Shown in pieces: positions 1 through 64,000 of a stretch of 64,000 bases of DNA. Made by a program: the position numbers and the translations under genes. Source of the DNA: Clostridia bacterium (GTDB lineage Bacteria > Bacillota > Clostridia > Oscillospirales > CAG-272); the NCBI GenBank assembly GCA_017472305.1, contig JAFUQP010000016.1, positions 5,960 to 69,959 of the forward strand, given 5' to 3'. Numbering within the stretch: position 1 is the first letter of the stretch; each line of letters starts with the position of its first letter. The notes below the pieces were generated by a model. The model was not told the DNA's origin and searched no databases. It saw only the letters and a program-made list of their open reading frames with translations.

Positions 1-215
1 TCGGCTATCGCCGCCTCAACATCACACTTAAGCGTGTTGATAAGCTGACCCGCAGCCTTCTTGTCCTCAACGTCGCGAAGGCCCTTCATAAGCTCGGCAA
101 CGTGACCCTTCTTGCCAAGATACTCAACGCGCAAAGCCTCGAGAGCCGCATCGTCTGTAGCCGCACTAAGAGCCAGAGAGAAGCCCGACCTTAATTCTTC
201 TATTCTTTCCTTCAT
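1..215 (-). CDS. pheS: Phenylalanyl-tRNA synthetase alpha subunit, N-terminal part (runs off window start)
   Basis: Manual translation from ATG at 215: MKERIEELRSGFSLALSAATDDAALEALRVEYLGKKGHVAELMKGLRDVEDKKAAGQLIN. The LxxLRVxYLGKKG motif is typical of the PheS N-terminal coiled coil. Not in the ORF track. Confidence 0.9.
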   Translation of the reverse strand, partial: MKERIEELRSGFSLALSAATDDAALEALRVEYLGKKGHVAELMKGLRDVEDKKAAGQLINTLKCDVEAAIA

Positions 216-265
216 TGGTTTTCTACTTCCTTCTCGGTAAAACCGCAAAATATTTACAATTAATA

Positions 266-294
266 ATTATATTATAAATATATTCATTTGTCAA
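266..294 (-). promoter_or_regulatory. SigA promoter of pheS
   Basis: Minus strand reads TTGACA-aatgaatatatttataa (17 nt)-TATAAT, a perfect consensus. Confidence 0.8.
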
Positions 295-501
295 TAGCAA
301 CCACCAAAAAAACCGCCGTAAAACAGCCTTAAAAGGAAGCCTCGAAGCTTTGGGCGAAGCCATTGAGCCTTGAAAAAAGAAAACCTTAACATTTCGTGGT
401 TTTTGATTTATTATTTAGGTTTACATTGATTTTTCGATATGCTAGAATTAAATTAGAAACGCAGTTCGCCGTTCAGCATTCGGTGAAACTCGGAGGTGCT
501 T

Positions 502-2568
502 ATGAAAGACTTATTCGAATATGGATTTATAAACGCACGGGATTACGGAGCCTGTGGCTCGGAGTTTTCCTGTCGGGCAAGCGCTACGGAGGGCAGCAGC
601 CTCTTTACCGTCGAGGAGGTCGGCGACTTGAAGGTCGGTGACGAGGTGCTCGTGCGCGGTGCGAATGCCCACACCGAGGCGGCGGTGATGTTTGAAAGGA
701 AGGATTCATCACCGAAGAATCCGCGCAGGTGGCGACACAACAGACCGATTGACCGAGAGCTTGAGCTTATCGGATACACCGGCTCTCACGGCGGCAGAGC
801 CGTGTATTTCTTCGACTTCTATCCGGAGAGTCCCGACGTCTTTCGTTGGTCCTGCGACTATGGCTTAAGCTGGCATTCTCTCTCCTATGAAGAGGGAGTA
901 TTCATAGATATAGAGGACGGAGTAAAGCTGAAAATAAACTCCCTGCCCGAGCGGCTCTTCGGCTGCACGGCGGTGTTCGTCTGCTCCGACCGAATGAGCG
1001 CTATAATTGAGAGAGCCGAAGGTAATAAAATCCAACTGTCAAGCTCCGCGGCGAGGTCGGGAGATTGCGTGATTTCGCACTCCGACACGCTCGCGCTTCA
1101 AAGAGCAATTGATGCAGCAATCGAGGCGAAAAAAGGCGTTTTTCTGCCCAAAGGTAAATATAAGCTTACAAAATCGCTCAAAATCAGCAACGCAACGAGC
1201 TTCACTCTACTTGGAGAATCGGCAGAAGAAACAATTCTTGACAACAGTCTTGGTATGGTCGGTGTGGAGAGACCGGAGGGCTCGTGCCTCATAATAGACG
1301 AGGGGCGCGAGGTGAACGTGAAAAACCTCACTATGATTGGCTCGGGAGGCTTCGACAGTCGCGAGATGTACGGCTGCATAAAAACACGAGGCGGAAGCAG
1401 CGTATGGGGCTTCTACTTCAACAAGTCCAACGCCACCTGTGTACACAACACCGAAAGGGTTTATATAGAAAACTGTCACGCAAGAAAAATGTCAGCCGAA
1501 TGCTTCTATGCACGCGGCGACTCACGCAAGGGCGCAGCCGTCCCGAATAGCTATACGCGTTCTCTGATATATTCGCGTTGCAGCGTTACCGACTGCGCGC
1601 GGAACGCCTTTAACAACAACGACCAGGCAGAGGGAACGGCTATTCTCAATTGCAGAGTAGAGAACGTCGGCGGCTGCGCCTGGGAGGGTGCCTCGCGCTT
1701 CGTTAAAATACAGGGAAATTATTTCAGAAACTGCGGCAGCATAGCTCTCGGAAACGTTCGCAGAAGAGCAGAGGACCTGGAGGTGCTCGGCACAGGGCAG
1801 CATATTATCTGTGACAACTACTTTGAGGAGGGCTGCTCCTACAGCAATACTATGATTATGGTTGGCTCTACCGCAACGCAGGTGATAATAAAGAACAACG
1901 TGTTCGTCAACTTCAACTACTCCGCAATCTCGGTATTCGGCGAGGGCAACACCTGCGACAAGCCGCCCGAGAACGTGATAATCTCCTCAAACTCCATAGA
2001 CCTTACAGCGGCACTCGGCGAGAGCCGCCGACGCACGGCAATAAGGCTCACCGCCCCCTTTGTTACAGTGAGCGACAACCATATATACGTACGCGGCAAG
2101 GACCCCCTTGTCACGGGAATATCTCTCAGCGACGACCTCACGCGCACTCTTATCCACTCAAACACCCTCGCAGGGCTCGGTATAGGAATTGAGAGCCTGC
2201 CCGTAGTCGGAAGCGTTGGAATCACCGACGGTCAACGCGTCTTTTACCGCGCCGAGCGTCCTTACGGCGAATACTCCACGCCCGCGCTTCTTCGTATACG
2301 CTCGCACAGATACAGAGGCTGGAGGCTTCGTTGGGAGAATGGCGAGGAATCGGTAATTTCCGACTTTGACCCGATAAGCCTGGCATTCACACTGAGTGAG
2401 GAGCGCAAAATGAAAGAAGGAGATGCCTTTACTCTCATTCAGCCGGGCGACCGACGCTCAACGCTTATCCGAGGCAACGTAATTGACGGCTGCGACAAGC
2501 CTCTTCTGCTCGACAGCTTTATAAAAGAGGGCTCTGTAATTGAGGATAACCTTATTACAAACGAATAA
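502..2568 (+). CDS. Right-handed parallel beta-helix (pectin-lyase-fold) protein, no signal peptide
   Basis: INARDYGACG and DTLALQRAIDAA..GVFLPKGKY match the pectate_lyase_3-type N-terminus. Asn/Ile-rich beta-helix repeats follow (IQGNYFRN, IICDNYFE, IIKNNVFVN, VSDNHI). GGAGG lies before the ATG at 502. Confidence 0.75.
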   Translation: MKDLFEYGFINARDYGACGSEFSCRASATEGSSLFTVEEVGDLKVGDEVLVRGANAHTEAAVMFERKDSSPKNPRRWRHNRPIDRELELIGYTGSHGGRAVYFFDFYPESPDVFRWSCDYGLSWHSLSYEEGVFIDIEDGVKLKINSLPERLFGCTAVFVCSDRMSAIIERAEGNKIQLSSSAARSGDCVISHSDTLALQRAIDAAIEAKKGVFLPKGKYKLTKSLKISNATSFTLLGESAEETILDNSLGMVGVERPEGSCLIIDEGREVNVKNLTMIGSGGFDSREMYGCIKTRGGSSVWGFYFNKSNATCVHNTERVYIENCHARKMSAECFYARGDSRKGAAVPNSYTRSLIYSRCSVTDCARNAFNNNDQAEGTAILNCRVENVGGCAWEGASRFVKIQGNYFRNCGSIALGNVRRRAEDLEVLGTGQHIICDNYFEEGCSYSNTMIMVGSTATQVIIKNNVFVNFNYSAISVFGEGNTCDKPPENVIISSNSIDLTAALGESRRRTAIRLTAPFVTVSDNHIYVRGKDPLVTGISLSDDLTRTLIHSNTLAGLGIGIESLPVVGSVGITDGQRVFYRAERPYGEYSTPALLRIRSHRYRGWRLRWENGEESVISDFDPISLAFTLSEERKMKEGDAFTLIQPGDRRSTLIRGNVIDGCDKPLLLDSFIKEGSVIEDNLITNE

Positions 2569-2592
2569 TTCACCTAACAAAGAGGCAATAAA

Positions 2593-3537
2593 ATGTTTAT
2601 TTATATACTGTTTCTAGGATACACACTCTCAAAAACGTTATCCGATATAATGAGAAAGGCGAACAGCAAAACCTTCTCGTTAAGCGGTCTTACAGGCTCG
2701 CTCTTCTATATTTTCGAAACAAGTCTGTTCGCGCTTTTCTTCTTCTGGGCGCTCAACGGATTTACCCTTTCCTTCAATCCAAGGGTAATAATGTACGGTT
2801 TTGTTTACGGAATTATAGTAGTTGTGAGCCTTGTTCCGACGATATTTATGTATAACTACGCAAGCTTTGCATACATAACCTTCCTGTCGGGAAGCCTCTC
2901 GCTCGTCTTCTCGCTTCTTGCGGGAATGACGGTTTTCGGCGAGGAGCTGACGGTTGAGAAGGTCGTGAGAATTCTGCTTATGCTCGTAGCTACCCTCATA
3001 ATCTTTCTCGGAAGGAATGCCGAGGGCAAGAAGAAGGAAGGCGCCGACGGCGACCGTCCCGAGAAAAAGAGGCACAGCCCGAAGCTCTATATATGTATCT
3101 TCGTAAGCGTGCTTCTCGGCTGCGCCTCGACTGTCCTTCTGAAGTTTTACTCCCAAGACGCCGGGGTGACCGACCAGAATTCGATGTTCTTCGCGACCAA
3201 CATATTCAGCGCGCTTCTGACGTTGCCTATACTCCCCTTCACAATGAAGCGCGACGGAGTTAGCTTATCGGATATCGGAAAAATGCTCAAAAGCAAAAAA
3301 ACCGTCTATTCGGCAATCACAACCGCAAACTCAAACGTCGCATCCATAATACAGATAACGCTGCTCTCCATGATGGAGGTATCGGTATTCAATCCGATAG
3401 CCGGCGCGCTTTCTTTCGTAGCAATGGCAATAGCCGTTCCGATTATGGGCGAGCGGCTGAACAGGTATACAGTACTATCAACCGCTACAGCCATTTTGTC
3501 GGTTGTCATTCCCGCGTTAATCGCCTCTGTTATATAA
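2593..3537 (+). CDS. EamA/DMT-family membrane transporter
   Basis: About 10 hydrophobic helices in two repeats, with 'VFGEELT' and 'IMGERLN' DMT-type motifs. Confidence 0.75.
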   Translation: MFIYILFLGYTLSKTLSDIMRKANSKTFSLSGLTGSLFYIFETSLFALFFFWALNGFTLSFNPRVIMYGFVYGIIVVVSLVPTIFMYNYASFAYITFLSGSLSLVFSLLAGMTVFGEELTVEKVVRILLMLVATLIIFLGRNAEGKKKEGADGDRPEKKRHSPKLYICIFVSVLLGCASTVLLKFYSQDAGVTDQNSMFFATNIFSALLTLPILPFTMKRDGVSLSDIGKMLKSKKTVYSAITTANSNVASIIQITLLSMMEVSVFNPIAGALSFVAMAIAVPIMGERLNRYTVLSTATAILSVVIPALIASVI

Positions 3538-3570
3538 AAAACCTCGGGATAGCTTCCCGAGGAATTTTTT
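3536..3570. terminator. Bidirectional intrinsic terminator
   Basis: AAAAA-CCTCGGGA-tagct-TCCCGAGG-aaTTTTTT between convergent genes. Confidence 0.75.
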
Positions 3571-3572
3571 CG

Positions 3573-4397
3573 TCAAAGGGTTGTACCCGACGAGCTTATG
3601 TGCTTGATATGCGCCTTCGGTGTAACGCCCATCTGCGCCTTGAATACCGAGGAGAAATAATCCACGTTATTGAAGCCGCAAAGCGGCGCAAGGTTCTTCA
3701 AGGAGCGTATTCCCTGCTCCATAAGAAAGCAGGCGTGGCGGATACGGAGAATGTTTATATATTTGACAATGCTCAGACCGTATTCCTCGTTGAATACCGA
3801 GGAAATGTAATTCGGGTGATATGAGAGCTTGTCGGAAAGGTAGTTCAGTGTCAGCTCGCAGTTGGTGAAGTTGTCGTCAACGAAGCTCTTAATTCTCTGC
3901 GGTGCGCTTATTCCCTCTTTAAACGAGAAGTCCTCCGACATTCTCTTAAGAATTTCCGTGAAGGTGTAATAAATAACCCCCTTCGCTCTTGTAAAGGCAA
4001 GCGAGCCGGGAATGCTTATAAGCGACTCCCACAGTCCGCGAAGCTCGTCAAAGCCCGAATAAAGCTTTGCCACCCTGGCAATTCCCACCTGTCGGGCAAG
4101 AATTCTCGCCTCGGAGCCGTTATAGTTTATGCAGATATATCTCAGAGCGCGCGTGCTCTCAATGCTGTAAGCCGATGCAGGCGGAACGGCGATAATGTCA
4201 CCTCGCCTTACGGGCAGCTCCTCAGACGCCGCATAGACCATACCCTCGCCCTCGGTTATAAAATGAAGCCTGTAGCTTGGAGAGCTGTGCGCCGACTCGT
4301 CGCGGGAGCAGTCGCTTTCATACAAAATATTAGTCACACCGAGCGCATCCATACCGTTGCTGTAGGAAATCGCGGCGACGCCTGTATCACTGTGCAT
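3573..4397 (-). CDS. AraC-family transcriptional regulator (cupin + HTH)
   Basis: LHFITEGEG cupin; C-terminal YHPNYISSVF...YINILRIRHA...CGFNNVDYFSSVFKAQMGVTP. Start moved to 4397, which follows a GAAGGAGG RBS and lies downstream of the promoter. Confidence 0.9.
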   Translation of the reverse strand: MHSDTGVAAISYSNGMDALGVTNILYESDCSRDESAHSSPSYRLHFITEGEGMVYAASEELPVRRGDIIAVPPASAYSIESTRALRYICINYNGSEARILARQVGIARVAKLYSGFDELRGLWESLISIPGSLAFTRAKGVIYYTFTEILKRMSEDFSFKEGISAPQRIKSFVDDNFTNCELTLNYLSDKLSYHPNYISSVFNEEYGLSIVKYINILRIRHACFLMEQGIRSLKNLAPLCGFNNVDYFSSVFKAQMGVTPKAHIKHISSSGTTL

Positions 4398-4458
4398 AAT
4401 ACGCCCTCCTTCGGTGTAATTTTTCTCGGGAAAATCCTGTTTTTCCCTCTCATAAACC

Positions 4459-4487
4459 ATTATAGTTTGAATTGAAAGCATTGTCAA
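4459..4487 (-). promoter_or_regulatory. SigA promoter of the AraC gene
   Basis: Minus strand reads TTGACA-atgctttcaattcaaac (17 nt)-TATAAT. Confidence 0.75.
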
Positions 4488-4591
4488 TAGCAATCTTTAA
4501 AATTTACGGATTCGCGTTTGAATTTTTTTGAATTCCGAGTGCCGAAAAGACACCACCTTAAGATATTCCGTTTTTACATTTATTATTTCGG

Positions 4592-4620
4592 TTGACTTTT
4601 ATTTTTAAGTAGTGTATAGT
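4592..4620 (+). promoter_or_regulatory. SigA-like promoter for the peptide/secreted-protein operon, divergent from AraC
   Basis: TTGACT-17 nt-TATAGT. Confidence 0.6.
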
Positions 4621-4796
4621 TATATTAGAATAGACAATTTCTAACTATTCTTACTGTTTTATCTTGGTAAATATAGATATAAATGTATATTTTTTTCGAT
4701 AAAACAGACGCGCACATTTCACCTTAAGATTTTTGGATAAATCGAGAAAAAACACATTTTCAAAAGTGCATGACCTGCACAGAAAGGAGATTTGCA

Positions 4797-4946
4797 ATGG
4801 CAACCGATAAAAATCGAAGGGACAGAGATATTTACGAGCCTGCAAGAATAAGCATATCGCTGATTGAATGCCCCGATATTATCACCGCCTCTCCCACCGC
4901 AAGCGACAACGTAAGCTCAAACGGTTGGACAAGCGGAGATTGGTAA
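4797..4946 (+). CDS. Unannotated 49-aa peptide with a leader-like YE...I...DIITAS motif and a C-terminal NGWT motif
   Basis: Strong RBS AGAAAGGAGA 6 nt before the ATG. Translation: MATDKNRRDRDIYEPARISISLIECPDIITASPTASDNVSSNGWTSGDW*. Too short to appear in the ORF track. Confidence 0.8.
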   Translation: MATDKNRRDRDIYEPARISISLIECPDIITASPTASDNVSSNGWTSGDW

Positions 4947-4996
4947 GGCCAAAAAAACACAAAAAACACTCTGAAAGCAAGAAAGGAAATCAAAAA

Positions 4997-6439
4997 ATGA
5001 AAAACAACAAGCTTATAAAAATCATATCTCTCGCGCTCTCGCTCGTGCTTATAGTAAGCTCGGCAACGGCACTTTTCACCTCAGCAGAGGCTGACACCGA
5101 GGTAACCCCCGAGGTCATTTCAAAGAACGCATCCTTCGATGACAACATTCATCTCTATTTCGCAGTAGCGGCAGAAGGTATAGAGAAGGAAAACATCTCA
5201 CTTAAGGTATACTCCGATGCAGAGGGCACAGTAGAGCTCCAGACCCCTCGCGCACCCGAGGCTGAAACCGAGAACGTTCACGGCACCGAGTGCTACATCT
5301 TCAGAACCCTCGGAATTGCTCCGAAGAACGCAGACAGCAAGATTTACGTTCAGGCTGTCAATACAGTCGGCGGCACCGAATACAAGGGTGATATCGTTGA
5401 GTACAGCGTTCTCGACTATCTCTACGAGATGCTCTATAAGGACGGCTTCATAGAGGCAAAGTCGGGCATCGCCCTCACCCAGAAGAACCTCTATCTCTCC
5501 ACTCTTGAATACTGTGCATACGCGCAGGACTTCTTTATTAATTATAAGGATAACGACTCGACAAACGACGTTCCCCTCTTCACAGACTACGCATACGTAG
5601 CAGTTAAGGACGGTACCGTTGACGGCAAGAAGCAGGCAACCTACTTAAAGAGCGCCTCCACTGAGGTTACCCTCGCTACCGATGCGGCAACCGCGGGTAT
5701 GATTTGGGAGGTTACCGAGTACGAGGAGAACGGACTCGCAAAGATATCCGAGGTCGAGCTCGACCCGTCGGGCGAAACCAAAATCAACATCACCACAGAC
5801 ACAGTGGTTAAGCTCGTATCCAATATAAAAGGCACTCTCCGCTTCAACACGGCAGACTCTCTGAACGACACCTCAAAAATTGCTATGAAGGCAGGCACAA
5901 CCTGGGAAAACGGCAGAATCAAGATAACAGCAGACGGCACAAGCACCGTTACGGAGCGATTCAGAGTTTATCCCACAGGCACGAACACCGGCAAGTCGGT
6001 TGCGGTATTCGAGGCAGACGTATCTATCGATTACTCCTCGGCTAACGCAAGCCAGCCTAACGGCAATATTTACCTCTCTCCTCTCTCAGTTACCACCTCC
6101 GGCAGCACCGCGGTTGGAGCCAAGATAATTCTCCAGCTGCAAAGCTCAAAAAAGCAGGCTAACGTATATCTTGGTGGCGTAACCAATTCGGGCTCTTCTC
6201 TGGTAGGCGAGCAGCTTGATTTCAAGCTTCGCTATACATACGAATACTCCTCGGAAAGCTCAAACGCTGTATGTACTCTTGAGATTCTCGACCTCGACGG
6301 TAATACGCTTCAGTCGGTAACCACCACCTCGACAAACAATATAAAGAGCCCCGACGATTGTCTTACCTTCGAGATGCTCGCTAACAGCAATCTTGCAGGT
6401 ACGCTGTATATCGACAACGTAGCCTTCTATCAGAGATAA
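4997..6439 (+). CDS. Secreted protein: signal peptide, conserved N-terminal domain (ISKNASFDDNIHLYFAV), C-terminal ConA/LamG-like beta-sandwich
   Basis: True start MKNNKLIKIISLALSLVLIVSSATALFTSAEA follows an AAAGGA RBS; the track's basic N-terminal extension overlaps the peptide gene. C-terminal AVFEADVSID...GTLYIDNVAF. Confidence 0.75.
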   Translation: MKNNKLIKIISLALSLVLIVSSATALFTSAEADTEVTPEVISKNASFDDNIHLYFAVAAEGIEKENISLKVYSDAEGTVELQTPRAPEAETENVHGTECYIFRTLGIAPKNADSKIYVQAVNTVGGTEYKGDIVEYSVLDYLYEMLYKDGFIEAKSGIALTQKNLYLSTLEYCAYAQDFFINYKDNDSTNDVPLFTDYAYVAVKDGTVDGKKQATYLKSASTEVTLATDAATAGMIWEVTEYEENGLAKISEVELDPSGETKINITTDTVVKLVSNIKGTLRFNTADSLNDTSKIAMKAGTTWENGRIKITADGTSTVTERFRVYPTGTNTGKSVAVFEADVSIDYSSANASQPNGNIYLSPLSVTTSGSTAVGAKIILQLQSSKKQANVYLGGVTNSGSSLVGEQLDFKLRYTYEYSSESSNAVCTLEILDLDGNTLQSVTTTSTNNIKSPDDCLTFEMLANSNLAGTLYIDNVAFYQR

Positions 6440-6566
6440 CCGTCTGAAAAGACACACCGCAAGCTCTGAATATTCAGGCTTTAAGGTTTTATTACCCGGC
6501 TTTACCCACAGGCAGAGCAACTACGGGCTTTGGCTCAAGGGTAAAGACGCGACCAACCAACCAACT

Positions 6567-6615
6567 TAGCGACCGCCCCGCGGCATTGCTGCGGGGCGTG
6601 GGTTGCTATACTTTT
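6567..6615 (+). terminator. GC-rich stem-loop (terminator or attenuator) between the secreted protein and the lipoprotein
   Basis: TAGCGACC-GCCCCGCGGCA...TGCTGCGGGGC-..GGTTGCTA followed by a short T-run. Confidence 0.5.
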
Positions 6616-6719
6616 GCGAAAACAGCTTCTCTTACACGGTCTGAAAAGAAGCGGCAGCTCCCCCGAGAGCGGCAAGCCCCTATATTACCGAGGCTCTGTT
6701 TTCGCCTAAAGGAGATTTT

Positions 6720-9700
6720 ATGAAAAAGCTTTTACTCACACTAATACTGCTCTTATCGCTCTGTCTTCTGTTCTCCTGCAAAATCGGAGGCTCAGACGAC
6801 GGCTCGGGCTCCGGCCAACAGTCGGGCGATTCCTCGGGCGGAAGCTCCTCCGGCGGCGACTCCGCAGACGGCTCCGCGGACAGTGCTGAAAAGGGGTCGG
6901 TATATCTTATAGCAGGAAACGGAGCTACCGCAGAGGCATTATCAGCGCTCTCGGCAGGGCTTACCTCGCTCGGCTACACGCCGACAACGCAAAGCGGCTC
7001 TGTCCCCGAGGGCAGCCTTACGGTTATACTCGGTGACCTTGACAGCGAAGAAGCCTCAAGGATTGCAAGGAGGCGACTCGAAAGAATTGAAAAAGAAGAG
7101 CATTTCGACGCGCGCTACTTGGTTTATTCGAACGGGGACGGACGCGTTGCAATATCCTTTGACACATACACCGAGCCCTCTGTTGCCGTCAGTGCCGCAG
7201 GCGGTGCTGCCGATGCCTTCCTCTCAAAGGCGACCGCCGCGTTTTCGGGCGCTGTCGGAACGCTTACCTCAGGCGAGATTGACCTCGTTGCCCTGCAAAA
7301 CGAAATAGACAACGCCTCGCTCGAGGAGCAATGGCAGACTGTGTTTGAGGAGGCGGGAGGCGATGAGAGAGCAAGAATTCTCACCGACTCGCTCCGCGAG
7401 TTCTACTCAATATACGGTGACAATCTTATAATCTGGCTTGCCGACCTGTACGACCCCGAGTCGGGCGGCTTCTACTACTCCAACTCCGCAAGAGATACCG
7501 ACGGCTACCTTCCCGATATCGAATCGACAGCCCAGGTGCTTGACAATCTGCGCGAGAACGGAATGTTTGATTACGTAGACAACAATTTAATGCGTGCTCT
7601 GCCCGAGTGGTTCAGAAGCGGCATAATTAAATTCATAAAGAGCAAACAAAGCCCCAACGGCTACTTCTACCACCCCCAGTGGTCAGAGGAGCTCACAAAC
7701 ACTATGCTCTCGAGAAGAGGACGCGACCTCACGAAGGGTGTTAGCGCCCTTAAGACTCTCGGAGCTAAACCGACCTACGACACGCCTCTTGGCGACAAGG
7801 GCGACGGACTCGATGCAAACGGAAACCCCATAGCCGATGCGCTCCCGGCATCTAAATCAATAACCGGCAGACTCGGCGCGGGAAAAGCCTCTGCCGCATC
7901 CAAGGTTATCGCGGTATCGGGCGTGCTGGTTCCCTCTCACCTCGTAAGCGACGTAACCTTCAAGGAATGGTTGTCAAAGCTCGACCTGAACGATGATTCC
8001 TATACTATAGGAAACAACATATCCTCACAGACTCCCGAGATAATAGGCAGAGATAAGGTTCTGAGGGCAGAAGGCAAGCCCTATCTTCTCTCGCAGATAC
8101 TGATAGATTGGCTTAACGAGCACTGCTACGCTACGACAGGGCACTGGAACAGCGTAGCCGACTATGAGGGCACGAACGGATTTCTGAAGATTTCGGGTTG
8201 CTATAACGAAATTGCAAAGTCCGGCCTCGGCGTAGATGCCTCTCTACCCTACCCCGAGAAGGCTCTCGAATCCTCTGTAGCGGCACTCATCACAGAGGAA
8301 TACGCTCTAACCGTATGCTATACCTATAACGTTTGGTACAACATATGCAACATATTCGATAACGTTACCTACTCAGACCCCGAGGCGGGCAAGGCGCTGG
8401 CAAAGGAAACCCGCGCAATGCTTCTCGATTACGTCACCGAGGACGTGCTATACAACGGGCTTATGCTCAACGCCATTACCATATCGAAGCTTAAGACGAT
8501 GGAGTTCTTGAAAAACGACTCGAGCTTCTCCTTCTCCCCGGGGCACTCAGCCGCAACCTCACAGGGAATGCAGGTTGCAGTACCCAACACCAACGAGGGC
8601 GATATCAACGGAACAAACCTCTGCTCAACCGGTATAGTTTCAAGAATGTTCGTAGCCCTCGGACTTCCTCACCCGCAGCTATTCACAAGAGCCGATGCTA
8701 TGTGCTTCCTTCGTAAGCTCGAGGAGCTGGGGCCGGTTATCAAAGACGAGGAAATCGTATACAACACGGGAAACCTCTCCTTTGACGATATGAACGTCGG
8801 CGACGAGCTTCAGCAGATTACCAACAACACCCCGGGAGAGAGCGAGCTTTCTGTTTCGCTCGACCCCGAGAACGCCCAAAATCTGGTTCTCCGCTACTCC
8901 AAGCGCACAAGTGCTGTCAACAAAGAGCGCGGTCAGATAGATTTCCAGACCACCGAGAGAAAGAATAATTACAACGCATTCGTTCTTTCGACCGATATGT
9001 ATATCGACTACCTCGACGGCGAGAACTTCCTCTCGTCCTATATGTACGGATATCTCGGAACGAAGGGCGAGCAGTTCGGCTACGAGTATATATTCTCGCC
9101 AAACAGACAGGCAGAGCTTCGCTTTGCCGACACCTCTCACGCATCGTACGGCAACAAATCCTCTACGTACGAGCTCGGTATTCCCGAGGAGAGCTGGTTC
9201 AACTTCAAAATAGAATACTATATCGGCGACGCTGATAGCGTAAGAATAAAAATTTATATTGACAACAAGCTATTCTACGTAAGCAATAATTTCTACGGTC
9301 CCAAAACGACCGATAAAATCGAAACGAATTACGAGCCGCTTTCTTCTCTGACGACGTTCCGTTTTTGCGTTGACAAGGCATTTCAGGGCGAAGTCTATTT
9401 TGACAATTTCAATCTCTATCAGGCAAATCTCATCTGTCAGGACCACCTCGTGGGAACGCAGGAGTCTATGCCCGACAGAGTGCCAGACTCGGCTCTTGAT
9501 TTTGAGAGCTTTGACGTAGGAGATAGCCCCGACACCGTTCACGTATCGTCAAAGCCCGGCACCGACTACTTCTCCGCCACGGTAACCGACAACCCGACAG
9601 GTAACGGCGGCAAGGTGCTGAAGAACTCAAAATACAACGAAAAGGCAGACGGAAGCGACCCCGTCAGCAGCTATGCCGGAACGCTGAAATTCGTTCCCCA

Positions 9701-10727
9701 TTACACAGACCCAAGCTTCAATGCGGCGGTATTCTCAAGCGATATGTATTTCGATTTCAACACCGCGTCAACGGTTATTCTGCGACTTGGAAATCACCTT
9801 AACACCGCTTGTATGCTGTTCGTTAACAGGCGAAGCGACGGCACCCTTTCCTTCAGAATTCTCTCAAACTCATCAAATCCGATAAACGAGTATTTCTATC
9901 CCGCAGCCCGCGAGAAGCACTGGTTTAACTTCAGACTTGAGTATTATCTCGGCGACTCCGAAAGCGTAAGGCTGAAGTTCTATATCAACGACGAGCTTGC
10001 CTACGTATCGGATAACTTCTACGGACCGATGTCCACAGACGGCGAGGACGCAACTCATACCCCTGAAAACAGGCTTACGAGATTTACGGTTTCAAGCTAC
10101 GGCGACTATGAGGGCGACGTTTACTTCGACAACGTTTCATTCGAGCTTGTTCAGAAGAGCTGCACAGCCGACGCGCTCGGTGCTTACGCGCACACTCACA
10201 CGAACGAGAACGGCGACGTCTTCTGCGATAAGTGCGGTGCGGTGCTTGAGCACGAATGCATAGACGAAAACCACGACGACGAGTGCGACAGGTGCAAAAG
10301 GAAGCTGCCTCACTCTCACTACGACGGTGACTCCGACGTATTCTGCGACAAGTGCGGCGAGGTTCTTCCGCACGACTGTGTTGATGACAATCACGATGAC
10401 AGGTGCGACAGGTGCGACAAGAAGCTGCCCCACACCCACTACGACGGTGACTCCGACGTATTCTGCGACGGCTGCAACGAGATTATGGAGCACGAATGCA
10501 CCGATACGGACGATAACCTTCTCTGTGACAGGTGCGGCGAGGCGGTAGAGCACTCCTGCCGCGATAACGACAGCGACGTAAAATGCGATATATGCGGCAA
10601 ATATATGCCTCATACTCACAAAGACCTTGATGCCGACGGAAAATGTGACGTTTGCGACATTCCCTTCGGTGACGGCGACTCCTTCGGTGACGAAAATCTC
10701 TCCGATAACGGCTGGACAAAAGAATAA
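6720..10727 (+). CDS. Large modular lipoprotein: Ser/Gly linker, putative alpha-helical toroid enzyme domain, two beta-sandwich repeats, eight His/Cys/Asp repeats, C-terminal NLSDNGWT
   Basis: Lipobox LLFS-C. The core is paralogous to 10770..12062. Internal duplication WFNFKIEYYIGDADSVRIKIYID / WFNFRLEYYLGDSESVRLKFYIN. Confidence 0.8.
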   Translation: MKKLLLTLILLLSLCLLFSCKIGGSDDGSGSGQQSGDSSGGSSSGGDSADGSADSAEKGSVYLIAGNGATAEALSALSAGLTSLGYTPTTQSGSVPEGSLTVILGDLDSEEASRIARRRLERIEKEEHFDARYLVYSNGDGRVAISFDTYTEPSVAVSAAGGAADAFLSKATAAFSGAVGTLTSGEIDLVALQNEIDNASLEEQWQTVFEEAGGDERARILTDSLREFYSIYGDNLIIWLADLYDPESGGFYYSNSARDTDGYLPDIESTAQVLDNLRENGMFDYVDNNLMRALPEWFRSGIIKFIKSKQSPNGYFYHPQWSEELTNTMLSRRGRDLTKGVSALKTLGAKPTYDTPLGDKGDGLDANGNPIADALPASKSITGRLGAGKASAASKVIAVSGVLVPSHLVSDVTFKEWLSKLDLNDDSYTIGNNISSQTPEIIGRDKVLRAEGKPYLLSQILIDWLNEHCYATTGHWNSVADYEGTNGFLKISGCYNEIAKSGLGVDASLPYPEKALESSVAALITEEYALTVCYTYNVWYNICNIFDNVTYSDPEAGKALAKETRAMLLDYVTEDVLYNGLMLNAITISKLKTMEFLKNDSSFSFSPGHSAATSQGMQVAVPNTNEGDINGTNLCSTGIVSRMFVALGLPHPQLFTRADAMCFLRKLEELGPVIKDEEIVYNTGNLSFDDMNVGDELQQITNNTPGESELSVSLDPENAQNLVLRYSKRTSAVNKERGQIDFQTTERKNNYNAFVLSTDMYIDYLDGENFLSSYMYGYLGTKGEQFGYEYIFSPNRQAELRFADTSHASYGNKSSTYELGIPEESWFNFKIEYYIGDADSVRIKIYIDNKLFYVSNNFYGPKTTDKIETNYEPLSSLTTFRFCVDKAFQGEVYFDNFNLYQANLICQDHLVGTQESMPDRVPDSALDFESFDVGDSPDTVHVSSKPGTDYFSATVTDNPTGNGGKVLKNSKYNEKADGSDPVSSYAGTLKFVPHYTDPSFNAAVFSSDMYFDFNTASTVILRLGNHLNTACMLFVNRRSDGTLSFRILSNSSNPINEYFYPAAREKHWFNFRLEYYLGDSESVRLKFYINDELAYVSDNFYGPMSTDGEDATHTPENRLTRFTVSSYGDYEGDVYFDNVSFELVQKSCTADALGAYAHTHTNENGDVFCDKCGAVLEHECIDENHDDECDRCKRKLPHSHYDGDSDVFCDKCGEVLPHDCVDDNHDDRCDRCDKKLPHTHYDGDSDVFCDGCNEIMEHECTDTDDNLLCDRCGEAVEHSCRDNDSDVKCDICGKYMPHTHKDLDADGKCDVCDIPFGDGDSFGDENLSDNGWTKE
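10191..10668 (+). repeat. Eight intragenic 60-bp (20-aa) repeats, approximate consensus H-x-[HC]-x-D-x-[DN]-x-D-x-x-C-D-x-C
   Basis: Examples: HSHYDGDSDVFCDKC, HDCVDDNHDDRCDRC, HTHYDGDSDVFCDGC, HTHKDLDADGKCDVC. Confidence 0.9.
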
Positions 10728-10769
10728 TTTTCGGGAGCAACTACTCTGCTCCCTTGAGGAAAAGCTTAT

Positions 10770-12062
10770 ATGAAAAATACATCTGTAAATATCGAGGCGG
10801 CTTGGAAAAGACTTGGCGACGAGGTAACTCGTCGCGGCGGCGACGGCGATGCATTCGTCGCCGCTATGAAGGACTATTATTCGATATACACCCCTGACCT
10901 TCTTCGTTGGGCGGGTGCGCTCTTCGACTACGAAATCGGCGGCTTCTACTTCTCAAACTCGTCGCGTGACGTGCGTGTTGCAGAATACAGAGGCAAGACC
11001 TATCACTTCCGTCCCGACGTGGAAAGCACAATGCAATGCATAAACTTCCTCTACGCCGTTAGAGCGGTTAACGCTCCCGAGGACTTCCCCGAATGGTTCA
11101 GAAACAAAGTGCGCGACTTCGTTTCTTCTCTTCAAGACCCCGAGGACGGCTTTATTTATCACCCGCAGTGGGAAAGAGAAAGCATAACCCCCTCAAGACT
11201 TGCAAGAGATATGCACTGGGCAATCGGGCTTGCAAAAAAGCTCGGCTTCTCTCTGCCCTATCCAACAGCACACGACAGAATCAAGGCCGCCGCCGAGAAA
11301 AAGACGGACGAAAAGGAAAGCCTTATTCCCGAGAACTTTCGCTCGCGCGAGGCATTCCTTGAGTATATTTCCTCTCTCAACTGGCAGGGCTCGGGCACTA
11401 CCGGCGCTTACGGCGCAGGCAACAGAATAGCGGCAGAGTCAAAGCTTATCGAGGCAGCGGGACTTACCGACGTGGCGGTGGAGTTCCTTAACTCGGTTCA
11501 AAACCCCGAGAACGGTCTGTGGGGAGATGCCGAGGGCTACGACGGAAATAACGCTTTTATGAAAATTTCAGCATTTTACGATGCCGTAAAGCGACCTATC
11601 CCCAACGCAACGAAGGCAATAAAGAACGCGCTATCCTGCCTTGTAACCGACGAATTCGCCCGCACGTCCTGCTATAACTTCAACGTGTGGTATTCAATCC
11701 TCAACGTTATCGCTAACTTAAGACGCTTCGGCGGCGAGGAGGGCGCGCGCGAGGCGTCGGCTATATCCGATATGCTTCTTCTTGACGCTCCGAAGTATCT
11801 TAAGGGAACGAAGGAAAAAATACTGACCTTCAGAAAGCCCGACGGCTCGTTCTCCTGTCTGACCACCTCAACGACACCCATAAGTCAGGGAATGCCGGTT
11901 GCCGTAGAAGGAACAAACGAAGGTGACTTCAACGCTCTGGCGCTAAACTCCAGCGGTACCTTTGTCAGAATATACGCCTGTCTCGGTCTTTCGGACTTCT
12001 TCGTACCTCCCTTCTCCGAAAATTCACTCGAGATATTCCTCTCTGCAATAAAAAAGAATTAA
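10770..12062 (+). CDS. Cytoplasmic stand-alone paralog of the lipoprotein core domain (uncharacterised, prenyltransferase/terpene-cyclase-like repeats)
   Basis: Shared motifs GGFY[YF]SNS.RD, PD[IV]EST, G.[FI]YHPQW, NVWY, SQGM.VAV..TNEGD. No signal peptide. Confidence 0.75.
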   Translation: MKNTSVNIEAAWKRLGDEVTRRGGDGDAFVAAMKDYYSIYTPDLLRWAGALFDYEIGGFYFSNSSRDVRVAEYRGKTYHFRPDVESTMQCINFLYAVRAVNAPEDFPEWFRNKVRDFVSSLQDPEDGFIYHPQWERESITPSRLARDMHWAIGLAKKLGFSLPYPTAHDRIKAAAEKKTDEKESLIPENFRSREAFLEYISSLNWQGSGTTGAYGAGNRIAAESKLIEAAGLTDVAVEFLNSVQNPENGLWGDAEGYDGNNAFMKISAFYDAVKRPIPNATKAIKNALSCLVTDEFARTSCYNFNVWYSILNVIANLRRFGGEEGAREASAISDMLLLDAPKYLKGTKEKILTFRKPDGSFSCLTTSTTPISQGMPVAVEGTNEGDFNALALNSSGTFVRIYACLGLSDFFVPPFSENSLEIFLSAIKKN

Positions 12063-12072
12063 GGAAGAGAAA

Positions 12073-14025
12073 ATGAGAAGAATATACAAAATAACCTCTG
12101 CAAGCCCTATAGATTTTGCTGCTGAGGAATTAAGAAAATATTTCAGAATGATGATGCCCCACGGCGGAAACTACCGAATTGAGTATAAGCCCGATGCAAA
12201 AGAGGGCTTCCGCCTCGGCTTGATGCAGGATTTCGGACTCGACGTCAGCGATGCCGAGGACACCGAGCTTGACGATATTCTTTATATCGACTGCACGGAA
12301 GAGGGCGGTATAATCGCAGGCGACAACCCTCGTTCGGTGCTTCTTGCGGTATACGAATACCTTCGCAGGCTCGGCTGCCGCTGGCTCTTCCCGGGTGTTG
12401 ACGGAGAGTATATTCCGACAAGAGAGCTGGAGCCGATAAGGCTTCGCCATAAGCCCTCTATGCGCTACAGAGGACAGTGCAACGAGGGTGCGGAGTTCCA
12501 GCAGTGTATGCTCGATGCCATCGACCTTGCGCCAAAGCTTGGAATGAACGTGTTTATGATGGAGTTCATGATTCCGAACTCATACTACGATATGTACTAT
12601 AACCATCTCAACAACACAGGCAACCGCTCACCCGAGCCGGTAACGCCCGAGCAGGTTCTGCAGTGGAAAAGGCAGTGCGAAGCGGAGATATCAAAGCGCG
12701 GTCTGCAGCTGCACGATATCGGTCACGGTTGGACCTGCCTGCCGTTCGGAATAAACTGCTCAAGCTCCATAATAACCGACGAAGAAATACCCGAAGAGGC
12801 AAGACAGTTCATTGCTATGAGACAGGGAAAGCGCGAGCTGTTTAACTCGCGTCCTCTGCACACGGAGTTCTGTATGTCAAACCCCGAGGCAAGGCGGCGC
12901 GTTGTAAATTATATTGCCGATTATGCCGATACAAACGACAACGTAGATTATCTGCACGTATGGCTTGCCGACGCAAGAAACAATCATTGCGAATGCGAGG
13001 AATGCTGCAAAAGGACTCCCTCGGATTGGTACGTTATTCTGCTCAACGAGCTTGACTGCGAGCTTACGCGCAGAAATAACAGCGCAAGAATAGTTTTTAT
13101 AGTCTATACCGACACCACGTTTGCACCCCTCACCGAGGCTCTTGATAATCAGAAGCGCTTTACGCTTATGCTCGCGCCCATAACAAGGAGCTTCACTCGC
13201 TCTCTCCCCACAGAGATTAAGAACGAGCCTATTCCCGTCTACGTAAGAAACGACATTACCCTGCCCTCAAAGGTCGAAGAATATTTCCTTCACCTGAAAT
13301 CATGGCAAAAAATGTGGCACGGCTCATCTATAGCATACGAGTACCACTTCTGGCGGCATCAGTACTACGACGTGCCCGGCATAAACCTCGCCAGAGTAGC
13401 TCACGAGGACGTCAAGGCATACGAAAAGAACGGAATACGCGGCATAATCGAGGACGGCTCACAGCGCTCCTTCTTCCCTAACGGCTTTGCCTTCTATGCT
13501 TATGCGAGAACGCTCTTTGATACCTCTCTGACCTTCGACGGTCTTATCGAGGACTATTTCAGCGTTGCATACGGCTCCTGCTGGCGTCAGATTTATGAGT
13601 ATCTTGAAAAGCTCGGCAAGGCGTTCAGCTTTGAGTTTATTGAGCAAGAGGCGTCAATTGATTACAGCGTATCGCGCTTCTACAATCCGCCTCACGCCGA
13701 TAACTTAAGGCGCGTTAAGGAAATCACCGAGGAGGGTATAAGGATAATCCGCAAAAACTACAATGCGCCTTACCGACTCGGCACCTTCGCTATGCGCCTT
13801 CTTGAAAAGCACGCGGAGTACAGCAATATGCTCGCCGACGCGCTGACCTACAAGGCAATAGGCGCAGACAAGTCGGCTTGGGAGAAATTCAATCATCTCG
13901 TCGATGCCTTTGGCAAATACGAGGCAGAGCTTCAGTCGGTCTATGACCACGGTCTTGCAATGAACTCTCTCAAAAACAACGTTTTCACCCTGAAAACAAA
14001 CCGTCCCGAGGCAGCGTATATGTAA
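12073..14025 (+). CDS. DUF4838-like putative glycoside hydrolase (GH20/GH67-like N-terminal domain plus TIM barrel)
   Basis: FAAEELRKY, IAGDNPRSVLLAVYEYLRRLGCRWLFPG, FCMSNPEARR, LADARNNHCECEEC. Confidence 0.7.
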   Translation: MRRIYKITSASPIDFAAEELRKYFRMMMPHGGNYRIEYKPDAKEGFRLGLMQDFGLDVSDAEDTELDDILYIDCTEEGGIIAGDNPRSVLLAVYEYLRRLGCRWLFPGVDGEYIPTRELEPIRLRHKPSMRYRGQCNEGAEFQQCMLDAIDLAPKLGMNVFMMEFMIPNSYYDMYYNHLNNTGNRSPEPVTPEQVLQWKRQCEAEISKRGLQLHDIGHGWTCLPFGINCSSSIITDEEIPEEARQFIAMRQGKRELFNSRPLHTEFCMSNPEARRRVVNYIADYADTNDNVDYLHVWLADARNNHCECEECCKRTPSDWYVILLNELDCELTRRNNSARIVFIVYTDTTFAPLTEALDNQKRFTLMLAPITRSFTRSLPTEIKNEPIPVYVRNDITLPSKVEEYFLHLKSWQKMWHGSSIAYEYHFWRHQYYDVPGINLARVAHEDVKAYEKNGIRGIIEDGSQRSFFPNGFAFYAYARTLFDTSLTFDGLIEDYFSVAYGSCWRQIYEYLEKLGKAFSFEFIEQEASIDYSVSRFYNPPHADNLRRVKEITEEGIRIIRKNYNAPYRLGTFAMRLLEKHAEYSNMLADALTYKAIGADKSAWEKFNHLVDAFGKYEAELQSVYDHGLAMNSLKNNVFTLKTNRPEAAYM

Positions 14026-14094
14026 CGGCTAAGGCACATTCTTCACCGAATGTATAAAAGCTTCAGCCAAAGCGAAAATATAACTGATAGCACT

Positions 14095-14128
14095 AGGAGG
14101 CATCGACACATCTCGGTGTCTCCTTTTT
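14095..14128 (+). terminator. Intrinsic terminator
   Basis: AGGAGGCATCGA-loop-TCGGTGTCTCCT-TTTT. Confidence 0.7.
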
Positions 14129-14152
14129 GTTTCTCTTTGCCTTTTATATTCA

Positions 14153-14179
14153 TTAGCACTCTTTGCGACCGAGTGCTAA
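14153..14179. promoter_or_regulatory. CIRCE element (HrcA operator)
   Basis: Perfect TTAGCACTC-tttgcgacc (N9)-GAGTGCTAA upstream of clpB. Confidence 0.95.
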
Positions 14180-14313
14180 CATTTACAGATTGTTCATAAT
14201 ATATGCTCGGATTGTTCATAGTTTTGGTGTAAACTATAAGCAGTCAAGAAGGGCGCTTGCGAGATAGCAAGTCAAGATACTATCGCTTCGCGTCCTTACC
14301 GCGGCTCTTCACC

Positions 14314-14531
14314 CACAACTCGGCAAAGCCGACCATAACTTGACGAAGTCAATCATAACTTGCCCGTCAGGGCAATCATAACTTGGCGCAGCCAACCATA
14401 ACTTGCCTGTCAGGGCAATCATAACTCGGCGAAGCCATTCATAACTTGCCCGTCAGGGCAATCATAACTCGGCGAAGCCATTCATAACTTGTCCGTAGGA
14501 CAATCATAACTTGACGAAGTCAATCATAACT
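14314..14531 (+). repeat. Tandem array of 10 short hairpins separated by a constant CATAAC linker
   Basis: Units are CATAAC plus a stem-loop, e.g. TTGAC-GAA-GTCAA, TTGCCC-GTCA-GGGCAA, TTGGC-GCA-GCCAA, TTGTCC-GTA-GGACAA. Period 20-23 bp. Confidence 0.9.
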
Positions 14532-14552
14532 CCAAAAAAAGGGGGGTAAAAT

Positions 14553-17129
14553 ATGAATCCCGAAAAATTCACACAAAAATCACTTGAAGCAATAAGAGCG
14601 GCATCGGCTCTCGCCTCTGAGAAAGGCAATCCCACACTCGAGCCCTGCCATATCCTCTCGGCGCTGCTCTCGGCAGAGGGGGGACTCATTCCCGAGATAA
14701 TCACCAATATGGGGGCGGACGTAAAAAGACTGTCCGAGGGTGTCGGGGCGCTTGTCGCGTCGCTTCCCACAGGCTCGTCGGGCGAGCCTTACCTCTCACG
14801 CGAGGGCGAGGCAGCTCTCACCGCCGCAGACAGAGCGAGAGGCGATATGAAGGACGACTTCATATCTGTTGAGCATATTATGCTCGGACTCTTCGACAAG
14901 GGCGGCAAGGCTATAGAGAAGCTGCTGACGGATTGTTCCGTTAAGCGCGACGCCTTCCTCACGGCACTCAAAAAGTTGCGCGGCAACTCGCGCGTGACGA
15001 GCGAGAACCCCGAGTCAACCTACGACGTTCTGAAAAAATACGGTCAGGACCTTGTGGAGCTTGCAAGAAGCAAGAAGCTCGACCCTGTAATCGGCAGAGA
15101 TGACGAGATTAGAAACGTAATAAGAATTCTCTCTAGAAAAACCAAGAACAACCCCTGCCTTATCGGTGAGCCCGGTGTCGGAAAGACCGCTATCGCAGAG
15201 GGCCTCGCGCAGAGAATTGTACGCGGCGACGTGCCCGACAACCTTAAGGACAGGAGCATTTTCTCGCTTGATATGGGCGCGCTAATCGCAGGCGCAAAGT
15301 ACAGAGGCGAGTTTGAGGAGAGGCTGAAGGCGGTGCTCTCCGAGGTCAAGTCGAGCGAGGGCAGAATAATCCTCTTTATTGACGAGTTGCACACCATAGT
15401 CGGCGCAGGCAAGAGTGACGGCGCAATGGACGCAGGCAACCTTCTAAAGCCCATGCTTGCAAGAGGCGAGCTTCACTGTATCGGCGCGACCACCCTTAAC
15501 GAGTACCGCCAGTACATCGAAAAGGACGCGGCTCTTGAGAGGCGCTTCCAGCCCGTACTCGTTCCCGAGCCGACAGTCGAGGACACCGTCGCAATTCTCC
15601 GAGGGCTGAAGGAAAGATACGAGGTTTACCACGGTGTAAAAATCCACGACGCGGCGCTGATTTCGGCGGCTACTCTTTCCTCTCGCTACATCAGCGACAG
15701 ATTTCTGCCCGACAAGGCTATAGACCTTGTTGACGAGGCGTGCGCGCTTATCAAGACCGAAATGAACTCGATGCCGACCGAGATGGACGAGATATCGAGA
15801 AGGATAATGCAGCTTGAGATTGAAGAGGCGGCGCTGAAGAAGGAAACCGACAAGCTCTCAGCAGAGAGGCTCGCGGGAGTTCGCTCCGAGCTATCCTCGC
15901 TTCGCGACAGCTTCAACGAAATGAAGGCTCGCTACGAGAGGGAACGCTCGTCTATCGGCAAAGTGCAGAAATTACGCGAGGAAATCGAAGAAATCGGAAA
16001 AGAGATAGAAAAATCCGAGGCAGAATACAATCTTACCCGTGCCGCAGAGCTGAAATACGGCAGGCTTCCCGAGCTTCGCCGCGCCCTTGATGAGGCGGAG
16101 CGGAGCGACGGCGAGAAGTGCGAGAGAACGCTCCTGCGCGACGCTGTGACCGAGGAGGAAATATCGAGGATTGTTTCGCGCTGGACGGGAATTCCCGTCG
16201 CAAAGCTTATGGAGGGCGAGCGCGAGAAGCTGCTCGGAATGGAAGAAATCCTTCATAAGAGGGTTATCGGTCAGGACGAGGGTGTCACAAAGGTGGCAAA
16301 CGCAATTCTCCGCTCGCGTGCGGGAATCCGCGACCCGAAGAGGCCTATCGGCTCGTTTATGTTCCTCGGCCCGACGGGTGTCGGCAAGACCGAGCTTGCG
16401 AAGGCTCTCTCAGAGGCACTCTTTGACGACGAAAAGAACATCGTCAGAATAGATATGTCGGAGTATATGGAGAAGTTCTCGGTATCGAGGCTCATAGGAG
16501 CGCCTCCCGGCTACGTCGGCTATGACGAGGGCGGACATCTGACCGAGGCGGTGAGAAGGCGGCCGTACAGCGTCGTATTGTTCGACGAGATTGAAAAGGC
16601 GCACCCCGACGTATTCAACGTGCTTCTGCAGGTGCTCGACGACGGCAGAATAACCGACAGCCACGGCAGAACGGTTGATTTCAAGAACACCATTATCATT
16701 ATGACCTCAAACCTCGGCTCCGACGTTATTCTCGACGGCATCTCGGACGGCGAAATTTCCGAGTCGGCAAGAGAGAGAGTTACGGATATTCTCCGCCGCT
16801 CCTTCCGTCCCGAGTTCCTAAACAGACTTGACGAGATAATCTTCTTCAAGCCCTTGACGAAGGAAAACATCTCGAAAATCGTAGACCTTGCGCTTGCTTC
16901 GCTCTCGGCAAGGCTCTCGGAAAAGAGGCTGAAAATCGAGCTTACCGACAAAGCAAAGGAGCTTGTTATAGACTCGGCATACGACCCCGTATACGGCGCA
17001 AGACCCTTGAAGCGCTATTTAAGCTCTACTGTCGAAACGCTGGTTGCGCGTAAGATAATTGCCGAGAACCTCGAGCCCGACACAACCCTCACGCTCGACT
17101 GTGAGGACGGACGGCTCACCGTAAGGTAA
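14553..17129 (+). CDS. clpB: ATP-dependent chaperone ClpB
   Basis: Two AAA+ modules (GEPGVGKT, GPTGVGKT), LDPVIGRDDEIR, long coiled-coil middle domain, 858 aa. Confidence 0.97.
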   Translation: MNPEKFTQKSLEAIRAASALASEKGNPTLEPCHILSALLSAEGGLIPEIITNMGADVKRLSEGVGALVASLPTGSSGEPYLSREGEAALTAADRARGDMKDDFISVEHIMLGLFDKGGKAIEKLLTDCSVKRDAFLTALKKLRGNSRVTSENPESTYDVLKKYGQDLVELARSKKLDPVIGRDDEIRNVIRILSRKTKNNPCLIGEPGVGKTAIAEGLAQRIVRGDVPDNLKDRSIFSLDMGALIAGAKYRGEFEERLKAVLSEVKSSEGRIILFIDELHTIVGAGKSDGAMDAGNLLKPMLARGELHCIGATTLNEYRQYIEKDAALERRFQPVLVPEPTVEDTVAILRGLKERYEVYHGVKIHDAALISAATLSSRYISDRFLPDKAIDLVDEACALIKTEMNSMPTEMDEISRRIMQLEIEEAALKKETDKLSAERLAGVRSELSSLRDSFNEMKARYERERSSIGKVQKLREEIEEIGKEIEKSEAEYNLTRAAELKYGRLPELRRALDEAERSDGEKCERTLLRDAVTEEEISRIVSRWTGIPVAKLMEGEREKLLGMEEILHKRVIGQDEGVTKVANAILRSRAGIRDPKRPIGSFMFLGPTGVGKTELAKALSEALFDDEKNIVRIDMSEYMEKFSVSRLIGAPPGYVGYDEGGHLTEAVRRRPYSVVLFDEIEKAHPDVFNVLLQVLDDGRITDSHGRTVDFKNTIIIMTSNLGSDVILDGISDGEISESARERVTDILRRSFRPEFLNRLDEIIFFKPLTKENISKIVDLALASLSARLSEKRLKIELTDKAKELVIDSAYDPVYGARPLKRYLSSTVETLVARKIIAENLEPDTTLTLDCEDGRLTVR

Positions 17130-17238
17130 AAGCAAATTCAGGCTTGCTTGATTATTCATAGGCAGGGGAGAGCAATCCTAGCTTTATAATCAACCGTCGG
17201 AATTTGGAAAAAAGCAGGCATACAGTAAGCATTTTAAA

Positions 17239-17272
17239 AAGGCAGAGGCACTCAAATCGGTGCTTCTGCCTT
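17239..17272. terminator. Terminator hairpin between convergent clpB and degV
   Basis: AAGGCAGAGGCAC-loop-GTGCTTCTGCCTT. Confidence 0.7.
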
Positions 17273-17314
17273 GATTTATTTCCTTGTTTTACAATTTTTA
17301 TGCAAATGAGGGGC

Positions 17315-17352
17315 TAGCCGTGGCGGAGTCGAACACATAAGCCCTACGGCTA
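17315..17352. repeat. Dispersed REP-like element, copy 1
   Basis: TAGCCGTGGCGGAGTCGAACACATAAGCCCTACGGCTA; an identical 36-bp core lies at 36888. Confidence 0.8.
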
Positions 17353-17358
17353 AAAAGC

Positions 17359-18195
17359 TTATTTCTTCTCAAACCCCACCAGCACGCCGCCAAGCTCGGC
17401 ATAGAAGGAGCAAAGCCCGCCCGTGGTTCCAACTGTCACAGTCGCCTCGGGGTACTTACCGAGAATAAGCGAGCGAAGCGAGGCTGCCGCCTCGGGGTTC
17501 TTTGTATGATGTATTCTGACTCTGCCGCCCGAGTAGCCCTCGCGCTCCATAAGCCCGAAAAGCGACGAGATTGCCGCCGACCTTCCGCGCGACTTCTCCA
17601 CAATTTCAAGAGTCCCCTTGTCACTCGCCTTACCTACAACGCGTATACCGAGAAGCCCCGAGAGCTTTGCGACTATCGGGTTAACTCTGCCGTTCGCCGC
17701 AAGATTATGTAACGACTCGAGGGCAAAGAGAAGCCCCGTTTTCTCCTTGTACTCGGAGATGCGTCCGCATATTTCGTCAAAGTCGCAGCCCGAGTCAAGA
17801 AGCTCGGCAATCCTCTCGACGGTAAGCGCGCACTCGGGTCCTGTAGAAAGACTGTCTATAACCTCGACGCGTCTGTCGGGGTGCGCCGCCTCGTATTCCT
17901 TTGCGGCAGCTCTTGCCGCGTTGCAGCTGCCCGAGAGTCCGCTTGTAATGGTCACGCAGAATACCCTGTCGGCGTCACCAAAGGCAGAAATATATTCGTC
18001 GGGATTAGGGCAGGACGAGCGCGACTTGCCCTTGTAGCGGCGAAGCTCCTCTGCCATTTTGCCGCCGTCAAGCTCGCTTGTGTCAATATACTCGCGCTCG
18101 GCGGTTATTATCTTCAGAGGTACCGTGAAAAACGGCACCGAATAGTTAATTTCCTTAATATCAACCGAGGAATCGGCGACTATTCTGTAATTCAT
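17359..18195 (-). CDS. DegV family fatty-acid-binding protein
   Basis: IVADSSVD, SSCPNP, TITSGLSGS, VIDSLS and LAANGRV motifs. Confidence 0.92.
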   Translation of the reverse strand: MNYRIVADSSVDIKEINYSVPFFTVPLKIITAEREYIDTSELDGGKMAEELRRYKGKSRSSCPNPDEYISAFGDADRVFCVTITSGLSGSCNAARAAAKEYEAAHPDRRVEVIDSLSTGPECALTVERIAELLDSGCDFDEICGRISEYKEKTGLLFALESLHNLAANGRVNPIVAKLSGLLGIRVVGKASDKGTLEIVEKSRGRSAAISSLFGLMEREGYSGGRVRIHHTKNPEAAASLRSLILGKYPEATVTVGTTGGLCSFYAELGGVLVGFEKK

Positions 18196-18445
18196 TTTCT
18201 GTTCTCCTATGGCGATTTTTCACACCGATACACGGCTTTAAATATTTCTTTCGCGTATAATTTACAGATATATTTTATCATATTTGACACAATAAGTCAA
18301 TATGTCAATTATTTTTCCAAATTTAGTAAATAATATTTTTGCGTTTTTATAAAATGTTTACAAAATATTATTTATTTGCCTATGCAATATGCTTTATAAT
18401 ATTTATGCAAATTTACAATTTTTACATACACGAAGGAAGAAAGAA

Positions 18446-21400
18446 ATGCTCGTCTTAAAGAACATCAAAAAGGACTACGTGACCTCGTCGGAAACCGTCC
18501 GTGCCTTGAAGGGTATCGATATCGCCTTCCGCGACAGAGAGTTCGTGTCAATTCTCGGTCCGTCGGGCTGCGGAAAGACCACCCTTCTTAACATTATCGG
18601 CGGTCTTGACAGATACACCTCGGGCGACCTCGTAATTAACGGAAGAAGCACCAAGCTCTACCGCGACCGCGACTGGGACGTCTACAGAAACCACAGGGTA
18701 GGCTTCATATTCCAGAGCTACAACCTTATCCCCCACCAGACGGTGCTCGGCAACGTTGAGCTTGCGCTCACTATTGCGGGTATCCCGAAGGAGGAGCGCG
18801 TCGCACGCTCGAAGGCAGCGCTCGACAAGGTCGGTCTTGCAGGTCAGTATTACAAGCGCCCAAATCAGCTCTCGGGCGGTCAGTGCCAGAGAGTGGCTAT
18901 AGCGCGCGCACTCGTAAACGACCCTGAAATTCTTCTTGCCGACGAGCCGACGGGCGCACTCGACACTGTGACCTCGGTGCAGATAATGAACCTTATCCGC
19001 GAGATTGCAGGCGAGCGTCTTGTAATAATGGTAACTCACAACCCCGAGCTTGCCGAGGAGTATTCGACCCGAATTGTCAGACTCCTTGACGGAGAGCTTC
19101 AGGAGGACACTAACCCCGTAAGCGCCGAGGAGCTTGCGGCAGCAGAGGCAGCAATTGCCGAGGCTTCCGCCGAAGAGGCAACCGAAGCAACCGAAGCAAC
19201 CGCCGAAAAAGAGCCCGCCGTCGCAGAGGTAACTACCGAAGGTTCGGCTGACGAAAGCAGAAAAACCTTAAAAAAGGCAGAAAAAGCGAAGCAGAAAAAG
19301 AGGAAGGAGAAGGCAAAGATGTCCTTCTTCACCGCCTTCCGCCTCTCTGCAAGAAACCTTATATCCAAAAAGGGCAGAACCTCAATGATAGGAATTGCGG
19401 GCTCGATAGGCATTATCGGTATTGCGATGGTGCTTGCCTTCTCGGCGGGAATACGCGGATATATTGCCTCAATGCAGGACGATATGCTCTCGGGTAACCC
19501 GATAACGATAACCAGAACCGCCTACGACCTCAACTCGATTACAGGACTTATGGAGAGCATGACGAGTGAGGACGACAAGAGCGGCAGGGACAAGAATTCC
19601 GTATACGTAAACTCCATTATCGAAAGCCTCGTCGAGATGAACAAGAACGCCGAGGATATCGTTATGGAAAACGAGATAACCGAGGCTTACGTCAACTACG
19701 TTCTCGCAATGGACGAGAGCTACTACAAGGCTATGATGCTCGGCTACGGAATCGATATGACGGTGAACATCTACACCGACTTCAGATATTCGTCAAGCTC
19801 AACCCCCGAGAACATTTCGCTTCACCGCCTGCTTAACGTTGCAAAGTCAGTGCTTGCAAAGACCGAAATTGCAGAGCAGGCAGAGAGCATAACCTCGCTT
19901 GCCCCCTCGCTTAAGGAAATGCCGAACAACTCCGACTACATTCTCTCGCAGTACGAGCTTGTCGGCGAGGGCAGCCGCCTTGCAACCGAGAAGGACGAGA
20001 TAATGCTCGTTCTCAACCCCGACGGCGAGCTTTCGGATATGCTGCTTGCGCGCCTCGGCTACTTCACCGAGGAGGAGGTGCTTGAGATTGTCAAGAAGGC
20101 ACAGTACGAGGCACTTCCCGACTCCGAGAAGGACGAAAACAACAAGGGCTACAGCGATGCGCTCTATAAGGAGAAGTTCAGCTACGCTGAGCTTCTTAAC
20201 AAGGAATTCGTATGGTATCCGAACGACACTGTATTTGAGGCAGGCGAGCCTATGGTAATTCCCGGAGTGGGAACCATTCCCGCAATGTATCAGTATAATT
20301 CCGAGTCCTCGTCCTTTGTAGACAGCGAAAGCAACGGCGCACTTCCCCTGAAGGTTGTCGGAATCCTTATCCCGAAGGACACCGTTTCCTTCGGCTCTCT
20401 CACCTCAGGCATCTACTACACGAAGGCTCTGACCGACCACGTGCTCGAGAAGAACGCAGACTCGAATATTGAGGAGTGGATTAACTCCGAGGAAGCAAAG
20501 TCACTTCTCGCAAAGACCTTCTATAACCTTCCCTACTCCTACACCTATTCCTACGATACAAACGGTAACGGAGTTATCGACGTAAGTGAGGACGCAAACG
20601 GCAACCGTATACTTGACGAGGGCGAGGACAAGAACGGCAACGGAGTTCTCGACCTAGGTGAAACCTACCGCGACGGAACCGCCACTATCGGCCCCGACCT
20701 TACTATGAACGAGATGCTTCTGCTCTCGAGAGTTGACCAGAACGACCCCGACGCTATGGCGGCGGTTATGGCGCAGCTCGATACTGCCGATATGCTTGAA
20801 AGATTTGCAAGAAAGCTCGGCGGAGTAAGCCTTGCAAGCTCTATAACAATCTACCCGAACAGCTTCGACGAGAAGCACCGCGTCACCGATTACCTTGACG
20901 GTTGGAACGAGGAGCTTCCCGAGGGCAAGACTCACTTCGAGTACGCCGACAAGGACGGCAACACCGTAAGGGTTGCAAGGGACGACAAGCACAAGATAAC
21001 CTACACCGACGCAATCGAGCTTATGGTCAACCTTATCAACACAATGATTGATATCGTTACCGTCGGACTTATCGCCTTCACCTCGGTATCTCTCGTCGTA
21101 TCTACCGTTATGATAGGAATTATCACCTACGTATCGGTTGTCGAGAGAATCAAGGAAATCGGCGTTATCCGCTCGCTCGGCGGAAGAAAGCGCGACGTTT
21201 CCAACCTCTTCATTGCCGAAACCTTCATTATCGGACTGCTTGCGGGACTTATCGGCGTCGGCTTTACCTACCTTGCCTCTACGGTAGTGAATATAATACT
21301 CAAACCGATAATCGGCTACGGAAGCATAGCGGCGCTTCCTCTCGGAAACGCAATATTCCTCGTTATCCTGAGTGTCGGACTTACGCTTATCTCGGGACTT

Positions 21401-21457
21401 ATGCCCGCCTCGAGCGCAGCAAGAAAGGACCCCGTCGTAGCGCTCCGCACCGAATAA
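18446..21457 (+). CDS. MacB/FtsX-type ABC transporter, fused ATPase and permease
   Basis: Walker A GPSGCGKT, LSGGQCQR, ILLADEPTGALD; FtsX C-terminus VVERIKEIGVIRSLGG...AARKDPVVALRTE. Start at 18446 after an AAGGA RBS. Confidence 0.92.
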   Translation: MLVLKNIKKDYVTSSETVRALKGIDIAFRDREFVSILGPSGCGKTTLLNIIGGLDRYTSGDLVINGRSTKLYRDRDWDVYRNHRVGFIFQSYNLIPHQTVLGNVELALTIAGIPKEERVARSKAALDKVGLAGQYYKRPNQLSGGQCQRVAIARALVNDPEILLADEPTGALDTVTSVQIMNLIREIAGERLVIMVTHNPELAEEYSTRIVRLLDGELQEDTNPVSAEELAAAEAAIAEASAEEATEATEATAEKEPAVAEVTTEGSADESRKTLKKAEKAKQKKRKEKAKMSFFTAFRLSARNLISKKGRTSMIGIAGSIGIIGIAMVLAFSAGIRGYIASMQDDMLSGNPITITRTAYDLNSITGLMESMTSEDDKSGRDKNSVYVNSIIESLVEMNKNAEDIVMENEITEAYVNYVLAMDESYYKAMMLGYGIDMTVNIYTDFRYSSSSTPENISLHRLLNVAKSVLAKTEIAEQAESITSLAPSLKEMPNNSDYILSQYELVGEGSRLATEKDEIMLVLNPDGELSDMLLARLGYFTEEEVLEIVKKAQYEALPDSEKDENNKGYSDALYKEKFSYAELLNKEFVWYPNDTVFEAGEPMVIPGVGTIPAMYQYNSESSSFVDSESNGALPLKVVGILIPKDTVSFGSLTSGIYYTKALTDHVLEKNADSNIEEWINSEEAKSLLAKTFYNLPYSYTYSYDTNGNGVIDVSEDANGNRILDEGEDKNGNGVLDLGETYRDGTATIGPDLTMNEMLLLSRVDQNDPDAMAAVMAQLDTADMLERFARKLGGVSLASSITIYPNSFDEKHRVTDYLDGWNEELPEGKTHFEYADKDGNTVRVARDDKHKITYTDAIELMVNLINTMIDIVTVGLIAFTSVSLVVSTVMIGIITYVSVVERIKEIGVIRSLGGRKRDVSNLFIAETFIIGLLAGLIGVGFTYLASTVVNIILKPIIGYGSIAALPLGNAIFLVILSVGLTLISGLMPASSAARKDPVVALRTE

Positions 21458-21490
21458 TTTTAACAGCTCAAAACGCTTGTTTTAAATGAT

Positions 21491-21519
21491 AAAAGCCTCA
21501 CTGCAAAGCGGGGCTTTTT
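21491..21519. terminator. Bidirectional terminator
   Basis: AAAAGCCTCACT-gcaa-AGCGGGGCTTTT. Confidence 0.65.
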
Positions 21520-21572
21520 GATATCGTTCGGAGGTTGAAAAATGATTATTTTAATAGACTTTGGGTTATTAA

Positions 21573-21812
21573 TTAACCAAAATCGTGCCTTCCGCCGCAA
21601 TCTATACCCATACCTTCCAGAACACAAACAATTTGTTCTATTCTTTCGAAACAATCGTCATCATCTAAATTGTCGTTTCCAACAATCTCCTTTATTGCCT
21701 TTAACGCCTTGTAACATTCCTTCTCAACGATATTATTCAAATCAAGAATATCGCCCTCGTCAGGTTTTTCGCTGCAAAAATAATCAAATAGCAGTTCTTT
21801 TATAAGCTCCAT
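21573..21812 (-). CDS. Small acidic hypothetical protein (79 aa)
   Basis: AGAAAGGAG RBS; CYKALKAIKEIV..LDDDDCFERIEQIVCVLE..G.RHDFG; divergent from an XRE gene. Confidence 0.7.
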   Translation of the reverse strand: MELIKELLFDYFCSEKPDEGDILDLNNIVEKECYKALKAIKEIVGNDNLDDDDCFERIEQIVCVLEGMGIDCGGRHDFG

Positions 21813-21828
21813 AAAAATTCTCCTTTCT

Positions 21829-21871
21829 ATGGGGATTATATCCCCTTAATAAATAAGATTATAACCCCCAT
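21829..21871. promoter_or_regulatory. Inverted-repeat operator candidates in the divergent intergenic region
   Basis: ATGGGGATTATA...TATAACCCCCAT (1 mismatch), plus the internal palindrome GGGGATTATATCCCC. Confidence 0.55.
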
Positions 21872-21901
21872 AATAATAAATGTCAATATGGAGGTTGAAA
21901 A

Positions 21902-22111
21902 ATGATTGTTTTTGATAGACTTTGGAACACTATGCACAAAAGGGGCGTTAGCACGTACAAGCTTCGCGAGGACTGCGGAATTGACAGCAAAACCGTTCGC
22001 AGGCTCAAAGCCAACGACAATATCGAAACGAAAACCCTCTCCAAGCTATGCGCGGCACTCGATTGCAAAATCGAGGATATAATGGAGTATGTTCCCGACA
22101 GCGACACCTGA
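21902..22111 (+). CDS. XRE/Cro-C1 (HTH_26-like) transcriptional regulator
   Basis: MIVFDRLW..M..RGVSTYKL...GI...TV.RLK...I....LSKLCAALDCKIEDIMEY; GGAGG RBS. Confidence 0.88.
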   Translation: MIVFDRLWNTMHKRGVSTYKLREDCGIDSKTVRRLKANDNIETKTLSKLCAALDCKIEDIMEYVPDSDT

Positions 22112-22171
22112 AGAATTTGATGTAGGCGAGCCAAGCAAGAAAAACAGAGGCGAATTTTCTCGAATTAATAC

Positions 22172-22200
22172 TTGACTTTTTCCTTTACGCGTGTTATAAT
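22172..22200 (+). promoter_or_regulatory. SigA promoter of the pyr operon (extended -10)
   Basis: TTGACT-17 nt-TATAAT, with TG one base upstream of the -10. Confidence 0.75.
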
Positions 22201-22251
22201 ATTATGAAATATAATGTAACTAGAGTAAGTTAGGAAAGGTAAGGTTACTGT

Positions 22252-23508
22252 ATGAAGGCACTGTTCCGCAATGCTATGGTTTATGAAAACGGCAAAATCG
22301 AGCAGCGTGATATGTTCTTCGACGGTGCCTCTGTTTTCCCTTTCTCGGGTGATTTTTCCTCTTTTGACAATTCTGTTTCCGTTGTTGATAATACCGTTAT
22401 TATTCCCGGTTTCTGTGATGTTCACGTTCATCTCAGAGAGCCGGGTTTTTCTTATAAGGAAACGATTGCAAGCGGAACGGCGGCATCGGCACGCGGAGGA
22501 TATACCGCGGTTTGCTCTATGCCAAATCTTAAGCCCGCACCCGACAGCGTGGAAAATCTTGGGGTACAGCTCGAGATAATCGAAAGAGATGCGAAAATCA
22601 AGGTTATCCCCTACGGCACTATAACCGTTGGAGAGGGTGGCGAGCAGCTCTCGGATATGGAAGGGTTGGCTCAGTCGGTCGCAGGCTTCTCCGACGACGG
22701 CAGAGGCGTGCAGAGCGACGTGGTGATGCTCGAGGCAATGAAGAGAGCAAAGGCGCTCGGCAAGCCGATAGTCGCGCACTGCGAGGACAATTCCCTGCTC
22801 CGCGGCGGCTACATTCACGACGGAGAATACGCTAAGGCTCACGGCCACAGAGGTATATGCTCCGAGAGCGAATGGGGACAGATTAAGCGCGACCTTGAGC
22901 TTGTCAGACAGACGGGCTGCAAGTACCATATATGCCACGTTTCCACAAAGGAGAGCGTCGAGCTTATAAGACGGGCAAAGGCAGAGGGCCTTGACGTCAC
23001 CTGCGAAACAGGACCGCACTACCTTACCCTCGACGACTCGCACCTCACCGAGGACGCGAGATTTAAAATGAACCCGCCGCTTCGCTCCCCCGAGGACCGC
23101 GAGGCAATGCTACGCGGAGTTCTCGACGGCACGGTGGATATGATAGCAACCGACCACGCGCCCCACTCCGAAGAGGAGAAGTCGCGCGGACTTGAAAAGA
23201 GCGCGATGGGTGTTGTCGGAATAGAAACCGCCTTCGCGGTTATGTATACGCACTTCGTTCGCACAGGCACAATGACGCTTGAAAAGCTTGTTGAGATAAT
23301 GTCAACAAAGCCCCGCGAGCGCTTCGGAATAGACTCCGACCCGGGCTTCACGGTCTTTGAGGTCGGCACAGAGCACACCGTCAACCCCGACGACTTCCTA
23401 TCAAAGGGCAGAGCCACTCCCTTCGCAGGCGACAAAGTCTATGGCGAGTGCCTGCTTACGGTCTACGAGGGCAAGCCGGTTTACCTAAATCCGAAAATCG
23501 GAAATTAA
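22252..23508 (+). CDS. pyrC: Dihydroorotase
   Basis: PGFCDVHVHLREPG, MPN, KMNPPLR, IATDHAPH. Confidence 0.95.
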   Translation: MKALFRNAMVYENGKIEQRDMFFDGASVFPFSGDFSSFDNSVSVVDNTVIIPGFCDVHVHLREPGFSYKETIASGTAASARGGYTAVCSMPNLKPAPDSVENLGVQLEIIERDAKIKVIPYGTITVGEGGEQLSDMEGLAQSVAGFSDDGRGVQSDVVMLEAMKRAKALGKPIVAHCEDNSLLRGGYIHDGEYAKAHGHRGICSESEWGQIKRDLELVRQTGCKYHICHVSTKESVELIRRAKAEGLDVTCETGPHYLTLDDSHLTEDARFKMNPPLRSPEDREAMLRGVLDGTVDMIATDHAPHSEEEKSRGLEKSAMGVVGIETAFAVMYTHFVRTGTMTLEKLVEIMSTKPRERFGIDSDPGFTVFEVGTEHTVNPDDFLSKGRATPFAGDKVYGECLLTVYEGKPVYLNPKIGN

Positions 23509-23559
23509 GGTTAACAATCAAAAGCACAAAGCATCAACCAAGTATTAATCACAAAGCAC

Positions 23560-23935
23560 CAACCAAGTATTAATTTAGACGAAAACGTGGAAATTTTTCA
23601 AAAGACAAAGAAAATTTCACCGTCAGTATACGATTACCGACAAGAGATTCTCTCCCGTTTTGCGAAAATTTGCCGTTTTCACCACCAACCAAGTATTAAA
23701 CTAGAGGAAAACGTGGAAATTTTTCAAAAGACAAAGAAAATTTCGCCGTCAGTATACGATTACCGACAAGAGGTTCTCTTCCGTTTTGCGAAAATTTGCC
23801 GTTTTCAGACCAACCAAGTATTAATTTAGAGGAAAACGTGGAAATTTTTCAAAAGACAAAGAAAATTTCGCCGTCAATATACGAATATTGACAAGAAATT
23901 TCTCTGCCGTATTTTTGGAAAATTTGCCGTTTTCA
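23560..23935. repeat. Three tandem ~125-bp repeats, each a long imperfect palindrome
   Basis: Units start CAACCAAGTATTAA at 23560, 23686 and 23811. Each reads GAAAACG..GAAATTTT..GTCARTAT-ACGA-..GAC..GAAAATTTGCCGTTTTC. Confidence 0.9.
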
Positions 23936-23952
23936 CCGAGGAGGATATAAAA

Positions 23953-26900
23953 ATGGCAAAGAGAACAGACATCAAACGCGTTATGATTATAGGCTCAGGT
24001 CCTATAATCATCGGTCAGGCAGCAGAGTTTGACTACGCAGGCACACAGGCGTGCCTCGCGCTTAAGGAAGAGGGCTACGAGGTTATACTCGTAAACTCTA
24101 ACCCCGCTACCATTATGACAGATACCACTATTGCGGATAAGGTTTATATGGAGCCGCTTACGCTCGAATATATCGCAAAGATTATCAGATACGAGCGTCC
24201 CGACGCAATCGTTCCCGGTATCGGAGGACAGACAGGCCTTAATATGGCTATGCTCCTCGAGAAGAAGGGTATCCTTAAGGAGAGCGGAGTTGAGCTTCTC
24301 GGTACTTCCTCGCGAAGCATTGAGAGAGCCGAGGACAGAGAGCTATTCAAGGAGCTTTGCGAGTCTATCGGCGAGCCGGTTATTCCCTCCGATATCGCTA
24401 ACACCGTCGAAGAGGCTGTCGCCGTTGCAAAGAAAATCGGCTACCCCGTAGTTCTTCGTCCCGCCTTCACCCTCGGCGGCACGGGCGGCGGATTTGCTTA
24501 CTCTGAGGAGGAGCTTCGTGAGCTTGCGGTAGGCGCGCTTGCCGCTTCCCCCGTAAGCCAGGTTCTCGTAGAGAAGAGCGTGCGCGGATATAAGGAAATC
24601 GAATTTGAGGTTATGCGTGACTCGGCTGACAACGCTATCACCATCTGCGGTATGGAGAACATCGACCCCGTCGGCGTTCACACCGGCGACAGTATGGTTG
24701 TAGCTCCCATTATGACTCTTAACGACCACGACCTTAAGATGCTCAACGACTCGGCTATCAAGCTTATCCGCGAGCTTAAGATAGAGGGCGGCTGTAACGT
24801 TCAGTTCGCGCTCAACCCGAACTCCTCGGAGTACTACCTTATCGAGGTTAACCCGAGAGTTTCGAGAAGCTCGGCGCTCGCCTCGAAGGCATCGGGCTAC
24901 CCCATAGCGAGAGTTACCGCAAAGATTGCTCTCGGTATGACCCTCGACGAGATTGAGGTTGCAGGCACGAAGGCTTCCTTTGAGCCAAGACTTGACTATA
25001 TCGTAGCAAAGTTCCCCCGCTTCCCCTTCGACAAGTTCACCTCTGTTCCCAACAAGCTCGGCACTCAGATGAAGGCAACAGGCGAATGTATGGGTATCGG
25101 CTCGAACCTCGAGGAGTGCATACTCAAGTCGGTGCGCTCGCTTGAGATTGGCGTATGCCACCTTCATATGACAAAGTTTGACGAGAAGGGCGACAAAGAA
25201 ATTCTCGATTACATTGAAGAATTCCACGACGACAACGCATTTGCTATCGCTGAGCTCTTCCGCCGCGGCCACTCGGTAGAGGAGATTGCCGCTATCACGA
25301 AAATCACTCCCTTCTTCCTTGAGTCCTTCAAGAAAATCACCGATATGGAAGCTTCGCTCAAGAAGGCTTCGGGCGATGCAGCGCTTCTTGCCGAAGCAAA
25401 GAAAATGGGCTTCTCGGACAAGTTTATTGCAAGGCTCTGGGGAGTATCCGAGCTTGACGTCGTAGCGGCGCGCAAGGCTGCGGGCATTATTCCCGTATTC
25501 CGTATGGTTGACACCGCGCACGTAGGCGCGTACACCCCCTACTTCTACTCGTCCTTCACAGGCGAGAATGAGTCAAGACTCTCCGAGGGCAAAAAGAAGG
25601 TAATCGTGCTCGGCGCAGGTCCTATCCGTATCGGTCAGGGCGTTGAGTTCGACTATTCCACAGTTCACGCAGTCAACACCATCAGAAGGTGCGGCTACGA
25701 GGCAATTATCATAAACAACAACCCCGAGACGGTTTCTACCGACTACACCACCTCGGACAAGCTCTACTTCGAGCCCCTCACCACCGAGGACGTTATGAAC
25801 GTTATCGACTATGAGAAGCCCGACGGCGTTATCGCCTCTCTCGGCGGTCAGACGGCTATCAACCTTGCAGAGCCTCTTGCGGCTCGCGGTGTTAAAATCA
25901 TAGGCACCGACTGCGAGGCAATCGACAGAGCCGAGAACCGCGACGCATTTGAGAAAATCCTCTCCTCGCTCGGAATTCCCCAGCCCAAGGGCCAGGCGGT
26001 TACAAAGATTGAAGAGGGTGTGCGCGTTGCGAAGGAGGTCGGCTACCCCGTGCTCGTCCGTCCCTCGTTCGTGCTTGGCGGCAGAGCTATGCAGCTTGTA
26101 GGTAACGAAAAGCAGCTCCGTCACTACTTAAGAACGGCTGTTGAGATTGACGAGGACAAGCCCGTACTCGTTGACCACTATATTCAGGGTAAAGAGGTCG
26201 AGGTCGATGCAATCTGCGACGGCCAGGACGTATTCGTAGCAGGTATTATGGAGCTTGTTGAGAGAACAGGCGTTCACTCGGGCGACAGTATCTCGGTTTA
26301 TCCCGCCTTCTCGATTTCCGACAAGGTAAAGGGCAAGATTCTCTCCTACTCGAAGCAGCTCGGTCTTGCTATCGGCATTGTTGGTCTGTTTAACATTCAG
26401 TTTATCGTTGACGATAAAGAGGACGTTTATATTATCGAGGTTAACCCCCGTTCCTCGAGAACGGTTCCCTTCCTCTCGAAGTCCACAGGCTACTCGCTCG
26501 CGGATATTGCAACCGAGGTTATCCTCGGCAAGTCCTTAAAGGAGCTTGGCATCTTCTCGATTTACCCCGAGGAGAAGAAGAGATGGTACTGCAAGGTGCC
26601 TGTATTCTCCTTCAAGAAGATTAACGGTATCGACGCATACCTCTCGCCCGAGATGAAGTCCACAGGTGAGGCAATCGGCTACGACGACGACCTCTACAGA
26701 GCCTTCTATAAGGCGCTTCAGGCATCGGGAATGAACGTTCAGAACTACGGCACAATTCTCGTAACCATCGCCGACAAGGACAAGGCAGAGGCTCTTCCTC
26801 TTATCCGCCGCTTCTACAACCTCGGCTTCAACATCGAGGCAACCGAGGGCACTGCAAGATATCTTAAGGAGCACGGCATCAAAACGAGAATCAAACAGAA

Positions 26901-27129
26901 GATTTCCTCGGGCTCTACCGACATCTACGACACCATAAGACAGGGACACATCGCCTACGTTATCAACACAAGCGACGTCGGCTCGTCCGACCAGCAGATG
27001 GACGGCTACGAGATAAGAAAGCTCGCGGTAGAAACAGGAACGACAATGTTCACCTCTCTTGACACCGTAAGAGTTCTTCTCGACGTGCTTGAGGATATAA
27101 CAATAACTATCTCGACAATAGACGCATAA
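23953..27129 (+). CDS. carB: Carbamoyl-phosphate synthase large subunit
   Basis: IGSGPIIIGQAAEFDYAG, two ATP-grasp halves (EVNPRVSRSS, EVNPRSSRT), C-terminal MGS domain. Confidence 0.97.
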   Translation: MAKRTDIKRVMIIGSGPIIIGQAAEFDYAGTQACLALKEEGYEVILVNSNPATIMTDTTIADKVYMEPLTLEYIAKIIRYERPDAIVPGIGGQTGLNMAMLLEKKGILKESGVELLGTSSRSIERAEDRELFKELCESIGEPVIPSDIANTVEEAVAVAKKIGYPVVLRPAFTLGGTGGGFAYSEEELRELAVGALAASPVSQVLVEKSVRGYKEIEFEVMRDSADNAITICGMENIDPVGVHTGDSMVVAPIMTLNDHDLKMLNDSAIKLIRELKIEGGCNVQFALNPNSSEYYLIEVNPRVSRSSALASKASGYPIARVTAKIALGMTLDEIEVAGTKASFEPRLDYIVAKFPRFPFDKFTSVPNKLGTQMKATGECMGIGSNLEECILKSVRSLEIGVCHLHMTKFDEKGDKEILDYIEEFHDDNAFAIAELFRRGHSVEEIAAITKITPFFLESFKKITDMEASLKKASGDAALLAEAKKMGFSDKFIARLWGVSELDVVAARKAAGIIPVFRMVDTAHVGAYTPYFYSSFTGENESRLSEGKKKVIVLGAGPIRIGQGVEFDYSTVHAVNTIRRCGYEAIIINNNPETVSTDYTTSDKLYFEPLTTEDVMNVIDYEKPDGVIASLGGQTAINLAEPLAARGVKIIGTDCEAIDRAENRDAFEKILSSLGIPQPKGQAVTKIEEGVRVAKEVGYPVLVRPSFVLGGRAMQLVGNEKQLRHYLRTAVEIDEDKPVLVDHYIQGKEVEVDAICDGQDVFVAGIMELVERTGVHSGDSISVYPAFSISDKVKGKILSYSKQLGLAIGIVGLFNIQFIVDDKEDVYIIEVNPRSSRTVPFLSKSTGYSLADIATEVILGKSLKELGIFSIYPEEKKRWYCKVPVFSFKKINGIDAYLSPEMKSTGEAIGYDDDLYRAFYKALQASGMNVQNYGTILVTIADKDKAEALPLIRRFYNLGFNIEATEGTARYLKEHGIKTRIKQKISSGSTDIYDTIRQGHIAYVINTSDVGSSDQQMDGYEIRKLAVETGTTMFTSLDTVRVLLDVLEDITITISTIDA

Positions 27130-27151
27130 CTACAGAAAGGAAAATGCGCGA

Positions 27152-27883
27152 TTGAAGGACGTAAGACTTAAGCTAATTTCCAACAGAAAAATCGCCGAGA
27201 ACACCTACGAGTCAAGGCTTGTGGGTGACCTCTCGGACATCACCGCGGCAGGACAGTTCGTCAACATCAAGCTTGACGGCTTCTACCTTCGCAGACCCAT
27301 CTCGGTATGCGACGTCGTCGGTGACGAGCTCACGATTATATATAAGGCCGTCGGCCGCGGCACCGAAATGATGGCTCGTGCAGAGGTCGGCACAGAGTGG
27401 CTGACCCTCACAGGTCTCGGCAACGGCTACGACCTCTCAAAGAGCGGAGAGCGCCCCCTGCTTATCGGCGGCGGCGCGGGTGTTCCGCCTATGTACCTGC
27501 TTGCAAAGAAGCTTGTAGCGCTTGGCAAGACTCCCACGGTTATCCTCGGCTTTAACACGAAGGCAGAGGTGTTCTACAAGGAAGAGTTTGAGGCGCTCGG
27601 CGTTAAGGTTATCATCACCACAGCCGACGGCTCGGAGGGTATTTGTGGCTTTGTAACCGACGCTATGGACGGCGTTGATTATTCCTACTTCTACACCTGC
27701 GGCCCCGAGCCTATGCTCAAGGCGGTCTACAACAAGAGCACAACCTCGGGAAGCTTCAGCTTCGAGGAAAGAATGGGCTGCGGCTTCGGTGCCTGTATGG
27801 GCTGCTCCTGCGAAACAAAATACGGTAATAAGCGCATTTGCCGCGACGGACCTGTGCTTGTAAAGGAGGAAATAATCTGGTAA
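27152..27883 (+). CDS. pyrK: Dihydroorotate dehydrogenase B electron-transfer subunit
   Basis: LRRPISV, IGGGAGVPP, TCGPEPM, 2Fe-2S motif MGCGFGACMGC...RICRDGPV; TTG start. Confidence 0.93.
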   Translation: MKDVRLKLISNRKIAENTYESRLVGDLSDITAAGQFVNIKLDGFYLRRPISVCDVVGDELTIIYKAVGRGTEMMARAEVGTEWLTLTGLGNGYDLSKSGERPLLIGGGAGVPPMYLLAKKLVALGKTPTVILGFNTKAEVFYKEEFEALGVKVIITTADGSEGICGFVTDAMDGVDYSYFYTCGPEPMLKAVYNKSTTSGSFSFEERMGCGFGACMGCSCETKYGNKRICRDGPVLVKEEIIW

Positions 27884-27947
27884 AGCTCGGCGGAAGGCAG
27901 AGCCTTCGACCGACCGAAGCGACACGCGTCGCACCGGAGAAAAGACT

Positions 27948-28859
27948 ATGGCAAACACGAAAGTAACACTCTGCGGTATCGAGCTTGACAACCCTATTAT
28001 TCCCGCAAGCGGTACCTTTGGCTTCGGCTATGAATTCGCCGAGCTATACGACATAAATATACTTGGCTCGCTCTCCTTCAAGGGAACGACGCTTAACCCG
28101 AGATTCGGAAACCCGACGCCCCGTATTGCGGAGTGTCCGTCGGGAATGCTCAACGCTGTCGGACTTCAGAACCCCGGAGTTGACAGGGTAAAGTCCGAGG
28201 AGCTGCCGAAGCTCCGCCGTGTATTCCACAAGCCGATTATGGCGAACGTTTCGGGCTTCTCCCGCGAGGAGTACGTTGAAACCGTCAGAAGGCTTGACGA
28301 CGAGGCTGATATCGGCTGGTTCGAGATTAACATTTCCTGCCCCAACGTTCACGGCGGCGGAATGAGCTTCGGCACCTCTCCCGAGAGCGCCGAGGAAATC
28401 ACGAGAGCCGTAAGGGAGGTAACAAAGAAGCCTATTATTATTAAGCTCTCGCCGAACGTCACCGACATTGCCGCAATCGCAAAGGCGTGCGAGGCGGGCG
28501 GAGCTGACGGCGTCAGCCTTATAAACACCCTTATGGGTATGAGAATTGACCTTCGCCGCCGCGCACCGATAATCAAGAACAAGACGGGAGGCTATTCAGG
28601 CCCTGCAATTCTGCCCGTGGCTGTGAGAATGGTATATCAGGTATACGAGGCGGTTAAAATTCCTATCGTCGGAATGGGCGGTGTCGCCACCGCAGAGGAC
28701 GTAATCGAGCTTATGCTCGCCGGCGCAACCGCGGTTGAGGTAGGAGCCGAAAACCTCGTCAACCCCTTCGCCTGCCGCGATATTATCGCACAGCTGCCCG
28801 AGGTTATGGCGAAATATAGAATTAATTCTCTTGCTGAAATCACGGGTGGCGCACATTAA
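27948..28859 (+). CDS. pyrD: Dihydroorotate dehydrogenase B catalytic subunit
   Basis: [41 protein letters not shown]. Confidence 0.95.
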
Positions 28860-28965
28860 GTCAGACAATACAAACTGCGGCGCACCCGCTGAATTCCCGC
28901 GCTTGAATTGGGAATTGACTCAAAACACGAAAAACACAACGAAATGTAAAGAAAGGCTTACAAAA

Positions 28966-29664
28966 ATGGGAAGAGACGTAATTATAGCCTGCGACTTTGA
29001 CAGCGCAGAAAAGACTTTTGCCTTCCTCGACAAGTTCACAGGAAGGAAGCCCTTCGTTAAAATCGGTATGGAGCTTTACTATGCCGAGGGCCCCGAAATC
29101 GTTAAAGAAATCAAGAGAAGAGGCCACAAGATTTTCCTTGACCTCAAGCTCCACGATATCCCCAACACCGTAAAGAAGGCTATGGCAGTTCTGTCGCGCC
29201 TTGACGTTGATATGACCAACCTTCACGCGGCAGGCACCGTTGCAATGATGGAGGCTGCTATCGAGGGACTTACCCGTCCCGACGGAAGCCGTCCTATGCT
29301 TATCGCGGTAACCCAGCTCACCTCGACGAGCGAGGAGAGAATGAAGTCCGACCTTCTTATTAACGAGCCTATCGACAAGGTTGTTATGCACTATGCAGGC
29401 TGTGCAAAGACCGCAGGTCTTGACGGCATAGTATGCTCGCCCCTTGAGGCAGGCAAGGTACACGACAAGTGCGGCAAGGATTTCGTCACCGTTACCCCCG
29501 GCGTAAGATTTGCCGACGGCGACAAGGGCGACCAGGTAAGAGTTATGACTCCCGCCGACGCGAAGGCAATCGGCTCTGACTACATCGTAGTCGGCAGACC
29601 TATCACCGCGGCAGCCGACCCCGTAGCGGCATACGAGAGATGCTGCGCCGAGTTTATCGGCTGA
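28966..29664 (+). CDS. pyrF: Orotidine-5'-phosphate decarboxylase
   Basis: [29 protein letters not shown]. Start at [10 protein letters not shown]. Confidence 0.95.
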
Positions 29665-29755
29665 CGGTCGGTATCGGGCCTCGGACACTTTTTCTAAAAA
29701 ACAACAAGGTTAAATATTGGCGGAGAGCATTCTCCGAAATATAAAGGAGATAAAA

Positions 29756-30412
29756 ATGGAAGGCTACAAGAGAGAATTTATACAGTTTTTAGAGGGAGCT
29801 GGCGTTCTTAAGTTCGGTGACTTCACCGCAAAGAGCGGAAGAAAAATCCCCTATTTCATCAACGCAGGAGAAATCAAGACAGGCGACCAGATTGCAAGGC
29901 TCGGCGAGTTCTACGCAAAGAGCTACCTTGACAAGGTTGGCAACCGCCGCGCGGTTCTCTACGGCCCTGCATATAAGGGCATTTCCATCGCGGTTGCTAC
30001 CTCGATAGGACTCTCCAAGTCGGGACTTGACGTTCCCTTCTTCTTCAACAGAAAGGAAGCAAAGGACCACGGCGAGGGCGGCGTTTTCGTAGGCTACAAG
30101 CCGAGTGCAGGAGAGGACGTTGTTATCGTTGAGGACGTTATTACCGCAGGCACGGCTATCCGTGAGAGTATGGCTATTCTCTCGGGACTTGAGAGCGCAC
30201 GAGTTGCCGCTTGCTTCGTTATGGTTGACAGAAAGGAAAAGGGCCAGACCGAGAAATCGGCTATGGCAGAGGTCGGCGAGGAGTTCGGCTTCCCCGTATA
30301 TTCCGTAGTTGACGTTTACGACATTATCGAGTACCTCGAGGAGGACTCAAAGAACGCCGAGAACGTTGCGAGAATAAGAAAATATCTCGAGGTTTACGGC
30401 GCAAAAGCGTGA
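29756..30412 (+). CDS. pyrE: Orotate phosphoribosyltransferase
   Basis: LKFGDFTAKSGR..PYF, GPAYKGI, NRKEAKDHGEGG, VEDVITAGTA. Confidence 0.95.
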   Translation: MEGYKREFIQFLEGAGVLKFGDFTAKSGRKIPYFINAGEIKTGDQIARLGEFYAKSYLDKVGNRRAVLYGPAYKGISIAVATSIGLSKSGLDVPFFFNRKEAKDHGEGGVFVGYKPSAGEDVVIVEDVITAGTAIRESMAILSGLESARVAACFVMVDRKEKGQTEKSAMAEVGEEFGFPVYSVVDVYDIIEYLEEDSKNAENVARIRKYLEVYGAKA

Positions 30413-30546
30413 TTTTGTAAGCTTTAGTTGTCAGATTTGCTACAAAATTAACTAAATTCGGCAGGGCAAGAGGGCGCGGCTTCAAGCAAAAATGCCGAGC
30501 CCGTGGGCGCTCTCCCACACCTCCCCGCCGCAGAGAAAGGGTAAAT

Positions 30547-31602
30547 ATGAGAAACCTTGTAAACATACTTGACCTGTCCACAGAGGAGATTGACGAGCTA
30601 GTCAAGGTAGCCTCGGACATACTTGAAAACCCCGATATGTACTCCGACTCCTGCAGAGGAAAAATTCTCGGCACGCTCTTCTTTGAGCCCTCAACGAGAA
30701 CAAGGCTCTCCTTCACCTCTGCTATGATGGGACTCGGCGGCAGCGTTCTCGGCTTCTCTCAGGCGAACAGCTCCTCGGTATCGAAGGGCGAAACCGTGTC
30801 GGACACCATCAGAATGGTAAGCGCATACTCCGACATTATCTGTATGCGTCACCCGAAGGAGGGCGCACCTATCGTTGCCTCTCACGTAGCGAGCGTCCCC
30901 GTAATCAATGCGGGCGACGGCGGACACTTCCACCCCACCCAGACGCTCACCGACCTTCTGACAATCAACAAGAAGAAGGGCAGGTTCAACAACCTCACTA
31001 TAGGCGTATGCGGCGACCTCAAGTACGGCAGGACGGTGCATTCGCTCATCTCGGCAATGGCAAGATACGAGGGAATTAAGTTCATACTCATAGCCCCCGA
31101 TGAGCTGAAGCTCCCCGACTACGTCAAGGAGGAATTCCTCTATGACGGCAGATGCGAGTACGTCGAAACGCGCGACCTCGAGGCGGCAATTCCCGAGCTT
31201 GATATTCTCTATATGACGAGAATTCAGGCAGAGCGCTTCGACTCGGTCGAGGAATACGAAAGACTTAAGGACTCCTATATTCTGAACGCCGCAAAGCTCG
31301 CCACAGCGAAGCCCGACCTCTCGGTAATGCACCCCCTTCCCCGCGTTAACGAGATTGACGTGGACGTGGACGACGACCCGAGAGCCGACTACTTCGACCA
31401 GGCAATGTACGGCAGATACATCAGAATGGCGCTCATTCTTATGCTCCTTAAATCCAAGGGCAACGACGACCGCCTTGCAGGTGCTGTCGAAAACCGTGCG
31501 CTCCGTTGCAGAAATCCGCACTGCATCTCCCGCACCGAAAGAGGCATAAAGCACCTCTTCGACGGCAACAGATGCATCTATTGCGACCAGACGGCAAGAT
31601 AA
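30547..31602 (+). CDS. pyrB: Aspartate carbamoyltransferase catalytic chain fused to a PyrI-type C-terminal Zn-binding domain
   Basis: [18 protein letters not shown]; tail CRNPHCIS..E......RCIYCD. Confidence 0.93.
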
Positions 31603-31716
31603 GCGAAGGAGCAACACGCTCACGCAAAAGCCACCAAGTCAAAGACAGCTCCGCGGAGCTTTCGTATTAAAAACCAAAAAAATCAATAGCATTATATCTT
31701 TCCACAGGTCTATTAC

Positions 31717-31756
31717 AAGGGCAGGCGCACAAATTTGCGCCTGCCCTTCTCTTTTT
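31717..31756 (+). terminator. pyr operon terminator
   Basis: AAGGGCAGGCGCA-caaatt-TGCGCCTGCCCTT-ctcTTTTT. Confidence 0.8.
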
Positions 31757-31873
31757 CATTTCGTCGCGCTTGAACTTTAATGACAAATTCGGTCAAATAA
31801 TTTACACATCGGTAAGTTTTGTTAAATAATTATCAAAATAAAATAGGAATTTAATTATATTATTAAATAATGC

Positions 31874-31902
31874 TTGCAAATTTCAAAATATAGTGCTATA
31901 AT
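31874..31902 (+). promoter_or_regulatory. SigA promoter of the SipW operon
   Basis: TTGCAA-17 nt-TATAAT with an extended TG, and AT-rich upstream DNA. Confidence 0.7.
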
Positions 31903-31979
31903 GAAAGCAAGCATCAGCGTTGGAACCGCACTTTGATGCGCAATTCTAAAATTTGCAAATATAAAAAAGGAGAAAAACA

Positions 31980-32600
31980 ATGAAAAACAGAAGATTTACA
32001 ATAGTAGCTTTCCTTCTTGTTGCAGTTGTCGCAATGAGCGTAGGATTTGCAGCTATTACAAGACAGGTTACCATCAGCGGTACAACCTATCTTAACGTTG
32101 ATTCAAGCTTCGCAATTAAGTTTGATAGCTTTGCTCTCAACGAATCCTCTACCACTGCGCCGAACAAAACAGCCGACTACATTCCCGCTGTAACATACAT
32201 AGACGGCGATGCAAAAACGCAGGCACAGGTTAACATAGGTACTATAGGAACCGGAAGCACTACAAACAACGCCTTCACCGCTGCAGGTCAGGTCGTAGTA
32301 TTCGACATCACCGTTATCAACCCCAGCACACAGTATAAGGCAAAGCTTCAGGCACCTAACATTTCCTTCGGCTCCAATGCCACCAACGACTACATAAACG
32401 TTGAGCTTATTAAGGCAGGCGGCACCGCTGATGATATAGAAGGCACTCTGCTTGACGTTTACGACACAACCGACACCGAAGATACCGTTAACCTTACTCT
32501 CAAGGTTACTCTTAAACAGATGCCTACCGACGCAACCGAGATTGCCTTCACCGTTCTTCTTAAGGCAGACGCGCAGACCAAGAACGGCAGCGGATCTTAA
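31980..32600 (+). CDS. Secreted protein with a SipW-type signal peptide; probable TasA/CalY-like fibre subunit
   Basis: MKNRR-hydrophobic-VGFA|AITRQVTISGT; 206 aa, beta-rich; first gene before the signal peptidase. Confidence 0.65.
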   Translation: MKNRRFTIVAFLLVAVVAMSVGFAAITRQVTISGTTYLNVDSSFAIKFDSFALNESSTTAPNKTADYIPAVTYIDGDAKTQAQVNIGTIGTGSTTNNAFTAAGQVVVFDITVINPSTQYKAKLQAPNISFGSNATNDYINVELIKAGGTADDIEGTLLDVYDTTDTEDTVNLTLKVTLKQMPTDATEIAFTVLLKADAQTKNGSGS

Positions 32601-32666
32601 TCCAATTAATTAATGCGAATAAGCTAGAACAAGGGCTAGCACAGACACAGAAAGGAGAACGGACGT

Positions 32667-33791
32667 ATGACCGTTAGCGCTGACAAGTCACGTCTTTACG
32701 TTATATCCGCGGCTCTGCCCGTTCTCCTTTTCGCGGCACTGTTTGTCCCGATGGGAAATGCGGGGCTCGCTGCCGCAGTCATATTGGCAATCGCCTACCC
32801 GACGGTGGCGTTGCTGATAAAAAAGAGGCCGCTCCTATCAATCCGCTCGCGCGAGGCTTTGCTTGTATGCTCCGCGAGCGCGGCACTCTTTGTAACAATC
32901 TTATTTCTTTCGGGCCTTTATTTCGGATTTAAATCCCCTGCGGTTCCACTAACGCTCGACAGCTTTTTGGTTTATACACTTCCTTCGGTGATTATAGTTA
33001 TATTCGCCGAGCTTATAAGAAACATATTAATATCCCAGGAGTCTACCCCCGCGGCAATATCCTCTTATGCCGTCGGTGTTCTCTCCGAGCTTTTGTTTAC
33101 TGCGGGAATAGCGGGTATAACCACCGCCGAGAGCCTCGTTAGCTTTGTCGGCAACTATTTCCTTCCCGCAATCACACTTAATCTCCTCTACGGCTACCTT
33201 TCGCCAAGATACGGGGCGACCTCAGTAATAGCCTTCAGGCTTATTATGCTTTTGCCGTTTGAGCTGATTCCCTACACCCCTGCCCTGCCGGAGCTGATTT
33301 TTGCTTTTGTAAGGCTAATATTCCCTCTTTTGGTTTACAGCTTTGTGCGTTCTCTTTACGAGAAAAGAAGAAGAGTCGCGCATAGAAGCTTTGCTCTTTT
33401 CTCAAATATAATCACAGCGCTACTCGCACTCGTTGCCGTGGCGATTATGATGCTCCTATCCTGCCGCTTCAGCTTCGGCGCACTCGTCGTAGGCTCGGAG
33501 AGTATGTCGGGCGCAATTGAGAAGGGCGACGTTATTGTTTACAAGTCTTACGGCAGAGAGCCTATTGCCGAGGGCGAGGTTATCGTCTTTGACAAAGAGG
33601 GTGTACGCACTATCCACCGCGTTGACGACGTTCAGCAGATAGACGGAGAGATGCGATACTATACAAAGGGAGATGCGAACGAGGAGCGCGACACAGGCTA
33701 CGTCACCGAGTCGGAAATCGTAGGAACGGTAATACACCGCCTTCCTGCTATCGGATATCCTACTCTGATGATTGACAGTCTGTTTGATTAG
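32667..33791 (+). CDS. SipW-like (ER/archaeal-type, Ser-His) signal peptidase I with a polytopic N-terminal membrane domain
   Basis: VVGSESMSGAIEKGD, TIHRV, YYTKGDANEERD; about 8 TM helices precede the catalytic domain. Confidence 0.85.
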   Translation: MTVSADKSRLYVISAALPVLLFAALFVPMGNAGLAAAVILAIAYPTVALLIKKRPLLSIRSREALLVCSASAALFVTILFLSGLYFGFKSPAVPLTLDSFLVYTLPSVIIVIFAELIRNILISQESTPAAISSYAVGVLSELLFTAGIAGITTAESLVSFVGNYFLPAITLNLLYGYLSPRYGATSVIAFRLIMLLPFELIPYTPALPELIFAFVRLIFPLLVYSFVRSLYEKRRRVAHRSFALFSNIITALLALVAVAIMMLLSCRFSFGALVVGSESMSGAIEKGDVIVYKSYGREPIAEGEVIVFDKEGVRTIHRVDDVQQIDGEMRYYTKGDANEERDTGYVTESEIVGTVIHRLPAIGYPTLMIDSLFD

Positions 33792-33806
33792 AATCGAGGT
33801 GCGACA

Positions 33807-35651
33807 ATGTCAGAAGAAGAAAAGAAAAAACGAAGTGAATATAAAAGGTGGCGCACGAGGGCAATTACTGTCATTTCGGCGGTGCTTGCCTCGCTTATAC
33901 TCGTCACCGCAGTTATGGCACTCATTTACAGGCGCCTTGACGAAACCTATTACATAGAATACTACGAGTCGGGCAGCACGAGCTACTCGGTATCACTGTT
34001 TGACAACGACTTTTACGAGGACGACACACTCGAGGGCGGCAATGCCTACGTTACCTCGCTTGTTGATAAGCTTGCCCTGAATTTCAGGTATAACCTGCTG
34101 ACCGCGGCAGAGGGTGTCACCTACGATTACTCATACAAGGTTTTCTCGAAGGTAAAAATCCTTGACAGAACCTCGGGAAAGCTCCTCTACGAGAAAGCAA
34201 GCGATATTATCCCCGACACGGGAAAGCTCACCTCGAACGAGAAGAGCCTTATGCTTTCTCCCGGCATTACCGTTGACTACGCGGCGTGCAACGAGCTTGC
34301 CACCCGCTTTATCGAAACCTACTCGGGAACAGGCACGCTTGAGGTAACGATGCAGGTATCGGTCACAGGCTCCGGCAAGGGCTTTGACAGCACCGGCACG
34401 GGTGTATACTACCTCACCCTCACAGCCCCCCTCGGTACCGAAACCGTAAGCTTCACCACGACCTCGACACCCCCCGACGGTACGAGAATTCTCGCGTCCT
34501 CGTCCTTTGAGGGCAAGGAGATTTTCCTTATTCTTGCGCTCGTGTTCGGTGCGCTTGCAATTCTCGGCGCTATCGTATTGACAATATTTGTTTACAAAAC
34601 GCGTAACAAGGACATCAACTACAGAATAAAGGTGCAGAAGCTTGTTTCTGCATACAAGTCCTTCATACAGAAAATTACAAGCGAGGTGGACCTCTCGTCC
34701 TACTCGCCGATATACGTCGAGGGCTTCTCCGACCTTCTCGAAATACGCGACACGCTTCAGTCGCCTATACTTATGTTTGAGAACGGCGACCAGACCAAGA
34801 CGACCTTCTATATCCCCACACAAACAAGCCTTATCTACGTATATGAAATAAAGGTTGAGAACTACGACCTTATCTACGCGGCAACAGCGGCGGCAGCCGA
34901 GGCAAGCGAGGTACTCACCGAAGCATCGGTAATCTTCGATGCCGCGGAATACACCGATAAGGAAGCGGCTCCCGTATGCGAGGTAGCATGCACAGAAGCC
35001 GCAAAGGAAGAGCAACCCGAAGCCGATGCCGCAGTCGAGGAAATCTCCGTAGGAGAGGATACCCCCGCAGAAGAAGAGCCTGCTGTCGACGCAGAGCCCA
35101 CGGCAGAAGCCGCAAAAGAAGCTGTAAGTGATGCTTCTCCGGAGAACACCGACGGCACGGCAGACTTTATGAGCGGCATTAAGTACGACTACAGCTTCGA
35201 GGCAAAGCTCTCGCTAGCAGACGATGAAACCAAAGACTTCTATGCCTCTATCGCAACCTTCGTTAAGGCTCGCGGCGTCAAGATACAGCGCAGCTGGAAG
35301 AAGGAGAGAGTTTACCTTGGCAGAAATCTCTTTGCAACTCTTATTTTCAAGGGTGCGCGCCTTGCGGTTGCGCTTGCGCTTGACCCTAAGGAATACGAAG
35401 GCTCTAAGTACAAGTTCACCGACCTGTCGGGAGTTAAGCGCTTCGCCGAAACTCCTATGCTCATAAAAATCACCTCGAAGAGGAGAGTTAAGTACGTCTA
35501 CGAGCTTCTCACAGTGATGTTTGAGAATGCGGGCGTACCCGAAACCGCAAAGGAGGTTAAGCTTGATAAAATCCCTGCCCTCGGCAGACGCGCTCTTATC
35601 AACAGAGGCCTTATCAAGGTGACAGACAGAACCAAGTCAAAGAAGAGCTGA
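33807..35651 (+). CDS. DUF5305-like membrane protein with an acidic linker and a basic C-terminal cytoplasmic domain
   Basis: Two TM segments flank a beta-rich domain (YSVSLFDNDFYE); VEGFSDLLEIRDTLQSPIL; Ala/Glu-rich linker; FEAKL...RSWKKE...ALALDPKEY...PMLIKITSKRRVKY domain. Confidence 0.55.
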   Translation: MSEEEKKKRSEYKRWRTRAITVISAVLASLILVTAVMALIYRRLDETYYIEYYESGSTSYSVSLFDNDFYEDDTLEGGNAYVTSLVDKLALNFRYNLLTAAEGVTYDYSYKVFSKVKILDRTSGKLLYEKASDIIPDTGKLTSNEKSLMLSPGITVDYAACNELATRFIETYSGTGTLEVTMQVSVTGSGKGFDSTGTGVYYLTLTAPLGTETVSFTTTSTPPDGTRILASSSFEGKEIFLILALVFGALAILGAIVLTIFVYKTRNKDINYRIKVQKLVSAYKSFIQKITSEVDLSSYSPIYVEGFSDLLEIRDTLQSPILMFENGDQTKTTFYIPTQTSLIYVYEIKVENYDLIYAATAAAAEASEVLTEASVIFDAAEYTDKEAAPVCEVACTEAAKEEQPEADAAVEEISVGEDTPAEEEPAVDAEPTAEAAKEAVSDASPENTDGTADFMSGIKYDYSFEAKLSLADDETKDFYASIATFVKARGVKIQRSWKKERVYLGRNLFATLIFKGARLAVALALDPKEYEGSKYKFTDLSGVKRFAETPMLIKITSKRRVKYVYELLTVMFENAGVPETAKEVKLDKIPALGRRALINRGLIKVTDRTKSKKS

Positions 35652-35695
35652 CCCTCAGCCATCAAGCACAAACCATAGGGAAAGGAGAAAAAGAT

Positions 35696-36772
35696 ATGCG
35701 TATTCTAAGAAAAATTACGCTCGGAATCTTTCTCTTCCTTTCCCTTTCATTTATTTCTGTGGGATATGCCTCTATATCGAGAAACCTGCAAATAAGCGGA
35801 ACAGTCAACTACACAGCGCCATCGGGCGTTTATATATGGAAGGCTGAGCCGAAAAATTCCGCCGATGCAACCGTCAACAGCTACACAGGCACAAACCTCG
35901 ACAGCACGGTAAGGCTCTCGAACACCGACGGCGCCGATACAGAAGAAATCACGCTCACCTTCTACAACAACTCAGCCTCGACCTACATATACGACAAGAC
36001 AACCTACGAAAGCGATGCCTACAGCAACGCGTCCATTATCTCCGATACCAAGGACGCCTTTCCGATAATCGAGCCAAGAGGCTTTCTTGAGCTGACCGTA
36101 AGCTTTTCCTACAGCGGCGGCACCGTCGCGGCAAGCAACGAGCTGACCTCACTCCTTCACTTTGGCTTCACACTCAGCTCGGGAAGCACCGCAATAAAGG
36201 TTACAGAGGGAAATACTTCCGACAACCCATATTCTATACACGACGGCTCAATTCTCTTCGGTGATACCTCGGAGCGTTGGACTAACTGGGCTCCGAATGA
36301 CCAGGGAAGAGGGGACGTAACGACTCTTGACGTTGCCTTCCTTGAAGATGTCAAATTTGATATGCTTGAGCTGTACCACTTCGTAGATGCCGAGGGCTGC
36401 GACTTCCCCGACTCGGTGAGCATCTCTTATTTTGACGAGGAGCTCGGCGAGTTCCTGCCTCTCGAAGTAACAGAAACGAAGTACTACAGAAGCGAGGAGC
36501 ATACGGTATCAAACCGCCACGTCGTTTACTCAATGGAAATCGACAACGACAAAAACGGCACATACACCTCAATAACAATTCGCGACGGCTACCGCGGTGA
36601 GATGCCTATGACAGAATTTGCCGCCGCCTCGCCCGTTACCACGAGAATGCTCCGTCTCACCCTCGACGGCAAGGATGCGGCAGGCTCCTACAACAGCAAG
36701 GGCTACTACGTAGGTATCACAGAGCTTATGCTCTACCTTGACGGTAACGAGGTATCGTTTACCAACGAATAG
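35696..36772 (+). CDS. Second SipW-type substrate with a C-terminal galactose-binding/discoidin-like domain
   Basis: Signal ..ISVGYA|SISRNLQISGTV parallels 31980; IHDG...RWTNW...LDVAF...DFPDSVSI...VTTRMLRLTL...VGITEL. Confidence 0.65.
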   Translation: MRILRKITLGIFLFLSLSFISVGYASISRNLQISGTVNYTAPSGVYIWKAEPKNSADATVNSYTGTNLDSTVRLSNTDGADTEEITLTFYNNSASTYIYDKTTYESDAYSNASIISDTKDAFPIIEPRGFLELTVSFSYSGGTVAASNELTSLLHFGFTLSSGSTAIKVTEGNTSDNPYSIHDGSILFGDTSERWTNWAPNDQGRGDVTTLDVAFLEDVKFDMLELYHFVDAEGCDFPDSVSISYFDEELGEFLPLEVTETKYYRSEEHTVSNRHVVYSMEIDNDKNGTYTSITIRDGYRGEMPMTEFAAASPVTTRMLRLTLDGKDAAGSYNSKGYYVGITELMLYLDGNEVSFTNE

Positions 36773-36806
36773 CACCCTTGATGACACCTGCTCAACAAAA
36801 TACTAA

Positions 36807-36848
36807 AAGTGGAGATGCCGACTTTACAGCATCTCCACTTGTTTTTTT
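36807..36848 (+). terminator. SipW operon terminator
   Basis: AAGTGGAGATGC-loop-GCATCTCCACTT-gTTTTTTT. Confidence 0.8.
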
Positions 36849-36887
36849 ATTCGGTTTTACCGAATGCCGCAGTTTTCTTACTGCCGT

Positions 36888-36923
36888 TAGCCGTGGCGGA
36901 GTCGAACACATAAGCCCTACGGC
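36888..36923. repeat. Dispersed REP-like element, copy 2
   Basis: TAGCCGTGGCGGAGTCGAACACATAAGCCCTACGGC, identical to the copy at 17315. Confidence 0.8.
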
Positions 36924-37061
36924 GATAAATTTTTGTGCCTTTTACCGCCCCCGCCTCGTAAAGTCGTTAGCCAACCAAACCAATAACCATTCGCAACTCG
37001 TACATACTCCTGTATCGGAGCACAATAGGCTTATTTTGTATACCTTTGTTTGCAAATACAA

Positions 37062-38360
37062 TCAAACGCGCGCTACTTTCTTTGCCGCATCACGCCTCGC
37101 CTTGACAATCTTGTATAGCTCCTCTGCCGCAAGACGGGTTTTCGCAACTATGTCACCCTCCGCCTTCGGGAAGCAGTAGAAGAGATGCTCGTTATTGCCA
37201 ATACAGATAACGTCGCCGATTTCATACCAGTTGAAATCAGAGTTTATGCTATAGGACGAAAGCGGCTTCTGCTCGTAATGGAGCTTGCCGTCGCAGCCGT
37301 CAAGCACGAAGCCGTCCTCGTCGTGGCGAAGTCTGCCGCCGCCGACTCTGTATACGTGCTTATTGTTGACGGTCATAAATATCTCAACGGGAACGTCGAG
37401 CTTATAGACTCCCGCGAGCAGCTCGGCTCTTACCGAGAGCCTCTCCCAGGAATACCAGTCGGGTATATGCTCAAACTCGGTGCTGCCCTCCTCCGCCTTA
37501 AGACTTCCGTACTCGTCGAGGCTGTACTTCTTACCGCAGGCAAAGCAGGTAAGCTCTGTTCCCGAGCCTCGGGTCTTGCCCTCTGCAAGACAGGACGGGC
37601 ACTTATAGAGCACGCGGTTTAAGTAATCTGCGCGGAAGGGCTCGTCAATTCTTATGCGATTGTCCCTCTGCCAGGCAAAGTTATCGAACGAGAACTCTCT
37701 TGTTACGACCTCGAATATTTCGTCGTCACTCATATTCTGAATATCTTCCTTTGAAAGAAGGAACTTTTCCTTTGCCGTCACGGTTACCGAGCTTCTGACC
37801 TGGAGATTGTTATAAAGCGGGTCGCGCGCAAACGCGCCCTCTGTGCGTATCATAACGACGGGAACTCCGAGCATTTTGATAAGCTTTCCGAGCGTTTCGG
37901 GAAGTGTGGTTGAGGTTCCGTCGAAGCTGTAGCCCGCCTCGGGGAACATTACAATCGAGCTCTTCTGCTTTCTCGTTGCGTGGAGCATATTTCTGACAAG
38001 CGCCGTATCAATTACAAACTTGTTGGTCGGAATGCAGCCGATAAGATGCATAAGAAGGCTCTTGCCTATAAACGCGTCCCCCGTCGCGACGATGTTGAAG
38101 GGGCGGGGATAGAGCATAGAGGCGACAATCTCGAGGTCGATAAAGCTCGAGTGGTTCATAAGAAAGAGCGCGGGCTCACGCTTTCCAAGCCTCTCCATTC
38201 CTTCCTTTTCAAAGGTGAAGTGCGACTTCTTAAGGTCGGGAGCCGCAACCACCTTCATAAGCGTTCTGAAGAAAATATCGGGCTTGTGGGGCTTTACGCG
38301 CTTTTCCTTTTTAAGCGCCATAACCTCGTCGAAGGACTTGTCGATTACCTTGATTTTCAT
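37062..38360 (-). CDS. PlsC-type lysophospholipid acyltransferase with a C-terminal Cys-containing extension
   Basis: NHSSFID (NHxxxxD) and FPEAG motifs; CPSC...CFAC. Confidence 0.85.
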   Translation of the reverse strand: MKIKVIDKSFDEVMALKKEKRVKPHKPDIFFRTLMKVVAAPDLKKSHFTFEKEGMERLGKREPALFLMNHSSFIDLEIVASMLYPRPFNIVATGDAFIGKSLLMHLIGCIPTNKFVIDTALVRNMLHATRKQKSSIVMFPEAGYSFDGTSTTLPETLGKLIKMLGVPVVMIRTEGAFARDPLYNNLQVRSSVTVTAKEKFLLSKEDIQNMSDDEIFEVVTREFSFDNFAWQRDNRIRIDEPFRADYLNRVLYKCPSCLAEGKTRGSGTELTCFACGKKYSLDEYGSLKAEEGSTEFEHIPDWYSWERLSVRAELLAGVYKLDVPVEIFMTVNNKHVYRVGGGRLRHDEDGFVLDGCDGKLHYEQKPLSSYSINSDFNWYEIGDVICIGNNEHLFYCFPKAEGDIVAKTRLAAEELYKIVKARRDAAKKVARV

Positions 38361-38673
38361 AAGTTATCCATTCCTTTATGCACACTCGTTGGAAAGCCAA
38401 ATTGAGCTCGCCTTACTCATCTATTTTATCATAAAATATAGACAAAATCAACCGTTATGTCAATGTTTTGAAGATTTATTAAAAAATTGTGAACGATTTC
38501 AACAAAAATTTGCCGCCGCTACTATTGATTTTATACAGTAAATTATGTATAATAAATACAGACTATAAGCGTGCTATGCGACAATACAGTGCTTGTGTGC
38601 TCGGCTTCACAACGGCTAACCGTCAAAAAAACAGGCACAGGGCAATCGGCGCGTATTACTGATTGGAGATTTT

Positions 38674-40218
38674 ATGCTATCAAAGGTTTTCAGCTCGGGA
38701 GTAATAGGAATAGAGGGCTTCCCCGTCACGGTCGAATGCAGTGCGTGGGACAGAATACCGCACTTTGAGCTGGTCGGACTTCCCGACGCGGCAGTCAAGG
38801 AGGCAAAGAACCGCGTGCGCTCGGCTTGCGAGAACAGCGGCTATGCCTTTCCGCCGATGGATATTATGGTAAACCTCGCTCCTGCCGACGTAAAGAAGGA
38901 GGGCTCTGCGTTTGACCTTGCTATAATGACGGCAATTCTCCAGTGTGACAGAATTATTCCCTCGGAGTGCGACCTGTCGGACAAGTGCCTTGTCGGCGAG
39001 CTGTCGCTCTCGGGCGAGGTGCGCTCGGTCAACGGCATACTGTCTATGACCATTTCGGCAAGGGACGAGGGCAAGCGAGAGATTTTCGTGCCGAAGGACA
39101 ACGCCGACGAGGCTGCAATAGTTGACGGCATTACGGTATACGGAGTAAGCACTCTCCGTCAGCTTATAAATCACTTAAAGGGCAGAGAAAAAATCATACC
39201 CACACCCCACGACGCAAAGGACTACGACCTCTCCTCTCATACGGGCGAGGCGGATTTCTCCGACGTGCGCGGTCAGTATAAAGCAAAGAGAGCGCTCGAG
39301 ATTGCCGCGGCAGGCGGCCACAACGTCCTTATGATAGGCCCGCCCGGTGCGGGTAAATCAATGCTTGCAAAGAGGCTCTCCTCAATTTTACCCGACATGA
39401 CCTTCGAGGAAGCGCTCGAGGTTACGAAAATACAGTCGGTCACGGGAAATCTTCGCAAGAGCCTTGTAACCGAGCGCCCCTTCCGCTCTCCGCACCACAC
39501 GGCAACAGTTCCCGCGCTGATTGGCGGCGGCAGCGGAGCGCGCCCGGGAGAAATCAGCCTTGCCTCGGGTGGAATTCTGTTCCTTGACGAGCTGCCCGAG
39601 TTCCCAAAATCGGTTACCGAGGCTCTCCGTCAGCCTCTCGAGGACGGTAAGGTAACGGTGTCGCGCGCCTCGGCAAAGCTATCCTACCCCGCAAGCTTTA
39701 TGCTCGTGGCGGCAATGAACCCCTGCCGTTGCGGCTACTTTGGCGACCCGACGAGAAAGTGCAGCTGCACCCCCGAGTCGATAAGCAAGTACCTCGGAAA
39801 GGTTTCGGGCCCTCTGCTTGACAGAATTGATATAGAGATAGAGCTGCCCGCGGTGTCATATAACGAAATATCGGGTAAGACCAAGCCCGGCGAGCCCTCG
39901 GCGGTAATACGCGAGAGGGTAAACCGCGCACGCCGCTTCACAGAGGAAAGGCTTATACGCGGCGGCGACAAGCCCGGCACTCTCAATGCGAGAATGAGCA
40001 CCGAGCAGCTGCACAGATACTGCACACCAAACGAAGAGGGCGCGGCACTTCTGAAGGAAGCCTTTGAAACCCTCGGGCTATCGGCAAGAGGCTACGACAG
40101 GGTTCTGCGCGTTGCGAGAACTATTGCCGACCTTGACGGCGAGGAAGAGATAAATGCCGACCACATAGGCGAGGCGATAATGTATCGCTCGCTCGACAGA
40201 AAGTACTGGAAACGCTGA
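38674..40218 (+). CDS. comM: YifB/ComM family Mg-chelatase-like AAA+ ATPase
   Basis: VGLPDAAVKEA..RV, VNLAPAD..KEG, GPPGAGKS, RPFRSPHH, LFLDELPEF, SGPLLDRID, LSARGYDRVLRVARTIADL. Confidence 0.93.
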   Translation: MLSKVFSSGVIGIEGFPVTVECSAWDRIPHFELVGLPDAAVKEAKNRVRSACENSGYAFPPMDIMVNLAPADVKKEGSAFDLAIMTAILQCDRIIPSECDLSDKCLVGELSLSGEVRSVNGILSMTISARDEGKREIFVPKDNADEAAIVDGITVYGVSTLRQLINHLKGREKIIPTPHDAKDYDLSSHTGEADFSDVRGQYKAKRALEIAAAGGHNVLMIGPPGAGKSMLAKRLSSILPDMTFEEALEVTKIQSVTGNLRKSLVTERPFRSPHHTATVPALIGGGSGARPGEISLASGGILFLDELPEFPKSVTEALRQPLEDGKVTVSRASAKLSYPASFMLVAAMNPCRCGYFGDPTRKCSCTPESISKYLGKVSGPLLDRIDIEIELPAVSYNEISGKTKPGEPSAVIRERVNRARRFTEERLIRGGDKPGTLNARMSTEQLHRYCTPNEEGAALLKEAFETLGLSARGYDRVLRVARTIADLDGEEEINADHIGEAIMYRSLDRKYWKR

Positions 40219-40420
40219 TAACAGGGTTTTTGACTACAGTTGTTTACATTTTTCGGCGCGCATTTGCAAAATCGGCTGCCGTCCGATTTCCGATTAAGTG
40301 CGTTTGGCGGCCAAGACCTTGAGTTTTGGAGTTCTGTTCCCAAATTCCGCCCAAAGGGCAGCAAGGAAAATTCATTTATGCTTGTAGAGTCGCCCGTTTG
40401 GCGACGGAATGGAGATTAAT

Positions 40421-42646
40421 ATGAGAAGACGTAGCAAGCTCCCCGAGCTTCTTTCGCCTGCGGGTGATTTCAGGTGTCTTCTTGCCGCGGTGGCGGCAGG
40501 GGCTGACGCCGTGTACGTTGGCGGCAAGAAATTCGGTGCGCGAGCCTATGCCAAAAACTTCGATACCGAAGAGCTATTCCGCGCTGTCAGGTACTGCCAC
40601 CTGCACGGAGTAAGGCTCTACGTGACCTTAAATACTCTCGTCTACGACAGGGAGCTTTCAGAGGCGGTAGAATATGCAAGGGAGCTATACCGCATAGGGG
40701 TTGACGCGATTATCGCAGCCGACCTCGGTGTTATTTCGGCTATAAAGAGAGCCGTCCCCGATATGGAGATACACGCATCGACTCAGATGTCGGTGCATAA
40801 CTCTGTCGGCGCAGACGAGGCAGGGGGGCTTGGCATAAGCCGAGTCGTGCTTGCGCGCGAGCTTTCGCTTGAAAATATAAGGCTCGCGACGGAGAATTCC
40901 TCTGTCGAGATTGAGGTATTTCTTCACGGCGCGCTCTGCGTTTGCCACTCGGGGCAGTGCCTCTTTTCCTCGCTCGTCGGCGGAAGAAGCGGCAACCGCG
41001 GTGAATGCGCCCAGCCCTGCAGGCTTCCCTACGACGGCGGAAAATACCCCTTATCGCTCCGCGACCTCTCGCTTGCCTCGCATATTCCCGAGCTTATCGA
41101 GTCGGGGGTTGCCTCGCTGAAAATCGAGGGGCGAATGAAATCAGCGGAATACGTTTACACAGTAACGAGGATATACAGACGGCTTCTTGACGAGGGACGG
41201 CGCGCGAGTGCCGAAGAGGAAGAGGAGCTTCGCCGCGCCTTTTCTCGCGGTGGCTTCACCGACGGATACCTCACGGGAAGGACAGACAGGAATATGACCG
41301 GAGTTCGCAGCGAGAGCGACAAGGAGTCCTCGAGGAGCATTGAGGAGATGACCTTTGAGCCCTTGCGGATACCGATAAGTGCCGCGGCAAGCTTCAGGCT
41401 CGGCTTACCCTCGTCCTTAACCCTCACCGACGGCAGAAAAACCGTTACCGCCCTCGGCAAAGCCCCCGTGACAGCCGAGAGCTCGCCTCTTACAGAGGAC
41501 AGCCTTTCAAAGAGGCTTGCAAAAATGGGTAACACCTTCCTCTCGCTCTCTGAGAATGCAATTCAGATTGAGCTCGACGAGGGTATAAACCTCTCACCTG
41601 CCGATATAAACGCGCTTCGCCGAGAGGCGGCAGAGCTGTTTGAGTCGCAGTCAAGAGAGCCGTCGATGATTGAATACACCCCTGTAAAGAGAGCCGACGG
41701 CGAAGAAAAATTCCTCTCGGCGCTCTTCCTTAACGCCACATCCTACAGAGAGGCAAAACAAAAGAGCCCCGCGCTTTTCGATAGGCTCACCTACACCTTC
41801 CTGCCGATAACAGAAGATATTCCCGAAGGCGCGGGGGTATATATTCCGCCCGTTGTCACCGACACGGAGTTGACCGAGATTACCTCGCTTCTCAGTGAGC
41901 ACAGGTCGCGCGGTGTCGGCTACGCGCTCTGCGGAAACCTCGGTGCGATAGCTCTCGCCTCTTCGCTCGGGCTTACCCCGATAGGCGATTTCAGACTTAA
42001 CGTAACGAACGCCGAGAGCCGCGAGGCATACCGCAAAATGGGTGTCACAAAAGCAATACTCTCGCCAGAATTAACCCTACCTCAGGCGCGCGACGTCGGC
42101 GGCACGGTAATCGGCTACGGAAGAATTCCGCTAATGCTCACCGAGCGCTGCTTCATTAAGGAAAACTATGGCTGCGACTCTTGCGGCACCGCCGCCCTGA
42201 CCGATAGGCGCGGCGAGAGGTTTCCTATGCTGCGCGAGCACCGACACAGAAACCTCATACTCAACTCGAAGGTAACCTATATCGGCGACAAGCCCGAGGA
42301 GCTTTTACAGAACCGCATTTTCTCCTCGCACCTTCTTTTCACAGTCGAGTCCGCGGAGGAAATCTCCTCGGCGATAAGGAGCTACACCGAGGGGGCTCCG
42401 CTCGTCGGCACCGACGTCAGAAGAATAGGCGGAAGAGCCACACCGAAGGACGGCTCCGAAAGATTGTCAGCTCCCGGAAGGCGCGGCACGCTGCCGACCG
42501 AAAGGTCGAGAGGCGGCTCTATCCCGCACAAAAAGAAACCGCCTCTGCCGAAGCAAAGACAGGGCTACGAGGGCAAGGGCTCGGGCAAGACCGTCTTGCA
42601 TCAGCCCGGCGCAAAATTCAAGAAAAACATTCAAAAGGGTAAATAA
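40421..42646 (+). CDS. Peptidase U32 family protein (RlhA-like, DUF3656)
   Basis: PELLSPAG, GADAVY.G, HASTQ, HGALC..SGQC..S..GGRSGNRG.CAQPCR, LKIEGRMK. Confidence 0.88.
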   Translation: MRRRSKLPELLSPAGDFRCLLAAVAAGADAVYVGGKKFGARAYAKNFDTEELFRAVRYCHLHGVRLYVTLNTLVYDRELSEAVEYARELYRIGVDAIIAADLGVISAIKRAVPDMEIHASTQMSVHNSVGADEAGGLGISRVVLARELSLENIRLATENSSVEIEVFLHGALCVCHSGQCLFSSLVGGRSGNRGECAQPCRLPYDGGKYPLSLRDLSLASHIPELIESGVASLKIEGRMKSAEYVYTVTRIYRRLLDEGRRASAEEEEELRRAFSRGGFTDGYLTGRTDRNMTGVRSESDKESSRSIEEMTFEPLRIPISAAASFRLGLPSSLTLTDGRKTVTALGKAPVTAESSPLTEDSLSKRLAKMGNTFLSLSENAIQIELDEGINLSPADINALRREAAELFESQSREPSMIEYTPVKRADGEEKFLSALFLNATSYREAKQKSPALFDRLTYTFLPITEDIPEGAGVYIPPVVTDTELTEITSLLSEHRSRGVGYALCGNLGAIALASSLGLTPIGDFRLNVTNAESREAYRKMGVTKAILSPELTLPQARDVGGTVIGYGRIPLMLTERCFIKENYGCDSCGTAALTDRRGERFPMLREHRHRNLILNSKVTYIGDKPEELLQNRIFSSHLLFTVESAEEISSAIRSYTEGAPLVGTDVRRIGGRATPKDGSERLSAPGRRGTLPTERSRGGSIPHKKKPPLPKQRQGYEGKGSGKTVLHQPGAKFKKNIQKGK

Positions 42647-42801
42647 TTATTTACATAAACGAGCAAAAAAAGAGGAAGCATTTCAGCTATGAAGCCGATT
42701 TGTTTCCTCTTTCTGCCGTTATATGAGCCTCTCTCGCAGAGCGTTGTTATTCGCCCACGCTTACACCGAGGCTTGGGATTTGCGTTTTTATATTCTTTCG
42801 A

Positions 42802-44262
42802 TTATCGAAGCTCGGTGAGCTGGAAGTCAGTGTCCTCTGTGGGGGTCGGAACAGTGACCGTCACGTCAAAGGTTCTGTCGCCTCTTGTGATATTGACGGT
42901 GACCGTGCTGCCTGCTCTGGCGGTATACATATGGTCTATAACGTGGTGGATTCTGTAAACCTCGTGACGTACTCCGTCAACGGTTATCGAGTTGATTATA
43001 TCGTTTGTCTGAAGGGGCGAGGTGCCGTCCTCGGGATTTATAAGGAAGCTCGTTTCCACAATGTCGGAAATCACTACCATCTCCGCCTTGTAGAGTCTTC
43101 CTGTGTCGGGGTCTATTCTGGCGCCCGTAACGAGGCTCGTCACCGTCACACCTAGAAGCACCCTGTAGCCTGTCGTCGTGTATATTCCGTCTGCGTAGTA
43201 GAGAATGTTGTCAACTATGTTCTTTGCAAGGTTAATCGGGATTGCCCAGGCGATATTATCTACCTCGCTGCCCGTCTTCTTTGCGTTGACTATGCCGATA
43301 AGCTTACCCGACTCGTCGTAAAGACCGCCGCCCGAGTTACCGGGGTTTATCGCTGCCGAAACACGCATAACGCGAAGGTTAAGAGAGGTTACGCCGTCAG
43401 CGCCCGTCATTGAAAGCGACTCGCTGTCAACGCTGACAATACCGTCGGTTGCCGCCATTCCGTCGCCCTCGGGATTTCCCACCGCAAAGACCTTATCGTA
43501 GACCGAAACCAGGTCGGAGTCGCCGATTATCACCTCCTGGGCACAGCTGTTCTTTATAACATCGCTATCCTCGATTTTCAGCACCGCGAGGTCCTCTGTA
43601 AGCGAGCCGCCGATAAAGGTTGCGGGAATTTTGTAATCTGAATACTCCTGGCCGTAAAGGTAAACCTCTATATCGTTAGACACCTTGTTCCAGGTTATCG
43701 AGTCCTTGTCGTATACAACGTGGAAATTGGTTATAATAATTGCATCGCCCGACTCTCTGTCAAGCTTGTATATAACCCCCGAGCCTGCCGAGCTGTCGGG
43801 ATAGGTGTAGGAGTAATCGTAGTCGCTCGTTACCTCGAAATTCGATATTATAACGACAGTCGAAAGAAGGCTACGCTCAATACCTGTGATTTTGTCGGCA
43901 AGCGCGGCATTCTCCTCACTGTCGGGCAGATAGTCACCGCTATATCCGGGAAGAGGAAGCGTGCCCTCTGTGTCGGTGCCACCTTCGCCCGAGCCTTCAC
44001 CGTCGCCCGAGCCATCGCCCGAGCCATCTCCCGAACCCTCGCCGTCAAGAGAGCTATCTCCCGAGGTAGAGCTGTTCTGTGAGCCTGAGCCGTCGCCTTC
44101 AAGCGCACTGTCACCCGAGCCCGAGCCGCCGGCTCCTGTGTCGCCAAAATTACCAACCTCGTCAGGAAGAAATCGGTCAACGAGCGCAAGACAGGAGGTC
44201 ATAGACACAGTCATTGCCAGCGATATTATTATTGCAAAAATCAAAGAAACAGTCTTTTTCAT
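42802..44262 (-). CDS. HtrA/DegP-like trypsin protease with PDZ domain, probable lipoprotein
   Basis: AGSGVIY, ITNFHVV, DLAVLKI, AINPGNSGG; N-terminus MKKTVSLIFAII..MTS-C; Gly/Ser/Asp linker. Confidence 0.9.
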   Translation of the reverse strand: MKKTVSLIFAIIISLAMTVSMTSCLALVDRFLPDEVGNFGDTGAGGSGSGDSALEGDGSGSQNSSTSGDSSLDGEGSGDGSGDGSGDGEGSGEGGTDTEGTLPLPGYSGDYLPDSEENAALADKITGIERSLLSTVVIISNFEVTSDYDYSYTYPDSSAGSGVIYKLDRESGDAIIITNFHVVYDKDSITWNKVSNDIEVYLYGQEYSDYKIPATFIGGSLTEDLAVLKIEDSDVIKNSCAQEVIIGDSDLVSVYDKVFAVGNPEGDGMAATDGIVSVDSESLSMTGADGVTSLNLRVMRVSAAINPGNSGGGLYDESGKLIGIVNAKKTGSEVDNIAWAIPINLAKNIVDNILYYADGIYTTTGYRVLLGVTVTSLVTGARIDPDTGRLYKAEMVVISDIVETSFLINPEDGTSPLQTNDIINSITVDGVRHEVYRIHHVIDHMYTARAGSTVTVNITRGDRTFDVTVTVPTPTEDTDFQLTELR

Positions 44263-44283
44263 ACAATCTCCGTTCATACCGTA

Positions 44284-44320
44284 TAGCCGTAGCAGAGTCG
44301 AACACAAAAACCCGCGACGG
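44284..44320. repeat. Dispersed REP-like element, degenerate copy 3
   Basis: TAGCCGTAGCAGAGTCGAACACAAAAACCCGCGACGG. Confidence 0.55.
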
Positions 44321-44454
44321 ACAGTCGGTAAAATTGCCGCGGCGGTGTCGGGTGCCGCTCGGGCGCTTAAGTTATCCGTATTTTTTGCCGCCGCTTGTTT
44401 TGTAGCTTCCGCAGCAAAAAAACAAATTTGTTCTTTAAGTATACTACAATATTA

Positions 44455-44471
44455 TTAACAGTGTGTTAACA
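44455..44471 (-). promoter_or_regulatory. OmpR/PhoB-family (WalR-type) direct-repeat box upstream of htrA
   Basis: Minus strand reads TGTTAA-CACAC-TGTTAA, followed 11 nt later by TATACT (-10). Confidence 0.6.
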
Positions 44472-44595
44472 AAACGAGTTTTGTTTATATTTTTTTGCTT
44501 TACTCGGCAGACGCTTCGCCCATAGTACGAAAAATTTTGTTGACTTTACGAATAAAATCTGTTAAAATAAATCAAAGACAAAAAGGAGAAGACCT

Positions 44596-45399
44596 ATGCC
44601 ACTCGCAATTATAACCGGTGCGTCCTCGGGAATAGGGCGCGAATTTGCAAGGCAGCTGCGAAGGAGAGGAGTTGACCGCTTCTGGCTGATAGCAAGGCGC
44701 AGAGAACGGCTGGAGGAGCTTTCACGGGAGCTTTCGTGCGAGTGCGAGATAATTTCCGCAGACCTCTCGGACACAGCGGGAATAGCCTCTGTAAAAGAGA
44801 TGCTCGGGGAGAGGACTCCCTCGGTTGACTATCTTATAATGGCGGCGGGCTTTGGCGACTTCGGCGCGCAGGACGAGCTGACCCCCGACGAGTCGGCGAG
44901 GGTTATCGAGGTCAACGTAAGAGCGCTCGTTGAGATAACCAACGCGGCAATCCCCTATATGGCAAGAGGAGGCAGAATAATCGAGCTTGGCAGCGCCTCG
45001 GCGTTTACGCCGCTTCCCTACTTTGCAACCTACGCGGCAAGCAAGTCGTTCGTTCTCCACTACTCGAAGGCGCTATACTACGAGCTTCGCCCAAAGGGTA
45101 TTCACGTAACCTGCGTCTGCCCGGGCTGGGTGCATACCGAGTTTATAGACAAGGCGACCGACACAGAGGGGCTCACAAGACCGAGGCGCGACAGGCTGAA
45201 GCCACTCCTTCGCTGTGAGAAAACCGTAAGGCTTGCGCTCCGTGCCTCTGACAGAAAGAAGAAGATTTACGTCGTCGGCGCGTTTTACAAAATGCAGCAT
45301 ATACTCTTCAAAATTCTGCCCGACGGGCTTCTGTCGCGCGCGTGGCTCTCTATGATTGACAAAAAGACTTTAAAAAGAAGGCTTGAAAAATATGAGTAA
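44596..45399 (+). CDS. Short-chain dehydrogenase/reductase
   Basis: TGASSGIG, YAASK, VCPGWVHT. Confidence 0.92.
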   Translation: MPLAIITGASSGIGREFARQLRRRGVDRFWLIARRRERLEELSRELSCECEIISADLSDTAGIASVKEMLGERTPSVDYLIMAAGFGDFGAQDELTPDESARVIEVNVRALVEITNAAIPYMARGGRIIELGSASAFTPLPYFATYAASKSFVLHYSKALYYELRPKGIHVTCVCPGWVHTEFIDKATDTEGLTRPRRDRLKPLLRCEKTVRLALRASDRKKKIYVVGAFYKMQHILFKILPDGLLSRAWLSMIDKKTLKRRLEKYE

Positions 45400-46183
45400 C
45401 AGAAAAAGCTTTTCCCCGGGAGCACTGACCGCCCCTCTGCCGCCTGCGATTGTAACGGTAGGCGACGGCAAAGAGGACAATATGCTGACGGTTGCCTGGA
45501 CGGGAATACTCGCGACCGTTCCGCCGAAAACCTATATATCGGTCCGTCCGTCGAGGCACTCCTACGGGCTACTAAAGAAATCGGGTGAATTCGTAATAAA
45601 CCTGCCGAGTGCCGATATGGCAAAGACCGTTGATTTCGTCGGAATATACACCGGAGCAAAAATGGACAAGTTTGAGCGCACAGGGCTCACACGGCTAAAG
45701 AGCGAGAAAGTTTCAGCTCCCACGGTCGCCGAATGTCCCGTTGCCCTGGAGTGCCGCGTGAGCGAGGTCCTTCCTATGGGCTCGCACGACGTCTTTATTG
45801 CCGATATCCTCTCGGTATCCTGCCGCGAGGAGCTGCTTGACACAGAGGGCAAGCTGCACTTTGAAAGAGCGAACCTTCTTGCCTATATGCACGGCGAATA
45901 CTATTCGCTCGGCGAGTGTCTCGGCAACTTCGGCTTCAGCACCAAAAAGGAAAAGAAAAAGCCGGGGCGGGCAGCCGAAAAGAACAAAAAAGCGCCTCCG
46001 GCAACAGACAAGGGTATAGGCGCAAAGCCTCAAGGCGCACGCGTCAAAGGCACCGAAGCAAAGCCTCGGGCGACTGTAGTCAAGGATAGCGCCCTACCCG
46101 AGAGCGAGAACGGAAAAGAGCCCTTCTACCTCGCGGTGGTAAAAAACCAAAGGGGAAAAAGGGGAAGGAGTAAAAGACAGTGA
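45392..46183 (+). CDS. Flavin reductase/flavoredoxin family protein with a Lys-rich tail
   Basis: PLPPAIVT, ISVRPSRHS, GEFVINLP, APTVAECPVALEC, GSHDVFIA. Confidence 0.88.
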   Translation: MSNRKSFSPGALTAPLPPAIVTVGDGKEDNMLTVAWTGILATVPPKTYISVRPSRHSYGLLKKSGEFVINLPSADMAKTVDFVGIYTGAKMDKFERTGLTRLKSEKVSAPTVAECPVALECRVSEVLPMGSHDVFIADILSVSCREELLDTEGKLHFERANLLAYMHGEYYSLGECLGNFGFSTKKEKKKPGRAAEKNKKAPPATDKGIGAKPQGARVKGTEAKPRATVVKDSALPESENGKEPFYLAVVKNQRGKRGRSKRQ

Positions 46184-46593
46184 AAAACGATACTACCGAA
46201 AGAATGCGCGAGAGGCTTCTCTCGCTTATAGATGCCGAGTTCGAGAGCGACGCCGCCTTTGAGCGCGAGATGTCACTCTCCGAAAAAACCGTAAACAACT
46301 GGCGGCGCGGCCGCTCGGCTTCGTTTATGAAAATGCTGCCGAGGCTATCAGAGAGATTCGGCGTTAACGTCGGCGAGCTTCTTGATATGCCGCTCCGTCG
46401 CGACACCTCGGAGCTTTCAGAGGACGAGCTTCGCCTGCTTCACCTCTACAGGCGCTCACGCACCCTGCCGCAGAAAATGCGCGCGGCACTGAAGGAAACG
46501 CTCGAGGTCACAATAAACCTCTACATAAGCACTGCAAGCGAGCTTAAGGCAAAGGGAGCGGCAAGGAAAAAGAGCGAGCACAGACAGCAGTAA
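46180..46593 (+). CDS. XRE-family HTH transcriptional regulator
   Basis: FEREMSLSEKTVNNWRRGRS...LSERFGVNVGELL...LSEDELRLLHLYR; GTG start overlaps the upstream stop. Confidence 0.8.
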   Translation: MKNDTTERMRERLLSLIDAEFESDAAFEREMSLSEKTVNNWRRGRSASFMKMLPRLSERFGVNVGELLDMPLRRDTSELSEDELRLLHLYRRSRTLPQKMRAALKETLEVTINLYISTASELKAKGAARKKSEHRQQ

Positions 46594-46678
46594 ATATTTC
46601 CGCTTGACATAGCCCTACGGGTATGCTAAAATATTTAATTATTAAAATAAATGTACCGCTTTTCGGTACGGAGAAAAA

Positions 46679-47722
46679 ATGAAACGAATAATTTCGCTAT
46701 TTTCTGTACTCTCCTCGCTGCTTTTATCGCTCTCTGCACTCTCGGCGTGCAGCCCCGAGCCAAAAAGCAAGAGCTACTACGGAATATTCGACACAGTCAC
46801 CACAGTATACGATTACTCGGGAATGTCCGAAGGGGAGTTTTCCTCTTTTGCCGACCGAGTTTACAGAGAGCTTTCCTACTACGACAGGCTCTTTGATATA
46901 TACGAAAGCCACGCCGAGGGCGGCACGTGCGGCGTTTTCGAGATAAACGCGGCAGCAGGCAAGGGGGTGGTGACGGTCCCCGAGGAGCTGATTGATTTCC
47001 TTGAATTCGCCATAGAAATGCACACCCTTACGGGCGGCGAGGTCAACATCGCAATGGGCGCCGTTACCTCGCTCTGGCACGAGGCGCGAATGGCGGCAAC
47101 AAGGCAGGATAACCCTATCGCGGCTCTCCCCTCGCGCGAGGCTCTCGAGGCGGCGGCAGAGCACACCGATATATCCGCGCTCGTAATTGACAGAGAAGCC
47201 CTTTCGGTAAGACTTACAGACCCCGAGGCAAGGCTTGACGTCGGAGCTATAGCCAAGGGCTATGCCGTAGAGAGGGTTGCAAAGAGGCTTTCGGCCGAGG
47301 GCTACTCGGGAATAGTCATTGACGCGGGCGGCAACCTTCGGGCAATCGGAGAGAAGCCGAGCGGCAAGGGCTGGGTAACGGGTGTAAAAAACCCCGACAC
47401 CTCGTCTCGCGACCCTTACGCAAAGACCTTTGAGATAAAGAACGCAAGCGCCGTAACCTCGGGTGACTACGAGCGCTACTTCACAGTAGACGGCGTGCGA
47501 TATCACCATATAATAGATAAGGATACCTTAATGCCAAGCCGAAGCTATCGCTCGGTCAGCATAGTCTGCCGCGACTCGGGGCTTGCCGACGCCCTCTCAA
47601 CCGCACTCTTCAATATGGACTACGAGTCAGGCTCCGCCGTCATAGACAGTCTTGACGGGGCTTATGCCGTATGGATTTTGCCAAGCGGCGAGCTAAGGGA
47701 GCACGGAAATCTCCCAAATTAG
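46679..47722 (+). CDS. apbE: FAD:protein FMN transferase lipoprotein
   Basis: Lipobox LSA-C; FDTV, LDVGAIAKGYA, GGN, VTSGDYERYF, YHHIID, ADALSTALF. Confidence 0.92.
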   Translation: MKRIISLFSVLSSLLLSLSALSACSPEPKSKSYYGIFDTVTTVYDYSGMSEGEFSSFADRVYRELSYYDRLFDIYESHAEGGTCGVFEINAAAGKGVVTVPEELIDFLEFAIEMHTLTGGEVNIAMGAVTSLWHEARMAATRQDNPIAALPSREALEAAAEHTDISALVIDREALSVRLTDPEARLDVGAIAKGYAVERVAKRLSAEGYSGIVIDAGGNLRAIGEKPSGKGWVTGVKNPDTSSRDPYAKTFEIKNASAVTSGDYERYFTVDGVRYHHIIDKDTLMPSRSYRSVSIVCRDSGLADALSTALFNMDYESGSAVIDSLDGAYAVWILPSGELREHGNLPN

Positions 47723-47856
47723 GCGCATTTTGACAACCTAGATTTACATTTTTCGGCTTCGGGGCAAGGTTGTTGCCCAAGCGAGCCGAACCAACAGTTA
47801 TAACAGTTATATTTGCAGATATAAATTTCACTGTGTGACATACGAAAGGAAAAACT

Positions 47857-48336
47857 ATGGAAAAGCTGCTTACACTTCTCGAAAGAGATGCAACCCTCAC
47901 CCCCGCGGAGCTCGCGGTAATGCTCTCAAAGGAAGAGGGCGAAATCAAGGAAATGATTGCCGAGCTTGAGGCAAACGGCACAATACTCGGCTACAAGACG
48001 ATTGTAGACTGGGACAAGACCGACAGAGAGTACGTCAACGCCTTGATAGAAGTCAAGGTTATGCCGCAGCACGACGGCGGATTTGATAAAATTGCCGATA
48101 AAATCAAGCATTTGCCCGAGATAAAGGGACTCTATCTTATGTCGGGCGGCTTCGATTTCACGGTGCTGCTCGAAGGCAAAACAATGAAGGAGGTCGCCTT
48201 CTTCGTTGCGAGAAAGCTTGCGCCGCTTGAAAACGTGACCGCAACCGCCACCCACTTCGTTCTCAAGACCTACAAGGACAAGGGAACGGTATACGATATG
48301 CCGGAGAAGGACCCGAGAGATAAGCTACTGATATGA
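47857..48336 (+). CDS. Lrp/AsnC family regulator (YugG-like)
   Basis: LEANGTILGY..IVDW, LYLMSGGFDF, TATHFVLK.YK; translationally coupled to the aminotransferase. Confidence 0.9.
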   Translation: MEKLLTLLERDATLTPAELAVMLSKEEGEIKEMIAELEANGTILGYKTIVDWDKTDREYVNALIEVKVMPQHDGGFDKIADKIKHLPEIKGLYLMSGGFDFTVLLEGKTMKEVAFFVARKLAPLENVTATATHFVLKTYKDKGTVYDMPEKDPRDKLLI

Positions 48337-49520
48337 TTAATTACGATACCCTTTTTTCCAATACACTGAAGAACACAAAGCCCTCGGGCATACGTAAGTT
48401 CTTCGACCTGCTTGCCGATATGGGCGACGTAACGGCGCTCACCGTCGGACAGCCCGACTTTGTCACCCCCTACCATATAAGAGAGGCGGCAATCGAGTCG
48501 CTCGAGGAGGGAAAAACCTACTACACCGCAAACGCGGGTACAAAGGAGCTGCGCGAGGAGATTTCAAGCTACCTGTCGCGCCGCTTCGGGCTCTCCTACG
48601 ACGCAAAAAGCGAGGTGTTCGTCACCGTCGGTGGCAGCGAGGCTATTGACGTGGCCTTAAGAAGCTTTATTAACCCCGGCGACGAGGTTATTATCCCAAC
48701 GCCGACCTTCGTCTGCTACGAGCCACTTGCAAAAATGGCAGGCGCAACTCCCGTAATCATTAACTGCCGCGCCGAGTGCGGCTGGAAGCTCACGGCAGAC
48801 GAGCTTCGCGAAAAAATCACCGACAAAACAAAAATGCTCGTCCTGCCCTACCCGAACAACCCAACGGGTGCCGTGCTTGACAAAGAGGAGCTCGAGGCTA
48901 TAGCCGAGGTACTCCGCGGCACGAATATTATTGTTCTCTCCGACGAAATCTACGCCGAGCTGACCTACGGAAAGAGGCATATCTCAATCGCCTCAATCGA
49001 GGGTATGCGCGAGAGGACGATTATCGCCAGCGGATTTTCAAAGGCTTACGCTATGACAGGCTGGCGACTCGGCTACCTTGCGGCGCCGAAGGAAATTCTT
49101 TCCGAGATGCTCAAGCTCCACCAGTACGCAATAATGTGCGCGCCTACAGCCTCGCAGTTTGCGGGCAGAGAGGCTATGCGCGAGGGAGATGCCGACGTCG
49201 AATATATGCGCGCCGAGTACAACCGCAGAAGATTGAGAATATACGAGGGGCTGAAGGAAATCGGCATCGACTCGGTTATGCCCGAGGGTGCGTTCTACAT
49301 CTTCCCCTACATCGGCGGCTTTGGACTTTCGTCAGAGGAGTTCTGCGAAAGACTCTTGTACGAGGAGAGGTGCGCCATAGTCCCAGGAACTGCCTTTGGC
49401 GAGGCGGGCGAGGGCTATGCAAGAATTTCCTACGCCTACTCCACGCGCCATATAAAGGAAGCCCTCAGCAAAATCGCGCGCTTCATCGAAAAGCTGAAGG
49501 CAGAGGGCAGAGGCAATTGA
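48333..49520 (+). CDS. Class I/II PLP aminotransferase (YugH/AspC-like)
   Basis: SGIRKFFD, GQPDFVTP, PNNPTG, SDEIY, GFSKAYAMTGWRLGY. Confidence 0.92.
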   Translation: MINYDTLFSNTLKNTKPSGIRKFFDLLADMGDVTALTVGQPDFVTPYHIREAAIESLEEGKTYYTANAGTKELREEISSYLSRRFGLSYDAKSEVFVTVGGSEAIDVALRSFINPGDEVIIPTPTFVCYEPLAKMAGATPVIINCRAECGWKLTADELREKITDKTKMLVLPYPNNPTGAVLDKEELEAIAEVLRGTNIIVLSDEIYAELTYGKRHISIASIEGMRERTIIASGFSKAYAMTGWRLGYLAAPKEILSEMLKLHQYAIMCAPTASQFAGREAMREGDADVEYMRAEYNRRRLRIYEGLKEIGIDSVMPEGAFYIFPYIGGFGLSSEEFCERLLYEERCAIVPGTAFGEAGEGYARISYAYSTRHIKEALSKIARFIEKLKAEGRGN

Positions 49521-49592
49521 CCAAGCGGCAGTTTTAGCGAGATTTTGCAAATATTAGTTGTCATTTTAAGAGAAAACACGAGGTTTTAGAGT

Positions 49593-50708
49593 ATGAAGCT
49601 TGAGCTTGTGGCAACCTGCCTGTTCGGTCTTGAAAGACTGCTCGGCGAGGAGATTGAGGCACTCGGCTACGAGAGAATATCGACGATAGACGGCAGAATC
49701 ACCTTCCGCGGCGACGGGGAAGCTGTGGCACTTGCGAATATTTCGCTCCGCTTTGCCGAGAGAGTGTTTATCAAGCTCGGCTCATTCCGCGCGACGAGCT
49801 TCGAGGAGCTTTTCGAGGGCACAAGAGCTTTGCCCTGGCCCGAGCTTATCGGAAGGGACGACGCGTTTCCCGTCAAGGGACACTCGATAAAATCGGCGCT
49901 CCACTCGATACCCGACTGTCAGGCGATAGTCAAGAAGGCGGTCGTGCGTTCTATGACCGAGCGCTACGGGCTTCTGACCTTCCCCGAGGTCGGAGTGAAG
50001 TACCAGATTGAATTCTTTATACTGAATGACGAGGCAACCTTAATGATAGATACCTCGGGCGTCGCGCTCCACAAGCGCGGATACAGAAGGGAGTCGAACG
50101 CCGCACCGATACGCGAAACCCTCGCGGCGGCAATCGCAAAGCTCTCCCGACCGAGAGAGGGGCTTTTGCTTTGGGACCCTATGTGCGGCAGCGGAACTAT
50201 TGCAATCGAGGCGGCAATGCTTATGAGGAACATCGCCCCGGGTGTCAACCGACGCTTTGCGGCAGAGGACTTCCCCTTTATCGGCAAATCGCTCTGGGAC
50301 TCGGCAAGAGAGGAAGCAAGAGAGGGCGAGAGGTCGCCCGACTTCGAGGTCTTTGCCTCGGATATCGACCCCCGCGCCGTTGCCCTGACAGAGAAGAACG
50401 CAGGGCTTGCAGGCGTTGCCGATACTGTACGCGCCTTTGAGTGTGACGCGCGAAAAATCCGCGCAGAGGGCAGGCGCGCAACCATTGTAACAAATCCCCC
50501 GTACGGCGAGAGGCTGGGCACGCTCCGCGAGGCAGAGGCACTCTACCGCGAGATAGGCACACACTTCCGCTCGCTCGCCCCCTGGCAGGTGTATATAATC
50601 ACCTCTCACCCGTCGTTTGAACGGCTTTACGGCAAACGCGCCGACAAGGTCAGAAAGCTCTATAACGGTATGCTTCCCTGCTATCTCTACCAGTATTTTA
50701 AAAACTAA
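49593..50708 (+). CDS. THUMP-domain RNA methyltransferase (RlmL/YpsC-like)
   Basis: DTSGVALHKRGYR, APIRETLAAA, DPMCGSGT, VTNPPYGERL. Confidence 0.9.
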   Translation: MKLELVATCLFGLERLLGEEIEALGYERISTIDGRITFRGDGEAVALANISLRFAERVFIKLGSFRATSFEELFEGTRALPWPELIGRDDAFPVKGHSIKSALHSIPDCQAIVKKAVVRSMTERYGLLTFPEVGVKYQIEFFILNDEATLMIDTSGVALHKRGYRRESNAAPIRETLAAAIAKLSRPREGLLLWDPMCGSGTIAIEAAMLMRNIAPGVNRRFAAEDFPFIGKSLWDSAREEAREGERSPDFEVFASDIDPRAVALTEKNAGLAGVADTVRAFECDARKIRAEGRRATIVTNPPYGERLGTLREAEALYREIGTHFRSLAPWQVYIITSHPSFERLYGKRADKVRKLYNGMLPCYLYQYFKN

Positions 50709-50743
50709 AGAAGGAACAGAAAATCAAAAACGAACGGATAAAA

Positions 50744-51406
50744 ATGAAAATCACGAAACCTTTAACGAAATTCCCCTGGGGATATCTTCTGCTCGCGGTG
50801 CTGACAGGAACAATCGGCATCAGTATGCTCGTTTATAAAAAGGAGTCGCTTGACGCTCTTGCAATAACAATCGGTGTCACGGTAATAGTGGCGGCGGTAT
50901 TTCTCGCATTGCTCGCGCTTGCGAGCCGTGAGCGAGGCTTTGGCTTCGGAATAAAAATCGCGCTGTCGGTTGCTATGCTCGTGGCGGGAATTGTCACGCT
51001 GATATCAAGAAGCAAAACAATTGACGAAATAATCGGTATATTCGGGCTTATTCTGATACTCGACGGAGCATTCAAATTCCACACGACCGCCCTCTCAAAG
51101 AGGTATAAAATCTTCGGCTGGTGGGTAATGCTAGTCATCGCGGTTCTGCTTATCGGCGGCGGATATATAACCGTCAGAACGCTCAAAATCGCAAGCCCTG
51201 CAACTGTATATATTCTCGGTATTCTATTTACCGTAGATGCGCTCGCAAATCTCTTCGCCGCATTTTACAATGCCACAGTCGAGCGCCGACATATCCTCGC
51301 AGTAGAGGAAGCGCTTCTTTCCGAGGTGAACGGCAAAACCGCCGAGCCCGACGCAAAGGACGACGACTTTGAAAAATCAAAGCACTTAAGGCGCAAAAAA
51401 AGATAA
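50744..51406 (+). CDS. HdeD/DUF308-like membrane protein
   Basis: Six hydrophobic helices with Gly-rich motifs (IFGLILILDG, ILGILFTVDA). Confidence 0.65.
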   Translation: MKITKPLTKFPWGYLLLAVLTGTIGISMLVYKKESLDALAITIGVTVIVAAVFLALLALASRERGFGFGIKIALSVAMLVAGIVTLISRSKTIDEIIGIFGLILILDGAFKFHTTALSKRYKIFGWWVMLVIAVLLIGGGYITVRTLKIASPATVYILGILFTVDALANLFAAFYNATVERRHILAVEEALLSEVNGKTAEPDAKDDDFEKSKHLRRKKR

Positions 51407-51531
51407 GCCAAGCTCAAAAATCAAACAAAAACGAGGTGGATATTGCAAAAATGTGCAAGGTCCATCTCGTTTTTTATATTATTTCCCCGTCCGCGGCAGT
51501 AATAGATTTGCGGCTAAAAGAGGTGTCGCCC

Positions 51532-52140
51532 TTATTCTATACCCAGCTTTCCGAGGTCGGGGAACAGCGGGCGCGAAAACATTCTTGCCGCTGCCGCCGC
51601 CATATCCGAGGTGCTCTCGGCAAATCCGCCTCTGTACCACGAAAGCGTTACCGACATCAGTCCGCAGATGGCAAACTGCAAAAGCTCCGTCCTCATCCAC
51701 TCACTCTCGTCCGGCAGGAATTTCGCAGGGTTTACAAAGCTTGAATTTGAAAAGTCAACCGAGCTCTGTATCAGAAGTCCTGTAAGATTGCTCTTTTCAA
51801 GTCCGTCGAGCAGCGCCTTCTTCTCGGGAAGTGTCCAGAAAACGAAAAAGCGTTCAAGCTCTCCCTTAAGCTGCCGCTTTGCGGTGCTCTTGCCGCGACG
51901 CCTTTCGTACTCCTCGTTGAAGGGCTCGAAATCCATCAGCGTGTGGTCGATAAGCGCGTGAAGCGCTCCGTCCTTGTTATCAAAATACCTGTAGAAGGCC
52001 TTTCTCGGCATATTCATTCCAAGACAAATATCCATAACCGATATGTCTTCATAATTCTTCACCGTCATAAGTGACAGAAGATAGCCTTCAATTTCCCTTT
52101 GGCGGCGCGAGGATTCTTCGGTTTTACAAAGCTTATACAT
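51532..52140 (-). CDS. TetR/AcrR family regulator
   Basis: YEDISVMDIC..MNMPRKAFYRYFDNKD HTH; divergent from the glucuronide operon. Confidence 0.88.
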   Translation of the reverse strand: MYKLCKTEESSRRQREIEGYLLSLMTVKNYEDISVMDICLGMNMPRKAFYRYFDNKDGALHALIDHTLMDFEPFNEEYERRRGKSTAKRQLKGELERFFVFWTLPEKKALLDGLEKSNLTGLLIQSSVDFSNSSFVNPAKFLPDESEWMRTELLQFAICGLMSVTLSWYRGGFAESTSDMAAAAARMFSRPLFPDLGKLGIE

Positions 52141-52435
52141 ACTGCTCTCCGTTGGGGGTTGTTTTTTGATTTCATCACGGCAGACCTGCGGCGAGCCGCG
52201 GTGCTGTTTTTCGAATCTATTATATCAAATTCCTTCGAGCCAGTCAAGTGCTCCGCAAAATATAAATATTGCCCCCGCTCCCGCGCGCAAGGCTCACGTC
52301 GCCGAAACGCCGGTCGCACGCACTCAGATTATGAAAATTTGCCGCTAAAAGAGCTTAATGCGAGGAGCAATCTAGCTTTTTCACCTATTTTTGTCGATTA
52401 TTAACAAAGCCTGTTGTCAAATTTTCGTACAGGGG

Positions 52436-52451
52436 TGTCACAGAAGTAACA
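52436..52451. promoter_or_regulatory. Palindromic operator candidate upstream of the glucuronide operon
   Basis: TGTCAC-AGAA-GTAACA imperfect palindrome. Confidence 0.4.
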
Positions 52452-52532
52452 TAATGGGACTTTTATTGCGTGCTTGTATTTGATATAATATAGGCAGGTA
52501 AACCTAAAACAATACAATTTACGGAGGACAAA

Positions 52533-54032
52533 ATGGCTAAAGAAATTCAGCTCGACGAAAACGGCAAGCGCAAGTTTGGTATTCGCGACAGTATTGCGTA
52601 CGCCGCAGGAGACCTTGGCTGTAATATGAGCTTCGCGCTCAAGGGCACCATGGCGCTCTTCTGGACTCAGGTTATGGGTCTCAGCCTTTGGTATTCGCTT
52701 CTTCTCGTTATCGTTCAGGTTTGGGATGCAATCAACGACCCGCTTATTGGAACGATAATCGACTCGGACAGACGCAGCTACAAGAGGAATAAGTTCCTCA
52801 CCTACATCTGGTTCGGCTCTATCGGACTTATCGTGGGCGGCGCGTGCTGCTTCCTTCCCTTCCCCGGCGCACCCCTCTGGGCTAAGATAATTATCTTCAT
52901 TGCAGGATACGTTATCTGGGATGCCTTCTACACAATCGCAAACGTTCCTTACGGCTCGCTTCTCTCGCTCATCTCGAAGGAGCCCGCAGACAGAGCTTCC
53001 CTCTCGGCATGGCGTTCTATCGGCTCGATGGTCGGTAACATGCTCCCCATGGTTATCCTTCCCTTCATCATCTACAAGGAAGACGGCGTAACCCTCAACG
53101 GTCCTATGGTATTCGTTGCGGCTCTCGTTATGGGCGTTCTCGGCTTTATCTGCTTCCAGTTTATGATTAAAAACACCGAGATTCGCGTCGAGGAAGACAT
53201 CAAGCTCAACGAGGACCAGCCCAAGTTCAACGTTCTCGTAGCTCTCAAGAACTTCTGCCTCAACCGTCCCGCAGTCGGCGCAACCGTTGCCGCTATGGGT
53301 ATGTTCATCGGTATGCAGGGTGCTACTACCGCGGTTACGGTCGTATTCCAGATTTACTTCAAGAACGCACAGATTTCGGGTGTCGTTCAGCTCTTCGCTA
53401 TGATTCCTATCGTAGTGTTCACTCCCCTTGCGCGTAAGATGGTTACCAAGTACGGCAAGAAGGAGCTCTCGGTAATCGGCGCTATCTGCTCCATCGTCGG
53501 CGGAGCGTGCCTCTTTATCATTACTCCCGACAACACCGCGCTCGACCTCGTTCTCTACATTCTTTGCCAGCTCGTTTACAGCCTCGGTCTTGGTATCTAC
53601 TCCACCGTATCCTGGGCTATGATGGGTGACGCTATCGACTACAACGAGTGGAAGACCGGCAAGCGTGAGGAAGGCGTTGTTTACTCGCTTCACTCCTTCT
53701 TCAGAAAGCTCGCTCAGGGTCTTGGCCCCGCAGTTGCTCTCGTTATAATGACCGCTCTCGGCTATGTTAACAACGCAAACCTTGACGCAAACGGCGAATA
53801 CACCAACATTCCCGACGCGGCAGGTAACTTCAACGCAATCAACGTTGAGTGGCTCGGCTGGGACGTTGCGGTTAACCTCAGAATACTCGTTGCTGCACTC
53901 TTCCTTGTTGCTGCAATTATGCAGTTCGTAGGTCTTGCTCTTATCTACAACCTTGACAAGAAGACCCTTGATAAGATGAACGCTGACCTTGAGGCAAGAC
54001 ACGCATCTGTTGAGGCTCCCGTCGAAGGCTAA
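52533..54032 (+). CDS. MFS glycoside-pentoside-hexuronide (GPH) symporter, UidB-like
   Basis: YAAGDLGCN, WDAINDPLIG..ID, NVPYGSL, DAIDYNEWKTGKREEG. Confidence 0.9.
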   Translation: MAKEIQLDENGKRKFGIRDSIAYAAGDLGCNMSFALKGTMALFWTQVMGLSLWYSLLLVIVQVWDAINDPLIGTIIDSDRRSYKRNKFLTYIWFGSIGLIVGGACCFLPFPGAPLWAKIIIFIAGYVIWDAFYTIANVPYGSLLSLISKEPADRASLSAWRSIGSMVGNMLPMVILPFIIYKEDGVTLNGPMVFVAALVMGVLGFICFQFMIKNTEIRVEEDIKLNEDQPKFNVLVALKNFCLNRPAVGATVAAMGMFIGMQGATTAVTVVFQIYFKNAQISGVVQLFAMIPIVVFTPLARKMVTKYGKKELSVIGAICSIVGGACLFIITPDNTALDLVLYILCQLVYSLGLGIYSTVSWAMMGDAIDYNEWKTGKREEGVVYSLHSFFRKLAQGLGPAVALVIMTALGYVNNANLDANGEYTNIPDAAGNFNAINVEWLGWDVAVNLRILVAALFLVAAIMQFVGLALIYNLDKKTLDKMNADLEARHASVEAPVEG

Positions 54033-54232
54033 TTGAAAAATACACAAGCCGTTCACGCTGCATCGGCTTGAGGCGGTGTCCGATGCAAAATCGGACACCG
54101 CTTTTCTAAAAATGTTAACCTGCAATTAACTAATTGTATATTTTTTATGGTATAATAATAGATGAGGAATTTTTGCTCCTCTCCAAACAATGCTAACAAC
54201 ATACCGCCGCACAAGCGGCAAAAGGAGAACAA

Positions 54233-56494
54233 ATGAGAAATATTATCAACATCAACGAAGGCTGGCAATTTATCAAGGACTCTGCCGACCCCGCAAGAAA
54301 GGAAGGCGCCGTAGCTGTTAACCTTCCCCACTCGTGGAACGCAACCGACGGACAGGACGGCGGCAACGACTACTTCCGCGGCTCCTGCCTCTACGTAAAG
54401 GAGATTAAGAAGGCTGACCTTCCCGAGGCGGCAAAATACTATATTGAAATTCAGGGCGCTAACTCCTCGGCTGACCTCTACGTAGGCGGCGAGAAGCTTA
54501 TGCACCACGACGGCGGCTACTCGACCTGGCGCGCCGACATCACCGAGGCTCTCGGCGAGGGCGCAGAGATTGCGATAGTAGTTGACAACGCGCCTAATGA
54601 AACCGTTTACCCCCAGATGGCAGACTTCACCTTCTACGGCGGTCTTTACAGGGACGTAAATATTATCGCGGTTGCAGAAAACCACTTTGACCTCGACTAC
54701 TACGGCGGCAAGGGACTTGCCATCACCCCGAAGGTAGAGGGCGCTGACGCTACCGTTACCGTTGACGTATACACCACCGACCTTGCAGACGGACAGAAGC
54801 TCGTATACTCTATCTACGACAAAGACGAGAAGCTTCTCCTCTCCACCGAAACCGAGGAAAAGACGGCTACCTTCAAGCTCGAGGGCGTTCACCTCTGGCA
54901 CGCAAGACGCGACCCCTACCTCTACTGCTGCGAGGTCGAAATCAAGGCAGGGGACGAGGTTGTTGACTCTGTTTGCTCCCGCTTCGGTGTAAGAAGCTTC
55001 GAGATTGACCCCGAGCGCGGATTTATTCTCAACGGCGAGGAGTATCCTCTCCACGGCGTATCCCGTCACCAGGACAGACTCGGCGTAGGTAACGCTCTTA
55101 CCCACGAGCACCACATCGAGGATATGGACCTTATCTGTGAGGTTGGCGCGAACACTATCCGTCTTGCTCACTATCAGCACGACCAGTTCTTCTACGACCT
55201 CTGCGACGAGCGCGGTATGGTAGTTTGGGCTGAAATTCCTTATATTTCAAAGCACCTTCCCGGCGCACGCGAGAACACAATCTCGCAGATGAAGGAGCTC
55301 ATCACACAGAACTACAACCACCCCTCTATCGTTGTATGGGGACTCTCCAACGAGATTACAATGAACGGCGAGGACGAGGACCTTATCTCCAACCACGTAG
55401 AGCTCAACGACCTCTGCCACGAGATGGACAAAACCCGTCTTACCACCATTGCCTGCGTTTCGATGTGCTCGATTGACGCAAAGTACAACAAGATTCCCGA
55501 CGTTATCTCCTACAACCACTACTTCGGCTGGTACGGCGGAGATACCTCTATGAACGGCCCCTGGTTCGACAACTTCCACGCGAAGTACCCGAACATTCCG
55601 ATAGGTGTCAGCGAGTACGGCTGCGAGGCTCTCAACTGGCACACCTCGAACCCCACTCAGGGTGACTACACCGAGGAATACCAGGCATACTACCACGAGG
55701 AGCTTATCAAGCAGCTCTTTACGAGAAAGTATATCTGGTCTACCCACGTATGGAATATGTTCGACTTCGGTGCTGACGCGCGTGCTGAGGGCGGCGAGAA
55801 CGGACAAAACCACAAGGGTCTTGTAACTATGGACCGTAAGTACAAGAAGGACTCCTTCTACGCTTACAAGGCATGGCTCTCAGACGAGCCCTTCGTACAC
55901 CTTGCAGGTAAGAGATATATCGACAGAGTTGAGGACGTAACCAAGGTTACCGTTTACTCGAACCTTCCCGAGGTTGAGCTCTTCGCAAACGGCGAGAGCC
56001 TCGGCAAGAAGACCGCAGAGGACCACTTCTTCTACTTCGACGTTCCGAACAAGGGCGAAACGAAGCTCGTTGCCAAGGCAGGCGAGCTCACCGACGAGAG
56101 CGTAATCCGCAAGGTTGACGAGATGAACCAGGACTACGTTCTTAAGGAGAAGGGCGCAGTTCTTAACTGGTTCGACGTTGACGCTCCCGAGGGACGCTAC
56201 TCGCTCAACGATAAAATTTCCGACATTATGCAGTCCTTCCGCGGTAAGCTTTGGTTTATCGGCATGGGCCTCAAGATTAAGAAGATGATGAGCGGCGAGA
56301 AGTCGGGCGAGAAGAAGAAGGCGGCAGGCTTTGAGCTCTCCGAGGGCGTAATGCAGATGATGGGCGGCTTCACCGTTCTCCGTCTTACCTCTATGATGGG
56401 TATGATGAACGTATCCTTCACCAAGGAGGAGCTGCTAAAGATGAATAAGAAGCTCAACAGAATTAAGAAGCCCAAGTCGCTCCTTAAGAAGTAA
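54233..56494 (+). CDS. GH2 beta-glucuronidase (probably FMN-binding class)
   Basis: GH2 motifs DFTFYGGLYR, HQD, IRLAHY, WGLSNE (acid/base), SEYG (nucleophile); NxKG GUS signature NHKG; adjacent to uxuA/uxuB. Confidence 0.85.
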   Translation: MRNIININEGWQFIKDSADPARKEGAVAVNLPHSWNATDGQDGGNDYFRGSCLYVKEIKKADLPEAAKYYIEIQGANSSADLYVGGEKLMHHDGGYSTWRADITEALGEGAEIAIVVDNAPNETVYPQMADFTFYGGLYRDVNIIAVAENHFDLDYYGGKGLAITPKVEGADATVTVDVYTTDLADGQKLVYSIYDKDEKLLLSTETEEKTATFKLEGVHLWHARRDPYLYCCEVEIKAGDEVVDSVCSRFGVRSFEIDPERGFILNGEEYPLHGVSRHQDRLGVGNALTHEHHIEDMDLICEVGANTIRLAHYQHDQFFYDLCDERGMVVWAEIPYISKHLPGARENTISQMKELITQNYNHPSIVVWGLSNEITMNGEDEDLISNHVELNDLCHEMDKTRLTTIACVSMCSIDAKYNKIPDVISYNHYFGWYGGDTSMNGPWFDNFHAKYPNIPIGVSEYGCEALNWHTSNPTQGDYTEEYQAYYHEELIKQLFTRKYIWSTHVWNMFDFGADARAEGGENGQNHKGLVTMDRKYKKDSFYAYKAWLSDEPFVHLAGKRYIDRVEDVTKVTVYSNLPEVELFANGESLGKKTAEDHFFYFDVPNKGETKLVAKAGELTDESVIRKVDEMNQDYVLKEKGAVLNWFDVDAPEGRYSLNDKISDIMQSFRGKLWFIGMGLKIKKMMSGEKSGEKKKAAGFELSEGVMQMMGGFTVLRLTSMMGMMNVSFTKEELLKMNKKLNRIKKPKSLLKK

Positions 56495-56515
56495 TATATC
56501 GGAAGGAAACAGCTT

Positions 56516-57595
56516 ATGAAAATGACGTTCCGCTGGTACGGCGAGGGAAACGACCGTATCAAGCTCTCGGATATAAAGCAGATTCCCGGTGTTGAGGGCA
56601 TAGTCTGGGCTCTTCACGACAAGATGCCCGGCGAGGTCTGGCAGCCCGAGGAAATCGCCAAGGTCAAGGCGCAGTGCGACGAGTACGGATTCAACATTGA
56701 CGTTGTTGAGTCGGTAAACGTTCACGACGATATCAAAATCGGCCTTCCCACAAGGGATAAATATATCGAGAACTATAAAGAAACCATCAGAAATCTCTCG
56801 AAATTCGGCGTCAAGGTTATCTGCTATAACTTTATGCCCATTTTCGACTGGACCAGATCCAACCTCTTCCACGAGGTTGGTGACGGCTCTACCGCGCTCT
56901 TCTACGAGAAGGGTATGATACAGGACGACTACAACGCTATGGCAAAGTACATTCTCGACTTTACCGAGAAGTACAATATGTCCTTCCCCGGCTGGGAGCC
57001 CGAGAGAATGGCGAAGCTCGACGAGCTTTTCAAGGCTTACGCCGACGTCGACCACGAGAAGCTCTGGGCTAACCTCAAGTATTTCCTCGAGGCTATAATG
57101 CCCACCTGCCGCGAGTGCGACATCAAGATGGCTATTCATATGGACGACCCGCCGTGGGATATCTTCGGTCTGCCGAGGCTTCTCGTTGACGAAAAGAGCA
57201 TCGACCGCTTCCTTAAGATGGTAGACGACCCCTATAACTGTCTTACCCTTTGCTCGGGCAGCCTTAACGCGAACCCCGACACCAACGTTGCCGATATTGT
57301 ACGCAAGCATTGCGACAGAATCGCCTTTGCACATATCAGAAACGTAAAGCACTTCGAGAACGGCGACTTCTCCGAGGCAAGCCACAGAGATTGCGACGGA
57401 GATACCGGTATACTCGACATTCTCACAGCATATCACGAGTGCGGCTTTGACGGATATATCCGTCCCGACCACGGCAGACACCTCTGGGGCGAGGGCCCCG
57501 GCACCGTGCGCCCGGGATACGGTCTTTACGACAGAGCGCTCGGCATAATGTATATGCTCGGAGTTTGGGACCTGCTTGAAAAGCAGAAGAAATGA
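56516..57595 (+). CDS. uxuA: Mannonate dehydratase
   Basis: MKMTFRWYG, VVESVNVH..IK.G, CYNFMPIFDWTR, HMDDPP, AHIRN, RPDHG, PGYGLYDRALG. Confidence 0.96.
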   Translation: MKMTFRWYGEGNDRIKLSDIKQIPGVEGIVWALHDKMPGEVWQPEEIAKVKAQCDEYGFNIDVVESVNVHDDIKIGLPTRDKYIENYKETIRNLSKFGVKVICYNFMPIFDWTRSNLFHEVGDGSTALFYEKGMIQDDYNAMAKYILDFTEKYNMSFPGWEPERMAKLDELFKAYADVDHEKLWANLKYFLEAIMPTCRECDIKMAIHMDDPPWDIFGLPRLLVDEKSIDRFLKMVDDPYNCLTLCSGSLNANPDTNVADIVRKHCDRIAFAHIRNVKHFENGDFSEASHRDCDGDTGILDILTAYHECGFDGYIRPDHGRHLWGEGPGTVRPGYGLYDRALGIMYMLGVWDLLEKQKK

Positions 57596-57605
57596 GGATA
57601 AAAGA

Positions 57606-58457
57606 ATGAAGAAAAACGTATTAAATACCGACCTTACAGGCAAGGTTGCCGTAGTAACGGGTGCAGGAGGAGTTCTCTGCTCCTACTTTGCAAAGGTGCT
57701 CGCAAGAGCAGGCGCGAAGGTCGCACTCCTTGACCTCAACTACGACGCGGCAAACGCTTTTGCCGAGGAAATCGTAGCAGAGGGCGGAATTGCAAAGGCG
57801 TACGCCTGCAACGTTCTCGAGAAGGAAACCTGCTACAAGGTAGCCGACGAGGTTGAAAAAGAGCTCGGCAAGTGCGACGTGCTTATCAACGGCGCGGGCG
57901 GAAACAACCCGAGAGCTACCACCGATAAGGAGTACTTCGAGCTTGGCGATATCGACGCCGACACCAAGAGCTTCTTTGACCTTGACGCGTCGGGAGTTGG
58001 CTTTGTGTTCAACCTTAACTTCCTCGGCACTCTTATTCCTACCCAGGCGTTCGCGCGCCAGATGGTAGGCAGAGAGGGCTGCTCGATACTTAACATCTCG
58101 TCTATGAACGCGTATACCCCCCTCACCAAGATTCCCGCATACTCGGGCGCGAAGGCGGCAATTTCCAACTTCACCCAGTGGCTTGCGGTGCACTTTTCGA
58201 AGGTCGGAATCCGCGTAAACGCAATAGCGCCCGGCTTCTTCTCGACAAAGCAGAACGCAGCGCTCCTCTTTAACCCCGACGGCACTCCCACAGCAAGAAC
58301 GGGCAAGATTTTAGCCGCTACCCCCATGGGCAGATTCGGCGAGTCCGAGGAGCTCGAGGGCGGCCTTCTCTTCCTCGTAAATAACGAGGCAGCAGGCTTT
58401 ATCACAGGCGTAGTTCTTCCCATCGACGGCGGCTTCTCCGCGTACTCGGGAGTGTGA
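57606..58457 (+). CDS. uxuB: D-mannonate oxidoreductase (SDR type)
   Basis: TGAGGVL, NGAGGNNP.ATT, PLTKIPAYSGAK, WLAVH, TPMGRFG, DGGFSAYSGV; directly downstream of uxuA. Confidence 0.88.
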   Translation: MKKNVLNTDLTGKVAVVTGAGGVLCSYFAKVLARAGAKVALLDLNYDAANAFAEEIVAEGGIAKAYACNVLEKETCYKVADEVEKELGKCDVLINGAGGNNPRATTDKEYFELGDIDADTKSFFDLDASGVGFVFNLNFLGTLIPTQAFARQMVGREGCSILNISSMNAYTPLTKIPAYSGAKAAISNFTQWLAVHFSKVGIRVNAIAPGFFSTKQNAALLFNPDGTPTARTGKILAATPMGRFGESEELEGGLLFLVNNEAAGFITGVVLPIDGGFSAYSGV

Positions 58458-58484
58458 CAAAGCGCCCCAAAGGGCAGCTTTGTC

Positions 58485-58536
58485 AGTTATGATTGCCCTA
58501 CAGGCAAGCTATGATTGGACTGCGTCCAAGTTATAG
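58485..58536 (-). repeat. Second, inverted copy of the CATAAC-hairpin repeat family (2 clear units, with degenerate forward units to ~58630)
   Basis: Reverse complement reads TATAAC-TTGGAC-GCA-GTCCAA-T-CATAGC-TTGCCT-GTA-GGGCAA-T-CATAACT. Confidence 0.75.
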
Positions 58537-58787
58537 ACCGAATGGGCAATCATATCCTAACGCTTGGGGTAAGCCCCAAGCTCATAACGACTGAGCATAA
58601 GTTGCACAGCAACTTTGCAAGTCTCATAGCTCTAAACTAAAAAAGAGAGAACATTTCGGTAAATTGCCGATTGGTTCTCTCTTTTGTTTGTGCCTCTGAC
58701 ATTTTTTGTTTGATATATATTCAACAGTCACCGACTTATCGGTAGTAAGAGCGGCAGAAGATAGTCAATTAGGCAGTAGGTAGTAAA

Positions 58788-60077
58788 TTAGACAGTAGGC
58801 GAAAAACTGTTTTGTTCGGACTGTAAAACAAACAAATTCTCTCCGTCTGTAATCATTGCGTTTTCGGTATTGTATAAAGCCGACGCAGCCTTCAAATTAT
58901 CCACAAAATGATTCATCTGACTGGATTTAAGAGATTCAAAATTCTGTCGATTTCTCTGTATAGCTTCTTGATTACGTCGGCTAATTTGCTCTCCGCTATC
59001 AATCAGCACTTCGTCCAGCGAGCTTTTCTTGATTACAGGAACAGCACCGATAGCTCTACCAAGCCCCTGTGTGGCAGCACCAATGCCATCAAGGAGCTTT
59101 ACATCAATAGCAGAGCGTTGATACTTTTCAATTTGGTCGTGGCAATCGGCATACAACGCATCATAGCGTTTTTCCATTGCAAGCATCTTTTCAGTTTCGC
59201 TTTCTATCAATTCAGGCTCAAAGCTCTTCCTAAGCATGACGTCCAAAAATGTGCTAAATGCGAAAATGTAACAAGCGACACGATATTCGGCAAATTCAGA
59301 AGTTACAGCTTCGAGAACATTCTTTGCACCTTTAGAGCCGTGAATGTTTTTCTGCTCTTTCAATTTTTCTTGGATTTCATTATGATAAAAATCCATATCC
59401 TGATACGCAGCGGTTTTTATGGAAAGAACTTCGCCTACTCGTGATGCACAAAACTTTTCATTCTTACAATTTATTTTGTAATCGTCCATAATTTCGGCAA
59501 GCATATTCAAATTGCCGCGCTGTCGCGACCGTTTTTCCTGCTTCAAAAAATGCAATACCTCTTCAACGCTTTTTTGAATACCGTCGAGTTTCTTCTCTAT
59601 CGTCATCAAAGCAACGGCTACTACCATAAGTGTCGGGTCCAACGGAAGAGTTGTGGTTGTAGTCTCGGTTAAAGATAAATCTTCAACAGGCTTAAAACTC
59701 ATATGTCCTGAAATCACCTGTTTGCCTTGAGGGTTTTTCTTAAAAATAGTGCCGGTTGTCCCATATTCATTGTAACGTAAAAAACCTTCAGCTCCTTTGG
59801 GATTGCAGCCTAAAAACAGTTTTCCGTTTGATTTAATGTTTTTTGTAACGCTTTGAACAACCGTTCTTGCGTCGGTAGACATCTGCGTAAAAGCCGCACC
59901 TAATGCAGAAAGGCTCGTTAAAGGAATCGCTTTGTATTTAGACAATTGCGACTCTTCAAGCTTTACTATAGGAAAAACGCTACTGGCATAGAGAGAGGGC
60001 TCGTGATTTTCCTTGAATGCTAATTCGGTCGGAGAGGACTTTTTAAATACCTTTCCAAAAAATTCTTTTAATGACAT
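58788..60077 (-). CDS. Hypothetical helical/coiled-coil protein in an AT-rich islet
   Basis: Start MSLKEFFGK after a GGAGG RBS; hydrophobic segment LPLDPTLMVVAVALM followed by a coiled coil; visibly AT-richer codons than the flanks. Confidence 0.7.
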   Translation of the reverse strand: MSLKEFFGKVFKKSSPTELAFKENHEPSLYASSVFPIVKLEESQLSKYKAIPLTSLSALGAAFTQMSTDARTVVQSVTKNIKSNGKLFLGCNPKGAEGFLRYNEYGTTGTIFKKNPQGKQVISGHMSFKPVEDLSLTETTTTTLPLDPTLMVVAVALMTIEKKLDGIQKSVEEVLHFLKQEKRSRQRGNLNMLAEIMDDYKINCKNEKFCASRVGEVLSIKTAAYQDMDFYHNEIQEKLKEQKNIHGSKGAKNVLEAVTSEFAEYRVACYIFAFSTFLDVMLRKSFEPELIESETEKMLAMEKRYDALYADCHDQIEKYQRSAIDVKLLDGIGAATQGLGRAIGAVPVIKKSSLDEVLIDSGEQISRRNQEAIQRNRQNFESLKSSQMNHFVDNLKAASALYNTENAMITDGENLFVLQSEQNSFSPTV

Positions 60078-60246
60078 AAATACCTCCAGTATGATTTCTA
60101 TACCAGCAAAAGTAAATTTCGCGAAAACGAATTTGCTTGTGATATATTTTATCACACATTCTCTTTAAAGTCAATTGCAAGTATAATTGCCAATGCATAT
60201 ATAAATTTCGCGAAAATTACAATTGCTCTTAAAGGAGGTGATTAAA

Positions 60247-60585
60247 ATGAAATTATTCAAGAGCAAAAAGCCTGAATTTATAGCGGCTATATGTCCCGAA
60301 TGCGGCGGAAAGCTCGAGCTGGACGACAATTTTGAAACGGCATTCTGTACCGACTGCGGAGCGCACTGCATAGTGGAGAATGCAGTCAAGAAAAGCAAGC
60401 TTAAAAAGCAAACAAATCTTGACAAAATAATAGGATATATCGAAAGGCGTCAGGATTTAAGAAGAAAAGACCGCGCAGAAAGAGTAGCAAGGCAAGAGCG
60501 ACAGCTAAAGAAAACGTGGTTTATTTACATAGTTATTCTGATAATAATCTTCGCCTTTGCGTATGTAATGGCAGTATTGGAATAA
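60247..60585 (+). CDS. Small Zn-ribbon protein with a C-terminal TM helix
   Basis: CPECGG...FCTDCG; terminal WFIYIVILIIIFAFAYVMAV; AAGGAGGTG RBS. Confidence 0.75.
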   Translation: MKLFKSKKPEFIAAICPECGGKLELDDNFETAFCTDCGAHCIVENAVKKSKLKKQTNLDKIIGYIERRQDLRRKDRAERVARQERQLKKTWFIYIVILIIIFAFAYVMAVLE

Positions 60586-60596
60586 ACAACAAAAAT

Positions 60597-60648
60597 AGCG
60601 TTCAATGCATTTTATCCCGAGGGATTTTAGTGCGTTGAACGCTTTTTT
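60597..60648 (+). terminator. Intrinsic terminator
   Basis: AGCGTTCAATGCA...TGCGTTGAACGCT-TTTTT. Confidence 0.7.
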
Positions 60649-60784
60649 GCTTATGAAAAACTCGCTTAATCGGCGACAATACCTCTATTAGGAAATTTTT
60701 GAGCAGAAATTCGGGTTCTTCGTCCCGAAGGCGTAGTTTCCTACGTCGAGTTAGGACGAAAACGCGGATTTATGCCAAAAATTT

Positions 60785-61240
60785 TCAATAGAGGGAGTTG
60801 CAGGAAAGATAGTTGTATAACCTCTCTCCGTGGTTCTGCTCCTCTTTCTGTATGTGAGCAAGCGTGTCACGGAGTATGGGACTCGAGAACTCGAAAACCG
60901 AGGTGTTGTAAACCGAGGATACGTGCTTCTCCATAGAAAGCGCGTCCTTGCATAAATAGCCGTCCTGCTGCTTCTCTTCCGCCGTGCAGTCCGACATCTT
61001 GCACTGTAGCTTCGCATTCTCCGCCGAGGGCGACTCAGACGGCATTCTTACCTCACTGCCCGAAAGTATCTGATTGATTGTGTCAAGGTGCTTCTGCTCG
61101 TTCGACTTAAGCCCCTCAAATAGCGACTTAAGCTCGGGGTCGTGCGCCTCTGCCGCGTACTTTCCGTACTTCTCAATGCAGAGCTGCTCCTGCGACTTCA
61201 AGTCGCTAAGAAGTGTCGTTTCCTTCTGTGTAAGATTCAT
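60785..61240 (-). CDS. Ferritin-like spore coat protein (Coat F family)
   Basis: MNLTQKETTLLSDLKSQEQLCIEKY..A.DPELK.LF....EQKH; DALSMEKHVSSVYNTSVFE...LR..L.HIQKEEQNHGE. Confidence 0.75.
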   Translation of the reverse strand: MNLTQKETTLLSDLKSQEQLCIEKYGKYAAEAHDPELKSLFEGLKSNEQKHLDTINQILSGSEVRMPSESPSAENAKLQCKMSDCTAEEKQQDGYLCKDALSMEKHVSSVYNTSVFEFSSPILRDTLAHIQKEEQNHGERLYNYLSCNSLY

Positions 61241-61482
61241 TCTTCCTTCCTTTCCGAGAGGGTGTAATCTGGCAAGTCGGCACCGCAAACGGCAAATATG
61301 CGCAAATTTGCTAACAATACTTGTCAAAATCGGGTATTGTGGCTTGCAAAGCCCTCCTCGTTAAAGCTATTATTGACATAGACGGAATAATTATACACGT
61401 TTTTCAGCACGGGGCTGCTTCATTTAGGCACAGCCAAAAGTTAGCGGAGACGCATTTTGCAGCATCTCCGCTTGATTGTTTT

Positions 61483-63195
61483 TTAAACGGTGTAATCGCC
61501 CTTATCAAGGTAGGTGAAATACTCCTCGATTCTTTGGAACTCGCTCTCCTTGCTTGAGCCAAGCCAGCTTTCGCGGTAGCGGCCGAGCCACTCGGCAGTG
61601 CTCGTTTTTCTGCCAAAAGGTGTTTTGCACTCCGAAAGAAGGAGCTCGAGCGAGACGGCAATTCCCTCGAGGGCTATGCACAGCTCGCGCCTGTAGGAGT
61701 CCTCGCCCCACGTAGTGTCAGTAAGCTCAAGAAGAAGGGCGAGAGCGCCGTCTCGTCTCTCTGCCGCCAAAGCGGCATCGGGGGCATCGCAAGGGTGCGA
61801 CTCTCCAAAGCGGCGATTGCAGTAGAGGTTGAAAAGGAAGTTCCACTCGCGCGTGGTAATTCCGACCTCGGCAGCACGACGAATGGCAGCGACAGCTCCC
61901 TCCTGCTTATATACGAGCGCCTCAATTCTCCTGTAAAAGTCCTCTCCTATGGGAGTCCCTACCGACCACGACTTCTCCGCGCCCCACACAAGTCCGAAGG
62001 TCGCAAGCTCAAGGGTGCAGGGGTTGCCGTAGTCGCCCCAGTTGGTATTCAGAACTCCGTATGCGCCGAGCTCGTAGCCGTACTCTGCCATTTTCGCAAT
62101 ATTCGACTCGGAATTATTTATATCCTCCGAAAGGCGCGACCAGGTCGTAGTGCCCGGGCAGACTATCTGCCGTCTTTGCATTTTGGATATTCTCTCGATA
62201 TTTTCCTTTTCGGGATTTGCTCCGTAATCCCAGGTCAGAAATATCGTGTCCTCGGGAAGCGAGGATATCGTCTCGGGGTGCTTTTCAAGTATGTCAGCCC
62301 ACATCATCGGTACTCTGACGTGCGATTTAACGACGGATATTATTTTCTTAACGAATTCAACGTAAAGCTCCCCTGCGCGGTCTCCCGCTGCCGACTCGAG
62401 GTCGAAGGTCTCGTCACAGCAGATGTTGAAATACTCCGAGCTGAAATTCTTTACGTACTGACCGATAAGGCTGCTGACAAGCTCGAGACTCTCTCGGTGC
62501 TCGGGATTTATCGTGTGGTGGAGCATTCTCTCGCGACGGAAGTTTGCCGTCTCCTCAAAGTCAGAGAGCACGCGCAGGTGTCGGTATTTCTCCTGCTTTA
62601 ATATCTCGTACATATGACCGAAGGTTGAGAGAGAGGGTATGAAATCTATAAATCGCTCGCGGCAGTAGACGTCAAGCTCCGAGAGCTCCTCGGGGGTAAC
62701 CGAGCCCCACCTGTCGGCTATCTCGTAGCACTCCTCGAAGGGATAGGTGTGCTCGACGTAGAGCTGCAGGGAGTTCATTTTGAAATATGTCATCTTATCG
62801 ACGAGCGCCTTCAGGGTATCAAGCGTTGGCACTCTTCCGCGCGTTACGTCGTGATAGAAGCCGCGATAGGCAAAGTCAGGCTTATCCTCGATATAAACGC
62901 AAGGCACCGACTCGCACACAAAGAGCTGTCTGAGCGTTTGTATCGCATAAAACGCACCGCGCACCGACTCGCCGCGTATTTCAATTCTCTCCTTACCGAC
63001 CGAGAGGGTGTAGCCCTCGCCGTCACCGTCACCGTAGGAGAGCGAAAGGGGCGTGCCGTCCTCAGAAAGAGTCAGAGAGGAAAGAGCCAAAGAAAGGCGC
63101 TCGTCAAGCCCCGAAATATCGCAATAAATTGCTTTTCTTTTAAGCGTGCCGAAAAGCTCGTCGAGCCTTTTTACCCTAGGAATAAGATTAATCAT
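61483..63195 (-). CDS. GH20 beta-N-acetylhexosaminidase
   Basis: Start MINLIPRVK after a GGAGG RBS; GAFYAIQTLRQL, IEDKPDFAYRG..HD..RG, LQLYVEH, FNICCDET (catalytic DE), MMWAD. Confidence 0.9.
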   Translation of the reverse strand: MINLIPRVKRLDELFGTLKRKAIYCDISGLDERLSLALSSLTLSEDGTPLSLSYGDGDGEGYTLSVGKERIEIRGESVRGAFYAIQTLRQLFVCESVPCVYIEDKPDFAYRGFYHDVTRGRVPTLDTLKALVDKMTYFKMNSLQLYVEHTYPFEECYEIADRWGSVTPEELSELDVYCRERFIDFIPSLSTFGHMYEILKQEKYRHLRVLSDFEETANFRRERMLHHTINPEHRESLELVSSLIGQYVKNFSSEYFNICCDETFDLESAAGDRAGELYVEFVKKIISVVKSHVRVPMMWADILEKHPETISSLPEDTIFLTWDYGANPEKENIERISKMQRRQIVCPGTTTWSRLSEDINNSESNIAKMAEYGYELGAYGVLNTNWGDYGNPCTLELATFGLVWGAEKSWSVGTPIGEDFYRRIEALVYKQEGAVAAIRRAAEVGITTREWNFLFNLYCNRRFGESHPCDAPDAALAAERRDGALALLLELTDTTWGEDSYRRELCIALEGIAVSLELLLSECKTPFGRKTSTAEWLGRYRESWLGSSKESEFQRIEEYFTYLDKGDYTV

Positions 63196-63288
63196 AATTA
63201 TTTTGCCTCCGATATTGCAAAATTTGAGGTTGTATGCTACAATTATTATACAACCCCGAAGGAAAAATAACAATAGAGGATATTGCTT

Positions 63289-64000
63289 ATGAATAACAGT
63301 ATATTGCTGTCGGACTCGCAAACAGCGGTAACCTACGAGCCACATATAAAGAGGGATAGCAGTCTGCCGTTTATATTCCACCTTGACCGTATTAGGAAAA
63401 ACGCGCTTGCGAACCTTCACGAGAATATCGAGCTGCTCTGCTTCCTCTCGGGCGAGGGCGAGGTTTTGCTCGGCAAGGAGCGCGTGGCGGTGCGAGGGGG
63501 GGTAACCGTAGCCGTCAACTCGCTCGTCTCGCACAGGGTGCTGACCGACACGGAGCTGGAATTTGCTTGCCTGATTGTTGACTCGCGCTTTCTTTCGGAG
63601 TGCGGCATCGACGTACGGTCGGTGCATTTTAACGAACGGATAGAGTCGGACAGTGTGCAGGAGCTCTTTTCCGAGGTAATAACCGAGTTCACCGAGGGGC
63701 TCGACTACTCCGAGGCAGGTATACGCTCCTCGGTGTTAAGGCTTGTGCTCACGCTTTGTAGGGAGCACTCGAGGGCGCGCGAGGCGGTCGACTCTCCCGA
63801 CTCCGGGGCTGTTGAATACGTATGTCAGGCAAGCGAGTATATCAGAAATAATCTCTCGGAAAGACTCACCCTTGACGGTATCGCCAGAAGCGTGGGGCTT
63901 TCAAAATACCATTTTATTCGCGAGTTCAAGCGAGTCACGGGTATGACCGTCATTGACTACGTAAGCTCCTTGCGTTGCAGCCGCGCGCGTGAGCTGCTCA
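63289..64000 (+). CDS. AraC-family regulator (runs off window end), divergent from GH20
   Basis: Manual translation MNNSILL...NLHENIELLCFLSGEG...EYIRNNLSERLTLDGIARSVGLSKYHFIREFKRVTGMTVIDYVSSLRCSRA. Missing from the ORF track because it has no stop in the window. Confidence 0.9.
   Translation, partial: MNNSILLSDSQTAVTYEPHIKRDSSLPFIFHLDRIRKNALANLHENIELLCFLSGEGEVLLGKERVAVRGGVTVAVNSLVSHRVLTDTELEFACLIVDSRFLSECGIDVRSVHFNERIESDSVQELFSEVITEFTEGLDYSEAGIRSSVLRLVLTLCREHSRAREAVDSPDSGAVEYVCQASEYIRNNLSERLTLDGIARSVGLSKYHFIREFKRVTGMTVIDYVSSLRCSRARELL

Follow-up and report, generated by a model that had tools for sequence, protein, structure and literature searches.

Why would the product of a 49-codon ORF end with the same short Gly-Trp-Thr motif as the giant surface lipoprotein encoded two genes downstream? 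We addressed this question in a 64,000-nt stretch of the genome of a Clostridia bacterium (GCA_017472305.1, contig JAFUQP010000016.1, positions 5,960 to 69,959; referred to as the window). The preliminary description had reported the small ORF, its strong ribosome-binding site and the motif shared by the two C termini, and all of this proved correct upon reexamination. The features of the locus are collected in Table 1. The peptide ends DNVSSNGWTSGDW, and the secreted protein encoded between the two genes, called D hereafter, has an N-terminal signal-like helix.

Table 1. Features of the locus, with positions in the window
Position	Strand	Feature	Basis
3573..4493	-	AraC-family regulator, divergent from the peptide gene	Pfam HTH_18 1.3e-14, HTH_AraC, AraC_binding; same position kept in orthologous loci L045 and L046
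4783..4789	+	Shine-Dalgarno AAAGGAG, 7 nt before the ATG	Read directly; an AAGGAG- or AGGA-type site precedes the chosen start of 21 of 22 family members
4797..4946	+	49-aa precursor peptide gene (LPP-like); ATG at 4797, stop at 4944-4946	ORF; member of a 22-copy family; orthologues in L045 and L046
4797..4883	+	Inferred leader, residues 1-29: basic N terminus, Y13-E-P, beta-strand, D27-I-I	Y13 and D27 invariant in 21 aligned paralogues; cleavage point inferred only by analogy with LppA, which is cut two residues before the phosphorylated Ser
4884..4943	+	Inferred core, residues 30-49 (TASPTASDNVSSNGWTSGDW); S32 is the candidate phosphorylation site	S32 invariant and W44 at least 90% conserved; analogy with S3 of LppA
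4917..4943	+	Predicted docking tag, residues 41-49 (SNGWTSGDW)	Confident interface residues 41-47 and 49; G43, W44 and T45 invariant in 3 orthologues
4997..6439	+	Secreted 480-aa protein D, candidate tag receptor	No Pfam, NCBIfam or PDB sequence match; 15 orthologues; structure model; 20 of 21 D paralogues have a peptide gene upstream
5096..5491	+	N-terminal beta-sandwich plus helix of D (about residues 34-165), with the predicted Trp pocket (41-45 ISKNA, A56, 92, 94-95, Y141, E144, M145, K148-G150, Q162)	Predicted interface; residues 42-44, 56, 141, 144, 145, 148, 150 and 162 invariant in 15 orthologues; N44, A56, Y141 and Y147 conserved in paralogues
5879..6433	+	C-terminal concanavalin-A/legume-lectin-like jelly roll of D (residues 295-479)	Model, pLDDT about 90; Foldseek matches to Emp46p CRD, legume lectins, alginate lyases and SGBP-B
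6720..10727	+	1335-aa giant lipoprotein: lipobox (LLFSC, Cys20), G/S/D linker, alpha/alpha-toroid region, two LamG-like modules, Cys-rich stalk, tag	One of 23 paralogues of at least 600 aa
7317..8669	+	alpha/alpha-toroid region of the giant (residues 200-650), homologous to the 430-aa protein	phmmer domains 200-355 and 392-650
10182..10667	+	Eight 20-residue Cys-rich repeats (H-x-H-x-D-x-D-x-D-x-x-C-D-x-C), a stalk before the tag	Regular-expression listing; only chance-level PDB hits, to C1-domain chains (E 0.43 and weaker), over residues 1241-1286
10692..10727	+	C-terminal tag of the giant (ENLSDNGWTKE plus stop)	Orthologue ends TENMTPDGWS
10770..12062	+	430-aa signal-less alpha/alpha-toroid paralogue	Model pLDDT 94.8, pTM 0.91; weak fold matches (TM 0.3-0.5) to type II terpene cyclases, prenyltransferase beta subunits and GH15/88/76; 126 unnamed homologues
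12073..14025	+	DUF4838 protein, syntenic in the orthologous locus	Pfam PF16126 8.2e-14; synteny in L045

We first asked whether the resemblance of the two tails could be fortuitous, as the shared motif is only 6 to 9 residues long. Enrichment of the motif at C termini and its retention in homologous lipoproteins had been named beforehand as conditions on which the proposal would stand or fall. In a six-frame scan of the whole genome, [DE]N[VLI]xx[NDG]GWT occurs twice, both times at this locus, and NGWT occurs five times, four of them within 5 residues of a stop codon. In the syntenic orthologous locus L045, whose secreted protein is 51% identical to D, the peptide ends EVNLESDGWT and the giant also keeps the motif, while the peptide of a second orthologous locus, L046, ends GDNLESDGWT. 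The orthologues preserve N38, S41, G43, W44 and T45. We next compared peptide and giant tails across 13 loci. The scores of cognate pairs sum to 564, against about 319 expected, and none of 200,000 permutations reached this value; the cognate giant is the best match for 9 of 13 peptides, and in 9 of 13 loci the peptide core is closer to the tail of its own giant than to any other peptide core. The same mimicry was found in another species (genome G003), with GEGNDSEEGGWTNQKDW against GDGKDTDDGGWTNSNVW. The permutation test and the orthologues rule out a chance resemblance.

A small ORF located 50 nt upstream of D and next to an AraC regulator might also be a translated leader that only regulates expression of the downstream gene, with a product devoid of function. 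This appears very unlikely, because conservation is at the protein level. The gene is one of 22 paralogues in this 2.03-Mb genome, the Y, D, S and W columns are kept across 21 aligned paralogues of 20 to 35% identity, and the leader motif resembles that of RiPP precursors. In the related genome G009, the family member sits in a K-B-S-D-N cluster in front of an unrelated protein. Evidence of expression had also been singled out in advance as a test; RNA runs gave no cover of the peptide gene. The family extends beyond this organism, with hits in 18 of 40 related genomes, in agreement with the preliminary description, which had proposed a leader-type peptide of a clostridial family. That description had also remarked that the Pro spacing of the leader is one residue shorter than usual, which is true of the window peptide (YEP), whereas its two orthologues have the canonical YENP and YEHP.

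The leader, with its Y..P motif, beta-strand and D-I-I-T-A-S sequence, resembles those of the precursors of linear polyphosphorylated peptides (LPP; Popov et al. 2026, PMC13381572). The published LPP leader is YxxPxVLxHQxIxFETxxS, cut after T-1, with S3 polyphosphorylated. The consensus of the family studied here is Y-x-x-[AP]-x-L-x-x-x-x-F-x-x-x-D-I-I-x-T-S, in which Y, D and S are invariant, but the Y-to-S distance is 19 residues rather than 18 and both HQ and FET are absent, so that the comparison of the leaders does not settle membership either way. Phosphorylation of the core Ser and cleavage two residues before it were not assayed.

Since no maturation enzyme is encoded at the locus, we searched the rest of the genome for the corresponding machinery, a search that had been proposed at the outset. 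A single kinase-RRE-peptidase-nucleotidyltransferase cluster (K-B-S-N) was found in trans, on another contig (C1:94909-97550). Two of its components score above the curated cut-offs, namely a discrete PqqD-like RRE, an 85-aa ORF at C1:96554-96808 (PF05402, 3.3e-14, 53.4 bits against a cut-off of 23.4), and an NTP_transf_5 nucleotidyltransferase (PF14907, 2e-41), the only copy in the genome. The assignments of the other two are less secure. The 252-aa ORF directly upstream of the RRE has a P-loop (SGTGKST) and matches the ScmC profile of HprK-like kinases (TIGR04249) at 1.4e-5, but its 24.6 bits are far below the cut-off of 125, which leaves its identity undecided. Similarly, the 153-aa ORF after the RRE matches archaeal-type (SipW-like) signal peptidase I (TIGR02228) at 1e-4, with 22.2 bits against a cut-off of 51.85. 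Its Ser25, His64 and Asp79 motifs are present and its Ser-to-His spacing of 39 equals that of S29/H68 in LppS, but LppS itself was not aligned, and these observations do not decide whether it is the leader peptidase. The kinase is conserved in 27 of the 40 relatives, i.e., in all 18 that have the peptide and in 9 of the 22 that lack it. None of the 22 precursor genes lies next to the cluster in this genome, which is 86% complete, and no MsbA-like exporter is found beside K-B-S-N, the best genome match to the ABC exporter of G009 being 28% identical. Export of the peptide in this organism is thus assumed. In contrast, in G009 the peptide, surface protein and K-B-S-ABC-N genes are all contiguous in that order, and in the related genome G038 the peptide gene lies about 1.6 kb from B and K.

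A D gene starts 23 to 97 nt after 19 of the 22 peptide genes and 1470 nt after one more. We ran complex predictions of the peptide with D, another of the tests set out beforehand. The three runs scored 0.70, 0.74 and 0.74, against 0.00 for the best of 3 controls. That mark was reached by 58 of 80 solved complexes and 2 of 110 mismatched pairs, and the runs agree in at least 47% of contacts. The predicted interface places peptide residues 41 to 47 and 49 (SNGWTSG and W) against D residues 41-45, 56, 92, 94-95, 141, 144-145, 148-150, 162 and 204, i.e., the SNGWT stretch faces the ISKNA, A56 (of LYFAV) and YLYEMLYK motifs. There is no solved relative that the model could recall. This supports binding but does not show it. 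Nothing has been measured, the evidence is one model-based prediction made with our own small alignments, the fold confidence of the partner is low (pLDDT 42-44), and the peptide alone, not the tail of the giant, was modelled against D. In addition, an acidic residue at position 144 of D accompanies W-T or W-S in 8 of 8 pairs, against 4 of 12 other pairs (Fisher p=0.005), although this count is confounded by the relatedness of the paralogues, which are not independent. The tag is also portable. Besides the giants, it ends a mini-lipoprotein of ~73 aa made only of lipobox, linker and tag (the 80-aa ORF C18:4799-5041 on a further contig, counted from its MKKLLL start), and a 276-aa repeat lipoprotein on contig C31.

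These data bear on two other readings. In the first, the peptide is an LPP-like RiPP with a function of its own, such as a signal, an antimicrobial or a matrix component, D does not bind it, and its resemblance to the lipoprotein tails reflects shared ancestry or intra-locus recombination rather than a shared receptor. The LPP link is compatible with this view, the function of LPPs is unknown according to the discussion of Popov et al., and both tails and cores are low-complexity acidic/Gly-rich sequences that align easily (off-diagonal mean score, 24.6). Nevertheless, we consider it unlikely, because the match is locus specific, the tag is conserved in orthologues of both genes, peptide and D genes are paired in 20 of 22 cases, and the complex prediction supports binding. 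Codon identity at identical residues is no higher in cognate pairs (53 of 101) than in noncognate pairs (329 of 721; p=0.20), giving no sign of recent gene conversion. In the second reading, the GW[TS] tail is a substrate signal for a processing, ligation or sorting enzyme shared by a free peptide and by lipoproteins, as might be suggested by the C-terminal position of the tag in the four NGWT cases, its portability between unrelated lipoproteins, and the presence of a nucleotidyltransferase of unknown substrate. This appears more doubtful still, since no candidate enzyme is encoded in any of the cassettes and the predicted pocket of D fits the tag. Moreover, the peptide lacks a signal peptide whereas the lipoproteins are exported by Sec, so one enzyme would have to meet both.

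We thus favor, with a probability of roughly 0.55, a tag and receptor docking system built on an LPP-like peptide. By analogy with LPPs, we infer that the leader is bound by the single PqqD-type recognition protein of the genome, that Ser32 is phosphorylated by the adjacent HprK/ScmC-like kinase, and that the leader is removed by the archaeal-type signal peptidase, all of them encoded on contig C1. The next step rests on the model rather than on analogy: the last residues of the roughly 20-residue acidic core (S-N-G-W-T) would form a docking tag that fits, Trp first, into the conserved pocket of the N-terminal domain of D. Tethering is again an inference, in which the giant and the two other lipoproteins that end with the tag would hold the otherwise anchorless secreted protein at the cell surface. 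No step has been shown experimentally, and the role of the cytoplasmic toroid protein is unexplained in this scheme. Ten of 23 giants lack the tag, yet 20 of 21 receptor genes have their own peptide gene. We therefore take the peptide to be the primary ligand, either an envelope-linked adaptor via its modified Ser or a soluble competitor, and the lipoprotein tails to be secondary copies, which is likewise inferred. The interpretation of the preliminary description, that NGWT is a recognition tag and that any maturation machinery acts in trans, is therefore supported in silico, and of its two alternatives a docking ligand is favored over a shared processing substrate.

A bolder extension, which we regard as tentative, is that LPP-type modified peptides are not antibiotics or signals but docking adaptors. 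Each of the 22 peptides would be the private ligand of one secreted lectin-like protein, and lipoproteins would have copied the core of the peptide onto their C termini to capture that protein. This would make a RiPP-based, paralogue-specific system for assembling a cell-surface glycan-harvesting apparatus that takes up about 8% of the genome, an undescribed way for gut bacteria to assemble proteins on their surface. It would give the first function for the LPP class, as well as a natural tag of about 6 to 10 residues with a receptor domain of roughly 130 to 170 residues.

The peptide class is not wholly new, as LPPs were described in 2026; the candidate receptor, the in-trans cluster and the statistics are new. 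The closest system is lppA-K-B-S-D-N of Paenibacillus alginolyticus (PMC13381572), which similarly has a small precursor with a Y..P leader, a beta-strand and a conserved Ser shortly after the cleavage region, and whose precursors have highly variable C termini. It differs in that here 22 precursors are scattered over the genome, with one enzyme cluster in trans and no exporter beside it, the leader consensus is D-[IV]-[IV]-x-[TA]-S instead of F-E-T-x-x-S and one residue longer, and each precursor is paired with a secreted lectin-like protein and has its core mimicked by lipoprotein C termini. Paeninodin-type lasso peptide clusters share the [Y/W]xxP leader, PqqD RRE, HprK-like kinase and nucleotidyltransferase, but no B2 transglutaminase-type protease (PF13471) was found at E<=0.01 in the genome, which is 86% complete; the macrolactam synthetase was not searched for. 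The proposed docking would work like the cohesin-dockerin assembly of cellulosomes, in which a module at the end of one protein docks into a beta-sandwich receptor to assemble glycan-related proteins on the cell surface, with paralogue-specific pairs. However, no dockerin, with its duplicated Ca-binding loop-helix, no cohesin and no other Pfam family was detected at E<=0.01 in the peptide, D or the giant, and the comparison was not tested beyond Pfam. The ligand, which also exists as a free, probably modified peptide, is a tag of about 6 to 10 residues rather than a ~70-residue Ca-binding module. Finally, although the cassette has no transporter and no recognizable CAZyme family, and a peptide/tag layer is not part of any described polysaccharide utilization locus, the locus shares with those of Gram-positive bacteria and with surface glycan-binding proteins an AraC regulator, a surface lipoprotein with LamG/ConA-like modules, a secreted ConA-like protein with fold matches to SGBP-B and CBMs, and neighboring pectate-lyase-like and DUF4838 genes.

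We first re-examined the small open reading frame and its neighbors. The sequence is as the preliminary description had reported: an ATG preceded by AAAGGAG opens a 49-codon frame ending DNVSSNGWTSGDW, and the 1335-aa protein encoded further downstream has a lipobox (LLFSC, Cys20) and ends ENLSDNGWTKE. Between them lies a gene for a 480-aa protein, here called D, which has an N-terminal signal-like helix and matched no Pfam, NCBIfam, or PDB sequence. We searched the six-frame translation of the whole 2.03-Mb assembly (42 contigs, 86% complete). The pattern [DE]N[VLI]xx[NDG]GWT occurs twice, both times at this locus, and NGWT occurs five times, four of them within five residues of a stop codon, showing that the motif is more than chance.

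Coordinates of the features (numbered along the window unless a contig or locus is given)
Feature	Location	Strand
Ribosome-binding site AAAGGAG	4783-4789	
Peptide gene, 49 codons, start at 4797	4797-4946	
Stop codon of the peptide gene	4944-4946	
Gene for the secreted 480-aa protein D	4997-6439	
Gene for the 1335-aa giant lipoprotein	6720-10727	
Eight tandem 20-residue repeats of the giant	10182-10667	
Metatranscriptome contigs on the D gene	5195-5379 and 6122-6335	
Pectate-lyase-like beta-helix protein	496-2568	
EamA-type transporter	2593-3537	
DUF4838 protein	12073-14025	
ClpB, DegV, an ABC/FtsX transporter, and a pyrimidine biosynthesis operon	14553-17129, 22252-31602	
Kinase-like, PqqD, peptidase-like, and NTP_transf_5 gene cluster	contig C1 of this genome, 94909-97550	minus
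80-aa ORF containing the mini-lipoprotein (outside the window)	contig C18 of this genome, 4799-5041	+
276-aa repeat lipoprotein (outside the window)	contig C31 of this genome, 20446-21276	-
Cassette with two D-type genes	contig C4 of this genome, 28508-37757	
Family peptide with a Cys-rich core, 451-aa ORF, PqqD and kinase genes	locus L030 (relative G038, contig C52), 7384-9181	

The peptide belongs to a large family. A profile built from motif-bearing small ORFs found 22 members in this genome, of which 21 have an AAGGAG- or AGGA-type site before a start codon. In the 21 aligned members, Y13, D27, and S32 (numbering of the window peptide) are invariant and W44 is at least 90% conserved, although overall identity to the window peptide is only 20 to 35%. 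The profile hit 18 of 40 related genomes, i.e., 16 of 24 in the same genus and 2 of 16 from other families of the order. A word-based homology search with the peptide found only the peptide itself, and scans of the genome and metagenome collections each returned one related locus. Pfam and NCBIfam searches gave nothing for the peptide, the giant, or the 430-aa protein of the locus, and PDB sequence searches gave only chance-level hits. Two metatranscriptome runs held only one short contig each, on the D gene, and nothing on the peptide gene, which is no evidence either way on its expression.

Each peptide sits in a recurring module, which consists of a giant lipoprotein, a signal-less protein of about 410 to 440 aa homologous to the central region of the giant, the peptide gene, and a secreted D protein of 470 to 790 aa. 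The giants number 23 paralogs of 671 to 2425 aa, at least 19 of them with a lipobox recognized by a regular expression. Together, the 64 protein genes of these families cover about 172 kb, or 8.4% of the assembly, and all members found in the database searches are unnamed or "hypothetical." The signal-less 430-aa protein of the locus was modeled as an alpha/alpha toroid (pLDDT 94.8). It resembles terpene cyclases, prenyltransferase beta subunits, and several glycoside hydrolase families only weakly, with TM-scores of only 0.3 to 0.5. No family can be assigned, and the role of this cytoplasmic paralog is unexplained. The model of D comprises a signal helix, a beta domain (residues 40 to 137), helices (138 to 179), a second beta domain, and a confident concanavalin-A/legume-lectin-like jelly roll (295 to 479), with fold matches to lectins, carbohydrate-binding modules, and surface glycan-binding proteins. 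A search of the ESM Atlas with the N-terminal domain of D returned only unnamed Bacillota clusters. In the giant of this locus, eight tandem repeats (H-x-H-x-D-x-D-x-D-x-x-C-D-x-C) form a Cys/His/Asp-rich, possibly metal-binding stalk just before the tag.

We next asked whether the resemblance between the tails is systematic. Thirteen of the 23 giants end in an acidic/Gly-rich tail with a Trp near the C terminus (Tyr in one), whereas ten stop right after the last LamG-like module. For the 13 tailed loci, we scored each peptide core against the last 30 residues of every tailed giant. Cognate pairs sum to 564, against about 319 expected, and none of 200,000 permutations reached that value. The cognate giant is the top hit for 9 of 13 peptides, and the cognate peptide is the top hit for 10 of 13 giants. 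For the window, the cognate score is 41, and one noncognate giant with a similar GWTGS tail scores 43. In 9 of 13 loci, the core is closer to the tail of its own giant than to any other peptide core. Cores and tails therefore evolve together within a locus. Gene conversion was considered as the cause of this matching and rejected, because at identical residues (excluding W and M) codons are identical in 53 of 101 cognate positions and 329 of 721 noncognate positions (P = 0.20), arguing against recent DNA copying.

The same mimicry appears elsewhere. In another species (G003), the giant ends GEGNDSEEGGWTNQKDW and the peptide ends GDGKDTDDGGWTNSNVW. In the orthologous locus of an uncultured Eubacteriales genome (L045), in which D is 51% identical and the gene order is AraC, peptide, D, giant, toroid, DUF4838, the peptide ends EVNLESDGWT and the giant ends TENMTPDGWS; the orthologous giant also has the same Cys/His/Asp-rich repeats. 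The pectate-lyase-like protein, the EamA-type transporter, and the DUF4838 protein that flank the cassette are syntenic in L045 as well, suggesting a glycan-degradation setting, whereas the rest of the window is ordinary housekeeping. In other relatives (loci L031, L038, L043, L044, and L040 of G009, G002, G022, and G020), family peptides lie directly beside, upstream or downstream of, large secreted proteins of other families. Several of these proteins end in a conserved helix of the type ..NAMYDYNAAANAY, and no tail mimicry is evident there. Why relatives place family peptides beside quite different giant surface proteins is unexplained.

The most constant neighbor of the peptide is D. A D gene begins 23 to 97 nt downstream of 19 peptide genes and 1470 nt downstream of one more, and the two peptides on contig C18 have no D gene. 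Conversely, 20 of 21 D genes have a peptide gene upstream. The exception is the first of the two D-type genes of the C4 cassette, in which only the second is preceded by a peptide gene.

We predicted the complex of D (residues 34 to 480, with an alignment of 15 orthologs) with the peptide (with an alignment of 3 orthologs), absence of predicted binding having been set out beforehand as evidence against a recognition role. Scores were 0.70, 0.74, and 0.74, against 0.00 for the best of 3 controls, a mark reached by 58 of 80 solved complexes and 2 of 110 mismatched pairs. The runs agree in at least 47% of contacts, and the pLDDT of the partner is at least 42. The model supports binding but does not show it, and as we used our own alignments the calibration holds only roughly. 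The confident interface comprises peptide residues 41 to 47 and 49 (S-N-G-W-T-S-G, W), facing D residues 41 to 45 (ISKNA), 56, 92, 94-95, 141, 144-145, 148 to 150 (within YLYEMLYKDG), 162, and 204, with the lowest expected errors for W44 and T45. These D motifs are the ones that the preliminary description had flagged. Residues 42 to 44, 56, 141, 144, 145, 148, 150, and 162 are invariant among the 15 orthologs. N44 (16), A56 (20), Y/F141 (21), and Y147 (16) are kept in the 21 paralogs of a 22-row alignment, which also held one unrelated row, UvrA. No solved relative exists that the model could recall.

There is also a hint of covariation. In all 8 peptide-D pairs in which Trp is followed by Thr or Ser, D has Glu or Asp at position 144, which holds in 4 of the 12 other pairs (Fisher P = 0.005), a figure inflated by the relatedness of the paralogs. 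More generally, the residue after the Trp tracks D pocket residues: W-T/S goes with [IVL]S[KQ]N and E/D144, W-D with xA[KQ][ST]I.H and FL.[AT]KLY, and W-V with Y[IL]YERQF. This may be a specificity code.

The tag is portable and sits on lipid-anchored proteins. Of 4732 ORFs of at least 80 aa, 35 match a loose W-tail pattern, and in 14 of these the last 30 residues are at least 60% D/E/G/S/T/N/P. Of those 14, 11 are giants of this family, one is an unrelated 689-aa ORF (contig C21), and two are other lipoproteins. The first, on C31, is a 276-aa protein with three GWYYD-type repeats (G[YH]xFxGWY[YF]D) that ends in DDNGWTGIRK (GGGGNSDDNGWTGIRK), showing that the tag also occurs on a protein unrelated to the giants. 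The second, on C18, is a ~73-aa protein made only of a signal peptide, a lipobox (LASCEDG), a G/S/D linker, and a tail with DPNGWTKPNYK, ending DGYDPNGWTKPNYK. It looks like a minimal lipid-anchored copy of the tag, and a lipid anchor carrying nothing but the tag is what a docking site would look like.

The interpretation in the preliminary description, that the motif is a recognition tag, possibly a docking ligand, is supported by the model. The gene, its family, the cassette, an enzyme cluster encoded in trans, and the locus-specific mimicry are shown by sequence, whereas binding of the tag to the N-terminal domain of D is supported by the complex prediction. We infer the maturation steps, by analogy with LPP, and likewise export, the role of the peptide relative to the lipoprotein tails, and the use of the same pocket by the tail of the giant, in which G, W, and T are identical but which was not modeled. 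As ten giants lack tails while nearly every D has its own peptide, we take the peptide to be the primary ligand and the lipoprotein tails to be secondary copies that tether D to the cell. The free peptide may be either an envelope-linked adaptor or a soluble competitor, a choice that our data leave undecided. The cassette family probably shapes how uncultured gut Clostridia display carbohydrate-binding proteins, and if the short tag and its receptor bind with paralog specificity, they would form a set of orthogonal peptide-protein pairs of practical use.

Because the locus itself had been noted to lack maturation enzymes, a PqqD/peptidase/nucleotidyltransferase cluster had been proposed as something to look for elsewhere, and the genome contains one cluster resembling it, on contig C1. 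It encodes a 252-aa P-loop protein (best family hit ScmC, 1.4e-5, below the curated cutoff), an 85-aa PqqD protein (PF05402, 3.3e-14, above the cutoff), a 153-aa peptidase-like protein (archaeal signal peptidase I, 1e-4, below the cutoff), and a 394-aa NTP_transf_5 protein (PF14907, 2e-41, above the cutoff). The peptidase-like protein has Ser25 and His64 spaced as in LppS. No exporter lies beside the cluster, and no close ortholog of the ABC exporter of the relative G009 was found elsewhere in the assembly, leaving the missing exporter unexplained. A search for a lasso B2 protease in the assembly found none. Among the 40 related genomes, the kinase is present in all 18 with a peptide profile hit and in 9 of the 22 without one, the other 13 lacking both; as kin are not independent, this is descriptive. 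Physical linkage exists in relatives. In G009, the order is peptide, a 1467-aa surface protein, then kinase, RRE, peptidase, ABC exporter, and nucleotidyltransferase. In G038, the peptide lies about 1.6 kb from the RRE and kinase. There, a family peptide with a Cys-rich core (..GGMTVIPCDTCSDDEFTCIID) precedes a 451-aa ORF, then the PqqD and kinase genes, which may represent a different modification route on the same leader.

The closest comparison is with the LPP class described in 2026 (Popov et al. 2026, PMC13381572). Full-text literature searches found no relevant description of a peptide/surface-protein docking system of this kind, although they did not extend to the supplements of that paper, which may list clostridial precursors of this subfamily. 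LPP precursors are reported to carry YxxPxVLxHQxIxFETxxS, to be bound by a discrete PqqD RRE, and to be phosphorylated several times on Ser3 of the core by an HprK-like kinase, and their function is unknown. We conclude that the peptide is an LPP-like precursor, although membership in the strict sense is incomplete. This locus offers a concrete, testable hypothesis for the class, namely, that the variable core is a docking tag for a neighboring secreted protein. The family here has the same layout as the LPP precursors, with Y, P or A, a beta-strand, and a conserved Ser, the Ser being one residue further from Y.
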